Shown here: positions 1-64,000 of the stretch, piece after piece | Layout of the letters: each line of letters starts with the position of its first letter | How positions within the stretch are numbered: position 1 is the stretch's first letter | NCBI GenBank assembly: GCA_963823335.1 | Contig: CAWGLD010000003.1 | Location: 96,001-160,000 of the forward strand | Source of the DNA: an uncultured delta proteobacterium | Lineage (GTDB): Bacteria > Desulfobacterota > Desulfobacteria > Desulfobacterales > B30-G6 | DNA length: 64,000 nucleotides | Direction: 5' to 3' | Notes under the pieces: model-generated | The model's database searches: none | What the model was told of the DNA's origin: nothing | Seen by the model: only the letters and a program-made list of their open reading frames with translations | Translations under genes and position numbers: made by a program

Positions 1-492
1 ATAGCCATTTCCCACCTTCCCGAGTATACAAAACCGGAATTCGATTCAATACCGGATCCTTACCGGGTCGTCGGAGACCGGTCAGACATGTCAGGTGCGG
101 ATTTTCCACGCCTCAGGTTCTCCTCGCGATCCCATGTGCCTCTGGATGGATCCGTTTATGAGAGTGTTGCGGAGATCGTTTACTATGTTTCGGAAGATGA
201 GGGGAGCGGTTATATGCTTCGCCGGTCGGACCGTTTGTACCCATATGGACCGCCCGAAGAACAGGCCGATGATCCGGTATTGTGTGAAAAACTGAAATCA
301 TTGGTATTTACCTATTACGATACCGAGGGCGAGTCCTACGACAGCTGGAATTCCGAGTCGGAAGACGTTTCCTATGCGACACCGAAATCCATCAATATCC
401 TGTTGGAAGTCGGTGGCGAGGGGGTGGTATCCAAGTTGTTTGAAACCATGGTGATGCTTCCGGTGGTCAGGGAAGCAATTGATAAAAAGTGA
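1..492 (+). CDS. gspJ: Type II secretion minor pseudopilin J, 5'-truncated by window edge
   Basis: Frame is open from base 1 into ORF 88..492; directly upstream of gspK; C-terminal beta-rich pattern (VFTYYD...WNS...PKSINILL) typical of GspJ. Confidence 0.7.
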   Translation: MAISHLPEYTKPEFDSIPDPYRVVGDRSDMSGADFPRLRFSSRSHVPLDGSVYESVAEIVYYVSEDEGSGYMLRRSDRLYPYGPPEEQADDPVLCEKLKSLVFTYYDTEGESYDSWNSESEDVSYATPKSINILLEVGGEGVVSKLFETMVMLPVVREAIDKK

Positions 493-516
493 TGCCTAAA
501 AAAAATAAAGAGCTAA

Positions 517-1587
517 ATGTCAAAGATGTGTAATAATAACCGGGGTATTGCCCTGATCATCACACTCTCCATTATTGCCGTGCTGGTTGTTACGACGCTG
601 GAACTGAATCGCAAAGCCCGTTCATCCGTATACGTGTCAGGCGCTTTTCGGGAAAGAATCCAGTTAAAGCAGATGAGCATGTCCGGCGTACACACCGCCA
701 TAGCGATCCTGATCAAAGATAAGGAGAATACCGATATCGACTCTATTCAGGAAGATTGGGCCAACCCGGAAAAAATGGAAGAACTTCTTCTTGAAATGCC
801 GTTTGATTACGGAAGGGTGCGGGTGTCGATTGTGGATGAGCTGGGAAAAATTCAGGTGAATTCACTGGTGAAATATCCGGACGGCCGGGAGTTCAACGAA
901 TCTCAGCGCCAGATGTGGGAGCACTTTCTGAACCTTGCTATTCCTGTGCTCGACAGAACCGATGACACAGCACCCATACCGATTATCAACTCACTTAAGG
1001 ACTGGCTCGATCGTGGGGATGACGACCTGATTACAGGGTTGAGCGGGGCTGAGTCAGAATATTACCGCGACCGGTCACCGTCCTATGAATGTCAAAATGG
1101 ACCGTTTCATCACCTGGGAGAACTCCTGTTGGTCAAGGGCATCACCCCCGATTTATTTGAAGGTGTGGGAGGTGTTCCCGGTATTGCAGACTACATGACG
1201 GTTTGGGGTATGACGGAATCGGGAGAGAATCAATTCACCTTCAAGGGGGCTATCAACATCAATACCGCGGATCTGGCTGTCATTGCAGCCCTACTACCTG
1301 TGGAGAGCGAGCATCTGGCGCAATCGATATTCGAGTACCGGGCGGAACTGTCGGATGATAAATATGTCCATGATCTTTCCAATCCTAAATGGTACACGGA
1401 AGCACCCGGTTGTAGCGATCTCGAAATAGACCCCAAGCTTATCCAGACGAATAGCGATCTCTTTCGTGTGCGTGCAGAAGCCCAGGCAAAAGGTATGACC
1501 CTCACGGCTGAGGTGGTTGTAAAACGCACCTTAGAAAGTAAAACAGGCAAATGGCATGCTGAAATCTTGAGTTTTCAGGAAAAATAG
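517..1587 (+). CDS. gspK: Type II secretion minor pseudopilin K
   Basis: N-terminal RG-IALIITLSII prepilin motif, then DELGKIQVN, DWLD-DDD, GAESEYY, ELLLVKG and ININTA motifs. Confidence 0.93.
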   Translation: MSKMCNNNRGIALIITLSIIAVLVVTTLELNRKARSSVYVSGAFRERIQLKQMSMSGVHTAIAILIKDKENTDIDSIQEDWANPEKMEELLLEMPFDYGRVRVSIVDELGKIQVNSLVKYPDGREFNESQRQMWEHFLNLAIPVLDRTDDTAPIPIINSLKDWLDRGDDDLITGLSGAESEYYRDRSPSYECQNGPFHHLGELLLVKGITPDLFEGVGGVPGIADYMTVWGMTESGENQFTFKGAININTADLAVIAALLPVESEHLAQSIFEYRAELSDDKYVHDLSNPKWYTEAPGCSDLEIDPKLIQTNSDLFRVRAEAQAKGMTLTAEVVVKRTLESKTGKWHAEILSFQEK

Positions 1588-1647
1588 GATATATATATTA
1601 TCTTATGCCATGTGTTTGGTAATTTTATCGGGTGAGCGTTTTAACTT

Positions 1648-3102
1648 ATGAGCAGAAAAATACTGGGTCTTGATATTCACTACGATGCGGTTTCGGCCGT
1701 TATAGTGAAGAGCGGCATGAGCGGCAGCTGGATAGAGAGCCATGCCCGTGTTCCCATTTCAGTGAAGGAGACCTCCTTTGAAGAGGAATTGAAACGGTCT
1801 CTCAACACTATCTGCGGGCAGCTCGATACCAGCGATACCGTCTGCATCGTGGCACTGCCGGCCGTTGATGTGACCTACCGTAACCTGAAGGCCCCCTTTA
1901 AAGAAATCAAGAAAGTGCGGCAGATACTCCCCTTTGAACTTGAAACAGACCTTCCTTACCAGGCTGAAGATATTGTCTTCGATTTCAATATGCTCGATAT
2001 TTCTTTGGAAACAGACGCGCCGCAGCTTTTTGCTGCGGCAATAGAGAAGCAGACCATTGCCGTCCTGATCGATATTCTGAAACCGTTTAATCTTGAACCG
2101 GATGTATTGACGATCGGCGGATACGCCATGGGACAATGCCTGTCCCGGTTGTCCGGAGAAAAGCACTGCCAGATGTTTCTGGATATCGGAGACGTCTACA
2201 CAACCATGGTCCTGTCCTTGTCAGGTGATGTCTGCCTGGTTCGCACCTTTTCGATCGTGGTTTCAGACAATTCAATACTCCGCTCGATCTGCTCTCAGAT
2301 AAACCGGACCCTGCTGGCATTTGAGAAGAAGTCCGGGTTGGCTTGTGAGCTAGATGAGATTCGAATTACTGGCTCATATTTGGCAAAGACTGACGTGGAT
2401 CAGGACCTTGAGACCTTTTTTGGTGCGCCAGTTACCCGTGCCGATCTCATGCAGAATTCAGGAAAGATCGCACTGTCTTCAAAAGAGGAAACCTGGGAAT
2501 CGCATCTGATGGATGGCGCTTTATCTCTGGTGTTGAACGAATTGTCAGGGTTCGGGACCTTGAATTTCAGAAGGGGCCGGATGGGGATGGAAAAGGCCTG
2601 GCTTGAGAACAAAAAAGATATACTCAAGACGTGCTGCCTGGGGGGTGTTGTCGCTCTGCTGTTTCTGGGTAACAGTATCGTAAATTACTATACACTGAAA
2701 CAGCGGGTTGAAACCAAGCATGCCGAAATTCTGGAAATATTTCAGAAGACTTTTCCGGAGGTGACCCAAATTGTGGACCCTGTTCACCAGATGCGGGTGA
2801 AATTGGAAGCCGCCGGGAAAGGTGTCTCGCAACCAGGTGAATTTGTGACATCGGTAAAGACGATCGACATTTTGAACGACATGAGTCGTTTCATACCGGA
2901 AAAACAGGATGTGGAGCTGGTGAGTATTATTGTGGGTTCGGATACTGTCATGGTTTCAGGCAATACCGATACGTTCAACGCTGTTGACGACATGAAGAGC
3001 GGATTGGAAAGGGCGGACATATTTAAAAGCGTATCCATCAGTTCGGCAAACATGAATCAGTCCGGCACGCGCGTGCGGTTTAAATTGAAGGTTGTCCTAT
3101 GA
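1648..3102 (+). CDS. gspL: Type II secretion protein L (PilM/PilN-like)
   Basis: ILGLDI actin-like N-terminus, FLDIG motif, one TM, periplasmic FPEV..IVDPV.QM motif; operon position. Confidence 0.82.
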   Translation: MSRKILGLDIHYDAVSAVIVKSGMSGSWIESHARVPISVKETSFEEELKRSLNTICGQLDTSDTVCIVALPAVDVTYRNLKAPFKEIKKVRQILPFELETDLPYQAEDIVFDFNMLDISLETDAPQLFAAAIEKQTIAVLIDILKPFNLEPDVLTIGGYAMGQCLSRLSGEKHCQMFLDIGDVYTTMVLSLSGDVCLVRTFSIVVSDNSILRSICSQINRTLLAFEKKSGLACELDEIRITGSYLAKTDVDQDLETFFGAPVTRADLMQNSGKIALSSKEETWESHLMDGALSLVLNELSGFGTLNFRRGRMGMEKAWLENKKDILKTCCLGGVVALLFLGNSIVNYYTLKQRVETKHAEILEIFQKTFPEVTQIVDPVHQMRVKLEAAGKGVSQPGEFVTSVKTIDILNDMSRFIPEKQDVELVSIIVGSDTVMVSGNTDTFNAVDDMKSGLERADIFKSVSISSANMNQSGTRVRFKLKVVL

Positions 3103-3647
3103 TAAAAAGACTTCGCCCATTTTTAGCCAAACTGAGCAATCGAGAGAAGATAGCTCTCAGCATCGGTGTTGGTTTTGTGGGTATTTTTGTCCTCGTTCAA
3201 CTCACTGTTTTTCCGTTTGTAGATGCCAGGGAAAGGCTTCAGCGAAGACTGGCATTGCATACCAGAAGTTATGATGAGATCAAGCAGTTACGGTTAAAAT
3301 ACCTGGAGTTACAGAATCGTGCCGACAATTCAAAAATACAGTTTAACCGGCGACAAAGGGGGTTTACGTTATTCTCCTTTCTCGACAAGCTTGCTGGGCA
3401 GGTGGGTATTAAAGAACGCATCACCTATATGAAACCATCGTCAACCAAACAGAAAGACACGCCCTACAGCCTGTCGCTCGTCGAGATGAAACTGAATGGC
3501 ATTACCATGGAGCAAATTACCAGGTTTCTATATCGCATCGAAACATCACCAAACATGATTCATGTTCGGAGATTGTCCCTCAACAAGAAGGAAGAAAAAG
3601 AAGGGCTGTTGGATGTGATACTGCAGGTAGAAACATTTGAAGTTTAG
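3099..3647 (+). CDS. gspM: Type II secretion protein M
   Basis: LSNREK followed by a TM, then a ferredoxin-like C-terminus; 4-bp overlap with gspL. Confidence 0.8.
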   Translation: MIKRLRPFLAKLSNREKIALSIGVGFVGIFVLVQLTVFPFVDARERLQRRLALHTRSYDEIKQLRLKYLELQNRADNSKIQFNRRQRGFTLFSFLDKLAGQVGIKERITYMKPSSTKQKDTPYSLSLVEMKLNGITMEQITRFLYRIETSPNMIHVRRLSLNKKEEKEGLLDVILQVETFEV

Positions 3648-3650
3648 TTT

Positions 3651-4517
3651 ATGAATAACTATAAGAAATCACTATTGTACATCGCCTATACCTTTGTTGC
3701 AATTGGATGCTTTCTCTATTTTCTGTTTCCATCGCAAACATTCAAGGGCGTGGTGTCCACCTATCTTCTGAAAATGTTACCAGACTATCAGATCCGGTTC
3801 GAGCGTCTGAAGCCGGTTTTGCCCCTGGGACTCGGGTTTGAGACGCTAAGCGTCTTGCAGAACGACCACACGAGAGCTCAAATCGACAGTCTGAGTGTGA
3901 CACCCCGGATTACATCATTATTGTCATCCCGGAAAACGATCAATTATCGTGGCAGGGCCTATCAGGGGTTCCTGAGGGGGCACATGGATGTAAACACTGC
4001 TGAAAAAAGCACCCAGACGGATATATTTCTCAAACTGGCTGATATACAGTTATCCGATATTGCCTACCTGCAGGAGAGATTGGGGAGAAAAGTGTCCGGG
4101 TTCCTGAATGCAGACATGGACCTCATCGACAACAATGGACCAAGAAGAAGTGTAAAAGGCAAACTGGATTTTGCGGATGTGCGCATCGAGTTGGCGAATC
4201 CCATCATCAACATTCAGGAGGTGGTGCTCAACCTCGTTGAGGCTGAGTTTAATGTGAATAAACAGGTTTTTTCACTGAAACGTCTGGAGGCCAAGGGCGG
4301 GCAGGTGGAAGGCAGTCTGACAGGTACGGTTATGATTCGAAAACCCATGGGCAATAGCCGCATTAATCTGAGGGGTACGATTTTTCCGCAGGAGGTATTG
4401 CTGGCGGGTATTAAGGATTTTTTACCTGGAAACTTTTTCAAGCAGCAGACGGGCGGCAACGGGTTGCCCATCCGTATATTCGGGACCATCGAAAAACCGA
4501 AATTTTCATTCCGGTAA
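3651..4517 (+). CDS. gspN: Type II secretion protein N
   Basis: N-terminal TM with FLYFLFP, beta-rich body, C-terminal I-GTIEKP; operon position. Confidence 0.78.
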   Translation: MNNYKKSLLYIAYTFVAIGCFLYFLFPSQTFKGVVSTYLLKMLPDYQIRFERLKPVLPLGLGFETLSVLQNDHTRAQIDSLSVTPRITSLLSSRKTINYRGRAYQGFLRGHMDVNTAEKSTQTDIFLKLADIQLSDIAYLQERLGRKVSGFLNADMDLIDNNGPRRSVKGKLDFADVRIELANPIINIQEVVLNLVEAEFNVNKQVFSLKRLEAKGGQVEGSLTGTVMIRKPMGNSRINLRGTIFPQEVLLAGIKDFLPGNFFKQQTGGNGLPIRIFGTIEKPKFSFR

Positions 4518-4542
4518 TGGGTCCTTACACCTTAAGGTATTT

Positions 4543-5412
4543 ATGAGAACCTATTTGATACTCATCAATCTACTTCTTCTGACCGGGGCGTCCTACCTCG
4601 GTGTCAGCACCTTTTACCAGGTGGTCGGCACCAGATTCGAGGTCACCAGCCCTTCCATTGAGGATAGTGAAACGAAAACAGTCCCCACCGGGGGATCCGT
4701 TAAACTTCTGTCTGAGTACATAGCCATAGAAGAGCGTAACCTGTTCAGGCTTGCTGACAAGCAGGCACTGGTGACGGAGCCGGCCAAGGTCGATATCGAA
4801 GCATTGGAAAAGACCAAACTGCAGCTGAAGCTCTGGGGTACGGTAACCGGGAATGGTCAGAATGATTATGCCGTTATAGAGGATGTCAAACAACGTTTGC
4901 AACAGCTGTATCACAGGGAGGATGCCATACAGAATGCCATCGTCAAGGAGATACACCGGGAGAAGGTCATTCTGGAAGTGAATGGCGGTTTTGAAGTACT
5001 GCAGATGGAGGATATTCAAGGAACCGCCGCTGGAGGTAATGTTGCCAGCCGAGCAAACGGTAAGATACCGGAAGAATCCAGAACGTCTGAACCTAAAAAA
5101 ATTTCATTAAAGCGGGAACGGATCGATGCGGCGGTGAACGATCTGGGCAGCCTGATGAAACAGGTACGCATACGTCCTCATTTCAAGGATGGCCAATCCG
5201 ACGGGCTGACGCTTTCCGGTATTCGATCCAATTCCATATTTGGCGAGATGGGCTTCAGAAACGGTGATACCATTGTCGGAGTGGATGGCAAGAAGATCGA
5301 ATCTGTGGACGATGCTCTGAGTCTTTACGGAAACTTACAGACAGCAGAGAATGTACGGGTTGAGATCAGGAGAAGAGGGCGGTTGCAGACCATAGATTAT
5401 TCGGTGGAGTGA
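4543..5412 (+). CDS. gspC: Type II secretion protein C with PDZ domain
   Basis: TM, RNLF motif, LKLWGTV HR domain and C-terminal PDZ (GFRNGDTIVGVDG). Confidence 0.88.
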   Translation: MRTYLILINLLLLTGASYLGVSTFYQVVGTRFEVTSPSIEDSETKTVPTGGSVKLLSEYIAIEERNLFRLADKQALVTEPAKVDIEALEKTKLQLKLWGTVTGNGQNDYAVIEDVKQRLQQLYHREDAIQNAIVKEIHREKVILEVNGGFEVLQMEDIQGTAAGGNVASRANGKIPEESRTSEPKKISLKRERIDAAVNDLGSLMKQVRIRPHFKDGQSDGLTLSGIRSNSIFGEMGFRNGDTIVGVDGKKIESVDDALSLYGNLQTAENVRVEIRRRGRLQTIDYSVE

Positions 5413-5517
5413 TCTATTGAAGGGTCCAAGGGGTCGAGGATTCCAGGGTCCGAGTGAAAAAAAGTTAAGCATTAGCGCTAACTGTTCAAAAGTTATATGG
5501 GGATGAATGGTAACTTT

Positions 5518-7488
5518 ATGAAAACATATCAAAATTTATTGAAAATTGTCGTGGTTTTTTCAATGTTGCTTCTGCTGTTGCAACCTGCAGTTGGTGCTGA
5601 AAACAAGATCGGCCAGAATGGTAGATTGGTATCGATCGATTTCAACAGTGTCGATCTCAATGTTCTGATCAAATTCATCAGTGAGCTCACCGGCAAGAAT
5701 TTTGTTATCGACCAACGCGTGAAGGGGAAAGCCACCATCATTTCACCTTCCAAGATATCTGTTGCCGAGGCGTACAAGGTATTTGAGTCGGTTCTCGAAG
5801 TCCATGGATTTACCACCATACAGGCAGGCAAGATCATCAAGATTGTTCCGTCTCCAGATGCGCGATCAAAAAATATCGAAACACGACTCAGGGAGGAGTC
5901 CGGTGTAGCCGCAGACAAAGTTGTAACCCAGCTCATCCCTCTGAAATATGCCGCTGCATCTGAAATCAAGAAACTGTTTGCCCCTCTGGTATCCAAAAGC
6001 AGTATCATTCTCGATTATCCGCCTACCAATACCCTGATCGTGACGGATGTCTATTCGAATATCCAGCGCCTGACCAAGATTCTGGACGCCATCGATATTT
6101 TGAAGTCCGGTCTGGAATTAAGCATTGTGTCACTGGCTTACGCGGATGCCAAGGAGATGGTAAAAACACTCGATTCCATCTATAACGTTGCGGCGTCGAA
6201 GTCCAAAAAAGATGCCGACCAGACCAATATTATCAAGTTTGTTGCCGATGATCGCACGAACATACTCATCATCCTGGCCAGTGAAGGGAATACCGTTAAA
6301 ATCAAGGAACTTCTCACGCTTCTTGACACGGCCACCCCCAAAGGCAAGGAAAGCATTCATGTGTATTATCTTGAAAATGCCATCGCAGAAGATCTTGCCG
6401 CCGTTCTGGAGGCCATACCCAGCAAGAAAACGGATACTGGATCGGCCAAAACAGCGCCCGTGGTATCGTCAAAGGCGCGGATCACGGCGGACAAGGCCAC
6501 CAACAGTCTGATCATCACGGCTGAAAAAGAAGACTACCAGGCACTGGAGGCGGTGATTCGCAAACTCGATATTCCCCGGGCCATGGTCTATATCGAATGC
6601 CTCATCATGGAGGTCGATGTCGAAAAGGATTTTCTCCTGGGGACCGAATGGATTATTGGTGAAAAGTTTCGTTTTAACGGGGACTCCTACGGTGGCACGG
6701 GTGGTTTCAGCGGGGGCGATCCAGGATATTCCAACCTGCGGGGTCTTTCCGGAGGCCTTACGGGAATCGCGTCCTATCCCCCAGGCTATTCCATGGGGGT
6801 GTTTGGGGAATCCATCAGTGTGGGTGGTGTAACCTTTCCGAGTCTGGGAGCCGTTGTCCAGGCTTACAAAAGAGACAAGGACGTCAACATCCTTTCGACA
6901 CCACAGATTTTGACAACGGATAACCAAGAAGCCACCATCAATGTGGGCAAAAATGTTCCCTACCAGACACGATCTGCGGCTGAATCCGGCACCGAAACAT
7001 ACAGCTCCTATGAATACAAAGACGTGGGAATCATACTGAAAATCACACCCCACATCAGCCAGGACAGATTTGTGCGTCTCACCATCAACCAGGAGGTGAC
7101 ACAGCTCGATGATTTGGCTACGACCACGGCGGACCGACCCACCACATTCAAACGGACCATCGATACCACGGTGATTGTCAAGGACAAAGAAACGGTGGTC
7201 ATCGGTGGTCTCATCGATGACAAGGCGACAGGAACGACGTACGGGGTGCCTTGCCTGGGAGATATTCCCATTATCGGGTGGATGTTCAAGACAGATAATG
7301 ATGCCATGGAAAAAACGAATCTTTTTGTATTTCTGACACCCCGGGTGGTGGCCAACCCGGCCGAGGCCCAAGCATTATACGAGATGAAAAAAGAACTGAT
7401 CGAAGAAGCCGAAAGAAATCAAGAAGGAAAGACGATGGAGGAGGAGCATCAGGAAGACGTGGATGCAATTGATGCACTTAAAGAATGA
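5518..7488 (+). CDS. gspD: Type II secretion secretin D
   Basis: Signal peptide, N0-N3 domains, secretin signature VPCLGDIPIIGWMF...KTNLFVFLTPRVV; start may be 5497 or 5518. Confidence 0.95.
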   Translation: MKTYQNLLKIVVVFSMLLLLLQPAVGAENKIGQNGRLVSIDFNSVDLNVLIKFISELTGKNFVIDQRVKGKATIISPSKISVAEAYKVFESVLEVHGFTTIQAGKIIKIVPSPDARSKNIETRLREESGVAADKVVTQLIPLKYAAASEIKKLFAPLVSKSSIILDYPPTNTLIVTDVYSNIQRLTKILDAIDILKSGLELSIVSLAYADAKEMVKTLDSIYNVAASKSKKDADQTNIIKFVADDRTNILIILASEGNTVKIKELLTLLDTATPKGKESIHVYYLENAIAEDLAAVLEAIPSKKTDTGSAKTAPVVSSKARITADKATNSLIITAEKEDYQALEAVIRKLDIPRAMVYIECLIMEVDVEKDFLLGTEWIIGEKFRFNGDSYGGTGGFSGGDPGYSNLRGLSGGLTGIASYPPGYSMGVFGESISVGGVTFPSLGAVVQAYKRDKDVNILSTPQILTTDNQEATINVGKNVPYQTRSAAESGTETYSSYEYKDVGIILKITPHISQDRFVRLTINQEVTQLDDLATTTADRPTTFKRTIDTTVIVKDKETVVIGGLIDDKATGTTYGVPCLGDIPIIGWMFKTDNDAMEKTNLFVFLTPRVVANPAEAQALYEMKKELIEEAERNQEGKTMEEEHQEDVDAIDALKE

Positions 7489-7501
7489 TCAGAAGAGTCA
7501 T

Positions 7502-9262
7502 ATGAGAACACCACTTACCCAAATTCTGAAACTACACTGCCATGTCACCGATAGTGACATTCAGGACGCCCTCAGGATCCAGGCAGAAAAAGGCGGCGAC
7601 ATCGGCAGCATACTTAAGATGAAAAAGGTGATCTCTGAAAAGCAGCTTTTGAAGGCCATTGGCCTCCAGTATGATATCCCTTTCTGGGCAAAACTGCCTC
7701 TGGAGGCCATTGGCAAAGATTTTGCCGAGCAGGTACCAAGCCCTTTCTTGAAAAAGCATCAGATCGTACCCCTGGAGAAAAGGCGCCAAAATCTTGTGGA
7801 CATCGCATCCGGTGAGTTTCCGGACGTCTTGGACATTGATGCGGACTCAGGCAGTGACGGCATTATTATCGCCACCAACGATCCCGACAATTTTCAGCCC
7901 ATGGACGATCTTGCCCGGCTTCTCGGCATCGATACCTATGACATTGTACTGGCACCAAAAGATGAAATCATCTCCGCCATCAACCTTTCCTACGATTTCA
8001 GCAGAGATTCTGCAGAACAGCTTGTTCAGAACATGGAAGAAAGCGGCAGCATGATTATCAGTGAAATAGAAGATACTGCTGATCTTCTGGACGATACCAG
8101 TGATGCACCCATCATTAAGCTCGTCAACCATATTATCTCGCAGTCCATCAAGGCCAGAGCCAGCGATATTCACATCGAACCTTATCAGGATAGTTTTAAA
8201 GTCCGATACCGGGTCGATGGTATTCTGTATGACCTGCTCACGCCACCCAAATGGATTCAGGCCTCCCTTATTTCCAGAATCAAGGTGATGGCCAAAATGA
8301 ACATTGCCGAGAAACGGCTTCCACAGGATGGGCGCATTAATCTGAAGATCGGGAATCAGGAAATTGATGTGCGTGTGTCCACGATTCCAACCTCATTCGG
8401 CGAAAGGGTTGTCATGCGGTTGCTGAACAAGACGAGTTCCCTGATGAGGCTCAGCGACCTGGGGCTGGATACGGAAATGCTCGCGATGTTGAAAAAGCTT
8501 GTAGCCTCGCCCAACGGCATGATTCTGATGACCGGGCCCACAGGGAGCGGCAAGACCACAACCTTATACGCGGTGCTTTCCTCCATTAATTCTCCGGATA
8601 TCAACATCATCACCATCGAGGACCCCATTGAGTATCAAATCAACGGTATCAGCCAGATCCAGGTGAACCCCAAAATTGACCTGACCTTTGCCAGGGGGCT
8701 GCGCTCCATTGTCCGACAGGATCCGGATGTGGTGCTGGTGGGTGAAATTCGTGATTATGAAACCGCCGAAATCGCGGTCCAGTCCGCCCTGACAGGACAC
8801 CTTGTGTTTTCGACACTCCACACAAACGATTCGGCCGGTGCCATCACGCGGCTGGTGGACATCGGTATCGAACCGTTTTTGATTTCATCATCCATCATTG
8901 CCGTTGCCGCCCAGCGGCTGGTAAGGGTGCTCTGCGAAGACTGTAAGGAGTTACACCATCCGGATGAGGTCATGCTCATGACCATCGGTATTCCAAGCTC
9001 AACAACTAATGGCACCGAGATTTACAAGGCAGTTGGTTGTGAGAAATGCTTCCACACGGGCTACCGGGGACGTATCGGTATCTATGAGTTGATGCTGATG
9101 GGCCAGGAATTAAAAGGCCTTATTCTCAAATCGTATGATGCGAACCGTATTATGGAAGAAGCCAGAAAACTGAACATGGTCAGCCTGCGGCAGGACGGTA
9201 TCCAAAAAGTGCTAAGGGGTATCACCACAATTGAAGAGGTTCTCAGGGTGACACAGAAGTGA
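7502..9262 (+). CDS. gspE: Type II secretion ATPase E
   Basis: ASDIHIEP, Walker A GPTGSGKTT, RQDPDVVLVGEIRD, HLVFSTLHTN and tetracysteine motif; start 7463 or 7502. Confidence 0.96.
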   Translation: MRTPLTQILKLHCHVTDSDIQDALRIQAEKGGDIGSILKMKKVISEKQLLKAIGLQYDIPFWAKLPLEAIGKDFAEQVPSPFLKKHQIVPLEKRRQNLVDIASGEFPDVLDIDADSGSDGIIIATNDPDNFQPMDDLARLLGIDTYDIVLAPKDEIISAINLSYDFSRDSAEQLVQNMEESGSMIISEIEDTADLLDDTSDAPIIKLVNHIISQSIKARASDIHIEPYQDSFKVRYRVDGILYDLLTPPKWIQASLISRIKVMAKMNIAEKRLPQDGRINLKIGNQEIDVRVSTIPTSFGERVVMRLLNKTSSLMRLSDLGLDTEMLAMLKKLVASPNGMILMTGPTGSGKTTTLYAVLSSINSPDINIITIEDPIEYQINGISQIQVNPKIDLTFARGLRSIVRQDPDVVLVGEIRDYETAEIAVQSALTGHLVFSTLHTNDSAGAITRLVDIGIEPFLISSSIIAVAAQRLVRVLCEDCKELHHPDEVMLMTIGIPSSTTNGTEIYKAVGCEKCFHTGYRGRIGIYELMLMGQELKGLILKSYDANRIMEEARKLNMVSLRQDGIQKVLRGITTIEEVLRVTQK

Positions 9263-9275
9263 TGAATTCGTAAAG

Positions 9276-9434
9276 ATGAACGTCCAACATCGAACGCTTA
9301 ACATCGAACATCGAATGAAAAAGAATATTGAACCCACGGGGAATGCGCTCGCTGCTGCTGTTCAATACCGACGTCTGTTTCTTCATCTTTCAAATTCAGC
9401 ATTCGATGTTGGACGTTCGATGTTCGATGTTCAT
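9276..9434. repeat. Inverted pair of heptamer tandem arrays (AACATCG/AACGTCC ... CGATGTT/GGACGTT)
   Basis: Arms at 9276-9317 and 9400-9434 are approximate reverse complements; a related single arm lies at 45613-45654. Confidence 0.85.
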
Positions 9435-9458
9435 TCTTTTTTCAGCACTGGTGGGTTA

Positions 9459-10403
9459 TTGTATCGACAAGATAGGATTGGGCGCAGGATCGTCTTTTTG
9501 CTGGCGATGACCCTGCTTCCCATTTTTGCCAATTTATCCTCTGCGGAAACAACCGTTAGCATAGATGCGGATATGCAGTTTCAGTATGCGGAACAGCTGT
9601 ATTCCCAGAAAAAATATATGATTGCCGTCATCGAATACGAACGGTTTGTCTACCTGTTTCCAGGGGATGAGCGTGTGTCTGAATCCAGATATCAAATGGG
9701 CATGGCCTACTACTCAGAAAGGCGGTATATAGAGGCCATCCAGTCTTTCAGTGCTTTGATGGAGACAGAAGATGTGGGGCTGGCCTATCATTCCCGGGCT
9801 TTCTTCATGACCGCGGAGAGTCAGTTGAGGCTGGGGCGGCGCTCATCAGCGCTGACAACCCTTTACAACCTTGTGACTTTCTCAAAGGATACGGATGTGC
9901 AGGACGAGGCCAATTATCGTATCGGCTGGATTTTCCTCGAAACGGCTGACTGGGAAAAAGCCCGAACCTATTTTCAAGAGATCAGCGATCGGAATCATGT
10001 AAAATACCGCCTGGCCGATCTGCTCAGAGGTCTTGAGAGTGCCGGCGACATCCATCACAAAAGCCCGGGCATGGCCGGTGCCCTGGCCATCCTTCCCGGA
10101 GGAGGTTATCTCTACTGCAACCGGCCCCGGGATGCCCTGATCTCCTTTCTGTTGAACGGCGGCCTCATCTATGCTGCTTATGAAGCCTTTGACAATGAGA
10201 TGTACGCCCTCGGCGGCGTTATCTCTTTTGTGGAAATCGGGTTTTATTCCGGCAGTATCTACGGTTCCATCTCCAGCGCCCACAAATACAACCGGGATCA
10301 GGACAGGCGGTTTATCGATGGTCTCAAGCAAAACCTGAAGATCAACCTGTCTTCACGGCCCGAAAACAAGGGGCTCGAACTGTCGCTTCGGTATTGTTTT
10401 TAA
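9459..10403 (+). CDS. Exported tetratricopeptide-repeat protein (BamD/YfiO-like) with C-terminal hydrophobic segment
   Basis: TPR-like helices (QFQYAEQLY, YQMGMAYY, YRIGWIFL); the ORF start at 9276 runs through the heptamer repeat, so the real start is probably TTG 9459 or later. Confidence 0.7.
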   Translation: MYRQDRIGRRIVFLLAMTLLPIFANLSSAETTVSIDADMQFQYAEQLYSQKKYMIAVIEYERFVYLFPGDERVSESRYQMGMAYYSERRYIEAIQSFSALMETEDVGLAYHSRAFFMTAESQLRLGRRSSALTTLYNLVTFSKDTDVQDEANYRIGWIFLETADWEKARTYFQEISDRNHVKYRLADLLRGLESAGDIHHKSPGMAGALAILPGGGYLYCNRPRDALISFLLNGGLIYAAYEAFDNEMYALGGVISFVEIGFYSGSIYGSISSAHKYNRDQDRRFIDGLKQNLKINLSSRPENKGLELSLRYCF

Positions 10404-10612
10404 TTGCCGAGGACACGCAGACAGTCCTGGGGCAGGCGGTGGGTACCTTTGTCTTCCAGACTCACTTCCACCAGGGCCTCTGGGTCGTTGATTGCGGTGT
10501 CCGGATCCGTGATGATGCCGTGGCAGCCGATATAATCGTCCATGTAGCTTTCCCAGCCTTCATCATCGGATTTACGGAAGACTTCCACGTGCTGACCCCT
10601 TCGAAATATCAT
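10400..10612 (-). CDS. Small hypothetical protein (SH3/KOW-like beta fold possible)
   Basis: 70-aa ORF with AAGGAG Shine-Dalgarno upstream. Confidence 0.65.
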   Translation of the reverse strand: MIFRRGQHVEVFRKSDDEGWESYMDDYIGCHGIITDPDTAINDPEALVEVSLEDKGTHRLPQDCLRVLGN

Positions 10613-10642
10613 TGGCGGTCTCCTTGATACAATTCCTTCTAG

Positions 10643-10718
10643 TTGAACCGAAAAAGCGAGCGCATTCCCCGTAGGTTCTGCCGTTCGGCAGTGCTTCGCA
10701 TGCTGCGAGGTTCTTCAA
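10643..10718. mobile_element. Palindromic mini-element family A, short form
   Basis: Near-identical to 29171-29245 and 45531-45604 and to parts of 60310-60475. Confidence 0.85.
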
Positions 10719-10736
10719 AAACCCTGTTTCATCAAG

Positions 10737-12893
10737 TCAGATGTGTGAAACGGGCATGCCGGTTTGAGTGCCCGTTTTTCGGGCGCACATTTTACAAAGT
10801 GTCTGCACAGATGCTACCTGCCCGGTTGTTTTAAACCTGTTACCGATATAATCCAGATACTTGGCAGGGCCGACCACGGCGCCACACGAACTGCAGAGGA
10901 TCAGTTCCTGGCGGTTCAAGACAGTACCGCAGAGCGAGAGAATCCTTTCACCATCTTTGTCCTCTATCTGCATGGCGTCGTTGGGGCAGTTTTCCGCGCA
11001 GGCCCCGCAGGCGATACAGCGTTCCTGGGTCAACCTGAAATCTGTTTTTACAGGATGATCAAAGTCATAGTAGCCCATCTGCAGTGCATCGATTTTCATC
11101 TTGTCCCGGCAGACACTTACACAATCCCCACATCGCCGGCAGATATCACAGCGAAGGCATCTGCGGGCCTCCTCCCTGGCCACGCTCTCGGAATAGCCCA
11201 ATTCGACCTGCTGATAGGTGGTACGCCGTCTTTCGATATTCAACAGTGGCATTTCAGGTCGTTTCAGGATCATTTTCGTGGTGGCAGGGACCTCGATAAA
11301 ATCGGTATTTGCACGGCGAACCGGTACCGGCGGCATCTTCGGCTGTGGTAAGCCTGAAAGGTAGCGGTCGATAGCATTGGCTGCCCGTTTCCCGCCACCA
11401 ATGGCTTCGATGACCGTGGCCGGGCCGCTTACAGCATCACCCACGGCAAAAATGTCGGGCTGAGACGTGGTCATGTTGGCCATATTGACATGAATGGTGC
11501 CGCGGCGGGTCCATTCAATTTCACCAAGTGATTCCATACAGTCCCGGTCTACATACTGTCCAATGGCAGGGATGATCACATCGGCTTCGATATCGTGGTC
11601 ACTCCCTTCAACGGGTGTGGGGTACATCCTGTCGCTGTCCTTTTTTTTAACCAGTTTGGCCCGAATGCAGCGCAGGGTGTTGATCCTGTCGCCCTCACCC
11701 ATGATTTCCACTGGAATGGTCAGCAATGCCAGGTGGACACCTTCTTCCTCGGCCTGCTCCACTTCCTCCTCATCTGCGGGCATTTCCCGGCGTGTCCGCC
11801 GGTAGGCGATGGTCACCTCCTTGCATCCGAGCCTCAGGCAGGTTCGGGCCGCATCGATGGCAACATTACCCCCGCCGATGATCACGGCTTTCTTGCCGGG
11901 GGCGTGCCGATGGCCCATGGCTACGTTTTTGAGCAGATCGATGGCGTCTATGACCTGGGGGAACGTATTCTCTCCGGGGATGTTCAGTTTGAAAGCTTTG
12001 TGAGCACCGATGGCAAAGAGGAAAGCCGAAAAATCCTCCTTTTTCAAATCTTCGAAGGACACATCATGCCCAAAACGGGTATTATATACAAATTCGACCC
12101 CCAGGTCTTCGATCATGGCAACTTCCCTGTCAATCACCTCTCGGGGGAGTCTGTAACGCGGTATTCCCACCATGGTCATGCCACCGGCCATGGACAATGC
12201 CTCGAGCACTCTCACACTGTAGCCTTTGAGCGCCAGATAGTAGGCGGCACTCATGCCGCCGGGGCCGGCACCGATGATACAGACCTTTTGATGTTTGTCC
12301 GGCGCCTTTTCAGGGTTTTGGTACTGCCCGTCAGACAGGGCTTTCTCTGCCGCGAATGCTTTAAGAAATTTGATGGAGACCGGCGTATCGATGCGGCCCC
12401 GCACGCACATGAATTCGCAGGGTCGCGTGCACACCAGGCCACACACCCAGGGGAAGGGATTGTCCTTGCGTATGACCTCTATAGCCTCTGCATCTCTGCC
12501 CATGCCGATCAGGGTGACATATGTCGGCACGTCAATTCCTGCCGGGCAGGCCATTTGGCAGGGTGCCGGGGTAAGCTTGATGCAATCCCCGGTGGCGCAG
12601 TTACGGGTCTTGATATGACTTTGGAATATCTCGGCGTGTTTTTCCAGTGTGGTGCCGATCTTGTTTTTGATCTCGATACCCACCGGATCCGCCCTGTTTT
12701 GATCCAGTTCATCCAGGCGGCTGTTGACTGCCGGTATGTGGTCACGGCCTGCCATGCCCCAGGCAACTTCCCGTAGCAAATTCAATATATCTTCCAGGAT
12801 ACGACGGGTCCTGGGTTCTTTGACACTACCGGAGTCAAGGGATGCTTTTATCTCTATTATGGTGCCGTGCACGGGGCAGGCTTTTGCACTCAT
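10737..12893 (-). CDS. GltD/SudA/NfnB-like NAD(P)H-dependent Fe-S flavoprotein with extra C-terminal 2[4Fe-4S] domain
   Basis: PCQMACP...CGLVCTRPCE Fe-S motif, GAGPGG (FAD), GGGNVAID with YRR (NADPH), CDICRRCGDC and CIACGACAENCP. Confidence 0.88.
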   Translation of the reverse strand: MSAKACPVHGTIIEIKASLDSGSVKEPRTRRILEDILNLLREVAWGMAGRDHIPAVNSRLDELDQNRADPVGIEIKNKIGTTLEKHAEIFQSHIKTRNCATGDCIKLTPAPCQMACPAGIDVPTYVTLIGMGRDAEAIEVIRKDNPFPWVCGLVCTRPCEFMCVRGRIDTPVSIKFLKAFAAEKALSDGQYQNPEKAPDKHQKVCIIGAGPGGMSAAYYLALKGYSVRVLEALSMAGGMTMVGIPRYRLPREVIDREVAMIEDLGVEFVYNTRFGHDVSFEDLKKEDFSAFLFAIGAHKAFKLNIPGENTFPQVIDAIDLLKNVAMGHRHAPGKKAVIIGGGNVAIDAARTCLRLGCKEVTIAYRRTRREMPADEEEVEQAEEEGVHLALLTIPVEIMGEGDRINTLRCIRAKLVKKKDSDRMYPTPVEGSDHDIEADVIIPAIGQYVDRDCMESLGEIEWTRRGTIHVNMANMTTSQPDIFAVGDAVSGPATVIEAIGGGKRAANAIDRYLSGLPQPKMPPVPVRRANTDFIEVPATTKMILKRPEMPLLNIERRRTTYQQVELGYSESVAREEARRCLRCDICRRCGDCVSVCRDKMKIDALQMGYYDFDHPVKTDFRLTQERCIACGACAENCPNDAMQIEDKDGERILSLCGTVLNRQELILCSSCGAVVGPAKYLDYIGNRFKTTGQVASVQTLCKMCARKTGTQTGMPVSHI

Positions 12894-12905
12894 TGTTTCA
12901 CCTAT

Positions 12906-13694
12906 TTATGTCACCGGTTTGTTTCCATACATTTTTGCAAGCTTGGGCGCAGTCAATCTCAGATTTTTCCGGTAGTAGAGTTTGCTGCAGGTCGGGCAGT
13001 GCCGGTGTTCTTCTTTTTCCTCTGGATGTTGATCGTCAACATGTTTGACGTGTTCCAGGAATTTTGTGGTGGTATACAATTTGCCACAGATCTGACAAGG
13101 CTCGAGTGTGTGTCTACCCACGATTTCATCCCTGACCATAACCGTTCTTATGTTGCCATCGTCTTCATACCGGATGGCTTTGGTGGGGCAGACGTTGGTG
13201 CAGGTCAGACAGCCAATGCATTCGTCCGTTCCTGATGGACTGACATAGCTTCGTCCCTCTGTTTTGATCATTTTCAGCGCTTTTGCCCCGATGATTTCAG
13301 AGCAAACCCGGATACAGAGCCTGCAGCGGATACATCCGTCGGGTATGATTCCTGTTGTCAAGCCGAATTCCCGGCCGACCTTATGGATGGCTTCGGAATG
13401 GGGTGCCAGTTTCAAGAGGTCTCCGATGGCGGTATTTCTCATCTGGTGCACCATGGCACTTTCCGTGGTGATTTGCAGACCTTGCACTACCTTGATGGCG
13501 CATGAGAGCCTGGTGCGTATGGGTTTGTCCTTTTCTCTTACCTCCACGACGCAAAGCTTGCATGCTGCTGCCGGTGTGAGGGAGTGATGGAAGCAGAGAT
13601 GTGGCACCCGGATGCCATTGTCACTGAGCACGAGCAGGAGCCGTTTCCCTTCTTCAGCCTTGTGTTCCACACCGTTGATGATTATTTGAACCAT
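12906..13694 (-). CDS. [2Fe-2S] + 2[4Fe-4S] electron-transfer protein resembling the NuoG/hydrogenase N-terminus
   Basis: Start MVQIIING at 13694; HLC...ACKLC...LSC, CIRCRLCIRVC, CIGCLTCTNVCP and C-terminal CxxC..CxxC; the longer ORF extension overlaps the upstream gene. Confidence 0.85.
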   Translation of the reverse strand: MVQIIINGVEHKAEEGKRLLLVLSDNGIRVPHLCFHHSLTPAAACKLCVVEVREKDKPIRTRLSCAIKVVQGLQITTESAMVHQMRNTAIGDLLKLAPHSEAIHKVGREFGLTTGIIPDGCIRCRLCIRVCSEIIGAKALKMIKTEGRSYVSPSGTDECIGCLTCTNVCPTKAIRYEDDGNIRTVMVRDEIVGRHTLEPCQICGKLYTTTKFLEHVKHVDDQHPEEKEEHRHCPTCSKLYYRKNLRLTAPKLAKMYGNKPVT

Positions 13695-13708
13695 GATGTT
13701 TCCTGGTC

Positions 13709-14230
13709 TTACCCTAACGTGGCCGCGCCCTTGGTGGAGGCCATGGCATGGGCATAGCGTGTGCGTTTCATGGCCGGCATTTTTTCCGTGACATTGAAGG
13801 TGAGACAGTGCGTGGTGCAGACGGTCACACAGGCGGGTTTGAGACCCTGGTCGATCCGATCCATGCAGTAATCGCATTTGACGACTTTTCCCTTTTCCGG
13901 ATTCCATTGCGGGGCGCCCCAGGGACAGGCGGAGATACATGTTTTGCAGCCCACACAGAGATTGTGGTCAACGAAAACAATGCCGTCCTTTTCACGGCGC
14001 TGCATGGCACCGGTGGGGCATGCAGAGACACACCACGGGTTTTCGCAATGAAAACAAGGCATAAAAATAAAGGACGCCCTTGGTTTGCCGTTAAAAAATT
14101 CGGGTCCCACCGTAATGATCTGGCAGGGCCGGGTTTCCGGCGGAAGTGTTTTGTTTATTTTGCACTGAATTTCACATGAATGGCAGCCGATACACTTTTG
14201 CTGGTCTTGCAGTAAAAAGTACTTGCTCAT
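13709..14230 (-). CDS. 4x[4Fe-4S] beta subunit (PsrB/PhsB/DmsB family)
   Basis: CIGCHSCEIQC, CFHCENPWCVSACP, CVGCKTCISACP and KCDYC...PACVTVC. Confidence 0.92.
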   Translation of the reverse strand: MSKYFLLQDQQKCIGCHSCEIQCKINKTLPPETRPCQIITVGPEFFNGKPRASFIFMPCFHCENPWCVSACPTGAMQRREKDGIVFVDHNLCVGCKTCISACPWGAPQWNPEKGKVVKCDYCMDRIDQGLKPACVTVCTTHCLTFNVTEKMPAMKRTRYAHAMASTKGAATLG

Positions 14231-14302
14231 TATTTTCCTCCCTGATCCAAATCGCTTTTCAGGACAATTATATTTTTATGATGGTTCCTGTTTGAGGTGA
14301 TG

Positions 14303-16387
14303 TTATACCGGCGTCACCTTGACGAATGTGTCATGCAATGCCGGGCTGCCGCCGATTGTATCCATCAGACTTTCCTGAAGCAGGGCGTCGCTGACACCTT
14401 TCCGGCAGCTTCGTGACGCGTTGCCGGCTTCATGTCCAAAACCGTGCAGCATGAATACGGTTTCCTGGTGTATCAGATCGGTTGCCTTAACCGTGATTTG
14501 CCCCTTGCCCACACTGGATGTCACTTCCACCTTGTCACCATTGCTGATACCGAGTTCAGCAGCACGCACGTTGTTCATCCAGAGAACATTTTCAGCACAC
14601 AGTTCGTTCAGATAGGGGTTGTTCTGTGTGGACACATGGGTGTGCAGGGCGATGCGACCCACCACGAGCCGGAAACGATCTTGCGGCGGTCTTGGTACAG
14701 GCGTATAGGCAGGGAAAGATTCAAACCCGGCATCCTCTAGGAGGGAAGATTTGAATTCAATCTTTCCAGACGGTGTTTTAAATTTGAGTCCCTCTTTTCG
14801 ATCCCAGAAAATCTGCTTTTTCCCGTATGCCACAAAGCCTTTGGCATTGAAATCCTCTGTTTTGAAGCCAGTACCTTCCAGTTGCCATTCCAGCAGTTCA
14901 TCCATGCTTTGATAGGGGAAAAATTTGTCTGTCCCCAGGCGTTCTGCTATCTGTTTCAGAATCATGGCGCCGTCCCTTGTATCGTAACGGGGTGCAACAG
15001 CCTGTTTGCGCAGAAACATCTGCGGTTTTAAGCCGTTGGCCTGTTGGATGCAGTCGGTTCTTTCGAGATAGGTGGATTCGGGAAGAACAACGTCCGCGTA
15101 CCAGGCGATATCGCTGTAATTGATGTCGATGGCCACGATCAGATCTAGTTTGTCCAGGGCCTTTTTGGTCAGGGTGGCATCCGGAATCGACCCGATCGGG
15201 TCGAAGCGATAGGCGATAAAGGCTTTGATAGGGTAGGGATCCTGATTCAATATGGCTTGCGGAAGCATCTGGCCGACACCATGGTTGGGGTCCGGCAGGG
15301 GAAATTCTTTGGTTCCCACCTTGTCGAATCGAGGCACGTCAATTTTAGGAAACTTCTGCTCGGTGAGCTTCCGGGCTGGCTTCCCGCCTTCTTCACCAGG
15401 GCCTTTCTTGAAGAAAACACCACCTTTGGTTTCAAGACTGCCCATGAGGGCGTTTAATATCAAAATGGAACGTCGGAAATAAATTTCGTTTTGATGACTG
15501 GCGCCACGGTACCCATAATGGAAAACCACCGAGGGTTTCTCTTTGGCAACTTCTCTGGCCAGTTCTCTGATCGCCGAAGCGGAAATGCCGGTTTCGTCCT
15601 GTGCCCATTCAGGGGAGTAGGGGTTGACAAAGTCCTGCAGCTCTTTCAAGCCAACCACCCACCTGTCCACAAAGGCAGCGTCGTAGAGCCTTTCATTCAA
15701 AATGACATGAATCAGGGCATAGTTCAGGGCCAGATCCGTTCCCGGACGTATCATCCAGTAACGATGCGCTTTGGTGGCCGTGACGGTTACCCGGGGATCT
15801 ATGTAGGTCAGCTTGGCACCCTGTTCCAGAGCATACATCAGGTTGTTGACCTCTTTAACAGAAATCGACTCAAAAATATTTCGGCCATACAGGACAATCT
15901 GCTTTGTATTCTTGTAGTCCACGCCCACCTGCCCATCTGCAAAACCGAACAATGAGCGACAGGCCGTATTTACGGACCCTTTGCAGAGCGCATCATGGGT
16001 AAAGTGATTCGGTGATCCGATGGCTTTCAGAAATGTCTTGCTGACATGGGTGGCCAGCTGGGTCCGTTCGCCGAGTACGACACTGTGCCCGCCGTGCTTG
16101 TCAATAATGGATGAAAGTTTTTTGCCTACCATGTCCAGCGCTTCATCCCAGCTTGCTTTGCGCCATTTACCTTCCCCGCGTTTACCCACCCTGATCAACG
16201 GTGACTGCAGCCGCTGGTCATCATAGAGCAGACTGGTACCGGCCGCCCCCCTGGGGCAGAGACTACCTTCCATACCGGCCACATGCGGATTACCCTCTAT
16301 CCAGGTTACCTGCCCATCTTTGACTTTAACTTTGATGGGACAACGAATCGAGCACATAAAGCAGAGACTGTATACCTCTTTTTCCAT
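14303..16387 (-). CDS. Mo/W-bisPGD oxidoreductase catalytic subunit, thiosulfate/polysulfide reductase (PhsA/PsrA)-like, no Tat signal
   Basis: Starts directly at the FS0 motif (CFMCSIRC...LCPRG); Cys ligand in HDALC; PGTDLA and ADVVLPESTYLER motifs; C-terminal molydopterin-binding domain. Confidence 0.88.
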   Translation of the reverse strand: MEKEVYSLCFMCSIRCPIKVKVKDGQVTWIEGNPHVAGMEGSLCPRGAAGTSLLYDDQRLQSPLIRVGKRGEGKWRKASWDEALDMVGKKLSSIIDKHGGHSVVLGERTQLATHVSKTFLKAIGSPNHFTHDALCKGSVNTACRSLFGFADGQVGVDYKNTKQIVLYGRNIFESISVKEVNNLMYALEQGAKLTYIDPRVTVTATKAHRYWMIRPGTDLALNYALIHVILNERLYDAAFVDRWVVGLKELQDFVNPYSPEWAQDETGISASAIRELAREVAKEKPSVVFHYGYRGASHQNEIYFRRSILILNALMGSLETKGGVFFKKGPGEEGGKPARKLTEQKFPKIDVPRFDKVGTKEFPLPDPNHGVGQMLPQAILNQDPYPIKAFIAYRFDPIGSIPDATLTKKALDKLDLIVAIDINYSDIAWYADVVLPESTYLERTDCIQQANGLKPQMFLRKQAVAPRYDTRDGAMILKQIAERLGTDKFFPYQSMDELLEWQLEGTGFKTEDFNAKGFVAYGKKQIFWDRKEGLKFKTPSGKIEFKSSLLEDAGFESFPAYTPVPRPPQDRFRLVVGRIALHTHVSTQNNPYLNELCAENVLWMNNVRAAELGISNGDKVEVTSSVGKGQITVKATDLIHQETVFMLHGFGHEAGNASRSCRKGVSDALLQESLMDTIGGSPALHDTFVKVTPV

Positions 16388-16484
16388 AATATTCCTCCAA
16401 GCGATCTAAATTCGAATTTATTCCTTTGTTACTACATTGCAACCAAATATGTCCAATAGTAAACGTATCAGAAAATGCCAAATG

Positions 16485-16500
16485 AGCAATTATCATACCA
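16485..16500 (-). promoter_or_regulatory. sigma54 (-24/-12) promoter for the molybdoenzyme operon
   Basis: Minus strand reads TGGTAT-GATAA-TTGCT with correct GG-N10-GC spacing, about 100 bp upstream of the ATG at 16387. Confidence 0.7.
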
Positions 16501-16639
16501 CCATTGGTGTTTTCTTTAGAAAGGGAGATATATTTTAAAAATACGATTAAATACAGTAATATCAGCTATATTAAAGAGATTCTACCCCAAGCCGCCAGCG
16601 ATGTAAGCTTAGAAAAAATCACCATATCCGCCCAAGATC

Positions 16640-16655
16640 GCAGTAAATTTATTGC
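16640..16655. promoter_or_regulatory. Candidate enhancer-binding-protein site (UAS)
   Basis: Near-perfect palindrome GCAGTAAA|TTTATTGC between two divergent sigma54 promoters. Confidence 0.4.
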
Positions 16656-16888
16656 ACCGAAATAAAAAAACGGCACCTTGCTATCCTACTGAATATATTT
16701 GTAATATGATAATCCATATCCCTGTGTGGTATCCTGTCATGCGCCAATACGTGCACTTAGTTATCCGAAAGTCTTCTGCAGGTATGAGACGCTACTATTG
16801 TTGAAAAATATCATAATACACTGAAAAGATAGCAATAAATAAATTCAAAAGACTGGTGATATCCAAGTATTGGAATAAATCGGCATCG

Positions 16889-16904
16889 TGGCATATTGCT
16901 TGCT
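16889..16904 (+). promoter_or_regulatory. sigma54 (-24/-12) promoter for the TauE operon
   Basis: TGGCAT-ATTGC-TTGCT, 80 bp upstream of the ATG at 16984. Confidence 0.75.
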
Positions 16905-16983
16905 TCTAAATTTCACGTTATCGGTATAGGGTAAAATCTAAAATGACGTACCATTATTCAACATTTAGTTAGGAGGTAAAAAA

Positions 16984-18129
16984 ATGGCAAAAAAAATTTT
17001 TAGTGTGTTACCGATCCTTTTGATGGTCCTGACGCTTTCAATGCCGTTTGTCACGGCAAATGATGTATTTGCGGACAAGCTGTCAGATGCCATCGCCAAG
17101 ACGCCCCAGGGCAGTGATAAGGGTCAGATCGACCCTGAGGCCCAACCCGGGTTTCTTGGAATACCCGGCGCGCCGAGTATCAACATGATCATCGGTCTGG
17201 TGTGGGCGATCTGGGTGGGGTGGATTTTTTCAACAGTTGGCGCTTTTGGCGGAATCATGGCCGGCGTGGGACATATGACCATCTATGGCCTGGGGGCCTA
17301 TGCAAAAACCTTCAAGGACACGTCGCCGCAAATGAACAAATTCGTCACCGACAGTATCCGTGTATCCAACCAGTGGCTTGTGGGTCTTTCGGCCCTGGTG
17401 TCCAGCGTCAATTATTACCGGCAAAAGCGACTGGTGCCTGCCCTGGGTTTGTTTCTGGGCAGCGGTGCGCTCTTTGCGACACTCCTGGTGGTGTTTACAA
17501 CGGCCGGTAAACTCAAATTTTCCCAGTACCAGGGGTGGTTTGGATTGTGTGTTTTCGTCATCGGCGGTTTTATGATCTACGAAATGTCGCCCAAGGGTCA
17601 GGCTACCAAAAAAGCAGCCGCAGAAGCAGCCAAGGCTTTCGAAGGTACCATCAAAGGCAAAGGCAAGATTGAAGACCAGGGTGTAAAAACGTTGAGCTGG
17701 AGTCTGAAAAAAGTCGAAATCTCTTTTTTCGGTCAGACCTTCAGTTTCAGTCCTATTTGGGCCTTTGTGGGCGGTTTCTTTATCTCGGCCCTGGCGTCAT
17801 TTCTGGGTATCGGCGGTGGGTTTCTTTATGTGCCCTTTTTGACCAGCGTTGTCGGACTTCCCATGTTTGTGGTTGCAGGAACGTCGGCGCTCTCTGTTTT
17901 GATCGGCATGATCTTCGCCATTTTCAACTTTATGGTTTTAAAAGGGGTCATGGTATACTGGCCCATGATCGGCGCCGAGTTGATCGGTATATTTATCGGA
18001 TCCATGATCGGGCCCAGAACGGGTAAATACATCCCGGCCAAGGTCCTGAAGGGCATTTTCATCGCTCTGGCGATCTACATCGGACTTCGCTATACCATGA
18101 GAGGCTTTTTCGGGATCGCCATGCTGTAA
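16984..18129 (+). CDS. TauE/SafE (TSUP) family sulfur-compound transporter with N-terminal extension
   Basis: GAFGGIMAG and FLGIGGGFLYVPFL...AGTS repeats, multiple TMs; strong AGGAGG Shine-Dalgarno. Confidence 0.88.
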   Translation: MAKKIFSVLPILLMVLTLSMPFVTANDVFADKLSDAIAKTPQGSDKGQIDPEAQPGFLGIPGAPSINMIIGLVWAIWVGWIFSTVGAFGGIMAGVGHMTIYGLGAYAKTFKDTSPQMNKFVTDSIRVSNQWLVGLSALVSSVNYYRQKRLVPALGLFLGSGALFATLLVVFTTAGKLKFSQYQGWFGLCVFVIGGFMIYEMSPKGQATKKAAAEAAKAFEGTIKGKGKIEDQGVKTLSWSLKKVEISFFGQTFSFSPIWAFVGGFFISALASFLGIGGGFLYVPFLTSVVGLPMFVVAGTSALSVLIGMIFAIFNFMVLKGVMVYWPMIGAELIGIFIGSMIGPRTGKYIPAKVLKGIFIALAIYIGLRYTMRGFFGIAML

Positions 18130-18189
18130 AAGCAGAATCCCCATTTCCCTGAAAATACCTGCCAGGGTTGTCAAGGGGATCATACAACA

Positions 18190-18232
18190 ACCCGAATATG
18201 CCACGAGATTGACTTTCGTGGCATATTCGGGT
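18190..18232. repeat. Perfect 17-bp inverted repeat (hairpin without U-tract)
   Basis: ACCCGAATATGCCACGA-N9-TCGTGGCATATTCGGGT. Confidence 0.85.
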
Positions 18233-18284
18233 AAACAGCCGTATACGAATCGCGGCATAAAGTACCTAGCAGACGGGGTGAGGC

Positions 18285-18851
18285 ATGCAGCCTTTTTATG
18301 ACAACTTTCTATATCATGCAGATGGATTTCTAATCGGTTTTTACCGCTTTACCGGCCATCCGTTTCTGGACTATTTGGTGGGAACCATGTGTCTGGCCCT
18401 GTTATGTGTATTGGTGGGGGAAGTAACGGTTTCCCTGGCCATTCGGTTCAACCAGCGCTACATCGATGAAATGGCTCAAGAAATGAATCAGAAAGAAAAA
18501 ATGTCCATGGCAGCCTACCAGGCAGGCGACAAGCCCGGCTACAAGGCGCTGAACAAGCAGGCCACCGATGCGTGGGGCAAGCATTTTTTCACCATGGTCG
18601 GTTATTCGGCCGGCATGTTGTGGCCCATACCCTTTGCACTGGGATGGATGCAAACCCGTTTTCATGGCGTAGATTTTGACCTGGCCTTTCCACTGTCACT
18701 CCTTTTTGGAAAAACAGTCGGCTATCTTTTCACATTCATTCCAATATATATTCTCTCCAGAATTGTTTTTAAATACATGCGCCCATATTTACCATATTTC
18801 AGGGGGGTTCAGAAGAAACTCGACCAATGCGCGTCCAGAAACGCTTCTTGA
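18285..18851 (+). CDS. Hypothetical membrane protein
   Basis: 188-aa ORF with about 3 hydrophobic segments and a soluble coiled segment, in operon position. Confidence 0.75.
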   Translation: MQPFYDNFLYHADGFLIGFYRFTGHPFLDYLVGTMCLALLCVLVGEVTVSLAIRFNQRYIDEMAQEMNQKEKMSMAAYQAGDKPGYKALNKQATDAWGKHFFTMVGYSAGMLWPIPFALGWMQTRFHGVDFDLAFPLSLLFGKTVGYLFTFIPIYILSRIVFKYMRPYLPYFRGVQKKLDQCASRNAS

Positions 18852-18893
18852 TGTTTGGACCCAGCCTTATTATACGCAGACTGATTCGCTTTA

Positions 18894-19020
18894 ATTGTTC
18901 TACAAACCGCGTGCTAAGCACGCGGTTCCGAACCTAAACGTCCGGGGACGTGCCGTCTCCTGATCTTTTACCGCTTTGCGGAAAAATGAAAGCCACCCGT
19001 TTCACGGGTGGTCGTTTACT
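18894..19020 (-). mobile_element. Mini-element family B (IS200/IS605-end-like), diverged copy
   Basis: Homologous to 29626-29759 and 52218-52349. Confidence 0.8.
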
Positions 19021-19030
19021 CGAAAATTCC

Positions 19031-19522
19031 ATGAGAAAAACGCCCTTCATTCAAATCAGATCGATTCTGTTGATTGTCTGGCTGGTCGTAATAATGTTCC
19101 CCGTCCCGGTTGCCGCCACCCAGGGGCACAGCGGTGTCGAAGGGGTGTACGTGCACCAGCTGGCGCATCTTTATTTCATTTTTTCCATGGGAACCCTGAT
19201 TTACTGGATACGCAGACGGGATCTGGTCCGTGAGAAAGGCTGGCGTTACATCCAGTATTCAGCCCTCTTTTTTATTCTGTGGAATATCGATGCATTTGCA
19301 GTGCATTTCCTCGATGAGCAGATCAGCGCCGCGGTGGTGACCAAGCAGGATCTTTTTCATATTCAAATATCCACCGACGAGGGCTTGGAGTGGATCAGAT
19401 ATTTCTATTATCTGGCCAAGCTGGACCATTTGCTCTGTGTTCCTGCCATGATTTTTCTTTATCTTGCACTTAAGAGCCTTCTGAGCGAATCTCCAACGGG
19501 CGATAAAAGGAGCCTGTCGTGA
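19031..19522 (+). CDS. Hypothetical membrane protein, probable accessory of the sensor kinase
   Basis: ATG 19031 (the upstream extension to 18950 lies inside the repeat); about 4 TMs with several His; 4-bp overlap with the kinase. Confidence 0.72.
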   Translation: MRKTPFIQIRSILLIVWLVVIMFPVPVAATQGHSGVEGVYVHQLAHLYFIFSMGTLIYWIRRRDLVREKGWRYIQYSALFFILWNIDAFAVHFLDEQISAAVVTKQDLFHIQISTDEGLEWIRYFYYLAKLDHLLCVPAMIFLYLALKSLLSESPTGDKRSLS

Positions 19523-21039
19523 ATGTGTTTCCTTTTTTACCTGTCGTTCTGGTGGACATGGCCGGTTCTTTTCTGATGATCGTCTTGTCGATAATGTGCG
19601 TTCATCTGTCTCGGAAACTCAGGAGACGTGATACGGGAAACATTTTATGGAACTTTCTTCAGTACGTCAGTTATGCCTTGATGGTGTTCGCTGTTTCCCG
19701 CTCGGCCGGGCACATCCTCAAACAGGTATTGGTTCTGTATTCTTATCAACACATATGGCAGAAAATCAGTCCGTTCAGCGGTGCCATCAATACGTTCACC
19801 TTTATTGTGGTGGGCTCTTTCACGCTGTTTTTTGAAAGAACCTGGAGTATCTATCAGAAAATTGCCGAAGATAAACAGGCCCTGGTGTCCGCTCATGCGG
19901 AGTTGTTGTATCTCAACCAGAAGCTTGAAAAATTAGCTGACATTAGAACCCGGGAACTAGTTCGTTCGGATCAGAAATACCGCCGGATATTTGAGGTATC
20001 AAAGGATACGATCCTGGTAACGAAAAAAGACGGCATGATCCTGAATCTGAATCCCTCGGGATACAAACTGCTAGGTCTTGATGGAAATCGGGAAGATGGA
20101 ACACTGCAGGAGAAGTATTTTCAAGATTGGCTGGCCATGGATGATGCTTGGAAAAGACTTTCTCAGGCCATCGCTGATGAAGGTTTTATCGAAGGTGAAG
20201 AGCTCGATTTGAGGGTCGGTAAGGGGCAATCGAAAAAGGTTCTGCTGAGCGCCAGTGTGGCAGAGGCTTCTATGGAGGATGGGGAGACCATTCATTTTCT
20301 GATAAAGGATATCGAACGGCAGCACCAGATGAAAGAACAAATGATGCAAGCGGACAAACTTGCATCGATCGGTGAACTGTCATCCGGGATCGCCCATGAA
20401 ATAAACAACCCCCTGAATGTGATTCTTGGTTATACCCAGTTGCTGTTGCGTAGCGAAGTCAAAGCGTCCGATCGCCATGCCGATCTCAAAACCATTGAAA
20501 AACACGTCAGAAACTGCAAATCAATTGTAGAGGATTTATTGAGTTTTGCCAGGAAATCGAAAACGAGAAAAGACAGGGTTCATATCGAGAGCATTGTTGA
20601 GAATGTTATTAAGTTTGTCCAGCAGCATTCAAATTTTGAAGACATTAGGATGGAAGGTACCTACGATCGAAACATACCGCCGATGATGCTCGATGAAAAG
20701 AAAATCAAACAGGTTCTGATAAACCTGCTAATGAACGCGATTCACGCGGTGGACCGCAAGGGATGCATACGAATATCCACTGAATTGGACGTGGATTCGA
20801 ACAGGATATTTGTCCAGATTTCCGACGACGGATATGGTATCGAAAAAAATAACATATCGAAGATTTTTGACCCCTTTTTCACGACCAAGCCCACCGGAGA
20901 GGGCACAGGATTGGGGCTGTCGGTGAGCTATGGCATCATCAAGGATCATGGCGGAGATATCCTCGTGGATAGTGAACCGGGAAAAGGTTCGATCTTTACG
21001 ATTGTGCTGCCCATGGAAGGAAAGGATCAAGGGAGATAG
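19519..21039 (+). CDS. Membrane-bound PAS sensor histidine kinase (NtrB-type)
   Basis: H-box AHEINNPL, N-box QVLINLLMNA, DDGYGI, FDPFFTTK and GTGLGL; PAS domain; N-terminal TMs. Confidence 0.95.
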   Translation: MNVFPFLPVVLVDMAGSFLMIVLSIMCVHLSRKLRRRDTGNILWNFLQYVSYALMVFAVSRSAGHILKQVLVLYSYQHIWQKISPFSGAINTFTFIVVGSFTLFFERTWSIYQKIAEDKQALVSAHAELLYLNQKLEKLADIRTRELVRSDQKYRRIFEVSKDTILVTKKDGMILNLNPSGYKLLGLDGNREDGTLQEKYFQDWLAMDDAWKRLSQAIADEGFIEGEELDLRVGKGQSKKVLLSASVAEASMEDGETIHFLIKDIERQHQMKEQMMQADKLASIGELSSGIAHEINNPLNVILGYTQLLLRSEVKASDRHADLKTIEKHVRNCKSIVEDLLSFARKSKTRKDRVHIESIVENVIKFVQQHSNFEDIRMEGTYDRNIPPMMLDEKKIKQVLINLLMNAIHAVDRKGCIRISTELDVDSNRIFVQISDDGYGIEKNNISKIFDPFFTTKPTGEGTGLGLSVSYGIIKDHGGDILVDSEPGKGSIFTIVLPMEGKDQGR

Positions 21040-21042
21040 TCG

Positions 21043-22458
21043 ATGGTTGGAAATATACTTGTAGTAGATGACGAGCTGGACATGCTTGCCCTCCTGAAGA
21101 GGAGTTTGGCACCTGATCTGGACTGTCATGTGGATACTGCATCATCTGCAGACACGGCCCTGGAAATGATCGAAAGTGCATCATACGATCTGATTCTGGT
21201 GGATATTAAAATGCCGGGTATGAGCGGCCTGAAACTTCTTGAAATCATGAAGCGCAAAAGACCCGAACTCACCGCGGTCATGATGACCGCCTATGGCCAT
21301 ATCGATATGGCGGTTGAGGCCATGAAGTTCGGTGCCTATGATTTTATCACCAAGCCCTTTGAGCACGAAACCCTGATCATCCGCTTGCAGAAGGCCCTCG
21401 AGAGGAGTCGCCTTCTCAGGGAAAATCTCAGACTTCAGCAGCAATGCATGGGCGGTGACACGTTTCAGAACCTGGTGGGCAAGAGTCCCAAGATGCAACG
21501 GGTATACGAAACGATTCAGATGGTGTCCAAAACGGATTTGACGGTGCTGATCACCGGTGAATCCGGGACCGGCAAGGATATTGCGGCCAGGGCGGTCCAT
21601 GCCTTGAGCGATCGGTGCAAGCAGCCGTTTGTTGCCGTAAACTGCCCGACAGTCCCGGAAAATATTCTGGAAAGTGAGCTTTTTGGCTACAGAAAGGGTG
21701 CTTTTACCCATGCCACCCAGGATAGAAAAGGAATGTTTCAGACGGCTCAAACCGGAACCATATTTCTCGATGAAATTGGCGATATCAACCCGACCATTCA
21801 AACCAAACTACTTCGCGTACTGCAGGAAAAGGAAATCAAACCGCTCGGCGATTCACGGACCATAAAAGTGGATGTCCGCATTGTCGCTTCCACGAATCAG
21901 CACCTGGAAGAGAAGATCAGAAGAGGGGAGTTCAGAGAGGATTTTTTCTATCGTTTGAATGTACTTCCTATCAAGATGCCGGCACTGAGAGAACACCCGG
22001 AAGATATTCCCCTTATCGCCAGCCATCTTCTGGAAAAGCACTGCCGGAAACTGAAAAAGCCTTTGAGAAAACTGTCACCCGAACTCATCAATATCTTTCG
22101 GACCATGCATTGGGAGGGCAATGTCAGAGAGATGGAAAATCTGATCATGCAGGGCATATTATTTTCCTCCTCCGACGAGATCAAACTCCAGGAAATCGAT
22201 ATCGACGGCGTCATTCAACCAGCTTCGATGGTTACCCACAGTTATAGAGAGCTGTCTTACAAAGAAGCCAAGGAAAAAACGCTGAAGGATTTCAATGATG
22301 CCTATATCGGCAGTATTTTGAAAGAAAGTGATGGTAATGTCACCCAGGCAGCAAAACGATGTGGTATGGAACGGCAAACACTTCAGCAGATTATGAGACG
22401 TTACGGGATCAGGGGTTCGGAGTTTAGAAATGATCCCAATGGCGATCAAATGCCATGA
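21043..22458 (+). CDS. sigma54-dependent response regulator (NtrC family)
   Basis: REC domain (VVDDE, DIKMP, KP), GESGTGKD, ESELFG..KGAFTHA, FLDEIG, FREDFFYRLNV and Fis-type HTH. Confidence 0.95.
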   Translation: MVGNILVVDDELDMLALLKRSLAPDLDCHVDTASSADTALEMIESASYDLILVDIKMPGMSGLKLLEIMKRKRPELTAVMMTAYGHIDMAVEAMKFGAYDFITKPFEHETLIIRLQKALERSRLLRENLRLQQQCMGGDTFQNLVGKSPKMQRVYETIQMVSKTDLTVLITGESGTGKDIAARAVHALSDRCKQPFVAVNCPTVPENILESELFGYRKGAFTHATQDRKGMFQTAQTGTIFLDEIGDINPTIQTKLLRVLQEKEIKPLGDSRTIKVDVRIVASTNQHLEEKIRRGEFREDFFYRLNVLPIKMPALREHPEDIPLIASHLLEKHCRKLKKPLRKLSPELINIFRTMHWEGNVREMENLIMQGILFSSSDEIKLQEIDIDGVIQPASMVTHSYRELSYKEAKEKTLKDFNDAYIGSILKESDGNVTQAAKRCGMERQTLQQIMRRYGIRGSEFRNDPNGDQMP

Positions 22459-22564
22459 GCTGTTTTTTCGTCATTGAAAACCTGGTCTTTTGGGTCAGGT
22501 CAGAGATGTTGGCTATGCCGATGGCGGTAGTTACTCCTGGGATAAATAGGGTATCTAAGATATC

Positions 22565-23317
22565 ATGTCACTCACGCTGCTTTTGGTAGTCATATTTTGT
22601 GCTTCCTTTGTCTTGACCATGGTGGGCCTGGGCGGGGGGCTTGTATTTTCACCCCTGTTTATTCTGTTAGGATTTCCAGTGACAACCGCGGTATCGGCAT
22701 CCCTTTTCTTAAACGGTATTGCCGCACTTTCCGCCGCCGTTACCTACTTTCGTAAAAAGATGGTCGATGTAAAAACGGCTCTCCCTCTACTCGTAACATC
22801 GACCCTTGCGGCGCCGTTCGGCGCAATGCTGACCAACGTCATCAACATCAAGGTTTTTTCCGGAATACTGGCCCTGGTAATATTGCTTGCCGCCATACGC
22901 ATGGTATTTTCCGGAAAAACCGAGACCAAGGAGACGGAAGCAGGTGTAAAGAGCAGGGTCATCGGCGGCGGCGCGATTGGAATTGCCGTGGGGTTCATGG
23001 CCGGGTTGCTGGGTATCGGCGGCGGCGTCTTTATCGTGCCGCTGCTAATATATATGCTCAGGATGCCTGCCAAAACCGCCGCAGCAACGTCTATTTTCAT
23101 TGTCGTATTTTCTTCTTTTTCCGGCTTTGTGACCCATATCTCTCTTGCAGGCACAAACTGGAAATTTATCGTGCTTGCGGCTATTTTTTCATTTGCCGGA
23201 GGGCACTTCGGTTCACGGATCATGTCCGAAAAACTTAAGGGAAGGGGAATTCGTCGAATTTTCGGTATTTTTCTATTCTTGTTTTTTTTAAAATTGATGC
23301 ACAAGGCTCTGCTGTGA
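22565..23317 (+). CDS. TauE/SafE (TSUP) family transporter
   Basis: GLGGGLVFSP and GLLGIGGGVFIVP..AAATS repeats, about 8 TMs. Confidence 0.9.
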   Translation: MSLTLLLVVIFCASFVLTMVGLGGGLVFSPLFILLGFPVTTAVSASLFLNGIAALSAAVTYFRKKMVDVKTALPLLVTSTLAAPFGAMLTNVINIKVFSGILALVILLAAIRMVFSGKTETKETEAGVKSRVIGGGAIGIAVGFMAGLLGIGGGVFIVPLLIYMLRMPAKTAAATSIFIVVFSSFSGFVTHISLAGTNWKFIVLAAIFSFAGGHFGSRIMSEKLKGRGIRRIFGIFLFLFFLKLMHKALL

Positions 23318-23325
23318 ACCCAATT

Positions 23326-23446
23326 CAGTAGCTATGTGCTGTTTGCCGTCACCCGCCGAAGCGTTAGTCGAAAGCCAAACGGAATCAGTGCCGGGCCCTC
23401 TGGACCGGGGTATCTGCTAGAAACAGCTATCGATCACATACAGCTG
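23326..23446. mobile_element. Degenerate MITE-like palindromic element
   Basis: Ends CAGTAGCTATGTG / CACATACAGCTG and internal GCTGTTT/AAACAGC are complementary; lies between convergent genes. Confidence 0.45.
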
Positions 23447-23501
23447 GGCTGCTTCTGAGGCACCCACTTTGTTCGGGTTGAGTGTTTCCGAAAACTGTGC
23501 A

Positions 23502-25226
23502 CTAGGGGGATTGGGCATCACTGAGCACCAGCTGAATGGACTTATTGCCATTCCATTGATTCCATTGAAGGTGGTAGGCAATTTTTAAGAAATGGTTCCG
23601 GTTGATGTATTGCGGGTCCATATTGAATGCAATGGCCCACAGCGCCTTGGTGCTTTTTTCAGTGGAGGATGACAAAAGCATGCGCCTGTGGGTGCTGCCA
23701 ACGATTTTCGATGTATGAACATACACATCGTTGGCCAGGAAAACGGGTTCGGAATTCTGGACGCCGAAGGGACCCAGAGAAGTGATCTCATCAACAAGTT
23801 TAGGTGTAATATCAGATAGCTCCAGTACATAATCGATGGTCGTTTTTGCTAAGAAGTCCTCGGGTGAAGCTGTCCGGCCGATCTCCTGGTGCAAACAATC
23901 CCCAAAAGGTTCTATCTGGTCAGCCGGGAGCTGTAATCCTGCTGCCATGGGGTGGCCGCCGAAGCCATGCAGCATATGCGCACAGGCTGTCAGAGCGGAC
24001 CGGATGTCGACACCGGGAATACTGCGGGCAGAACCTTTTCCCAGACCTTTTTTTACGGATATGAGAATGGCCGGCTTGGAATATAGTCGGGTCAGCCGGG
24101 CAGCGACAATACCTATCACGCCCTCATGCCAGTCCGGGCTTGAAAAAACCATGCAGTTCCTTTGTGCAAGGCTCGGATCTCTGTCCAGTCGTGCTGAAAT
24201 ATCGGCCAGAACGCTTTCTTCTTCCTGCTGCCTTCGGGAATTGAACTCACTGAGCAGCGCTGCATCCTGTCTGGCTTTTTCAGGGTTAGGGGTCATCAGG
24301 AGTCGCGCCGCGATTCCGGCATGGTCCATTCTGCCGGCCGCATTGATGCGAGGACCGAATCGAAAGGAAATATCCTGTGCATCGATATGGCGGTGATCGA
24401 CGCCGCAGGTATCTGCCAGAGCTTTGATACCGGGTCTGTGGGCCGATCTGAGAATTTCGATTCCTGTACATGTCAAAATACGATTCTCATTTACCAGGGG
24501 CACCATATCGGATACCGTTCCCAGGGCTACGAGGTCGCAGCTTTTTTTTAGATTGGGTTCTTTTCTTTTTTGGAAAAACCCCTGGTCGCGAAGGTGTTTT
24601 CGCAGAGCCAGGGCCAGATAAAAAGCGAGCCCCACACCGGACAGCTTTTCCAGACTGGATTGACAGTCGTCTCTTTTGGGGTTGATAACAGCCAGTGCGT
24701 CAGGCAATTGTGAAGGAATGTCGTGATGATCCGTGATAATAACGGCAATATCCTTTTCCTTGGCCAGAGACACGGCTTCATGACTTGACACACCGCAATC
24801 CACGGTTATGATAAGCTTTACTCCTCCCGGGATGGCGATATTTGTGATGTGAGATGCCTTCAGACCATATCCTTCGGTGACGCGGTGCGGAATATAACAG
24901 GAGATCTCTGCATTTATTTCTTTGAGGAATTGATACAACAGGGTTGTGGCTGTCACACCATCCACGTCATAATCCCCAAAAATGAGAATCTTCTCTTTAT
25001 GCAGTAGGGCAGTGCTGATGCGTGCCACTGCCTCGGTCATACCGGTCATTTCAAAGGGCGGACTCAGGTGGTGCAGGGATGGCTTTATAAAAGCCTGGAT
25101 GTCTTTTTCGAAAACCAGTCCCCGTTGAACCAATATTGCCGCTGTTGCAGGATGACAGCCCAAAAAGGCGATTACCCGTGCTGCCGCTTCAGTATCTGTT
25201 GTTTGAATCTCCCAGGTCTTCTGCAT
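23502..25226 (-). CDS. recJ: Single-stranded-DNA-specific exonuclease RecJ
   Basis: GDYDVDG, TVDCG, TDHH, PRINAAGR, GSARS and GGH..AAG motifs. Confidence 0.96.
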   Translation of the reverse strand: MQKTWEIQTTDTEAAARVIAFLGCHPATAAILVQRGLVFEKDIQAFIKPSLHHLSPPFEMTGMTEAVARISTALLHKEKILIFGDYDVDGVTATTLLYQFLKEINAEISCYIPHRVTEGYGLKASHITNIAIPGGVKLIITVDCGVSSHEAVSLAKEKDIAVIITDHHDIPSQLPDALAVINPKRDDCQSSLEKLSGVGLAFYLALALRKHLRDQGFFQKRKEPNLKKSCDLVALGTVSDMVPLVNENRILTCTGIEILRSAHRPGIKALADTCGVDHRHIDAQDISFRFGPRINAAGRMDHAGIAARLLMTPNPEKARQDAALLSEFNSRRQQEEESVLADISARLDRDPSLAQRNCMVFSSPDWHEGVIGIVAARLTRLYSKPAILISVKKGLGKGSARSIPGVDIRSALTACAHMLHGFGGHPMAAGLQLPADQIEPFGDCLHQEIGRTASPEDFLAKTTIDYVLELSDITPKLVDEITSLGPFGVQNSEPVFLANDVYVHTSKIVGSTHRRMLLSSSTEKSTKALWAIAFNMDPQYINRNHFLKIAYHLQWNQWNGNKSIQLVLSDAQSP

Positions 25227-25473
25227 GCAGCAGGCTATATCACAAGAAGCGTTGAGACGCCATCCATAAGGAAATCTGCTATTGCAAAAAAAGAGAGGAT
25301 GATGATAATCTAACTCAAGTTTCGGGGTTCAGGGAACGTGAAAGGAATAATCCCCTGGCGCTTTACGAACTTGCCGAAAGGGCTCCTAACATCAGCGCTG
25401 GCCATAAAGTTAAACAGGTTTCGATAAAAAAGCGACAAGGTCGCGTCACATAAAATCGTGAAACGATTTTATT

Positions 25474-25689
25474 ATGGAATCAACGATTCAATATTACAGG
25501 GTAGACAGAAGACAAATCGGCTTTCTGAAGTTTATTCTTGAGGCCTGTGACGGAATTGTGACCATGTCAACGAAGGATGCAGCGCTTGGCTTGGTTTCCT
25601 TTCAGATCCCACCGGGATGCGAAGGAGAAGTGGCAGGTATCGTGAAAGACCTGCAGAAGGATGTATTCATGGAACCACATGTTAAATGA
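25474..25689 (+). CDS. DUF4911-like small protein
   Basis: RRQIGFLKFILEACDGIVTMST pattern; overlaps the miaB start. Confidence 0.7.
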   Translation: MESTIQYYRVDRRQIGFLKFILEACDGIVTMSTKDAALGLVSFQIPPGCEGEVAGIVKDLQKDVFMEPHVK

Positions 25690-27107
25690 AGAATAAAAAA
25701 CTCTATATAAACACCATCGGGTGTCAGATGAATGTCTATGACTCGGAACAGATCGTGGAGCGCTTGCATCGGATTGGATATGTTACGGAAACGCGGGTCG
25801 AGGAAGCCGACCTGGTCATCATAAACACCTGCTCCATAAGGGAAAAAGCAGAGCAGAAAGCCTTCAGTTTTCTGGGCCGTCTTGCCAAAATGAAACATGA
25901 TAAACCCCGCTTGATGGTAGGTGTCTGCGGATGTGTGGCCCAGCAGGAAGGGCAAAAGATTATCCAGCGAATGCCGCATGTGGATTTTGTCCTGGGTACC
26001 CAGGCCATCGAACGCCTGCCCGCTACAATTGAAAAAATCGAGAAGCATCGCTGTCGAATTGTCGATGTGAACATGTCTCAGGAGATCCAGGGAGCCGCGG
26101 ATTTTTCAGCCCCCACAAGAACCCGGGAGATTTCGCGATTTGTGACCATTATGCGCGGGTGTGATAATTATTGTACCTATTGTGTCGTGCCTTATGTTCG
26201 GGGAAGGGAAACGAGTCGGGAACCTGAGAATATTATTAATGAAATCAGGTCGCTCGTTGCAAGTGGTGTCCGGGAAATTACCCTTTTGGGACAAAACGTC
26301 AACAGCTATGGACAAAAACAGGATCTGTGTGATTTCCCGACACTCTTACGGAAGATCAATGGGGTAGAGGGTCTGTTTCGTCTTCGATTCACCACATCGC
26401 ATCCCAAGGATTTATCGGATGATCTGATCGCCGCATTCCAATCGATGGAAAAACTCTGTCATCACATCCATCTGCCTGTGCAATCAGGTTCCAATGACGT
26501 GTTGGCACGAATGAATAGGCGCTATACCCGCGAAAAGTATCTGGAGATGGTTGCAAAGCTCAGAGCAGCATGCCCGGAAATCGCCATTACATCCGATATT
26601 ATCGTAGGGTTTCCGGGTGAAACCAGAACGGATTTTGAGCAGACCAAAGCGCTTATCGAGCAGGTTGAATTCGACAGCCTGTTTGCTTTCATCTATTCAG
26701 ATCGACCCAATGCACCCTCCGGACGCTTTAAGAAAAAAGTTATAGAGGAAGAAAAAAAACAGCGTCTCCAGGAAGTGTTTGATCTTCAGGCAGACATCAC
26801 TCAAAAAATTCATGCCCGTCTGAAGGGGACCGTACAGGACGTTCTTGTGGAAGGTTACAGTAAACAACAGGCCGGTGAAAATCGGGCTATAGCTCCCGAA
26901 GCTGTTCAATGGACCGGCAGAACCAGCGGTAATAAAATCGTTAATTTTTTTCAGAACTCTGTATCACGCATTGACACGGGTATTGCGGTAGGAGAGATGG
27001 TCCGTGTAAGGATTGAAAAAACATTTCCCCATTCATTGTGGGGCAGTGTGGTCACATCCGATTCAGGACACACCCTCGTCAAAGGAGAAGAAAGTTATGC
27101 TGCATAA
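25686..27107 (+). CDS. miaB: tRNA-2-methylthio-N6-dimethylallyladenosine synthase
   Basis: GCQMN..DS, NTCSIREKAE, radical SAM GCDNYCTYCVVP, LLGQNVNSY and TRAM domain. Confidence 0.96.
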   Translation: MKNKKLYINTIGCQMNVYDSEQIVERLHRIGYVTETRVEEADLVIINTCSIREKAEQKAFSFLGRLAKMKHDKPRLMVGVCGCVAQQEGQKIIQRMPHVDFVLGTQAIERLPATIEKIEKHRCRIVDVNMSQEIQGAADFSAPTRTREISRFVTIMRGCDNYCTYCVVPYVRGRETSREPENIINEIRSLVASGVREITLLGQNVNSYGQKQDLCDFPTLLRKINGVEGLFRLRFTTSHPKDLSDDLIAAFQSMEKLCHHIHLPVQSGSNDVLARMNRRYTREKYLEMVAKLRAACPEIAITSDIIVGFPGETRTDFEQTKALIEQVEFDSLFAFIYSDRPNAPSGRFKKKVIEEEKKQRLQEVFDLQADITQKIHARLKGTVQDVLVEGYSKQQAGENRAIAPEAVQWTGRTSGNKIVNFFQNSVSRIDTGIAVGEMVRVRIEKTFPHSLWGSVVTSDSGHTLVKGEESYAA

Positions 27108-27594
27108 AGTGACGATTGCAGGATTAACCATGGATCCAGCGTCCAATACGCCGATTATCATTTTAAAATCAGAAAAAGATGATCACGCGATTCCGATTTG
27201 GATCGGTCTGCTGGAGGCTACATCCATTGCATCGGCCCTCCAGAAGATCGAATTTGATCGCCCCATGACCCATGACCTGTTCAAAAATGTCGCCGACAGG
27301 TTCAAGGCGGATGTGACACGGATCGAAGTCTGTGATCTCAAAGAGAATACATTTTTCGCAAGAATCTACTTTGAATCCGGGGATATATCATTCGATATCG
27401 ATGCCAGACCCAGTGATGCCATTGCCATTGCGCTCCGGTTTGGGGCGCCCATCTATGTGGATGACAAGGTGGTGCAGCGCTCCAAAAGCGGTGAGGCCCA
27501 GCCAGAAGCATTAGACGAGAGCGAAGAGGGTAAAAAATGGGCTGAATATCTCAAAAACCTGTCCCCAGAGGAATTTGGAAAATATAAGGTATAA
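27097..27594 (+). CDS. Bifunctional nuclease family protein (DUF151)
   Basis: IPIWIG..EA, RPMTHDL and DARPSDAIAIALR; ATG 27097 preceded by AGGAG. Confidence 0.9.
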   Translation: MLHKVTIAGLTMDPASNTPIIILKSEKDDHAIPIWIGLLEATSIASALQKIEFDRPMTHDLFKNVADRFKADVTRIEVCDLKENTFFARIYFESGDISFDIDARPSDAIAIALRFGAPIYVDDKVVQRSKSGEAQPEALDESEEGKKWAEYLKNLSPEEFGKYKV

Positions 27595-27597
27595 AAA

Positions 27598-27830
27598 AAG
27601 GGTTCGAGGGTCCAAGGGGGATACAAGGGTTCGAGGGTGGCTGAGAGCTACTAGCGGAAAGCAGCATCCCAGCCTCCAAGCATCCTCGCTTCCCGGCATA
27701 CAAGGGTCCAAGGTTCTGGCCTGCAAGTTTCGGAACCGTCAGCCATTTGAAATTATTTAAACTTCACTCGAACCCTTGGATCCTCGACTCCTTGGACCCT
27801 TTCTCCCAACTATTTGGGAGAAGAATCTAA
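27598..27830. repeat. Cluster of AGGGTT/AGGGTC-octamer repeats, inverted arrangement (family D)
   Basis: 27598-27675 is an approximate reverse complement of the 104-bp unit at 35.7-36.1 kb; 27768-27800 is the inverse of the octamer arm; terminal hairpin TTCTCCCAA-CTAT-TTGGGAGAA. Confidence 0.75.
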
Positions 27831-29026
27831 TATTTAAACTTCCCATTCTCATAGATAACCATTTTCCGGCCATCTTTCAGATATGCTGTCACCTGTTTTT
27901 TCTCCGTATTCACAAGATCCCAGTGCAGGGCAGAGTCGTTGAAACCGAGTTTCGATTTGATTTTCCTGGTGAGTGTTGAGGTGTCACCGTCGTACGTGTC
28001 TGAATACGATGCGCCAAGGGCGATATGGCAGTTACCATAGGCCCCGCCGTAATTTTCGTCAAAAAGGGTGTTGGCCATGAACTGGTTGATTTTGGAGAAT
28101 CGTTTATCCGTTAGAGAGAACTCGCCGACCTTGTTGGCTCCCTGATCCATGGACAGCTGTTTTTTTATAAATTCGAGTCCCTTTTTTGCATTAATCTCAA
28201 TGGCTTTACCTTTTTGAAATCTTATCGTGATGTTTTTCACTAGATTCCCACTTCTATAAGACGGCTGATCTGCGTAGTAAACACCCCGGGTGCCCCGCCA
28301 ATCAGGCGACAGGAAGAGTTCAAAACTGGGTATGTTGTGGCCGGAGATGCCGATCCATTTTCTGCTTTCGCCTGGTGTAATCTCGAGATCCATATGTTGG
28401 GATTCGATATGATAGTGCTGGACCTGCATGCTGTTGAGCCACGCTTTAATTTCAGATGCGTTATGGAAGATGCGTTTCCATTCATCGATGGGTGACCGCC
28501 TGTTCAGAAAACAGCTTTTTATTATCTGGGCTGTATAGGCTTTCTGTGAGAGCCCGGCATGCCTGGCAAGCGCTTTTGTGGGAAACGCGCATAGTGTCCA
28601 GCTGAACAGTGCCTGCTCTTCTCTCTTTTCCAGTATGTCACGGATATACTTTCTGGCGATAGCCGCCTTGGCGATTTTGTTCGAATCTATGTGGCTTAAG
28701 TGGGTAATGGCTTCTGGCGCATGCAGGAAGATACTGCCGTTTAAATGTTGGTAGAGGGTTTTTTCACCGGGAGGCTGAAATACCAGCTGTTGAGGGTCGG
28801 AGAAATTAAAAAAATTCTGTTCCATTGTGGGTGTGGCATCTGCTCGCATTACCGGGTTCATGCCCATGTCTAGAAGTCGGGCGTGAAGCATCTCTGCAAG
28901 CTTTATTGCAGGCAGGTTATAGCGAACCAGAAAAATTTCTCCTTGATTCAGAGGTCCCTTGCGTGCCGTTTCCAGTCCCCACAGCAGCACTTCCGCATAG
29001 CGCTCAATTTGTGATTCTGTGAACAT
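27827..29026 (-). CDS. Aminopeptidase, peptidase M29 (AmpS/PepS-like)
   Basis: NIPSFE, GEF, LFDEN..G..HIALG and SALHWD motifs. Confidence 0.88.
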   Translation of the reverse strand: MFTESQIERYAEVLLWGLETARKGPLNQGEIFLVRYNLPAIKLAEMLHARLLDMGMNPVMRADATPTMEQNFFNFSDPQQLVFQPPGEKTLYQHLNGSIFLHAPEAITHLSHIDSNKIAKAAIARKYIRDILEKREEQALFSWTLCAFPTKALARHAGLSQKAYTAQIIKSCFLNRRSPIDEWKRIFHNASEIKAWLNSMQVQHYHIESQHMDLEITPGESRKWIGISGHNIPSFELFLSPDWRGTRGVYYADQPSYRSGNLVKNITIRFQKGKAIEINAKKGLEFIKKQLSMDQGANKVGEFSLTDKRFSKINQFMANTLFDENYGGAYGNCHIALGASYSDTYDGDTSTLTRKIKSKLGFNDSALHWDLVNTEKKQVTAYLKDGRKMVIYENGKFKY

Positions 29027-29170
29027 GTTATACCTCATCTGTTATATTAAAAATTATATCATAAATGACTTATAATGTTATATTAAATATAATGTATAAA
29101 AAGGGTTCCAGGGGTCGAGGATCCAAGGGTTCAAGTGTTTGTTTCGGGCATTCAGTCATCGGAATTATTC

Positions 29171-29245
29171 TGAACCGAAAAAGCGAGCGCATTCCCCGTA
29201 GGTTCTGCCGTTCGGCAGTGCTTCGCACGCTGCGAGGTTCTTCAA
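29171..29245. mobile_element. Mini-element family A, short form
   Basis: Near-identical to 10643-10718. Confidence 0.85.
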
Positions 29246-29358
29246 TTGGATCATGCATTTCGCCATATCTCTGATGAGACCCGAAAGTTGAGCCAACAAG
29301 ACAAATGCCAGAAAAAAAGCGACCTAGTCGCGCCAGATAAATTCGCAAAGCGAATTTA

Positions 29359-29604
29359 TTATTCTTTTAAAAAAAGATGGTGATATTCTTTTTCCACGAG
29401 ATGGGTCTTCAATAGCCGGGTCAGCAGGGAAAAAATATCGTTCAGATCCTGATCGGTCAATCGTTTGACAAGGGTTTGCATCAACGCGTCATCTGAAAAT
29501 TTCTGAAGATAATAAATGATCGTATGTTCGTCGGTTTCGCGATTGAATCCAAATCCGACAAAACCATCATATTCATCCGTAAATCTGTGAGAGTGCTTTG
29601 ACAT
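29359..29604 (-). CDS. Small conserved-looking hypothetical protein
   Basis: 81-aa ORF (YLQKFSDD...EYHHLFLK) filling the gap between repeats. Confidence 0.7.
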   Translation of the reverse strand: MSKHSHRFTDEYDGFVGFGFNRETDEHTIIYYLQKFSDDALMQTLVKRLTDQDLNDIFSLLTRLLKTHLVEKEYHHLFLKE

Positions 29605-29625
29605 GCTAGGCCTTCTATTATTAAA

Positions 29626-29759
29626 GTATTGATTGTTCTACAAACCGCGTGTTTGGTACGCGTTCCCGAACCTGAACTTACGGAAACGTGCCGTCTCCTT
29701 TGGATTTTTCCCATTTTGGGGGAAATCCAAGCCACCCGTTTCACGGGCGGCAGTTGACT
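29626..29759 (-). mobile_element. Mini-element family B
   Basis: 134-bp copy highly similar to 52218-52349. Confidence 0.85.
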
Positions 29760-29824
29760 AACGCTCGACCCTGAATTACAGTATCTGACTTAATGGAAAA
29801 CATAACAAGAATCAATAGACAAAG

Positions 29825-30769
29825 ATGAAAATATTTGACACGCATGACGGTCTGAAAATCCGTTTTGATACCTATAAATGTGGAACAAAGACATGCAGGG
29901 GCCTGGTCGTCCTGCTGGGGGGAAGATCTGAATTTATTGAGAAATATCGGGAAACCGTCGATCAGCTTCTTGTGAGAAAATTGGATGTTGTCACATTCGA
30001 CTGGCGTGGACAGGGATTGTCCGACCGTCTGTTGCCGAATCGCTACAAGGGGCATGTGGCGTCCTACGATGACTATCTGAAAGATCTTATCGGTTTCATG
30101 GACAGACATGTTCTGAAAAAAGCTGACAGGCCGGTGATAATGCTGGCGCACTCCATGGGGGGGCATATTGCCCTTCGGTATCTGCATGATTTTCCCGGCA
30201 GGGTCGATAAGGCTGTTTTGACATCCCCTTTGATCGATATCGCCGGACCTGTCCTTTTGACACGTGCGATAAAAACGATGGTGAAGATTGCCGTCCGAAT
30301 CGGATTTGAAAAATATTATGCTACCCGGGCCAACGATTTCGACCCGTCCAAGAAGGTCTTTACAGGGAATCGTCTCACCAGGGATCGGCATCGTTTTCAG
30401 AAAACAATCCAGATGATAGTCGATAATCCGGATGTTGCCGTAGGGGGTGTCACTTTTGGGTGGCTGGATGCCACGTTTAATTCCATTCAGCATATGATGG
30501 TCGACGGGTATTTTGAGAGCATTGCGACACCCGTGAAAATGATTTCGGCGGGTGGGGATGAAATTGTGTCAGTAACGGCTCATAGGAAGGTCTGCCGAAA
30601 ATTACCAAATTGCGATTTGGTTGTGATTCCAAGTGCATTGCACGAATTGCTCATCGAAAAAGATACCGTCCTGGAGAAATTTTGGGAGGTCTTTGACGCG
30701 TTTGTGCTTGGCCGGCCACAAAACAGGCCGGCAGACACGCCAACCAAAAAACGGGCATGCCTTTCGTGA
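29825..30769 (+). CDS. Alpha/beta hydrolase, lysophospholipase L2-like
   Basis: GRSEFIEKY, DWRGQGLS, AHSMGG nucleophile elbow and HELLIE. Confidence 0.9.
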   Translation: MKIFDTHDGLKIRFDTYKCGTKTCRGLVVLLGGRSEFIEKYRETVDQLLVRKLDVVTFDWRGQGLSDRLLPNRYKGHVASYDDYLKDLIGFMDRHVLKKADRPVIMLAHSMGGHIALRYLHDFPGRVDKAVLTSPLIDIAGPVLLTRAIKTMVKIAVRIGFEKYYATRANDFDPSKKVFTGNRLTRDRHRFQKTIQMIVDNPDVAVGGVTFGWLDATFNSIQHMMVDGYFESIATPVKMISAGGDEIVSVTAHRKVCRKLPNCDLVVIPSALHELLIEKDTVLEKFWEVFDAFVLGRPQNRPADTPTKKRACLS

Positions 30770-30862
30770 TCAGAGTGACATGGACATGTTCGCTAAAATC
30801 GTTCCCGCGATTTTATTTGCGCTTGCAGTTGCATGGTTTTTAAAATACAAGAGGTTCATGCT

Positions 30863-30969
30863 TTTTATACCGCTTGTCATAATAATGTTCCTAAAATAGG
30901 ATGGCGGCATAAGGGGTTGTAGCAGAAAAAAGGTCCTCAATCGGAACGTTTTTCTGACAACCCCTATAT
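30863..30969. mobile_element. 107-bp repeat family E (contains AGGGGTTGT...ACAACCCCT inverted repeat)
   Basis: Two mismatches versus 47318-47424. Confidence 0.85.
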
Positions 30970-30986
30970 AACAGGAGGAAAGAGGG

Positions 30987-31613
30987 ATGAAATGGAAAGA
31001 GTCTAATGAAGGTGTTGAGACAGAGGCTGACAAAGAAGGAACCTTTGAGGAAAATTACTCCCCTTTAAGAACCCAGAAGCTCAATTTTGGTTCAAGACTG
31101 ACTTCGGTTCTCACCCGACCAGGTTCCTGGATGGTTATCATTCCAGTGCTGTTGCTGGCGCTCCTTCTCTTCTCTATGCGTTCCGGCGGTAGCGACAAAG
31201 CCCTGCTGTCCGCAATGGACCAGCGCCTCCAGCACCTCGAAAGCAGGATGGAGGCCCTGGAAGGGATCAACGAGTTGGTGATGGATCTCGACAATAACCG
31301 CCAGGCTGCACAGCCGCTGATGGTAAGACTGGATCACCTGGAAACAGCTTTTGCCAAAAAAATAAGTGAGATGGATCAGCAATTAAAGGAACTGCAAACC
31401 AAGCTCGTAAGGACAGAGACCAAACAGGCTCAGACAGTAGTTATCAAAAGCCAACCATCAAAGCAGGCAGCTAAAATCCATGTGGTGGAAAAAGGGGAGA
31501 CTCTGTACAGCATCAGCAAGAAATATGGGGTGTCGGTGAATCAGTTGATGACCTTCAACAAGCTTTCCAAGGGGTCAATCATTAATCCGGGACAATCATT
31601 GAAAATCAAGTAA
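30987..31613 (+). CDS. Membrane-anchored coiled-coil protein with C-terminal LysM domain
   Basis: TM, coiled coil, then HVVEKGETLYSISKKYGVSV...PGQSLKI. Confidence 0.88.
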   Translation: MKWKESNEGVETEADKEGTFEENYSPLRTQKLNFGSRLTSVLTRPGSWMVIIPVLLLALLLFSMRSGGSDKALLSAMDQRLQHLESRMEALEGINELVMDLDNNRQAAQPLMVRLDHLETAFAKKISEMDQQLKELQTKLVRTETKQAQTVVIKSQPSKQAAKIHVVEKGETLYSISKKYGVSVNQLMTFNKLSKGSIINPGQSLKIK

Positions 31614-32272
31614 TGGATAGAATCAAAGCGGTCATTTTTGATCTGGACGGTACCTTGTTGAACACCCTGGAGGACATCGGGAATGCAGTCAATCAGGTTT
31701 TGTCCAGCAGAGGCTATCCCACGCATCCTGTGGACAGGTACCGGTCTTTTGTTGGCGACGGTTGGGAGTTGCTGATCAAGCGGGCACTTCCTGACCTTGC
31801 ATCTACCCGTGATAAAGTGAAGGCCTGTGTCGAGGAATCCCTGGTGGAATATGGTAAAACCTGGGATGCAACAACAGGCCCCTATACCGGTATTCCTGAG
31901 CTGTTGAATTATTTGACCCATGAGGGTATTCGGCTGGCCGTGCTGTCAAACAAGCCACATGTTTTTGCACAGCAATATGTTGACAAGCTGCTTGCAGAAT
32001 GGACATTTGAAAAAGTCATCGGAGTCAGCACCAGGTTCCTCAAAAAGCCGGATCCTGCGGGCGCATTGAGTATTTTGACGGAACTGAATATAGATAAGAA
32101 GAATTGTCTTTTTATTGGGGATTCAGGTGTTGATATGCAAACAGCCGCCGCAGCCGGCATCTTTTCCGTGGGCGCGGCCTGGGGGTTTAAGCCCGAAGCC
32201 GAACTGATGAAAAACGGGTGCCGATTTCTTGCCAGAGACCCCATGGATGTTCTTAGCCTCCTTGTTACCTGA
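31613..32272 (+). CDS. HAD-superfamily hydrolase (phosphoglycolate phosphatase-like)
   Basis: FDLDGTL, LSNK, KPDP and IGDSGVD motifs. Confidence 0.9.
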   Translation: MDRIKAVIFDLDGTLLNTLEDIGNAVNQVLSSRGYPTHPVDRYRSFVGDGWELLIKRALPDLASTRDKVKACVEESLVEYGKTWDATTGPYTGIPELLNYLTHEGIRLAVLSNKPHVFAQQYVDKLLAEWTFEKVIGVSTRFLKKPDPAGALSILTELNIDKKNCLFIGDSGVDMQTAAAAGIFSVGAAWGFKPEAELMKNGCRFLARDPMDVLSLLVT

Positions 32273-32345
32273 ATACCGCTTCCAAAGAATTGATCCAGAT
32301 GAAGGGTTTTCGGAACGCTTCCGGCGTGTTCTTGGAATCTGAGAT

Positions 32346-33611
32346 TTACCCCCTGTCCCTGTTTGGATCAGGCGCAGTCTCTTTTTCGAAAAATGCCGCG
32401 CCGGCCAGGGGCGATGTTCTCGGAACGTAAACAGCTGGTTTCTGTTTGTCCATGGGAATGGGTGGTCTTGAACGCATCCTGAAGAGAGCGAACATACCCA
32501 GGAGTATGTGCACTATGGCAAGAACCACGAACAGACCCATGGGCCCCAAGGCAGACATGGCGGCACCGGAAACAACGGGCCCTGATACCGCCCCTAATCC
32601 GCTGACCAATATCATGGTACTGCTGGCCGCTACCATTTGTTCGGGTTGCAGGTGATCATTGATAAAGGCAAGGTTTAACGAATACATGGGAAGGGTCAAA
32701 CCGCCGAAAAGACCGATGAGTAAAAAAGTTTTCAAGCCGTTACCCGGCAACACCGTTACATAGACAAGGCTGACGACGCCGGCCAGAAACGTAACGGCAG
32801 TAAGGATAAACCGTCGATCGAATCGATCCGACAGCGCGCCGATAGGCCATTGGCAGATGGCGCCGCCCCACAAGGCAGCACTCATGAAAAGGGATATCTC
32901 CGTGACGGAAAAACCGGCACTTTTCGCATAGACAGCGCCAACTCCCATGAGGGAACCGTTTGAAAAGCCCGTGGCAAAACTTCCGATTACCCCCAACGGA
33001 GCTTGTCTGTACAACTCCAGGATTCGGACTTTTCGGGATATTTTGAAGGCCGGTATCGGACTGACGGTCAGCAAAATCGGTATCAGGGCCAGGGAGAACA
33101 GTACCGACACCAAAATGAAGAGCTCAAAGCTGTCCGGGTTAGCTATATTGATCAGAAGAGGACCGCTGGCCATGCATCCGACGGCTATGACCATGTATAT
33201 GGAAAGAATCTGCCCTCTTTCCTGGTTGCCGGCCTGCTCATTCAGCCAGCTTTCCACCACGATGTAAAGGCCGGATAACCCAATACCGGTAATCACGCGC
33301 ATCACCAGCCACCCTGCAGGGGTCACATAGATGCTGTGCAGCAATGCGCTGGCCGATACGACGGATGCCAGGGCGGCAAACACGCGAACATGCCCCACGT
33401 GAGAAATCATGATGGGTGTGATGCGGGAGCCGACGATAATTCCAACATAGTAACCGGACATGATCATGCCGGTTACTATCGGCATGAACCCTTCCGAAGT
33501 TGCCCTCACACCCAGCAGGGTTCCCTGCAGGCTGTGCCCAAGCATGATGATTCCTATGCCCAAAAGCAGGGCCCAACAGTTCTTCAATGTGGAAAACAAA
33601 TGTGATTTCAT
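32346..33611 (-). CDS. MFS transporter (YcaD-like)
   Basis: 12 TMs; VESWLN...RGQILSIY and QWPIGALSDRFDRR motifs. Confidence 0.9.
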   Translation of the reverse strand: MKSHLFSTLKNCWALLLGIGIIMLGHSLQGTLLGVRATSEGFMPIVTGMIMSGYYVGIIVGSRITPIMISHVGHVRVFAALASVVSASALLHSIYVTPAGWLVMRVITGIGLSGLYIVVESWLNEQAGNQERGQILSIYMVIAVGCMASGPLLINIANPDSFELFILVSVLFSLALIPILLTVSPIPAFKISRKVRILELYRQAPLGVIGSFATGFSNGSLMGVGAVYAKSAGFSVTEISLFMSAALWGGAICQWPIGALSDRFDRRFILTAVTFLAGVVSLVYVTVLPGNGLKTFLLIGLFGGLTLPMYSLNLAFINDHLQPEQMVAASSTMILVSGLGAVSGPVVSGAAMSALGPMGLFVVLAIVHILLGMFALFRMRSRPPIPMDKQKPAVYVPRTSPLAGAAFFEKETAPDPNRDRG

Positions 33612-33690
33612 TCCTGCCTGACAACAAATTGTATGCATAACATTACAGAATAGAGCCTCTAATAGAATGAAAACCGGGGCATGTCTACAG

Positions 33691-34707
33691 TTATTTTATG
33701 CATTTTTTATCGACAAGAATTTCATGCAGATCTGTGATATCCTGGATGACATGTTCGGCACCGGATGCTCGGAGCACCTGTTGTAATCTGGTCCTGTCCG
33801 GTGCAGACGTGACGATACCGATGCCGGTGTATCCATAGGTTGACCGATTTGCAGCCAGCATGTCGTCCGGCATGTCCCCGATATAATATCGCTGCGACGT
33901 CTCATGCGCGTGGATTTCTGCAATGGCGTCCAGCATATAGGGGTGGGGTTTGCTCAATGAGATGGTTTTGTGTTCTTTTTCCAGGATCCTGCTTTCTTCG
34001 CGCAGGCAATCGTCCAGACTGAAGACCGAAGAAAAATATGCACGAATTTCAAAATGATCCAGCGCATATTCCGCTTCGGCTCCGGGGCGTCCGGTGGCAA
34101 GGGCCAGCAAATTTCCTGCCCTGAGGGTTTGGAAGGCGGCCGGTTCTATCAGGAGCTTTTCCCTGGTGATCAGCCCTGCGCCTGTATCGGTGTTTGCCGG
34201 TAGCTTGTAGGTTGCCATAAAGAGGTTCCGGCCCAGGTATACTTCCTGAAAAATCTGTTTGATGACATTTCCGTTGCCCACATCGTTTGATGACATTTTT
34301 TGTACAAAATAGCTGTGTCGTTTTTGGCCTTCTTGTTGCAGATGCTCCAGGGGAGAACCATGGGAAGTCAGAAAATCGATAAGGTTATCAAGACCACACC
34401 CGTGCAGTGTCTGTTCACGCAGCAGCCATGGGTCGGTTTCATTCGACAGGTCCGGAACATGTACCCGTGTCATCAGCAAATCCAGAACATGATACGTCAA
34501 GGCCCAGTCATTGTTAAGCCCGCCGCTCTGTTTGACACCGGCGAGATCGGATAGTGAGAAGAGAGGGTCTGGCAGCCTGTCCCAGCCCGGGGCGCCTTTA
34601 AAGAACAGTCTGGCAGTTTGTCGCACTGTGTCCCGGTACGATTCCGATACATCCACGATAACACCGTCCATGTCAAAGACGATGAGATTTTTTGTTTTGT
34701 TATGCAT
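33691..34707 (-). CDS. HAD-superfamily hydrolase
   Basis: FDMDGVIVDVSESY, GGLNNDW, ATGRP, KPHP and IGDMPDD motifs. Confidence 0.85.
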   Translation of the reverse strand: MHNKTKNLIVFDMDGVIVDVSESYRDTVRQTARLFFKGAPGWDRLPDPLFSLSDLAGVKQSGGLNNDWALTYHVLDLLMTRVHVPDLSNETDPWLLREQTLHGCGLDNLIDFLTSHGSPLEHLQQEGQKRHSYFVQKMSSNDVGNGNVIKQIFQEVYLGRNLFMATYKLPANTDTGAGLITREKLLIEPAAFQTLRAGNLLALATGRPGAEAEYALDHFEIRAYFSSVFSLDDCLREESRILEKEHKTISLSKPHPYMLDAIAEIHAHETSQRYYIGDMPDDMLAANRSTYGYTGIGIVTSAPDRTRLQQVLRASGAEHVIQDITDLHEILVDKKCIK

Positions 34708-35506
34708 GTGCCAGACGCCTGATTAGTTTTTGAATGCAGTCCATGTATGCTGACAAGCCCCGGAATAGAATATCATTGTGATTGGCACCGGGTATCTGGA
34801 CGAGTTGTTTGTCGGATGCAGGAGAGGCATCGTACAGGGACTGACCGTCTGAAAAGGGGATAATGTGATCGTATTCAGCATGGATGATCAAGGTCGGTCT
34901 TTCGTAGTCCCGGATTTTGTCGATATTTCGAAATCCCTTTTCCTCGTTGAATTCGATGGCTTTTGTACTGATCCCCAGCAGCCTGAGAAGCGGGGCAGCC
35001 AGGGCAAATCCGCTTTCTATGACGAGAGCGTCGATATCTGTCTTGTGAGTGCAGGCGAGTTCGAGGGCCGATGCACTTCCCAGGGATCGGCCCATGATGA
35101 TCAGAGGACCCTTATGTCCATTTTTCTGCAACCATTGACGAACAAAACCGAAAATGGTGTGACAATCCTTCATCATGCCGGCCACGGAGGGCTCTCCATT
35201 GGAGCGACCATATCCCCGGTAGTCAACCGGCAGAAAATTGATTCCCAACTGGTTATACATGGGGCCCAGATCGTCATAGTCTGACACGATTTCCCCGTTG
35301 CCATGAAAAAAGAGAATATTCGGGCAGGTGTTGTCCTGGATGTGAAAACGGGCCCCCACCCGGATGTCCTCCCCTACGGGGATAAGCAGGTCAAGACCAT
35401 TGCCTGTGCTACCGAGAGTACCCGCTTCCTGGCGGGGATGAAACAGGGCCATGAGCACTTCGGGTCTGTCCAGAGCTGAATAATCCATGAAATTTGAATT
35501 GGTCAT
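34700..35506 (-). CDS. Alpha/beta hydrolase
   Basis: FHGNGE, DYRGYG, GRSLG, D-HIIP and GANHN motifs. Confidence 0.9.
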   Translation of the reverse strand: MTNSNFMDYSALDRPEVLMALFHPRQEAGTLGSTGNGLDLLIPVGEDIRVGARFHIQDNTCPNILFFHGNGEIVSDYDDLGPMYNQLGINFLPVDYRGYGRSNGEPSVAGMMKDCHTIFGFVRQWLQKNGHKGPLIIMGRSLGSASALELACTHKTDIDALVIESGFALAAPLLRLLGISTKAIEFNEEKGFRNIDKIRDYERPTLIIHAEYDHIIPFSDGQSLYDASPASDKQLVQIPGANHNDILFRGLSAYMDCIQKLIRRLAHA

Positions 35507-35698
35507 GTCGGTATTCCTAAATAAAAAGGGTCCCAGGATCCAAGGGTTCGAGGGTTCGAGTGGGGCTGAAAGCTATCGGCTGCAATAAATGACACGCGCA
35601 GCGCTAATAACGTCCGAAGGACTAATTTCGCACGAAGTGCAAATGAAGCCTGAAAGGAAAAGTCACCCTCCAACCCTTGTATGCCGGGACGCCAGGAT

Positions 35699-36086
35699 GC
35701 TGGGATGCTGCCATCCGCTGATAGCTGTCAGCTACCCTCCAACCCTCGTATCCCCCTCAGACCCTCAAACCCTTGTAGGCTGTGACGCTTGGAAGCTCTG
35801 AGGCTGGGATGCTGCCATCCGCCGATAGCTGTCAGCCACCCTCCAACCCTCGTATCCCCCTCAGACCCTTGAACCCTTGTAGGCTGTGACGCTTGGAAGC
35901 TCTGAGGCTGGGATGCTGCCGTCCGCCGATAGCTGTCAGCTACCCTCCAACCCCTGTATCCCCCTCGGACCCTTGAACCCTTGTAGGCTGTGACGCTTGG
36001 AAGCTCTGAGGCTGGGATGCTGCCGTCCGCCGATAGCTGTCAGCTACCCTCCAACCCTCGTATCACCCTCAGACCCTCAAACCCTT
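35699..36086. repeat. Tandem repeat, 104-bp unit, about 3.7 copies
   Basis: TGGGATGCTGCC recurs at 35701, 35805, 35909 and 36013; units are nearly identical with no unique spacers. Confidence 0.92.
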
Positions 36087-36253
36087 CATAATATACCCCC
36101 GAAAGAAAATGTAATTCAATCCCTTTTTTCATAACCGAAAACCTGCTATAAAACCTTTTATTGCCCCGGCAAAGAAAGACACTTAAAACGCTACACAATT
36201 CGCATAAAAATAGCGACGAAGTCGCGACATAAAAATTGTGAAAGAATTTTTTT

Positions 36254-37462
36254 ATGAAACACATCGCCTATCTTAAAAATGTGGTTCATGAATATGCCTG
36301 GGGGTCTCGCACATTCATACCAGAGCTCATGGGTCATCCATCACCTGCAGATCGACCCCAGGCTGAGCTGTGGATGGGGGCACATCCTAAGGGATCTTCC
36401 CTTGTAATCACCCAAAATGGATGGGAATCACTGGTGGAGCTGATTCAGGATCACCCCATCGACATCCTGGGCAGGTGGGTCGCAGAAAAATTTGATGGCA
36501 AATTACCTTATTTATTCAAGCTACTTGCGGCGGAAAAACCCTTGTCCATTCAGGCGCATCCAGGTGCTGCAGATGCACGGGCAGGGTATGCCCGTGAAGA
36601 AACACGCGCTATCCCTTTTAATGCCCCCGAGCGTAACTATAAAGATCCCCATCACAAACCAGAATGCCTGTGCGCATTGACATCTTTCTGGGGCTTGTGC
36701 GGCTTCAGGAACATTTTTGAAACAGCGACTCTGCTGCACCAGCTCTGCCCTATAACCCTCGGGAAGTCGTTTCACCTGTTGGAAAAGAACACCCCAGGCA
36801 ACAGCATCCAGGTCTTTTTTAAAGCAATCATGGATATGGATCCCCGGAAGCAGGCTGAGATCGTTCATGAAGCTGTCTGGCATGCTCAGGCCGATAAACA
36901 TGAACGACCCGAATACGATTGGGTTGTCAGACTCAATAAGGCATATCCATCTGATATTGGCGCCATCTTTCCGGTACTGCTCAATCTGGTTTGTCTTCAG
37001 CCGGGGCAGGCTCTGTTTCTGAAACAGGGAGAACTACACGCCTATCTGAGCGGGGTGGGGATAGAACTCATGGCCAATTCTGACAATGTACTCCGGGGCG
37101 GGTTGACATCCAAGCACGTAGATGTTGCAGAATTGATGCGCATCCTGTCTTTCAAAGAGAAGCGTGTCGAAATTCTACTGCCCGGGAACCGGGAGCGGCA
37201 TGCGGGTGTTTACCGGACCCCTGCCCAGGAGTTCGAACTTTCGGTCATTACTCTAGACGCCGGGGATGAATATACAGGTCGGGTCGATAGAAGTGTCGAG
37301 ATTCTACTCTGCACATCCGGTGAGCACTGGATTGCCGAAACCGGCAGCATGGATCCCTTGATTTTTGACAAGGGCGCTTCCGTGCTGATTCCGGCCGCTG
37401 TTCCAGGTTATACCATCCAGGGCAAAGGGGTTATCTACAGGGCTGCGGTACCGATTCAATGA
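36254..37462 (+). CDS. manA: Mannose-6-phosphate isomerase, class I
   Basis: YAWGS, AELWMGAHP, PLSIQAHP, HKPE, HAYLSG and MANSDNVLRGGLT motifs. Confidence 0.96.
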   Translation: MKHIAYLKNVVHEYAWGSRTFIPELMGHPSPADRPQAELWMGAHPKGSSLVITQNGWESLVELIQDHPIDILGRWVAEKFDGKLPYLFKLLAAEKPLSIQAHPGAADARAGYAREETRAIPFNAPERNYKDPHHKPECLCALTSFWGLCGFRNIFETATLLHQLCPITLGKSFHLLEKNTPGNSIQVFFKAIMDMDPRKQAEIVHEAVWHAQADKHERPEYDWVVRLNKAYPSDIGAIFPVLLNLVCLQPGQALFLKQGELHAYLSGVGIELMANSDNVLRGGLTSKHVDVAELMRILSFKEKRVEILLPGNRERHAGVYRTPAQEFELSVITLDAGDEYTGRVDRSVEILLCTSGEHWIAETGSMDPLIFDKGASVLIPAAVPGYTIQGKGVIYRAAVPIQ

Positions 37463-37711
37463 AGTCCAAATCAGTCTCTAATTAAAAGTCACTAAAAAAA
37501 CACTTGACCTTTTCCGCATAAATTATTTATAACTTATTAAAAATATATACGAAACAGATTCACAAGCGAATTCTGAATTCTATCTGTATTTCAAATCTTT
37601 TCTAATTCTTCTGGCTCCAAACACAATCTCAAGCTGACCTGCTTCTAATACTGCTTCTTCTCAGTTAAAAAGTTTTCATAGTTTCGATTTTGGCATCCAT
37701 CGACATATCGC

Positions 37712-37834
37712 TATTATCCTGGCAACTAAATAGCTCAATGCGTCATGCCGGACTTGATCCGGCATCCAGTGCCTTTCTGGATTCCCGCCTGCGCGGAAAT
37801 GACATCCTTAACATATATAATTGCCGGAGTAATA
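37712..37834. mobile_element. MITE-like element enclosing a REP-like doublet
   Basis: Imperfect TIRs TATTATCCTGGCAA / TTGCCGGAGTAATA; internal GTCATGCCGGACTTGATCCGGCATCCAG...CTGGATTCCCGCCTGCGCGGAAATGAC. Confidence 0.7.
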
Positions 37835-37886
37835 TCAGTTTCGGATAAATTAACAATTACCGATAAAAACCGTTGGATATCGAGAC

Positions 37887-38723
37887 GTGACAGATATCGG
37901 CAATATAATACGGCGACATCCGGGCATCTTCTGGATGATCACGGTGCTTTTGGCATGCCATGCAATTTTATACGTGATCTCTTCCGGAGCAGGTAAAACC
38001 ACGGTCTATTTTTACAGTTCCGAAACCAATATCAATAACTTCAAATCCCTCAAAATCGAATTCGACCGATACCTGGCCAGGTTTGGTTCCTATGAATTCC
38101 AGCCTTTCAGCAGCAGAGAAGATTTTGAAAGACACGTCAAAGACAAAGAGAATTGTCTGCTTCTCCTCTCAAGCTGGCATTACCGGCAGATCCACAAGGA
38201 ATTTTCCCTGACACCGGTTCTTACCGGTCATCGAAAAAACAAGAAATATCAAAAACGGATACTGGTTGCCGGCGGTGCAAATTCCGACATCGAATCCATA
38301 AAGAACGGGAGAATCGCTTCTGCCAGCAATCCTCAGCACACCACCAGTGTTCTGATGGAGATGCTGAAAGAAAAGTTTTCAGGAGAACACTTCAGGATAT
38401 TAACCGTACCGAAAGATATCGATGCCTTGATGTCTGTGGGCTTCGGCATGGCCAGCTATGCCTTGAGTACCGGGAACAGCCTCGAGGAATTGAGACAGGC
38501 CAATCCAAAACTTTGTTCGAAGATGTGCGTTCTCGCGGAAGGAGAGCAATCCCTTCTGCTGATTCTTGCAGTGCCGGAAGTGTTCGATCAGGATTCCGAA
38601 AAAATGGTGAGCATTCTTCAGGATATGTCGATGGATGTGGAAGGAAAACAAAAAATCAGAATGCTTGGGCTTGATGGCTGGCAGAAGCTCGATCCTTTGG
38701 ACAAGCAGAAACTGGAGAGCTGA
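37887..38723 (+). CDS. PhnD/SsuA-like periplasmic substrate-binding protein
   Basis: N-terminal hydrophobic segment and type II binding-protein-like pattern (VPKDIDALMSV.FG); first gene of an apparent operon. Confidence 0.6.
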   Translation: MTDIGNIIRRHPGIFWMITVLLACHAILYVISSGAGKTTVYFYSSETNINNFKSLKIEFDRYLARFGSYEFQPFSSREDFERHVKDKENCLLLLSSWHYRQIHKEFSLTPVLTGHRKNKKYQKRILVAGGANSDIESIKNGRIASASNPQHTTSVLMEMLKEKFSGEHFRILTVPKDIDALMSVGFGMASYALSTGNSLEELRQANPKLCSKMCVLAEGEQSLLLILAVPEVFDQDSEKMVSILQDMSMDVEGKQKIRMLGLDGWQKLDPLDKQKLES

Positions 38724-39638
38724 ATGAAGGTCTTCAAATCCATATTTCTTCTATTTTTAGTGGTGCTGCTGGGCGCATTGTTTGCGGACGAAATCCCCAA
38801 GATCCTGGTGATCAACTCGAACGCGTCCGTTGAAAAATATCATGTGGCCCAGGAGGAATTCAAGAAGACCATCGCTCTTCCCGTGCTGGAGGTCAATCTG
38901 GAGGAGCAAAAATGGAAAATCTCCAAGGTGGAAGAACTTCTTTATGATGAATACCCAGACCTGATTTACTGCATCGGCACCAAGGCTTACCTCATTGCAA
39001 ACAAGTATATCAGTGAAAGGCATATTGTCTTCTCATCCATTGTCAACTGGGAGCGCTGGCCGGTTGCCGGAAAAACATATGGTGTGTCGAACGAGCTTCA
39101 CCCGGGCATGCAATTGACTCTGTATCGCTACGTGTTTCCTGCCATAAGGAAGATAGGCATTTTATACAGCAAGCGCTACAACCGTGAGTGGTTTGAAAAC
39201 ACCTTGGAATTTTCCAGGGGAATGGGCATTGAAATCGTCGGCAAAGCCGTTCACAAAAGCATGTACGTCATTTCCAATCTAAAAGAGTTGGTCCCCGATA
39301 TCGATGCTTTGTGGGTCGTTTCCGATCCGATTGTCATGCCTGACAAAGATGTCATCAAATCCATTTTCAATACGTGTGAAGTTCACCATATACCCGTTTT
39401 TACCTACCATGACGCCTTTGCCGAATACGGCGCCATGCTGATCGTATCCGTGGATGATCCCACCACAGGACGCCAGGCAGCGGATGTTGCATCCGAGGTG
39501 CTTAGCGACAACATGGGCAAGGACAGGGTTCAGCTTCCCGCGGGGTCCCGTATTGTTTTTAATCTTAAAAAAGCGAATGCATATGACATGCAATACAATG
39601 AGGAGGCGCTCAGCACGGTCAACCAGATCATCGAATAA
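38724..39638 (+). CDS. ABC-type substrate-binding protein (ABC_sub_bind-like)
   Basis: Signal peptide, IRKIGILYS, DALWVVSD and GRQAA...FNLKKA motifs. Confidence 0.78.
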   Translation: MKVFKSIFLLFLVVLLGALFADEIPKILVINSNASVEKYHVAQEEFKKTIALPVLEVNLEEQKWKISKVEELLYDEYPDLIYCIGTKAYLIANKYISERHIVFSSIVNWERWPVAGKTYGVSNELHPGMQLTLYRYVFPAIRKIGILYSKRYNREWFENTLEFSRGMGIEIVGKAVHKSMYVISNLKELVPDIDALWVVSDPIVMPDKDVIKSIFNTCEVHHIPVFTYHDAFAEYGAMLIVSVDDPTTGRQAADVASEVLSDNMGKDRVQLPAGSRIVFNLKKANAYDMQYNEEALSTVNQIIE

Positions 39639-39680
39639 ATGTATGGGTTTGTGAAATTTTAGGGCTAGGAGGAAAAGGTC

Positions 39681-41890
39681 ATGCCTGGATTGAGTTGGTT
39701 GAAGGTAAAAACTTTTTTGACTAGGGTTGGTATTTTCTCTTCCATTATTTTTGTCCTCCATGCGGCACCCGCCATATCCGAAGAAGTATTAGATAACCCC
39801 ATCAGTTCGGACGACGAAATCGAAGCAGAACTGAAATACCTGCAGGAAGAAACCTATGTCATCACGGGCTCGCGGATTCCGCAGCTCATTGGAAAAACAG
39901 TGTATTCAATCCACGTAGTAACCGACAAAGAAATCAAACAGATGGGAGCCATTCTGTTTTTGTTGTTACAAACAAGGAGATCCAGCAGATGGGGGCGAGG
40001 TTTCTCACCGATGTTGTTCCCATCGTCCCGGGATGGCATGTATGGACCACCGGTACCGGAGAAAAGAAAATTACAGCAAATGGGGCAAATGCATTTCGCA
40101 GCGGAGAAATTATGATCATGATAAACAGCCACACCATAAATGACGGATGGACCGGGGGGGCGGGACTGCAGCATCATCTACTTTCCATAGACAACGCCAA
40201 GCGGATCGAGTTCATGTCTGGGCGCGGGTTCTGCTGTATATGGGTCCGGTGCATTCGGAGGCGTCATCAACATCATCACCAAGGAAGCGGAAGATGTGGA
40301 CGGTCTCGAGGCCAAGATCATCGGTGGCAGTTACGACACCCGGCAAGCCAATATTCTTTTTGGCAAATCAATCAAAGCACTGGAGATCGCAGCCAATCTC
40401 AATCTTTATGAGACCGACGGCTTTGATGGTAAGGTAAATGCCGATGCGCAAACGCAATTTGGATGAACTTTGGGGAACGGGTGCATCGCTTGCGCCCGGT
40501 AATATGAAAGGCGATGTGGAAAAGTGGGATGGCCAGCTCACATTGAAGTTCAAAGGTTTGACATTCGACGGCAGATACACGGATTCCCACGCAGATTTTC
40601 CGGTTGGAACTTGGATCGTATGCTCTGGATGACGAATCTGATTGGGACACTGAGAATTATTATCTGAATCTCAGCTACGAGGCCAACCCGTGGGAGGGAT
40701 TGAATCTTCTAACCAAGATCTATAGAAACCACTATGATTTTTCTGTTTATTCGCAAGTGCGCCGCAGCCGGTGCTGTTGTCAGATGACGCCCACAGGTCC
40801 AGTGGTTTTGCAGGAAGCTACCATTGTAAAGCCATATTATAAGACCAATCGAACGGGTATTGAAAGCCAGATCAGCTACGAAATCACGGATACCCACACA
40901 ATGGTCGCAGGCGTCATGTATGAGCAAATGAAATTCTATGATGCCAATATTGAGGCGAATTTTGCGCCGACGCGAACTCCTGGAGTTATAGAACCTCTTC
41001 CCGATTTTCAGGATTTTCCAGACTGAGCGCAATTATCGACAACCCTAAGGAAGGAAATTTTAAGGCCGATCTTTTGGGAAGATGTCTGGGATATGCGAGA
41101 TGATCTTCGTTTCAACGTCGGCTGTCGTTATGATGATTACAGCGACTTTGGTGACGCAGTGAGCCCTCGTGCTGGATTGAACTGGGAATTTATCGGAAAA
41201 TCTTCAGATAAGAATACATCTATGGCCGCGCTTTTCGTGCACCTTCACTCGAGGAGCTGTTATGAGCCAACCTGGGGTAGCACGGATCTGGATGCCACAA
41301 CCGTTGACACGTACTCGCTAACTTTTAATGGTCAGTCTTATACCTTCTTTTAGTGGTGAAATTAGCTCTTATTATTGCAAGACTAAAGACTATATCAGTT
41401 TACGATCCATCGACACTTAAGCTTGAAAATCTCGACGAAGCAAGATCACGAGGTTTAAAAATGAAATTGAAATATGATTTTGGAAGAGGAACCTACATTG
41501 CCGCAAACTATGCATACATAGACTCTGAAAACCTGGACACAGGAGAGTCTAACTGGACAATCCCTGCCCATATGGGATTCGATAATGACAAACATACGCC
41601 TGAACCGCTATCTGAACTGGAATGCCCACTGTATATATCGAGGGCGGATGGTCCCGAGGGAAGGATGATTCCAAGAAATGACATGTCGGATTATACGGTT
41701 GTCAATACCACGCTGATTGCAGAAAATTCCTCAAGAGAATTTGAGGGTCTCGAACTGGCTGTAACGGTCAACAACCTGTTTGATGAGGATTATTCGTCGC
41801 CCACCTCTAACGTACCGATAAACAGATCTTCCCGACGATCTTCCCATGCCGGGGAGGAACTTCTTATTCGAATTGAGATACACATACTAA
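39681..41890 (+). pseudogene. TonB-dependent receptor, multiply frameshifted and chimeric
   Basis: Plug motifs (VITGSRIPQ, IDNAKRIEF..G, GGVINIITK), barrel motifs (G.RYDDYSDFG..SPRAGL, VNNLFDEDY) and the C-terminal PGRNF segment are spread over several frames. Confidence 0.8.
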
Positions 41891-41928
41891 AAATAAAATC
41901 ACACCTTGATTTTATTTGGAGGTGAATC

Positions 41929-43570
41929 ATGCTGATAGCGGTCATCCCAAAAGTGAAATCTTTTTTGGTCGTGATGGGTGTATTCTCCTCAATTGTGTTT
42001 CTCCTTTCTCCCGCATCGATTGTTGCACTAGAAGCACCAACGCCTGCCATCGATCCGGACGAAGACATCGAAGCGGAATTGAAATACCTGCAGGAAGAGA
42101 CCTATGTCATCACGGGCTCCCGGATTCCGCAGCAGATCGAAAAGACAGCCCATTCGGTCTTTGTCGGTAAACGAAAAAGAGATTCTGCAAATGGGTGCGC
42201 GATTTCTCGTTGATGTAATCCCCATCGTACCGGGTTGGCATCTTTTTACGAATTATGGGAAATTGGATATGATTCTCGTCCGTGGTGCTGGTCTGAGTTG
42301 GGGTTCGGATGTTCTTGTCATGATAAACAGCGCGTATTTCCGTGAAGCCGGAGCTGCGTACCGTCTGATCTCCCTTGACAATGTCAAGCGAATCGAATTT
42401 GTCTCGGGCCCGGCATCTGCCAGTTATGGCTCCAATGCTACCAGCGGTGTCATCAATATCATCACCAAAGAGGCGGATGATGTGGATGGCTTGGAAGTGA
42501 GTGTTCGCAGCGGCAGTTATGATACGCGCCAGACCAACATTCTGCTTGGCAAGTCCATCAATGATCTGGAGGTCACAGCCAATTTCAACTACTTCGAGAC
42601 GGGCGGTTACGACGGCCGTATTAAAGAAGATGCCCAGACACCTTTGGACGCGCATCCGGTACGGATGCGTCATTGGCCCCTGGCAAAATAAAAGGAGATG
42701 CCGATAGATATGATGTCCAAATGGCCTTAGCGTACAAAGATCTCAAATTTGAAGGAAAATATTACAATCACCAATACGAGTACCCGCTGGCTAATCCGCG
42801 CAATATACTGGATGATAAATCTGAAATTGAGTGGAATAATTATTATTTGAATTTCGTCTACGACACAACCTTGTGGGAAGGGTTTGATTTTCTGACAACG
42901 CTTACTAGAAAACACTCTGAATTCGACGAATTGTCTCAAATTTACCCTGAACGTTCAGCAATTGGTACACCTGCAGGAGGTGTAATCCTATCAGAGCCCT
43001 TATATAGTGGGTGGACGGGAAAATGGGATATTACGATAGTTGAATCCCAGGCCACGATCGAACACACCGCTACCAATACGTTTGTTGCCGGGGTTTTCTA
43101 TAGTAAGGTCAAAAATGCAGACTGGAACAATGAGGGAAATTATATACCAACAGACAACCCATTGATAGTGATACCGATTTCATCGTTTCAGGATTTCCCC
43201 GATGAATATAATTGGGAGGATTCATGGGACATGACCACAAAGGCATTTTTTTTCGAAGATGTTTGGGACGTTCAAAAAAACCTGCGAATCAATCTGGGTG
43301 TTCGATACGACAAATCTAGCGACTTTGGTGATGAATACAGTCCCTTCGCAGGGCTGAACTGGCAGTTTGCGGAACATTATTATGTAAAAATGAACTACGG
43401 CCACGCATTCCGTGCGCCAATATATACGGAGCTCTACCATCCTGTAATTGGTAACGATGATCTCGATCCTGAGATAGAGGATTCCTATGAATTGGGAAAA
43501 TGGTGGACTACCCGACGACTTCCCCATGCCTGGCAGGAACTATATGTTTGAATTGCGGTATCATTATTAG
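41929..43570 (+). pseudogene. Second TonB-dependent receptor paralog, frameshifted, with internal deletion
   Basis: Same N-terminal motif EAELKYLQEETYVITGSRIPQ; plug RIEFVSGPASASYGSNATSGVINIITK; jumps from EDSYELG to the C-terminal DFPMPGRNYMFELRYHY-stop. Confidence 0.8.
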
Positions 43571-43634
43571 GAATAGAATCTTTGGAGAAATTTTATAATA
43601 CGCGACGGTGTCGCTTTAACAAAGAAACCTTCAG

Positions 43635-45530
43635 ATGAAAGATCTACAAAGCATAGAAACAGATTCGAGCACTGTGCGTTGGAGCATCAAGTGGAAGCTC
43701 ATGACGCTTATTACCACCCTGGTGCTCAGCCTCGTGACAATTCTATCCTATGCCCAGATTTCCTCTCAAAAAAGAACCCTGGAAAAAGAACTGGAAAATC
43801 GGGTTGCGCTCATGAAAGCAAACCTTATCGAGCGCGGGAAGGGTTTTGCTATCAGCCTTTCTCAACAGGTTGAAAACGATCTTGCCGGCATGAACCTTTC
43901 GGGTGTCATGGAAGCGATCCTTCAGAGTACGGAAGAAAACAATGAGATCAAATATGCCATTCTGATGGAGTCTAATGGAGAGGTTTTTCTCCATACAACC
44001 AGAAACGAACTGATTAAAACCAAGCTGACCGGGAAAAACGATCTGTGGGCCATCCATCAGAGAACAATCGCGGTAAGCTCTTATAAAGACGACAATCAAG
44101 AGGTCATCGAAATCGTCAATCCCTTGCAGATCAGTACCGAACCCTGGGGTATCCTTCGAATCATTTATACACTGAATATTTTGGAATCCGAAATAATACG
44201 ATCACGGAAACAGATTCAAAATGAAATCAAGCAAGATGATCTATCGATCCATCCTGATGTCTATGGGATTTCTTGCCGTATGTCTTGTGATTGTATTTTT
44301 CCTTTCCACAAGGGTGTCGAAGCCTCTTATCAGGCTCACGGAATCGGCCAGAAAGCTCTCAAAGGGCGATTTCTCCGTGTCATCGGATATCCTGATCCAG
44401 TCGAAAGACGAAGTGGGGGTGCTGGGCAAAAGCTTTTTCAAGATGAGCAAGGATTTGGAGAGTTCATACAAAAGCCTGGAAGAATACAGCAACAGGTATC
44501 GCGCCTTGTTCGAGTATTCTCCTGCTTCTCTGTGGGAGGAAGATTTTTCAGAGGTCAAGACTTATCTGGATGGGCTGCAGATGAAGGATATTCATGGCTT
44601 CAGAAAATATTTTGGAGAACATCCGGAAGCGCTTCGTCAGTGTACGAGTTTGATAAAAATCCTGGATGTAAATGAGTCAACACTGGAGCTCTATGGCGCG
44701 GAGAGCAAGGATGTGTTCATGCAAAATATAGACAAGATTCTGGCTGAAAAATCCCACGAGATTTTTGAAGAACAGGTTTTGAGCATGGCTGAAGGAAAGC
44801 CGTTTGAAATTCAATGTATCAACAAGACCCTGACAGGCAAGGAACTGAATGTTGCCATGAAAGCCTCCATACCCCCGGGGTATGAAGAGACCTGGTCGAA
44901 GGTGCTTGTTTCCGTAAATGACCTGTCAGAGCGGGCGCGGGCCGAGTTTCTCAAAGATATGTTTGGCCGATATCTTTCCGAGGAAGTCACCAGTACGCTT
45001 CTTGAAAATCCGGACATGGTGAAGCTTGGGGGTGAAAAACGGCGTGTCACCATTATGATGTCGGACCTGCGGGGATTCACAGCGCTCGCGGAACGTCTTG
45101 AACCGGAGCAGGTCGTGCAGATCCTGAATGCCTATTTTGAAGTCATGGTGGATGTGCTGCTGAAATACAATGCCACCATCAACGAAATCATCGGCGATGC
45201 GCTCCTGGTTCTATTTGGTGCTCCCCAGGAAATGCCTGACCGGGCAGAACGTGCCATTGCCTGTGCGATTGAAATGCAGAACGCCATGGCAAGGGTCAAT
45301 GAACACAACAGGTCGCAGGGATTGCCTGAAATAGAGATGGGAATCGGCCTCAATGATGAGGAAGTGATAGTCGGCAATATCGGATCCAGCAAAAGAAGTA
45401 AATACGGTGTTGTCGGAAGCGGCGTGAACATGACCAGCCGAATAGAATCTTACAGCGTTGGTGGACAGATTTTGATATCCGATTCGGTAAGGAAAGAGGC
45501 GGGTGACATCTTTACCGGGCGGCTGTACCC
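43635..45530 (+). pseudogene. Membrane HAMP/PAS class III adenylate/guanylate cyclase, one frameshift near 44229, 3'-truncated
   Basis: ORF 43635..44675 (TM plus periplasmic domain) and ORF 44221.. (TM, HAMP, SDLRGFT, IGDAL..FGAP, YGVVGSGVN.TSRIE) join if one A is removed from GAAATCAAGCAAG; the C-terminus runs into a family A element. Confidence 0.8.
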
Positions 45531-45604
45531 GAACCGCAATAGCGAGCGCATTCCCCGTAGGTTCCGCCGTTCGGCAGTGCTTCGCATACTGCGGGGTTCT
45601 TCAA
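45531..45604. mobile_element. Mini-element family A, short form
   Basis: Homologous to 10643-10718. Confidence 0.85.
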
Positions 45605-45650
45605 TATTTTTTCATTCAATATTGGACGTTCGATGTTCGATGTTGGACGT

Positions 45651-47282
45651 TCATTTATTATCATCAAGTATCCAAGAAGATGAGCGCACAAGCATCATCA
45701 TCCCCACCGTCTGAAGTCCCGACAGCAGCACAAAATAGAAAATCCAGGCCGGCACCCCCAGAAACATCGGCGCAGCACGATTCCAGGCCCAGAAATCCAT
45801 TCCCAGGATGAAGATTCCCATGAATATATATACGTAGCGATTGGAAATCCATGCGGGGATAGACACGACCAGACGCCCTTCCTGCTGCATCTTCACGGTA
45901 TGGACCGCCATGTACACGGCAAAGGTTGCCAGCATGACCCATACAACGGGCAGTACAGCGCCCCCCGTCAACACCTTGAAATAGAAAAGCAGCATGACAC
46001 CTTCACCGACCAGAATCGACAGGATGGCTGCCGCTGAATAGACCCGTTTGAGGTACAATCCGAACAGGACCGTCGGAAACAGGACCGCCAATCCTGTAAA
46101 AGTCTGGGTGGCGATCTGCAGAATGGTCGCCGGTGGTTTCAGGGCCAGCAGTAATCCGGCAATACTCAAAAATATCACAAACACACGTCCGCTGATACTG
46201 GTCTGGGTTTTGGGCCTACCCATCAAAGGAAGAATATCCCGGCTGAAGATGGAGCTCATGGTCAACAGCTGAGAGTCCATGGTGGACATCAGGGCGGCCA
46301 GACCGGCAGCCAACACGAGGGCGGCCATGAAATCACCTGAAATCAGGGTCAGCATCATGGGCAGGATACGGTCCGCCTCTTTGGCGGCCAGGTCTGGAAA
46401 CGACAGGTGACCCATGACCCCCACCGAGATGGGCAGAAAGAATACCAGGGTGCAGATAAACGGGTAAAAGAGCATGGTTCTGGCGATGACATTCGGATTT
46501 TTTGCGGTGAAGAAGCGCTGAAAAAGCTGCGGGAACATGGGATCGCAGAAAAACCACAGCATGATATAGCTGAACCAGATGCCATAGGTGTATTTTCCGG
46601 TAATGCCCGGTCGCGAGAACAATTCCGGGCTTGAAGAGAATAGTTTCTGATGTGCTTCCACAAAGCCACCGTGGTGGTTGGCGACAATTATCAGTGAAGC
46701 CAGAAGCAGCAAAAACATGACCAGCCCCTGAAACATGTCGGTCCAGGCAACGGCTCGGAGCCCGCCCCGAAGCGTGTAGAGAACGATAATGACCGTTACC
46801 AGAAGACAGCCATAGACATAGGGCAGACCGATGAGCGCTTCCAGGGCATACCCGGCGGCCATGGGTTGTAATGCCAGGTAGGGTATGGTGAAGACGATCA
46901 TGACCGATGCAAAAATAAACGAGAGGGTGGGGCTGTGGTATAGTGTCAGGACGAGTTCCGGTGGTGTGACAATGCCGTGATTTTTGCCCAGTTCCCAGAT
47001 TTTTCTGCCAAGGATCCAGAAGGTCAGGGCCATGAAGCCCGTCCCGAAACCCATGATGGGGAAAAAAGCGTACCCGTCCCGGTAACCGGCGCCGGATGTT
47101 CCAAACACGGTAAAGGCCGAGAAATTGGTTGCCACCATGGTGCCCAGAAGAATCAGTGTGCCGAACTGACGATCGGCTAAGAAATAGGTTTCCGGGGGCG
47201 ATTTGAGCTTTGTCCTTGCAATGAAGCCGATACAAAGAATTATCAGAAAGTAAGCCACGAGTACGGAAATTTTGACGACCAT
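45651..47282 (-). CDS. Sodium:solute symporter family protein
   Basis: YFLADR, ATNFSAFT, YTLRGGLRAVAWTD and AALMSTMDSQLL motifs; 13 or more TMs. Confidence 0.92.
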   Translation of the reverse strand: MVVKISVLVAYFLIILCIGFIARTKLKSPPETYFLADRQFGTLILLGTMVATNFSAFTVFGTSGAGYRDGYAFFPIMGFGTGFMALTFWILGRKIWELGKNHGIVTPPELVLTLYHSPTLSFIFASVMIVFTIPYLALQPMAAGYALEALIGLPYVYGCLLVTVIIVLYTLRGGLRAVAWTDMFQGLVMFLLLLASLIIVANHHGGFVEAHQKLFSSSPELFSRPGITGKYTYGIWFSYIMLWFFCDPMFPQLFQRFFTAKNPNVIARTMLFYPFICTLVFFLPISVGVMGHLSFPDLAAKEADRILPMMLTLISGDFMAALVLAAGLAALMSTMDSQLLTMSSIFSRDILPLMGRPKTQTSISGRVFVIFLSIAGLLLALKPPATILQIATQTFTGLAVLFPTVLFGLYLKRVYSAAAILSILVGEGVMLLFYFKVLTGGAVLPVVWVMLATFAVYMAVHTVKMQQEGRLVVSIPAWISNRYVYIFMGIFILGMDFWAWNRAAPMFLGVPAWIFYFVLLSGLQTVGMMMLVRSSSWILDDNK

Positions 47283-47317
47283 GAATACACCTTTTTTGTT
47301 CAGAAAAGAAAAAGATC

Positions 47318-47424
47318 TTTTATACCGCTTGTCATAATAATGTTCCGAAAATAGGATGGCGGCAAAAGGGGTTGTAGCAGAAAAAAGGTCCTCAATCGGA
47401 ACGTTTTTCTGACAACCCCTATAT
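47318..47424. mobile_element. 107-bp repeat family E, second copy
   Basis: Matches 30863-30969. Confidence 0.85.
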
Positions 47425-47573
47425 CACGAAATCACGAAAGGTCGAAACCACGAAAATGACCATGAACCGCAAATCCAATCGAGATTCATGTAATCGATAT
47501 TCGATTTTATAGCCCGCTTTGATGGGGCGTCTTGAGCCCACCCATCGCACGGATATCTATTGGTTTGTCCCAT

Positions 47574-47608
47574 AAAAAAACCACCCCGGACAAAGGCCGG
47601 GATGGTTT
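47574..47608 (-). terminator. Probable intrinsic terminator
   Basis: GC-rich hairpin ACCACCCCGG/CCGGGATGGT followed on the minus strand by a T7 tract, downstream of 47706..47924. Confidence 0.6.
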
Positions 47609-47705
47609 GGTAGAACCTGACATAACCTATGATAAGAACGCTATATTATGGACGAATTACCGCTCGGGCTGATTTATGTCAAGATAAATCAGCGTCAATA
47701 TGTTT

Positions 47706-47924
47706 CTATCGGTAATTCTCAGCGGTTTTTACGAAACTTTCAAAATCCTTTTCAAGCAGAAAGCGTGAAATCATTTCGCTGACCTTGTCCGCCGTGTCAA
47801 CCGTGTAATGCCCCTTTTCATTTCTGCCTGAAAGCTGTTTGGCGTTCTCGACGATGGCTTTCAAAGAAGCGGTGGTCATCTCGACGACCACATTGACGGT
47901 GATTGTATCCTCAGACTGGGGCAT
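47706..47924 (-). CDS. Small hypothetical protein
   Basis: 72-aa ORF with AAGGAG Shine-Dalgarno. Confidence 0.7.
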   Translation of the reverse strand: MPQSEDTITVNVVVEMTTASLKAIVENAKQLSGRNEKGHYTVDTADKVSEMISRFLLEKDFESFVKTAENYR

Positions 47925-47984
47925 GCTGGGGTCTCCTTGGATTCTGGTATTGACACGAATTGTGGCTGTGTCAAAATTAACATA

Positions 47985-48152
47985 GAAGCCATCTCAAAAA
48001 TAGGATTTTGGTTCCCCGCAAAAAGAGCGGGATCTTCGTCAAAGTCAAGGCGGATCCAAGTTTCAACCCGCAGGCATACTCAAGTATGTTGAGGACTTGA
48101 AACGAGGGTCCAACGCAGAAATTGGGCCAAAGGACATTTTTGAGATAGCTTC
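47985..48152. mobile_element. 168-bp MITE with 17-bp terminal inverted repeats
   Basis: GAAGCCATCTCAAAAAT ... ATTTTTGAGATAGCTTC (16/17 match); internal hairpin CATACT-CA-AGTATG. Confidence 0.8.
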
Positions 48153-48230
48153 AAATACGCTTTCTCGTACATCGTAGTTTACAGAAGATCAAGTGAGAAT
48201 CGAACCGTCAGGATATAAGGGCCTGGAAAA

Positions 48231-48872
48231 ATGACCGACTATCAGCACGAACAGATGGAAGCTCTGGAACTGGTAACTGGATACCTGTCAGGATTAAAGA
48301 CGGCGGACATGGATGTACTGAAGCAGAAACTGGCAGACTACCTGTGCTTTCGAAGGGATGTAGATGTTTTTTTGTCCACCCATTTCGGTGATATCTGCAA
48401 GGAAACCTGTTATCAAAGCAAGCTGAGCGCCTGTTGTACCCGGGAGGGTATCATTACCTTTTTTGCCGATGTGGTTGTCAATGTGATCATGTCCGATGAA
48501 ACAAACATACAGGACCTGTTCTCTGTCCTGCGTTCACCCCAGGAAGGATCCAAATGTATCTATCTGGGAGAGCGAGGATGCTTGTGGGCGGTGAAACCAC
48601 TGGTCTGTGAAATGTTTCTCTGCAAAAAGGCCGAAGATGAAGTGCTGAAAACTGACCAGGATCTCCTGAACGAATGGCAATCGTTGAAGGATCGCGAAAA
48701 GACTTTCCGGTGGCCGGACCAGAGGGTTCTCTTCGATGAACTGGAGCAGTTGTTTCTGGATGCCGGGCATACGTCTTCGCTGATGTATCTGCACAACAGC
48801 CCAGGATTGTTGAGGGTTAAGAGAGAAGGGTTGGAGGGTGAGCTGACGCAGGGTTCGAGGGTCCGAGGGTGA
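48231..48872 (+). CDS. Cys-rich metal-binding protein (YkgJ/CxxCxxCC-like)
   Basis: CKETC...ACC, CIYL...GC and P.VC..F.C motifs; the C-terminus runs into a repeat cluster. Confidence 0.7.
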   Translation: MTDYQHEQMEALELVTGYLSGLKTADMDVLKQKLADYLCFRRDVDVFLSTHFGDICKETCYQSKLSACCTREGIITFFADVVVNVIMSDETNIQDLFSVLRSPQEGSKCIYLGERGCLWAVKPLVCEMFLCKKAEDEVLKTDQDLLNEWQSLKDREKTFRWPDQRVLFDELEQLFLDAGHTSSLMYLHNSPGLLRVKREGLEGELTQGSRVRG

Positions 48873-48998
48873 TACAAGGGTTGGAGGGTGATACAAGGGT
48901 TGGAGGGTGATACAAGGGTCCGAGGGTGATATAAGGGTTGGAGGGTGGCCGACAGCCTATCCCCTCCGACCCTTCAAACCTCCACCCCTCCAACCCTT
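48826..48998. repeat. Family D cluster with 19-bp tandem unit (GAGGGTGATACAAGGGTTG, about 4 copies) and inverted arm
   Basis: Direct reading; lies between convergent genes. Confidence 0.8.
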
Positions 48999-48999
48999 T

Positions 49000-51900
49000 C
49001 TAGGCCAGATGCGGCTTGAAGGCTCTGTACAAAGATACATCCATGATGGCCTCGTAGCCCTTCAGTTCTGCCACCACGCGGCTTTCAGCATCGATCAATG
49101 TAAAATCACCTGTCATCTTGTGATCCGTAAGGTCCGTGACACGCAGCTCGGCCATCACCCCGTCCGGGGGAAATGCCGTGCAATATTGCCGGTAATGCCT
49201 GCAGTAGCTTGGCAATGAAACCGTACCGGTTTCTTCATAGCACCAGAGCGTCGCGAGTTGAAAGGCACAATCCAGGGCAAGGGGATCGCTGAGCCAGGTG
49301 CTCCTCAGGGGCTCCTTGACCCAGGTTTCCGGCGCCGGCGCCGAGGATATCTTTGCAGATATGCCCCAGGATGAGCAGTCTGTGATTTCCTTGATTCCCC
49401 GCAAAGCCAGACCGTGAAACAGGATTTTGTCATAAACTTCTTCCATGCTGCGGGCATATACCTTGGTGGGCTTTAAGCGGGTCGACTCAAATATGGGCGC
49501 AGCGGGAAGCGTGTCTGTCAATATGGCTTTTGCCCTCGAGTGAATGACGTCCTTTCCCTCGAGAACACCGTCCCGCAATTCGACACCGACTTCGAAGAGA
49601 GAGCCCTTGCGGTCGGCTTTTCCGGCAAAGAGACGGATCAGTTTTTTCTGTTGTTCGAGTTTAATGCCCTTCAGTATTCGCATGTCATCGATCCCGTGCA
49701 GCAACAGCCCGGGGTTGCCGTGCAGGGCGCCATGTCCAAACCATTCCGTTATGAGGGCAAAGGGAACAACCGGCTTGCCATCCAGTATGTGCGCATCCAG
49801 AATCGGATGGTTGGTGGTATCGATTTCGCGTTTGAAGGACAGTGACATCGGTGGCGACGGATCCTGCCGGTCTGGTGGCTGGTCATCCATTTTCAGGGTT
49901 TTGGTGATGACCTGGTCGGGCAGTGCCGAGCCCACAACGACTTCAACCGGATGTATGCCTGCCTGGCTCATCTCGAGCAGCATGCAGCGGGCACCGGCTT
50001 CCACTGGAATCAGCGCGATCCCGCTTTTCCGAAATTCTCGTTTCAGACCCGGTGTAACCATGCCGCCATCCCAGGGGCCCCAGTTGACGGCGATGACCCG
50101 ACAGTCTTTCCGTTGTCGAACTTCCCTGCGACAGATCTTGTTCAGGGCTTCATTGGCCATGGCATAGTCCGCCTGGCCTTTGTTGCCGAAACGTGCCGCT
50201 ACAGAAGAGAATACAACGATATATTTCAGTGGATCCGATGCGGCAGCGTCCATGAGGGCCCGAAATCCAACGACCTTCGTTTTGTATACCCGCTTGAACT
50301 GCTCCAGGGTTTTGTCTTGGATGAGACGATCCTCGATAACACCCGCGCCGTGTATGATGGCGCGGATGGGACCTAGTGATTCTCGGACACGTTGAAACAG
50401 GGGCGTTACAATGTCGGCATCTCTGATATCAGCACTTTCGTATTGGACCGTGGATCCTGTTGCAGTGAGTTTTTGAAGCGTCGCCGCAACCTCTCTGCTT
50501 CCCATGTGTCGTCTGTATGACATTTCAATGTCTTTCGGAGAAGCACCATTGTTGTTGAACTCGTTGGCAAGAATCGCCTTTTTAATTTCCGATTCTTTTT
50601 CAAGTCCATCCAGCCATACCGGCTCCGGGGCAGGCATGGGAGATCTTCCCAGGAGAACGAACGACAAGGGTACCTGTTCGGCAAGTGCAATGGCTGCCGC
50701 GGCGGTCACGCCCCTGGCACCACCGGTGACAACTACCACATCGCCAGGGTCAAACACCAACTCGATGTTGACATCCTTATCGTAGGGAAACGGCGTAAGT
50801 TCCAGGGTATAGCGGTTTTCACCGTCGAGCCCGACCTCGACACTGTCACGGGTTTGTTTTCCAAGAACTTCCGCAGTGATTCTCTGCGCGATTTCCGTTA
50901 CATCCATCCAGGCGGGATCGAGATCCAGTGCTCTACAGACGACACCGTCCCATTCAATGGCGGCTGTCTTTACCAATGCGGCCAAACCACCGGATACAGG
51001 ATTTTCAAGATCTTTGTCTCTGAAACCGAAGGCACCGTCGAGCCGTGTGATGGCAGCAAACAGGGTCAAGCCCGTCTGGGCATTGCGGGTCAGAGACGGC
51101 CCAAAAAAATGGGCCAGTTGAAATGCAGTCTCAAGGTATGTGTCGTCTGCACGGTCATCAGCATCATGAGAACCCTCAAGAATGATCAGTCCTCCAGCAT
51201 TGGAGATGTCCGATGAACCGTTCAGAATATCGTCAATTTCCGATAGCGGTCTATGGGATGCTTGAATGCCATGGGCCGTAAACGTGTCAACGAGGGCTTG
51301 CCCGAGATGTGACGAATCACCGATAATGTATACGTGCCTGTCAGCCGGTATCGTTTCAAGTGTGACTCGGGACAGCGGTCTGTTTTTAATGGTCACCCTG
51401 TGTCGTTCAATGTCGGAAAATGATGAAACCCCATAGTCGGGTGAGGAAGGTTTTTCAAATGTTTCTGCTGATTGAACAGGCCTGGGAGGGCGTGCTGTCT
51501 CCTGCGTGGCCATATCGGTTTTTTCTGCGCCTGACGTCAGATACGTGCATATCTGTCCCAGGGTTTTCAAACTGCCCATGATGTCAGGCGTCACCTGGGG
51601 GAGTCCCGGAAGTCGATCTTCAAGGGTGGAAAGTATTTCGACCCTCTTGATGGAGTCAATACCCAGATCCGCCTCGATATCCATGTCCAGTCCCAGCATG
51701 TCCGTTGGATAGCCAGTCAATTCGCTGACGATTTGGATCATTGTTCTTCGGACATTGTCGGTATTTTCGTCTGATGGTTGCTCTATCTGTCCCGGATCTT
51801 GTGAGCTTTCGGGCGTGTGGGTATTTCCCACAGGGTGTGCTTCAGAGGTGCCGCCCAGGGCGTCCACGATTTGTGCCAGGGTTTTGAGACTGCCCATGAT

Positions 51901-54900
51901 CTCAGGTGATATGGTGGGAAGACCGGGAAGCGTTTCTTCGAGTGTCGATAGAATTTCAACTCGTTTGATGGAGTCGATGCCCAGGTCTGATTCCATATCC
52001 ATGTCAGCACCGAGCATCTCCATGGGATAGCCCGTGAGATCGCTGACAATCTGCAACAGCGTGCTTTGGATGGAATGCGCCCGGAATTGGGTTTGGGGAA
52101 CAATTTCAGTTGTCGACGCAGGGTCAGGGCTTTCCAGCAGGGCAGGGGATGACGCGTGCCGCTGCCCGTCTGTGTTTCCGGTGACGGTCAGATCGGTTTG
52201 TGTCTCGGTTTCCGGGGGTATTGATTGTTCTACAAACCGCGTGCTCGGCATGCGGTTCCGAACCTGAACTTGCGGAGACGTGCCGTCTCCTTTGTATTTC
52301 CCATTTGGGGGGAAATCCAAGCCACCCGTTTCACGGGTGGTCGTTGACTCAGGGGGGGCTGCCCCGGTTTCGCCTTGATTCAGGGAAACGCTTGTTTCAG
52401 GGGCAAGGGGCTGTTCCCGGAAAATACCCAGAGAAGCTTCGGATATTTGCTGGATGCTCTCCATCATGCGCTGAAGCGAGCGCCCGGCTTCTGACTGGGT
52501 TTCAAGAAATTTCTTATGCGCCTCGGTTGTTTGTGCTTGAAGCGCCTGCATGGATTTTAGTCCTTCCTGGACTGTGCGGAGCGCGTTCTCATAAGCCGGT
52601 GCGGTGGCATGTGTTTGCGGTATTTTTTTCATGGTTCTATTATCACCTGCTGTTCTGGGGGATGTCCGATCCGGTCTTTCTTTACTGGGGTTACGATAGT
52701 TGGCCCCCAGGATCTGCATTTTCATCCGACGGTTTTTCTTGGGAGGTGCTGGATCTTCCCAGGAATCCAAACGAACCGGATGTCCCAATGAAGTTAGATG
52801 TGCAAGGGTTCTAGCAAGGTCTGCAATACCAAAGGCTTTTCCATTGGAAGTGTCCATGGAAACAGCCTGGTGGTTTCGGCCGCTTAAAATCGATTGAACG
52901 AGTCTGGTAAGAACAGATTTGGGGCCCACTTCAACAAAGGTGCGGACATTCTGATGGTACAAGCGCTCGATGCCGGCCATAAAAAGAACCGGTTCCAGAA
53001 CCTGTTTGCCCAGGATCGATCTGACAGCTGCATTGTCCTTGGGGTAAGGTTCGGCGGTGTTGTTTGCAAAAACCGGTATGTCGGTGGGCTCGATGATGCT
53101 ATTATCAAGCACTTTTTGAAAGGGTTTTTCTGCTCCTTTGACCAGATGGCTGTGAAAAGCTGCTGATACGGGGAGCTGGATACATTGAAACCCCTTATCG
53201 TTCATTTGTTTCCGGGCCTGGTCAATCGCTTTTTCCGTACCGGCCAGAACCCCCTGTTCCGGGCTGTTTCGGTTTGCAAGTACAAGGTCGGGTGTGTTGT
53301 CGGCAAATTCACTCAGCTTTTCCAGAGGGGCCTTAACGGCCAGCATACTACCACAGCCATTCTTTTTACCGGCTTCGGCCATGGCACTGCCTCGCGCAAC
53401 CGCCAGGTCAAAAAAGGTGGCCTCATCGATCCACCCGGCAGCGCAAAGTGCTGTCAGCTCACCAAAGGAGTGCCCGCAGGTCACTGCCGGTTTTACACCA
53501 AAACTTTCCAGCACATGAAGCATGGTCAGGCTGATGGCGCCAATGGCAGGTTGGGCGATATCCGTGCATCGCAGCAAACGCTCCTGGTCCTGGTGGGTGT
53601 GCATATCGTGCGACAGCACAGGATAGATATAGTCGGTCAGGCGATTTGGTGGCTCGAATCTGGTATTGGCACGCTCCATCAACTGTAAGGCACCTGGAAA
53701 TATGCAAACGAGGTCTCGACCCATTCCCACGTACTGGCTTCCTTGACCGGGAAATAGAAAGGCTGTTTTCTCCGGGTCCGATCTGTTGCCAAAGTAGATG
53801 TTCTTCATTTGCCAGGCATCTTCACCGGATTGGGTTTGAATGCCTGAAACTGCATTGTCAATGAGTTGTTTCAGGGATTCGCCTGGGATTGTGTCTTTTT
53901 TGGAAAGGTCATGAACCAGGACAAGCCTGAAGCGAAAGTCTGAGCGGAATCGCTGTCTTGTCTGCTCGGCCGCACGGGCTCGGTCATCCAGCGAAATAGC
54001 ACCTGAAACAGAAGTTTTCAGTTCTGCCAGTTGCTGGTGAATCTCCTTGATGCTCTGGGCAGAAAAAGCAAAAAGTTCGACGCTTCCATCCCATGAAATG
54101 TCCGTTTTCTCCCGGGCGTATTCTTCCATCACCACGTGAAAGTTACTGCCGCCGAAACCAAAGGAACTGACACCCGCTCGTCTGGGGAAATCTTTTTCGG
54201 CAAACCAGGGGCGGTTTTCCGAATTGAGATAGAAGGGTGATTCCTCCATGTTGAGATCAGGATCGGGAAATTCGGCTTTCAGTGTAGGGGGCAAGACTTT
54301 GTTTTTCAAGGCCAGGGCGGTTTTGATAATGGCTGCCGATCCGGCGGCGGCTTTGGTATGTCCGATCATGGATTTTACAGAACCGATGGCACAATTCCTG
54401 GGGCGGTTTTTATCAACACCGAAGACTTTTTTCAGTGCCTTAAACTCGACTCTGTCTCCTACCTTGGTGCCTGTACCATGAGCTTCGATATTTGTGACGG
54501 TCCCAGGATCGATGCTGGCGTTCTTATAAGCCAGTCGAACGGCTTTTTCCTGACCTTCGATTCTTGGCGCATAGATGCTTTGGGATTTACCGTCGCTCGA
54601 GGATCCGATGCCGTTGATGACGGCATAAATTCTGTCGTTATCCCTTTCGGCATCTTCAAGCCGTTTTAGCACCATCATGCCGATGCCTTCGCCTAGTACC
54701 GTTCCGTCGGCATCTTTTGAAAACGGACGTATATCACCGGTGGGTGACAGGATCTGTGATTTTGAAAAACACATGTGCATGAAAATATCATTGATGGCAT
54801 CGACGCCACCGGTGACGATCATGTCACATTTTTGGGTCTGAAGCTCCAAAAGCGACAGATGAAGGGCACCGAAGGAGCTGGCACATGCCGCATCCACGAC

Positions 54901-55518
54901 GCAATTTGTACCCCCAAGATTCAGGCGGTTGCAGATTCTTCCGGCAACCACATTGCCCAATAGGCCCGGGAAGGAATTTTCCTGCCAGGGAACATACGCA
55001 TCTGAAATACTGTTCATGACTTCAAGGGCAATGTCATCCGGCACGCCCGCTTTTTTCAAGGCGCGACGCCAGATGGGGTGGCCGAGTCTGGCGCCCAGGG
55101 GAATGACCAGTTCCTGGGTGCCGGTGACGCCCAGAATGACACTGGTGCCGTCTCTGTTGAAATCCACATCCTGCCCGTAGCCTGCGTCTTCCAGTGCATT
55201 TTTGGCCGTGATCAATGCAAGGAGTTGAGAGGTATCGGTGGCCTCCAGCGATGAGGGGGGGATGCCGAATTCAGAAGGATCGAAATCGACAGGGGCAAGA
55301 AAGGCCCCCCGCCGGCAATAGACGTGGTCCGGCATTTTGGGGTCTTCATGAAAGTATTCGTCAACTGACCAGTGGGTCTGGGGTACGTTTTGAATGGCGT
55401 CCTTCTTCTGGTAAAGAAGTTGCCAGTATGCTTTCAATCCGGGCGCACCCGGGAAGAGGCACCCGATTCCGATGATAGCGATGGGCATAGTTTTTAATAC
55501 TTTGTAATTATTGTTCAT
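49000..55518 (-). CDS. pfaA: PfaA-like iterative type I PKS/FAS (KS-MAT-ACP-ACP-KR-DH)
   Basis: KS DAACASS, EAHGTGT, IGHTK; AT GHSFG and AFHS; two ACPs with LGIDSIKRVEIL; KR VTGGARGV and YAMAN; DH HILDGKPVVP. Confidence 0.88.
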   Translation of the reverse strand: MNNNYKVLKTMPIAIIGIGCLFPGAPGLKAYWQLLYQKKDAIQNVPQTHWSVDEYFHEDPKMPDHVYCRRGAFLAPVDFDPSEFGIPPSSLEATDTSQLLALITAKNALEDAGYGQDVDFNRDGTSVILGVTGTQELVIPLGARLGHPIWRRALKKAGVPDDIALEVMNSISDAYVPWQENSFPGLLGNVVAGRICNRLNLGGTNCVVDAACASSFGALHLSLLELQTQKCDMIVTGGVDAINDIFMHMCFSKSQILSPTGDIRPFSKDADGTVLGEGIGMMVLKRLEDAERDNDRIYAVINGIGSSSDGKSQSIYAPRIEGQEKAVRLAYKNASIDPGTVTNIEAHGTGTKVGDRVEFKALKKVFGVDKNRPRNCAIGSVKSMIGHTKAAAGSAAIIKTALALKNKVLPPTLKAEFPDPDLNMEESPFYLNSENRPWFAEKDFPRRAGVSSFGFGGSNFHVVMEEYAREKTDISWDGSVELFAFSAQSIKEIHQQLAELKTSVSGAISLDDRARAAEQTRQRFRSDFRFRLVLVHDLSKKDTIPGESLKQLIDNAVSGIQTQSGEDAWQMKNIYFGNRSDPEKTAFLFPGQGSQYVGMGRDLVCIFPGALQLMERANTRFEPPNRLTDYIYPVLSHDMHTHQDQERLLRCTDIAQPAIGAISLTMLHVLESFGVKPAVTCGHSFGELTALCAAGWIDEATFFDLAVARGSAMAEAGKKNGCGSMLAVKAPLEKLSEFADNTPDLVLANRNSPEQGVLAGTEKAIDQARKQMNDKGFQCIQLPVSAAFHSHLVKGAEKPFQKVLDNSIIEPTDIPVFANNTAEPYPKDNAAVRSILGKQVLEPVLFMAGIERLYHQNVRTFVEVGPKSVLTRLVQSILSGRNHQAVSMDTSNGKAFGIADLARTLAHLTSLGHPVRLDSWEDPAPPKKNRRMKMQILGANYRNPSKERPDRTSPRTAGDNRTMKKIPQTHATAPAYENALRTVQEGLKSMQALQAQTTEAHKKFLETQSEAGRSLQRMMESIQQISEASLGIFREQPLAPETSVSLNQGETGAAPPESTTTRETGGLDFPPNGKYKGDGTSPQVQVRNRMPSTRFVEQSIPPETETQTDLTVTGNTDGQRHASSPALLESPDPASTTEIVPQTQFRAHSIQSTLLQIVSDLTGYPMEMLGADMDMESDLGIDSIKRVEILSTLEETLPGLPTISPEIMGSLKTLAQIVDALGGTSEAHPVGNTHTPESSQDPGQIEQPSDENTDNVRRTMIQIVSELTGYPTDMLGLDMDIEADLGIDSIKRVEILSTLEDRLPGLPQVTPDIMGSLKTLGQICTYLTSGAEKTDMATQETARPPRPVQSAETFEKPSSPDYGVSSFSDIERHRVTIKNRPLSRVTLETIPADRHVYIIGDSSHLGQALVDTFTAHGIQASHRPLSEIDDILNGSSDISNAGGLIILEGSHDADDRADDTYLETAFQLAHFFGPSLTRNAQTGLTLFAAITRLDGAFGFRDKDLENPVSGGLAALVKTAAIEWDGVVCRALDLDPAWMDVTEIAQRITAEVLGKQTRDSVEVGLDGENRYTLELTPFPYDKDVNIELVFDPGDVVVVTGGARGVTAAAAIALAEQVPLSFVLLGRSPMPAPEPVWLDGLEKESEIKKAILANEFNNNGASPKDIEMSYRRHMGSREVAATLQKLTATGSTVQYESADIRDADIVTPLFQRVRESLGPIRAIIHGAGVIEDRLIQDKTLEQFKRVYKTKVVGFRALMDAAASDPLKYIVVFSSVAARFGNKGQADYAMANEALNKICRREVRQRKDCRVIAVNWGPWDGGMVTPGLKREFRKSGIALIPVEAGARCMLLEMSQAGIHPVEVVVGSALPDQVITKTLKMDDQPPDRQDPSPPMSLSFKREIDTTNHPILDAHILDGKPVVPFALITEWFGHGALHGNPGLLLHGIDDMRILKGIKLEQQKKLIRLFAGKADRKGSLFEVGVELRDGVLEGKDVIHSRAKAILTDTLPAAPIFESTRLKPTKVYARSMEEVYDKILFHGLALRGIKEITDCSSWGISAKISSAPAPETWVKEPLRSTWLSDPLALDCAFQLATLWCYEETGTVSLPSYCRHYRQYCTAFPPDGVMAELRVTDLTDHKMTGDFTLIDAESRVVAELKGYEAIMDVSLYRAFKPHLA
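52218..52349 (-). mobile_element. Mini-element family B inserted in frame in the PKS linker
   Basis: 132-bp homolog of the intergenic copies; the PKS frame stays open through it. Confidence 0.88.
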
Positions 55519-55664
55519 ATGACGCATACCCTGGTTTGAGGCAGTTGCTTCAACGATTAACGACACAATATAGTGTATATAAATAAGATTTTCAAGTATT
55601 GACGCTAAATAATTAACTTGTTATATTGACATCACAACTTAACAACAAAAGGGCAGAACTTGAT

Positions 55665-56249
55665 ATGATTCGATTCTATCTCAACCGGGAACTTTCCACC
55701 TGCTTGGAGATCCGATTGTCCCGTTGGAAAAGGTGGTCCCGCGAGTTCTTGCCCCCCGATCCTCTGGGAGGGTTGCAGTCCGGTTTTGCGCGGCAATACA
55801 GTCTACCGGAAGCATTTCACGTATACCTGGGTGGGCACCTGGTCGCAGATCTGAAATTTTCGATTCCTGAAACAAAAACAATTCTGGAAGATTTGAAGGA
55901 ATGGGTGACGACCCAGTACTTTTCATATCCACTTCCAGAAGAACAGACTTCGGTTCAACAATCTGCCAAAGAATATCGTATCTACATCTTCATGAACCAT
56001 GAAGCCAGAAAGAATGAGCAGGCATACACCTACATGATCCGCAGGGTGATTGATCAGGAAAAATCACATGGGAAAGGTGCCAGAATTGTTACGGAGCGCT
56101 ATATAGAGAATTGGCTCAAAGAAGGAGAGGTGGTTACTGAACCTGAAAGACCTGAAGACGTGCCATACTGGATGGCAGCTAGGGTCTTGTATATTACGAA
56201 AGTGTATCAGATTTTTACAGCACTGCTCTCAGAAAATCATAAGGTTTGA
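55665..56249 (+). CDS. Hypothetical protein, possible MerR-like DNA-binding N-terminus
   Basis: 195-aa ORF; NRELS..LEI..SRWKRW...ARQYS resembles a MerR-type winged helix; divergent from the PKS. Confidence 0.6.
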   Translation: MIRFYLNRELSTCLEIRLSRWKRWSREFLPPDPLGGLQSGFARQYSLPEAFHVYLGGHLVADLKFSIPETKTILEDLKEWVTTQYFSYPLPEEQTSVQQSAKEYRIYIFMNHEARKNEQAYTYMIRRVIDQEKSHGKGARIVTERYIENWLKEGEVVTEPERPEDVPYWMAARVLYITKVYQIFTALLSENHKV

Positions 56250-56258
56250 CGCGTATAC

Positions 56259-57911
56259 TTAAAGATCCCCCAAAAACGCTTCAATTGCCTCGCGATCAAG
56301 GGGCAGTATTCGGGTTGGGGTGTCGGGAAGAACAATTCCCTGCTGCCTGAGGCATTGCCTCCTGGTGACAAGGGCCGCTCCCAGCAAAATATTCAGGGCA
56401 ATGACGACAACTTCACGATTGTCAGCAGATTCCAGAAAGGTACCTTTCACCCACTGGTTAAAGGCACCGATGGCTGGCCCACACCAGATCTGATAATCGA
56501 TCTTTCTGGATGGTTCACCCGTATTAGCCCAGCTGGAAGACTGACCTAGATACGAACGAAACACCAGAGCCATTTGATGTTTTGGATTCGTTTGTGCTCT
56601 TTCGATCTGTTTGGGATCTCTGTTCAGAAAAAATGCTTTGGTATGGGCCCATTCCTCAAGAAACGATCTTCGGAAAATATCTCTCTCAAGAATTTTTCTC
56701 TGGGGCTCCGGAATATCCTCATAAGCGTCATAGGTCGTATACAATTCATAAAGTTTTCCTGCCCGCAGGGGGAACATGGTACCCCGTTTCAACACCTGGA
56801 CCTTGACACCCATTTCAAACATATCTGCTGCGGGTGCCATGGTGACATCGGCTTGTCCGGCTTCTGAAAGCATCTGACGCACCGTGTCCGAAGTGCCGGC
56901 TTCCCTGCAGGCCTGATTGATGGAACCTGTCACAATATAGTCCGCTCCCATGGCAAAGGCTGCTGCAGCCGATTCAGGTGTGGCGATCCCCCCCCCAAGT
57001 CCTATGCTGAGAGGGTTGTCAAAATTAAATTCCGCCATCGCCAAATCCCTGAGGGAAATCATCGTGGGAAGCAGGGCAAGTGCCGGTCGGTTGTCTGTGT
57101 GCCCGCCGGAATCGGCTTCAGCGGTCAGAGCATCGGCCATGGGGATCGTTTCCGCCAAACGGGCTTCCTGGGGACTGATCCAGTCCAGTTCCAGCAGCTG
57201 CCGGATAAATTTTTCCGGCGGTGGCGAAAGAAACTTTTTAGCGACTTCTTCACGTGATAACTTGGCAATGATTCTTTGGGGTGTTATCGTGTGGCCGTGT
57301 TCGTCCTGATGGATTCCCTTAATACGGTAATATACCAGGGGCAGCGTGAGGTTCATATAAGCGGAAGCGCTGATCAGGCGAACACCGTGTCTGAGGTAGA
57401 GTTGAACTGTTTCCAGTTCAAGATTCGGGTCACCGGGACTGTGAATAAGGTTGAACCCGAAGGGCAGCGCGCCCATCTTTGATTGCAGGTATTGGATCGC
57501 GGTTTCAATCTGCGGTATGTCAAGTCCTGCAGCGCCATAAAAACCCAACATGCCCGCACGTCCTGCCGCTTCAACCATTTTGGTCGATGTTATTCCATTT
57601 GCCATGGCACCGACGACGTAAGGGTAACGAAGCCCATAGGTGCTTATGAAATCGGGACTTCCCATACTTGCCGGGTGCAGTGGGGGCACAAACGCTATCC
57701 AGGGAAATCGCTTTTCACGGGACATAGGATCACCGGTCGGCAGACCCGGGCTGACCACGCTGCCCCCCCGGGCGATCCCGATCTGTGCCCCGGTGTCGAT
57801 AATGTATAGCGGTTTTTCCACCTGTTTTATGGCTGAATTGACGGCATCAGGACCTATTTCTGGTTTGTCTTCACCCTGTATCCACCATCCCAATTGCTTG
57901 ACTTGGCGCAT
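56259..57911 (-). CDS. pfaD: PfaD-family enoyl reductase (FMN TIM barrel)
   Basis: GAMANGI, AEADSGGHTDNRP, APAADMFEMGVKVQVLKRGTMF and YQIWCGPAIGAFNQW motifs. Confidence 0.94.
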   Translation of the reverse strand: MRQVKQLGWWIQGEDKPEIGPDAVNSAIKQVEKPLYIIDTGAQIGIARGGSVVSPGLPTGDPMSREKRFPWIAFVPPLHPASMGSPDFISTYGLRYPYVVGAMANGITSTKMVEAAGRAGMLGFYGAAGLDIPQIETAIQYLQSKMGALPFGFNLIHSPGDPNLELETVQLYLRHGVRLISASAYMNLTLPLVYYRIKGIHQDEHGHTITPQRIIAKLSREEVAKKFLSPPPEKFIRQLLELDWISPQEARLAETIPMADALTAEADSGGHTDNRPALALLPTMISLRDLAMAEFNFDNPLSIGLGGGIATPESAAAAFAMGADYIVTGSINQACREAGTSDTVRQMLSEAGQADVTMAPAADMFEMGVKVQVLKRGTMFPLRAGKLYELYTTYDAYEDIPEPQRKILERDIFRRSFLEEWAHTKAFFLNRDPKQIERAQTNPKHQMALVFRSYLGQSSSWANTGEPSRKIDYQIWCGPAIGAFNQWVKGTFLESADNREVVVIALNILLGAALVTRRQCLRQQGIVLPDTPTRILPLDREAIEAFLGDL

Positions 57912-57914
57912 TGA

Positions 57915-58811
57915 CTATCCTCTTGGATGATATTTTTTGTGAACTTCCTTTAAGTGTTTCTGGGCAACGTGCGTATATATCTGCGTGGTGGAAATGTCAA
58001 CATGCCCGAGCATGACCTGGACTGTACGCAGATCAGCGCCACCCTCCAGTAAGTGGGTGGCAAATGAATGCCGAAGGGTATGTGGCGTGATGTGTTTCAA
58101 GGGGACACTTTTTTGGGCATATCTCTTGAGCAGCTTCCAGAAGCCCTGTCTTGTCATAGGCTTGCCGGCCCTGGCCACAAACAGAAAGGCACTCATACGG
58201 CCTTTCAGCAGGGCAGGGCGTGCGGTTTCGAGATAGCTGTCGATTCGATTCTTTGCATAGCTGCCAAAGGGAACGATCCGTTCCTTTGAACCCTTACCCA
58301 TCACACGCAGGAAGCACCCTTCGAGGTTGACATTCATCAGTCTTAGATGGATGAGTTCGGAGACTCTCAAACCGGCGGCATACAGGAGTTCAAGCATAGC
58401 CGCATCCCTTGCACCAGACGGTGTTTTCGAAACCGGTGTTTCCAGGAGAATTCTAACTTCTGTAACAGACAGCACATCCGGCAGGGTGACATGCCGTTTG
58501 GGGAGATCGACAATCTTGGCGTGATTCTTGGGGATATGTTTTTCCTTAACCAAAAAAGCATATAAGCCCCTGAGGGTCACCAAATGTCTGGCCCTGGAGC
58601 TGGTTCCCAGTCCCTGGTCTTTGAGATGAATGAGGTACTGAAGAATGATCCGGGTGTCCGCTTTCTCGATGTGATGAATCCGGTTCTCTTTTAAGAAGGC
58701 CAGATACCTGACGATATCCCTGCTGTAGGCGGTGATGGTTTTTTTGGCAAGCCCTTTTTCCACCAATATATAGTGCAGATACTGGTCGGCCAGTAGGTCC
58801 ATGTCAGACAT
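57915..58811 (-). CDS. xerD: Site-specific tyrosine recombinase XerD
   Basis: LRVSEL, GKGSKER.VP, TRQGFWK and PHTLRHSFATHLLEGGADLR.VQ.MLGH.DISTTQIYTHV. Confidence 0.93.
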   Translation of the reverse strand: MSDMDLLADQYLHYILVEKGLAKKTITAYSRDIVRYLAFLKENRIHHIEKADTRIILQYLIHLKDQGLGTSSRARHLVTLRGLYAFLVKEKHIPKNHAKIVDLPKRHVTLPDVLSVTEVRILLETPVSKTPSGARDAAMLELLYAAGLRVSELIHLRLMNVNLEGCFLRVMGKGSKERIVPFGSYAKNRIDSYLETARPALLKGRMSAFLFVARAGKPMTRQGFWKLLKRYAQKSVPLKHITPHTLRHSFATHLLEGGADLRTVQVMLGHVDISTTQIYTHVAQKHLKEVHKKYHPRG

Positions 58812-59123
58812 GAGGTGTGTTTCCTGTTTGAGATATTTCGTGAAACGTCAGGGTTAAAATTCAAACACATCTACCAATAGATAAGAAAAGGGTCCCAGGG
58901 GTCAAGGATCCAAGGGTTCGAGTTTTGGTTTTCCGATGACATATCATCCTGTATGCCGCGCATGCCTTCCTTCAGGAATAACTGTTTGGTTGTTCTATTC
59001 ATCTCCATACTACCAAACAAGGCTCATATGATTTTTGTTAAACTGTTAACTACTTGAGCCCTTCCGCTCCAAAACGGCTGAAAGCTCCCTGAATCATTCA
59101 TTTGCGCTCTTTTGGAAATGAGT

Positions 59124-60239
59124 CTAAATAGCAATAGAAATGTTTTCTTCCAAGCTGTTCAACACCTCAGCACACTTGTCCCGCACGACTACCTGGTTTT
59201 CAATTCTTACACCGCCCCAACCGGGAAGATAGATACCAGGTTCTACGGTGACCAGCATGCCTGCTTTCAGAACGGTGTCTTTCAGTGGGCTTAAGCGCGG
59301 TGCTTCGTGTACGGCCAGTCCTGTTCCATGTCCCAGACCATGCCCGAATTTTCCTTTGAAGCCTTTGCTTTCTATGTGGCCCCTTGCAGTACGGTCCACC
59401 GCCCGGGTGCTGGCTCCATCCCGAATGGCATCGATGGCTTTCTTCTGCGCATCGACAACGGTCTGAAATACTTTTTGGAATGTGCTGTCGGTTTTACCAG
59501 AGAAAATGGTTCTGGAGGTGTCTGAACAATATCCATTCAGCCTGGCGCCCCAGTCGAAGAGAAGCGGTTCCCCCTTCATCCATGTACGGTCTCCGGGAAT
59601 AGCATGAGGCAGGGCGCTGTTGGGTCCGGATGCAACTATAGATGGAAATGACAGGGTCTCTGCCCCTGATTGCCGCATTTCTTTTTCAAGCAGCCAGGCA
59701 ATTTCTTTTTCCGTCATACCCGGTTGAATTTCCTGTAGCACGTTTTCAAATGCTTTTTCCGCCAGCCACAGGGCTTGTCTGGTTTTGTCAATTTCTTCTT
59801 CATCTTTGATTTCTCGAATCTGTTCAACGATATTTTCTGTGGGAACCAGCTCAACACCTATCTTTTGGGAGGAGATTATATTTTCGAACTCGTGAAAGTG
59901 TTTGAGAGATATTCGAACGGACTCGAACCCCAGACGTCGTGAACCCAGTTGCTGCAAAATATCCGGCAATGTTTTTGGGAGACCTTCCCGATAGCAGACG
60001 ATGTCAAATTGCTCAGCCTCTTTGGCTGCCTGCAGGTCATAACGCGTGTCGGTAGCCAGGAGTAATTCGTGCTCGGTAATAAACAGCGAGCCTGCAGATT
60101 CATCACACTGGGTGTCTTCTCCACTAAAGCCGCTCAGATATAGGCGATTTTCCTCTGTGGAAACCAGGAGGGTGTCTATGTCATTCGTTTTCATCAAAGC
60201 TCGAACCTTCTTGATCCGTTTCATTTTCTGTCTGTTCAA
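59124..60239 (-). CDS. Xaa-Pro aminopeptidase / peptidase M24
   Basis: DWGA...YCSD, HGLGHGTGLAVHE and TVEPGIY..GGVRIE motifs; creatinase-type N domain. Confidence 0.93.
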   Translation of the reverse strand: MNRQKMKRIKKVRALMKTNDIDTLLVSTEENRLYLSGFSGEDTQCDESAGSLFITEHELLLATDTRYDLQAAKEAEQFDIVCYREGLPKTLPDILQQLGSRRLGFESVRISLKHFHEFENIISSQKIGVELVPTENIVEQIREIKDEEEIDKTRQALWLAEKAFENVLQEIQPGMTEKEIAWLLEKEMRQSGAETLSFPSIVASGPNSALPHAIPGDRTWMKGEPLLFDWGARLNGYCSDTSRTIFSGKTDSTFQKVFQTVVDAQKKAIDAIRDGASTRAVDRTARGHIESKGFKGKFGHGLGHGTGLAVHEAPRLSPLKDTVLKAGMLVTVEPGIYLPGWGGVRIENQVVVRDKCAEVLNSLEENISIAI

Positions 60240-60309
60240 TAGTCCTCTCCTGAGTAATACAACTTTCTGTTTTCAGTTTGATAAAGCCGATGGTTTATTT
60301 TGCGTTTGC

Positions 60310-60475
60310 TGAACCGCAACAGCGAGCGCATTCCCCGTAGGTTCTGCCGTTCGGCAGTGCTTCGCATGCTGCGGGGTTAGCGAGCGAATCTAAAATAGAC
60401 AGAATTCCTTACGGTCGCTGCGAAGCACTGTCGCACGACAGAACATTCCTCGTAGCTTGCTGCGAGGTTCTTCAA
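60310..60475. mobile_element. Mini-element family A, long form with two hairpins and two nested 26-bp modules
   Basis: Contains ATTCCCCGTAG..TGCTGCGGGG and ATTCCTCGTAGCTTGCTGCGAGGTTCTTCAA. Confidence 0.85.
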
Positions 60476-60836
60476 TTCAGAAAGTCGAACTGATAAATAG
60501 AAAGCGGCTTAGCCGCGTCAGATAAAATTGCAATGCAATTTTATGTATAAACACTCTGTAAAAATCCGTCAAACAGAAACATCGGGTGAACCGCAATCGC
60601 GCTCGCTAATTTTGTGGCGAATCGACGCCCCGCCTCTTTTCAAGCAATATTCCGGGTTGTATAACGCTTTCGTCCGTATTGACTTTTCGGGCATCTTTGA
60701 ATAGAGTGCCATAGTCTATATTTACTCCGTATCGAAAACTTGGTCTTCTGGGCCAGGTCGGTGACAGTTCGCTATGCCGATGACGATAATCGTTTAAATC
60801 CGAAGCACAAAGCACGAAATGCTAAACAATACCTTA

Positions 60837-63083
60837 ATGATCCCTTTTCTGAAAAAAATAATCAGCATTACCCCCTTGACCCTATCCTCTCTCTTGATTC
60901 TTTCCGGTATCCTCCTTTATCTCATCGAAGTACCATTCTTGGAACTGATGGAACTGAAAACCGTTGACTTGCGTTATGTCAACCGAGGGAGTTCCGAGTT
61001 CGAATCCGATGTGGTCCTGGCCGTTATCGATGAAGAGAGTATCGATAAAGAGGGAAAATGGATCTGGCCCAGATCCAAGATGGCGAATCTCGTCAACAAG
61101 CTTTCGGAGGCGGGTGCCAGGGTTATTTCTTTTGATGTCGGTTTTCTCGAACCGGATGAAAAGAGTGTTTTCAGAACCATTGAAGAGATCGAGAAAAAAC
61201 TCACTATCCTCGATGGTGAGAGCCGGGCCTATCTGGAGGGATTAAAGCGGGCATCGGATAATGACCAGCTATTGGCGGACGCCATTGTTCGATCAAAAGC
61301 AAAGGTTGTCCTGGGTTATTTTTTTCAGATGGAGAAATCTCATTCCGCTGACCTGGACGGAGAAAAGCTCAAAATCCAACGTAAAAATATCCAGTCTTCG
61401 CGCTATGCCCAGGTGAAGTTTCAATCAGAGAAAGCCATGCACGTCCCTGTCATAGAGGCGCAGGTTGCCAATGCGAACATCACGGCAATTTCTCAGGCAA
61501 CAAGCTATTCAGGCTTTTTCAACATGTTTCCGGACAGAGATGGCGTGGTTCGCTGGATACCGGCAGTTATCGAGTATTCAGATGAAATGTATGCACCTCT
61601 GTCGCTCATGACCCTGAGCGCTTTCATGGATTCCCAACCGCTTGTGATCGTGGCTGACTATGGTATCGAGAAAATTCAGTTCAATGATTTTGTCATCCCG
61701 ACGGATGAGTTGGGCCGTATCATGATCAATTATCGTGGGGATGCCAAATCCTTCCGGCATATACCGGTCACAGACATTCTCAACGACAAGGTGTCGGAGA
61801 GTGAACTGAAAGGCAAGGCGGTTATCGTCGGGGCTACAGCAATCGGTATTTATGACATGCGGGTGACACCCTTCACGAGCGTTTTTCCAGGCGTTGAAAT
61901 TCATGCCAGTATCGTCGACAGCGTTTTAAGGGGCGAGTTTCTGTATCATCCGACATGGGCTGCCGTTTTTGACATCCTGGCAATTGTCTTGGCTGGACTT
62001 CTCCTGAGTGTCGTTCTGCCGAGGGCCGGTGTTTTTTTAGGTGTCCTGACGGTCTGTGCTCTCTTTTTCGGTCACATCTTTTTTTGTCAGTATCTGTTCA
62101 GCAGGCAGGGGTGGATTTTAAACATGGTTTATCCTTTGCTGGTTATCCTTTCTGTTTATATCAGCATTACGGTTTATAAATATCTAAGCGAATCGAGGCA
62201 GAAGCGTTTTATCCGCAGTGCCTTTTCCACGTATCTTGCCCCTACTGTCGTCCAGCAGCTCATCGACTCACCGGAACATCTGGAGCTGGGGGGTGAGGAG
62301 CGGGAGATCACCGCTTTTTTCTCGGATGTGCAGGGCTTTACGAGTATCTCAGAGAAACTGACACCCCATGATCTGGTGGATTTACTGAATGAATTTTTGA
62401 CCGAAATGACGAATATAATTCTCAAGCGCGAAGGAACTGTGGATAAATTCGAGGGAGATGCGATAATCGCTTTTTATGGTGCGCCGAACGCGCTTGAAAA
62501 CCAGGCCGAAACAGCGTGTTTGACCTGTGTAGATATGCAGAAACGCCTCGCTGAACTGCGCGAGAAATGGCACCAGGAGGGTAAGCCGGAGCTGAAGATG
62601 CGTATAGGACTGTCTACGGGTCCGGCAGTCGTCGGTAACATGGGGTCGCGAAACCGGATGGATTACACCATGATGGGAGACACTGTCAACACCGCCGCTC
62701 GACTGGAGGGGGTCAACAAGATTTATGGCATTTACACACTGGTTTGTGAAACCACTTTCAAGAAAGCAAGCCAGCGTGTCTGGGGTAGAGAGATCGATTC
62801 CATCAATGTTGTGGGCAAGGCTGAACCGGTTACAGTTTACCAGGTCCTTGGTTACGCGGAGGATATCGATGAAACCGGGCTTGCAATGACCGGTCTGTAT
62901 GCCGAAGGACTTCATTTTTACCGGCAACAGCGATGGGACGATGCCATTGAAAAATTTAATGCCGCTCTCGGGGTTTTTCCCGATGACGGCCCCAGCAAGG
63001 AAATGAGAGATCGGTGTACTTCCTATAAGGTAGAGCCACCGTCACAGGACTGGAATGGGTCTTATACGATGAAGAGCAAGTGA
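60837..63083 (+). CDS. CHASE2-domain adenylate/guanylate cyclase
   Basis: IDEESI...WPR, DRDGVVR and PGVEIHA (CHASE2), 3 TMs, FSDVQGFT, DKFEGDA and YTMMGDTVN.AARLEG; C-terminal TPR-like segment. Confidence 0.94.
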   Translation: MIPFLKKIISITPLTLSSLLILSGILLYLIEVPFLELMELKTVDLRYVNRGSSEFESDVVLAVIDEESIDKEGKWIWPRSKMANLVNKLSEAGARVISFDVGFLEPDEKSVFRTIEEIEKKLTILDGESRAYLEGLKRASDNDQLLADAIVRSKAKVVLGYFFQMEKSHSADLDGEKLKIQRKNIQSSRYAQVKFQSEKAMHVPVIEAQVANANITAISQATSYSGFFNMFPDRDGVVRWIPAVIEYSDEMYAPLSLMTLSAFMDSQPLVIVADYGIEKIQFNDFVIPTDELGRIMINYRGDAKSFRHIPVTDILNDKVSESELKGKAVIVGATAIGIYDMRVTPFTSVFPGVEIHASIVDSVLRGEFLYHPTWAAVFDILAIVLAGLLLSVVLPRAGVFLGVLTVCALFFGHIFFCQYLFSRQGWILNMVYPLLVILSVYISITVYKYLSESRQKRFIRSAFSTYLAPTVVQQLIDSPEHLELGGEEREITAFFSDVQGFTSISEKLTPHDLVDLLNEFLTEMTNIILKREGTVDKFEGDAIIAFYGAPNALENQAETACLTCVDMQKRLAELREKWHQEGKPELKMRIGLSTGPAVVGNMGSRNRMDYTMMGDTVNTAARLEGVNKIYGIYTLVCETTFKKASQRVWGREIDSINVVGKAEPVTVYQVLGYAEDIDETGLAMTGLYAEGLHFYRQQRWDDAIEKFNAALGVFPDDGPSKEMRDRCTSYKVEPPSQDWNGSYTMKSK

Positions 63084-63201
63084 CGGAATACCCAAAAGGG
63101 TAAAAGGGACCGATATTCTTTGGTTCTGCTTTTCACGATACTTGACCTGGATTCATTTTTGTTATAAAAGCAACCTGTCGATTACCACCAGTCATCATTA
63201 A

Positions 63202-63275
63202 TTGAACCACGATAGCGGGCGCATTCTCCCTGGCTTTCCGAAGATTTCTCGCAACCCGTTGTGAGACCTTTTCAA
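63202..63275. mobile_element. Degenerate family A element
   Basis: TTGAACCACGATAGCGGGCGCATTC...ATTTCTCGCAACCCGTTGTGAGACCTTTTCAA keeps both ends and the hairpin pairing. Confidence 0.55.
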
Positions 63276-63313
63276 ATAGAGGCAGCGCTTGGGCTAAAAC
63301 AGAAAAGTAGCGT

Positions 63314-64000
63314 ATGTATCATATTGAATCTGCAGGAATTACCGATATTGGCACCAAACGAAAAAATAACGAAGATGCGTTTTTTTTAAACGACGAGCAG
63401 CAGCTATATGTGGTTGCGGATGGTATGGGCGGACACCAGGCGGGTGAAGTTGCCAGCAACCTGGTGGTGGAAACGCTTTGGGATTACGTCAAGCGCTTCG
63501 ATGGTGATAGTGATGTGGAGGAGCTGACGGACCCAGATGAATCCTTATCCAAAGAAGCCAATCGACTGCTTTCGGGCATTTATCTGGCCAATAAGAGTGT
63601 ATTCCAGGCCTCCCAGAGCTGTGAGGACTATCGCGGTATGGGTTCAACCGTTTCATCCGTCTATTTTACAGACAACAGTCTTATTGCCGCAAACGTTGGT
63701 GACAGTCCCATTTACCTGATTCATGATGGTAGCATTGAGTTGCTGTCGGTTCTCCATACGGTCCTTGCCGAACAGCGTGCCATGGATCCTGACAATACCA
63801 AACAACTGGGCAATGAGTTCAAGCATATGCTGACCCGGGCAATAGGTGTCAACGAAACAGTCCAGGCCGATATATCTGAAATACAGTGCTTCAAGGGGGA
63901 TATGCTTGTTATCGGTTCTGATGGATTGACAGAAAAGATCACCAAGGAAGAGATTCACGAAATCGTAGCAAAGGAAAAGCCTGAGAAAGCCTGCCGGAAA
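63314..64000 (+). CDS. PP2C/PrpC-type Ser/Thr protein phosphatase, 3'-truncated by window edge
   Basis: Translated by hand: MYHIESAGITDIGTKRKNNED..VVADGMGGHQAGEVAS, ANVGDS, LTRAIG and SDGL; absent from the ORF track because there is no stop in the window. Confidence 0.92.
   Translation, partial: MYHIESAGITDIGTKRKNNEDAFFLNDEQQLYVVADGMGGHQAGEVASNLVVETLWDYVKRFDGDSDVEELTDPDESLSKEANRLLSGIYLANKSVFQASQSCEDYRGMGSTVSSVYFTDNSLIAANVGDSPIYLIHDGSIELLSVLHTVLAEQRAMDPDNTKQLGNEFKHMLTRAIGVNETVQADISEIQCFKGDMLVIGSDGLTEKITKEEIHEIVAKEKPEKACRK

Follow-up and report, generated by a model that had tools for sequence, protein, structure and literature searches.

The window analysed here is a 64,000-nucleotide stretch of DNA from an uncultured delta proteobacterium of the Desulfobacterales. 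ORF and Pfam analysis placed genes A, B, C and D on the minus strand within 10737..16387. All four genes of the cassette described in the initial annotation were confirmed, and a fifth conserved gene, E, was found just beyond its span. The unit continued to position 23317, adding transporter and regulator genes (Table 1).

Table 1. Genes and other features of the locus, with positions in the window.
Feature	Position	Strand	Remarks
E	10400..10612	-	Conserved 70-aa protein, predicted SH3-like beta-barrel
Short interspersed repeat	10644..10718	.	Inserted between D and E; outside the enzyme
D	10737..12893	-	DsrL/NfnB/GltD-like iron-sulfur flavoprotein, 718 aa
C	12906..13694	-	HoxU/NuoG-N/BfuA-like protein, 262 aa
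B	13709..14230	-	PhsB/PsrB/DmsB-like subunit, four [4Fe-4S] clusters, 173 aa
A	14303..16387	-	Tat-less PhsA/PsrA-like Mo/W-bisPGD catalytic subunit, 694 aa
Sigma-54-type -24/-12 promoter-like site, TGGTATGATAATTGCT	16485..16500	-	About 100 bp upstream of A; 2 mismatches
Sigma-54-type promoter-like site, TGGCATATTGCTTGCT	16889..16904	+	About 80 bp upstream of the TauE-like gene; 1 mismatch
Long TauE/SafE (TSUP)-family permease	16984..18129	+	381 aa; Pfam PF01925; divergent from A
orf188	18285..18851	+	Small membrane protein; accompanies the long TauE gene
orf190	18950..19522	+	Small membrane protein with conserved His residues; end overlaps the kinase gene start
PAS/HisKA/HATPase sensor histidine kinase	19519..21039	+	Assigned by domain search
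NtrC-type response regulator	21043..22458	+	Receiver, sigma-54 activator and HTH_8 domains
Short TauE/SafE-family permease	22565..23317	+	Second such permease, 250 aa

A contained the Pfam domains Molybdop_Fe4S4, Molybdopterin and Molydop_binding. Its FS0 cysteine motif comprised residues 9-16 and 44, and Cys135 was aligned to Cys173 of Thermus PsrA, the Mo-ligand position. Against the NCBIfam PhsA profile (NF012032), A scored 626.9 bits, below the curated cut-off of 694; other NCBIfam profiles gave 252.6 (Fdh-alpha, cut-off 666.25), 249.7 (DmsA) and 196.9 bits (ArrA). Comparison with solved structures gave 410 bits for Thermus PsrA, 215 for acetylene hydratase and at most 161 for formate dehydrogenases. 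In a tree of 146 rows, which did not include the Dissulfuribacter thermophilus protein itself, A fell within a 28-row clade whose members all lacked a Tat leader (support 100). The sister of this clade was a 4-row clade with Tat leaders (joint support 99). Three of its four rows scored above the PhsA cut-off (997.8, 1058 and 1008.1), and by sequence this sister group is bona fide PhsA, not formate dehydrogenases. Soluble NAD(P)-linked formate dehydrogenases possess comparable relay modules, and formate dehydrogenase chains were present among the weaker PDB matches of A; it is nonetheless next to impossible that A belongs to the formate dehydrogenases or to some other characterised type of soluble Mo enzyme. 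The formate dehydrogenase reading was contradicted by the profile scores, the PDB scores, the cysteine at the Mo-ligand position and the tree, and the Psr/Phs-type assignment first given to the catalytic subunit was supported. In B, 16 Cys were invariant among 38 sequences; these suffice for four [4Fe-4S] clusters, in agreement with the earlier description of this subunit. Its nearest solved chain was 2vpw_B.

The match of A to NF012032 began at profile position 41 and hence lacks the Tat portion. Because the ORF begins at the first start codon past a stop, it leaves no room for an upstream extension; no Tat-bearing upstream start is possible, and the ATG is preceded by its own GGAGG ribosome-binding site. 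The best 120 homologues of A were all 684-714 aa long. No hydrophobic segment was found in A-E (maximum Kyte-Doolittle 19-residue mean, 1.36). No NrfD gene occurred near the operon, as the initial annotation had noted for the window; the four NrfD-family matches of the genome were all on contig C1, and the window is on C3. With no Tat leader or signal peptide in A, no transmembrane segment in A-E and no anchor gene, the cytoplasmic location proposed earlier was retained.

The mechanical ORF of C (13940..12906) overlapped B, and the true start was the ATG at 13694, preceded by a separate ribosome-binding site. The start was moved, and the cluster motifs of the proposed [2Fe-2S] plus two [4Fe-4S] relay were present: Fer2_4 with ligands C34, C45, C48 and C65, two 4Fe-4S motifs and a C-terminal CxxC...CxxC pair. 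Over its full length, the nearest solved chain was 9mqx_A. Pfam analysis of D revealed Fer4_20, FAD/NAD(P) and C-terminal dicluster domains. D was organized as an N-terminal extension (with C6, H52, H93, C99 and C104), the Fer4_20 two-cluster domain, FAD site, NADPH site, linker and a two-cluster ferredoxin domain followed by a terminal CxxC...CxxC. The NADPH site carried Y364-R365-R366, and YRR was found in 38/38 sequences. According to the available text of PMC7596348, YRR binds the 2'-phosphate in NfnB and is a hallmark of NADP(H)-only DsrL-2 proteins. Because this motif is invariant, the nucleotide of D is probably NADPH, which narrows the NAD(P)H module of GltD/NfnB type recognised initially. 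The N-terminus of C and D matched successive parts of single chains (PRK12814, NfnA 9bov_A and StnC 8oh5_C), and these fusion matches suggest that C and D function jointly.

A tblastn search detected E in 77 of 140 loci. In relatives its gene comes immediately behind D, and 23 columns were invariant among 27 sequences. Its model showed an SH3-like fold (pLDDT 88.1), and Foldseek gave weak matches to PetP, KOW domains and PsaE. We propose that E is a conserved accessory subunit. The repeat between D and E measured 71-77 bp and had 70 genomic copies of at least 60 nt at 90% identity or more; at locus L001 the D-E spacing was just 24 bp. Contigs from four estuary RNA libraries matched the operon with a likeness of at least 95% and spanned the B/C and C/D junctions, and contigs from two runs skipped the repeat (10645-10717). 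These contigs show the presence of the operon only: cover was even over the whole region, regulators included, and may partly be DNA.

In the 57 related loci whose sequence ran on for 5 kb or more past the end of A, B was present in 57, D in 55 and C in 52. The cassette is syntenic across Desulfobacterales, and A-D co-occurred with TauE across Desulfobacterota, for which a synteny search had been proposed in the initial annotation; the long TauE gene adjoined in 21 of the 38 fully flanked loci. The carriers were sulfate reducers and sulfur disproportionators; Desulfosarcina widdelii and D. alkanivorans (loci L023, L026) are among the species with the cassette. Many relatives keep A-B-D without C, and the relay role of C is therefore not obligatory. 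Other Tat-less PhsAB modules in the phylum were partnered by D alone, by NuoF-GltD fusions or by complex-I-like nuo genes. A NuoF-like FMN/NADH module was fused to D in L123 (1131 aa) and L144, and the A-B module lay immediately ahead of nuo genes in L147 and L154. D was missing from 20/27 Tat-less A-B loci of the 39-58% identity tier. In L123 a rhodanese gene separated A from the TauE pair. D had a paralogue, with 46% identity, in an unrelated methyltransferase cluster.

Sigma-54-type sites showed no excess over chance in the window as a whole (36 found, 36.5 expected). Upstream of A they occurred in 36/85 related loci, against 1/85 in the antisense control and 0/85 in the inside-gene control. 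The long TauE permease had five hydrophobic segments, and orf188 had no family match. The orf190 and kinase genes were each found in 35/38 fully flanked loci. Long TauE-type permeases and a sigma-54 two-component system accompany the cassette, together with two small membrane proteins.

PhsABC (Salmonella type, NF012032) and PsrABC (Thermus thermophilus, 2vpw) were the best family and structure matches for A and B, and share with them the FS0 cluster, the Mo-ligand Cys and the four-cluster B subunit. A differed in having no Tat leader and a score under the PhsA cut-off. The PhsC/PsrC (NrfD) anchor is absent, so the A-E operon has no quinol link; its electron-input genes encode instead an NADPH flavoprotein, a [2Fe-2S] relay and an SH3-like protein. 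Like A-B, the PhsAB-like pair of D. thermophilus (available text of PMC13490349) and the Campylobacterota Psr proteins (PMC10045233) are reported as Tat-less, anchor-less and predicted to be cytoplasmic, and Desulfolithobacter PhsAB is described as missing subunit C (available text of PMC9751629). For the Campylobacterota PsrA2, grouping with Aquifex SreA is reported (PMC10045233). The Tat-less PhsAB-like proteins of Desulfobacterota sulfur disproportionators belong to the same Tat-less clade as A and have the TauE and small membrane protein neighbourhood in common with A-B; relatives in the P0130 subclade stand beside nuo genes or alone, unlike the window cassette. No electron donor module is named in the available text of PMC13490349, PMC9751629 and PMC10045233, whereas D, C and E are in the operon here. 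No description of an NADPH module (D, C) with a Tat-less PhsAB was found in the literature. The claim that the system is undescribed therefore stands for the NADPH wiring and fails for the Tat-less, anchor-less PhsAB/PsrAB pair, which was noted in print between 2022 and 2026.

D shared domain order and YRR with DsrL-2, the NADPH:acceptor oxidoreductase of DsrAB (Desulfurella amilsii), and the host has dsrAB in both cases; as far as DsrL-2 is described in the available text of PMC7596348, D differs in being encoded beside a molybdoenzyme and not dsr genes, in about 100 extra conserved N-terminal residues and in the terminal CxxC...CxxC. The best solved matches of D were NfnA of NfnABC (Bfu family, 9bov) and StnC of StnABC (8oh5). 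The N-terminal [2Fe-2S] domain of these chains matches C, so C and D together look like their front two thirds, split. The molybdopterin-like domain of the NfnA/StnC chains is probably catalytically dead, whereas the window has a separate, intact PhsA-like subunit; NuoF-like or NuoE-like partners are absent from it. Archaeal NAD(P)H-dependent sulfur reductases are flavoproteins not known to carry a molybdenum cofactor. The cytoplasmic NAD(P)H polysulfide reductase of Thermotoga maritima, with thiosulfate reductase activity, is placed among their relatives in the available text of PMC9431562; it has the same proposed reaction type and compartment, and is an analogue, not a homologue, of A-E.

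We infer that A-E, the products of a sigma-54-controlled operon, assemble into a single molybdo- (or tungsto-) enzyme that is soluble, resides in the cytoplasm and acts as an NADPH:thiosulfate (or polysulfide) oxidoreductase. Taken jointly, this reading of the sequences seems about evenly poised between right and wrong. Electrons would pass from NADPH to the FAD of DsrL/NfnB-like D, through its [4Fe-4S] clusters, with HoxU-like C as relay, to the four clusters of B and then via the FS0 cluster to the Mo-bisPGD of A. The substrate would be an inorganic sulfur anion imported by the adjoining TauE-family permease; against this uptake role, the TauE family is named for export. Thiosulfate, reduced to sulfite and sulfide, would be the most likely substrate, and polysulfide the second choice. 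The sulfite would be handed on to DsrAB, which is encoded on another contig; dsrA scored above its family cut-off, and the organism could therefore consume sulfite. The standard potentials are about -402 mV for thiosulfate/sulfide plus sulfite and -320 mV for NADPH, so that NADPH-driven thiosulfate reduction is uphill at standard potentials and would need product removal. During thiosulfate disproportionation by D. thermophilus, a Tat-less PhsAB-like pair without PhsC, and TauE with a co-occurring membrane protein, were more abundant (available text of PMC13490349); this proteomic evidence comes from a different subclade, whose identity to A is only about 44%. The P0130 Tat-less subclade holds named proteins from several sulfur disproportionators: Dissulfurimicrobium hydrothermale, Desulfolithobacter sp. 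and Desulfocapsa sulfexigens. Against the substrate assignment, Desulfolithobacter PhsA-1 is described as merely slightly more abundant under thiosulfate disproportionation (PMC9751629), and PsrA, PhsA and SrrA as inseparable by sequence (PMC10100899, PMC12998232), in the available text of these sources.

The same complex could run in reverse: a sulfur compound of reduced or intermediate state, such as sulfite or sulfide/sulfane sulfur, would be oxidised on the cytoplasmic side and NADP+ reduced for biosynthesis or an oxidative disproportionation branch. DsrL-type proteins operate both ways (PMC7596348, available text), cytoplasm-facing sulfite-oxidising Mo enzymes such as SoeA exist (PMC10100899, available text), TauE is annotated as a sulfite exporter, and the position of A-B ahead of nuo genes fits a low-potential donor feeding quinone reduction. 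The reverse direction is unlikely, however: A groups with PhsA, outside the SoeA/bacterial SreA lineage, and in the available texts the YRR/NADPH type of DsrL is tied to the reductive direction (PMC7596348) and the D. thermophilus proteins were up with thiosulfate versus sulfite/H2 (PMC13490349). The architecture might also serve tetrathionate, selenite, arsenate or an organosulfur compound (sulfoxide, sulfonate). The PsrA/PhsA/SrrA lineage includes selenite as well as sulfur reductases, unresolvable by sequence (PMC10100899, available text), D also matched the putative selenate reductase subunit YgfK (345.5 bits, under its cut-off), and TauE-family carriers are named for organosulfonate-related export. 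Such substrates appear improbable given the PhsA sister clade, the sulfur metabolism of the carriers and the L123 rhodanese gene, which points to sulfane-sulfur chemistry.

A flavin-based bifurcating or confurcating enzyme, raised as an option in the initial annotation, would link NADPH and the low-potential thiosulfate couple with ferredoxin, for which E might be the docking site. The nearest solved relatives of D are the NADPH-binding subunits of bifurcating NfnABC (9bov), StnABC (8oh5) and NfnSL (5jca), and that of C is the NuoG-like chain of the electron-bifurcating 'plug' 9mqx (PMC12318220, available text). The NuoF-like fusions of L123 and L144 point the same way, as do the PsaE- and PetP-like fold of E and, as a lead only, its language-model neighbours, which include the ferredoxin-thioredoxin reductase variable chain (score 0.91). 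However, the window version has a single flavin/nucleotide site and no NuoF, NuoE or NfnS partner, and the cluster lacks a ferredoxin gene; DsrL itself is not known to bifurcate, and a Nernst estimate from commonly quoted potentials makes the reaction feasible without bifurcation at low product concentrations. Bifurcation is thus not indicated for the window version, for which we hold it doubtful, and is more plausible in the NuoF-GltD-fusion relatives. It is very unlikely that D is a DsrL-2 serving DsrAB in NADPH-driven sulfite reduction and merely co-regulated, with A-B fed by another carrier. D has the features published as DsrL criteria, DsrL occurrences in Desulfobacteraceae metagenomes are left unexplained in the available text of PMC7596348, many Tat-less A-B pairs do without D, and the D paralogue shows a versatile module. 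Yet across families D shares an operon with A-B and begins within tens of bases of B or C, dsrAB is on a separate contig, and the partner module is exchanged at the same position in relatives (NuoF-GltD fusion, nuo genes), as expected of the electron input of A-B.

The NADPH:thiosulfate (or polysulfide) oxidoreductase proposed for A-E provides a testable candidate for thiosulfate handling in common marine sulfate reducers. If the proposal is true, the electrons would come from NADPH within the cell rather than from the membrane.

ORF listing and translation confirmed, on the minus strand, the set of four genes described in the initial annotation (A to D), and a fifth gene, E, was found behind D. 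The ORF and domain evidence for A to D thus supported the structural observation. From the ATG at 13694, the first residue of C coincided with the start in its relatives. All 16 Cys residues of B were invariant in the alignment of 38 sequences, which is enough for four [4Fe-4S] clusters. In C, a [2Fe-2S] domain of the NuoG-N/HoxU type was accompanied by two [4Fe-4S] motifs and by a CxxC...CxxC pair that is conserved. The gene order was A-B-C-D-E in the window and its nearest relatives, and A-B-D-E-C in most genomes.

Coordinates of the cassette genes, neighboring features of the window, and related loci in this and other genomes
Feature	Sequence	Coordinates	Strand	Description
A	window	16387..14303	minus	694 aa; three Pfam domains, as in Mo-bisPGD catalytic subunits
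B	window	14230..13709	minus	173 aa; DmsB/PsrB-type ferredoxin
C	window	mechanical ORF 13940..12906, overlapping B; ATG 13694	minus	262 aa; own ribosome-binding site
D	window	12893..10737	minus	718 aa; GltD/NfnB-like flavoprotein with extra C-terminal dicluster domain
E	window	10612..10400	minus	70-aa ORF behind repeat; good ribosome-binding site
Repeat copies	window	10644-10718, 29171-29245, 45531-45604, 60310-60378		71-77 bp; internal inverted repeats
orf190	window	18950-19522		several conserved His; 3' end overlaps kinase start; no family match
Flanking genes	window	5497-10403		type II secretion genes (GspD secretin, GspE ATPase with MshEN domain) and TPR protein, on one side of the operon; seem unrelated to it
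Polyketide-synthase-like gene	window	49000-55566		type I, 2188 aa (KS-AT-ACP-KR); FabD-like gene and tyrosine recombinase adjoin
Methyltransferase cluster	G000, contig C7 (L179, L180, L084, L085)	364000-393000		contains a D paralogue
NuoF-like/D-module fusion	L123 (G009)	3843-7238	minus	1131 aa, right after A-B
Rhodanese-domain gene	L123 (G009)	10092-10751		between Tat-less PhsA-like gene and TauE pair
NuoF-like/D-module fusions	L144 (G221)	2200-5265 and 5366-8392	minus	in tandem, after Tat-less PhsAB
A-B with nuo-type genes	L147 (G383)	10988-15952		nuoA/B/C/D/H-type, directly after A-B
A-B with nuo-type genes	L154 (G069)	11061-15711		nuoA/B/C/D/H-type, directly after A-B
Cassette relative	L160 (G206)	4083-10984		genome of the same taxonomic order; CBS-domain gene inserted

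Profile analysis showed that A scored 626.9 bits against the NCBIfam PhsA equivalog (NF012032), below its curated cut-off of 694; the scores against DmsA and ArrA were 249.7 and 196.9 bits. Among solved structures, A matched Thermus PsrA at 410 bits, acetylene hydratase at 215, ArrA at 182, and formate dehydrogenases at 161 or less. The FS0 motif was present (Molybdop_Fe4S4 at residues 2-55), as was a Cys at the Mo-ligand position; Cys135 of A aligned with Cys173 of Thermus PsrA, which we take to be the Mo ligand. PMC10045233 names the corresponding residue for further members of the PsrA/PhsA group.

Searching 1.84 billion cluster representatives with A gave 15405 matches at E <= 0.001. A FastTree phylogeny of 146 rows (the full-length ones among the best 150 representatives, plus the A proteins of the fetched loci) placed A in a clade of 28 rows with support 100, the supports being local values, the root arbitrary and the rows free of named reference sequences. 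The Tat motif occurred in none of the 28 rows, of which 25 began at FS0 and 3 lacked FS0. The sister group consisted of four Tat-bearing rows (joint support 99); three of them exceeded the PhsA cut-off, at 997.8, 1058 and 1008.1 bits, and the fourth scored 655.9. Judged by this tree and the PhsA scores of the sister rows, A is a member of a Tat-less lineage that is sister to bona fide thiosulfate reductase. The Psr/Phs-type assignment made earlier was upheld by the PhsA score, the Thermus PsrA match and the tree. An NAD(P)-linked or FdhF-type formate dehydrogenase was rejected: A reached 252.6 bits against Fdh-alpha (TIGR01591), whose cut-off is 666.25, and the tree grouped it with PhsA. Homologues of A are annotated as 'thiosulfate reductase/polysulfide reductase chain A', the same name as that of periplasmic PhsABC.

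The start of A lay 8 residues ahead of the first FS0 Cys, and the search for an upstream Tat-bearing start found stops that left the frame not extendable. The DNA upstream of A was AT-rich and intergenic, with stops, and GGAGG preceded the ATG. A aligned with the PhsA profile from position 41 onward and not before; it therefore has no counterpart of the Tat portion and lacks the leader typical of PhsA. All of the best 120 of 5717 homologues were 684-714 aa long. No hydrophobic stretch was detected in A to E (maximum Kyte-Doolittle 19-residue mean 1.36), while the permeases adjoining the operon exceeded 2.3. B, the adjacent four-cluster protein of PsrABC/PhsABC-type enzymes, was present, while their NrfD anchor was not: none was encoded in the window, all 4 NrfD-family genes of the genome lay on contig C1 (the window is on C3), and profile scans of the membrane proteins adjoining the operon gave no NrfD match. 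One of the C1 NrfD genes came after the gene of another Mo enzyme, which bears a Tat leader and shares only about 27% identity with A. Start, profile, hydrophobicity and NrfD location all agreed with the claim that Tat peptide and membrane anchor are lacking, and a cytoplasmic, soluble A-E complex, as predicted from these features, appears right in outline.

Pfam analysis of D located Fer4_20 at 103-187, Pyr_redox_2 at 203-500 and Fer4_9 at 585-641. This is the domain order by which a passage of PMC7596348 defines DsrL (a two-cluster domain, FAD with embedded NAD(P), a linker and a C-terminal two-cluster ferredoxin domain), and the Cys ligands were invariant. D also had the YRR motif of the DsrL-2/NfnB NADPH type, with Y364, R365 and R366 invariant in 38/38 aligned D proteins; according to the same source, NfnB uses YRR to hold the NADPH 2'-phosphate, and the motif is the mark of those DsrL-2 enzymes that accept NADP(H) only. 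The proposed GltD/NfnB-like link to NAD(P)H is borne out by this domain order and motif. Additional features of D were a conserved N-terminal extension (C6, H52, H93, C99, C104) and a terminal Cys4 motif. The genome has dsrAB, as expected of a DsrL carrier: dsrA reached 615.8 bits against a cut-off of 392.85 and adjoined a dsrB-like frame. The genomic partnership of DsrL with DsrAB was not found: D lay in a Mo-enzyme operon on C3, and dsrA lay on C1. A passage of PMC7596348 states that DsrL was not found in classical deltaproteobacterial sulfate reducers, and another records occurrences in Desulfobacteraceae metagenomes that it leaves unexplained; no word beginning with 'molybd' occurs in that paper.

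The nearest solved chains to D were NfnA of NfnABC (9bov, 388.8 bits), StnC (8oh5), archaeal NfnA (9n5u) and NfnB/NfnL (4ylf, 5jca), the PDB codes being tied to papers solely through the literature-search listing. C was matched end to end by a 247-aa NuoG-like chain, 9mqx_A. The [2Fe-2S] domain of C (2-94) and residues 110-588 of D corresponded to consecutive parts of 9bov_A, 8oh5_C and the single-chain family PRK12814, and this fusion evidence suggests that C and D act together. The cassette differed from the NfnSL (NfnAB) transhydrogenase in that the NAD-binding FAD/[2Fe-2S] small subunit NfnS/NfnA was not encoded in the cluster; unlike NfnS, C lacked flavin and NAD domains, and its [2Fe-2S] domain was of the NuoG-N/HoxU type. 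It differed from the Bfu family (NfnABC, HydABC) in that the window contained neither a NuoF-like FMN/NAD subunit nor a NuoE-like subunit. Complex prediction of D with B, run without controls, gave a score of 0.00, which weighs neither for nor against their association.

A D paralogue (46% identical) was located in the methyltransferase cluster on C7, together with MttB/MtmB-type methyltransferases, a corrinoid protein, a RACo-type activase and two more Tat-less Mo-bisPGD subunits. This may be a further role of the NADPH module, in the metabolism of methylated amines.

E was found directly after D in 77 of 140 loci by tblastn. Alignment of 27 sequences of E showed 23 invariant columns, and neither of its two Cys was universal across loci. 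The AlphaFold model of E was a small SH3-like barrel (pLDDT 88.1). Foldseek returned nothing at E <= 0.001 and weak generic SH3/KOW/Tudor-like matches, with PetP at E 5e-3, followed by KOW domains and PsaE. In the protein atlas, the first matches of E were its own clusters; next came DUF2862 and, at 0.91, the variable chain of ferredoxin-thioredoxin reductase, a resemblance that is a lead, not evidence. No usable Pfam family was obtained for E or for the small upstream membrane proteins orf188 and orf190, even at lenient thresholds.

The contigs of the RNA libraries showed a depth spike at 10261-10721, with many loose ends within the repeat copy between D and E. No tRNA or credible Rfam family was detected in 10300-10800. 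The repeat had 70 copies genome-wide (at least 60 nt, at least 90% identity), four of them in the window, and was very abundant in the RNA-library contigs with many different flanks; the depth spike is attributed to this multi-copy repeat. The D-E copy was skipped by contigs of two RNA runs and was absent at this place in related strains, and at one related locus (L001) only 24 bp separated D from the next gene.

The search for related loci matched 582 stretches; 548 of them encoded a relative, and the 80 best of these were retained. Almost all of the 80 carried the title Desulfobacterales or unclassified Deltaproteobacteria. Desulfosarcina widdelii and D. alkanivorans were among them with complete genomes, as were one MAG titled Gammaproteobacteria (L017) and one titled Desulfarculaceae (L066). 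Wherever 700 bp or more of flank was available, B adjoined A (77/77 loci). A downstream flank of 5 kb or more was available at 57 loci; all 57 contained B, 55 contained D and 52 contained C. At 38 loci the flanks reached 6 kb or more upstream and 8 kb or more downstream; of these, 35 had the histidine kinase, 35 had orf190, 21 had the long TauE gene and 15 had orf188. These counts bear out the expected synteny of the cassette with TauE in Desulfobacterota. Co-occurrence of the four proposed genes therefore held, and their number was revised to five genes with a dedicated regulon.

In the window, the kinase was followed by an NtrC-type sigma-54 activator and then by a second TauE; orf190 may be a co-sensor. 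The divergent intergenic region contained two sigma-54-type sites, one directed toward A and one toward TauE. The window-wide count of such sites equaled chance, and their weight comes solely from the position of these two sites and from the cross-locus test, in which a site occurred at most 300 bp upstream of A in 36/85 loci, against 1/85 antisense and 0/85 inside the gene. Consensus sigma-70 promoters and terminators across the operon were not above shuffles. The operon was covered by contigs from four estuary RNA libraries (likeness 95% or higher), some of which ran across the B/C and C/D junctions; they attest presence only and are mute on level, strand and induction, and cover was equally flat over the regulators. 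The cassette is structurally real and strongly conserved.

A wider survey of 401 genomes sampled across the phylum detected an A homologue at E <= 1e-80 in 141 genomes (87 of 255 genera), and 60 of these places were fetched for comparison. All 53 homologues with at least 39% identity to A began at FS0 without a Tat leader, and all 7 with 38% or less had RRxFL-type leaders. Among the loci with at least 5 kb downstream, D was present in 17 of 19 at 58% identity or more (full-length C in 4), in 7 of 27 at 39-58% (full-length C in 1), and in none of 7 below 39% (full-length C in 0).

Arrangements were scanned with Pfam in 8 of 10 chosen loci; L119 and L152, both high in GC, were left out because ORF calling gave antisense ORFs there. 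Two loci (L129 and L141) had A-B-D without C. At L123 and L144, A-B was followed by fusion proteins of 1008-1131 aa; each joined NuoF-like FMN/SLBB/NADH-4Fe4S domains to a DsrL/GltD-like module. At L147 and L154, nuoA/B/C/D/H-type genes came directly after A-B, with no NuoEFG genes among the ORFs scanned, which suggests that PhsAB could be an electron module of this complex I. The same order agrees with the gene numbering of Desulfolithobacter dissulfuricans in passages of PMC9751629, in which two Nuo subunits (GF1_30510/30520), reported as detected only under thiosulfate disproportionation, come after PhsA-1/PhsB-1 (GF1_30490/30500). The long TauE and orf188 pair accompanied the Tat-less A-B in every arrangement type. 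At L160, B, D and C were 69%, 63% and 44% identical to those of the window and A only 43%, which hints at exchange of the catalytic subunit inside an otherwise conserved cassette.

A Tat-less A-B core is already in print. Passages of PMC13490349 (2026) describe a PhsAB-like pair in Dissulfuribacter thermophilus, cytoplasmic and lacking both PhsC and a Tat leader, among the most increased proteins in thiosulfate disproportionation, with a TauE protein and a 'transmembrane protein co-occurring with TauE' rising alongside; in these passages the enzyme is called uncharacterised and the donor module is not named. PMC9751629 reports PhsAB without subunit C and calls the PhsAB-like enzyme uncharacterised. 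Campylobacterota have a Tat-less Psr (PMC10045233); by contrast, the PhsAB of Desulfurella is periplasmic and Tat-bearing (PMC6378623). The best 120 matches of a search with P0130, a cluster representative 44% identical to A and from the same Tat-less clade, included named proteins of Dissulfurimicrobium hydrothermale, Desulfolithobacter sp., Desulfurivibrio sp. and Desulfocapsa sulfexigens. D. thermophilus was not listed among these 120, so we infer its link to the clade of A. No description of the NADPH-linked cassette was found in the full-text literature, subscription journals and supplements lying outside the search. The term 'undescribed system' in the initial annotation therefore still applies to the NADPH module and no longer to the A-B core.

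The most economical reading is that the cassette is a cytoplasmic NADPH:thiosulfate (or polysulfide) oxidoreductase, with direction, substrate and complex formation as its conjectural parts. Sulfite released from thiosulfate could be consumed by the organism's DsrA-type enzyme, which is plausible since the dsrA of the genome exceeded the family cut-off. The standard potentials are about -402 mV for the thiosulfate couple and -320 mV for NADPH; by these values, electron transfer from NADPH to thiosulfate is uphill under standard conditions. A Nernst estimate from the same values, at millimolar thiosulfate and micromolar products, shifted the acceptor couple to about -200 mV, so bifurcation is not required. 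Of the outline first proposed, the cytoplasmic, Psr/Phs-type and NAD(P)H-linked character stood, and electron bifurcation stays speculation.

A broader reading takes the Tat-less PhsAB as a portable cytoplasmic redox module for sulfur anions that Desulfobacterota may plug into exchangeable electron modules: an NADPH flavoprotein set, NuoF-GltD fusions, or a complex-I-like Nuo membrane arm in which it may take the place of NuoEFG. In the window form, flavin-based bifurcation or confurcation among NADPH, ferredoxin and the thiosulfate couple, whose potential is very low, would be the joint work of the DsrL-like flavin protein, the SH3-like subunit and the [2Fe-2S] protein. When linked to Nuo, turnover of thiosulfate or sulfite would be directly proton-motive. 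Taken jointly, the portable module, the bifurcating window form and the proton-motive Nuo-linked form make an improbable combination.

Thiosulfate is among the major intermediates of sulfur cycling in sediments, and there is no agreed set of enzymes for its reduction or disproportionation in the marine sulfate reducers that dominate there. The cassette is common, the full A-B-D set being near-universal among the Desulfobacterales loci retrieved, and it is directly testable in cultured strains. The partner-swapping in relatives, above all A-B followed by nuo genes, bears on the electron source of NuoEFG-less complex I. If the cassette is an NADPH:thiosulfate oxidoreductase, the first thiosulfate step would be cytoplasmic and uncoupled from the quinone pool, metagenomes would gain a gene marker separable from the periplasmic PhsABC now annotated alike, and a partner would be identified for the DsrL-like proteins in sulfate reducers thought to be without DsrL.
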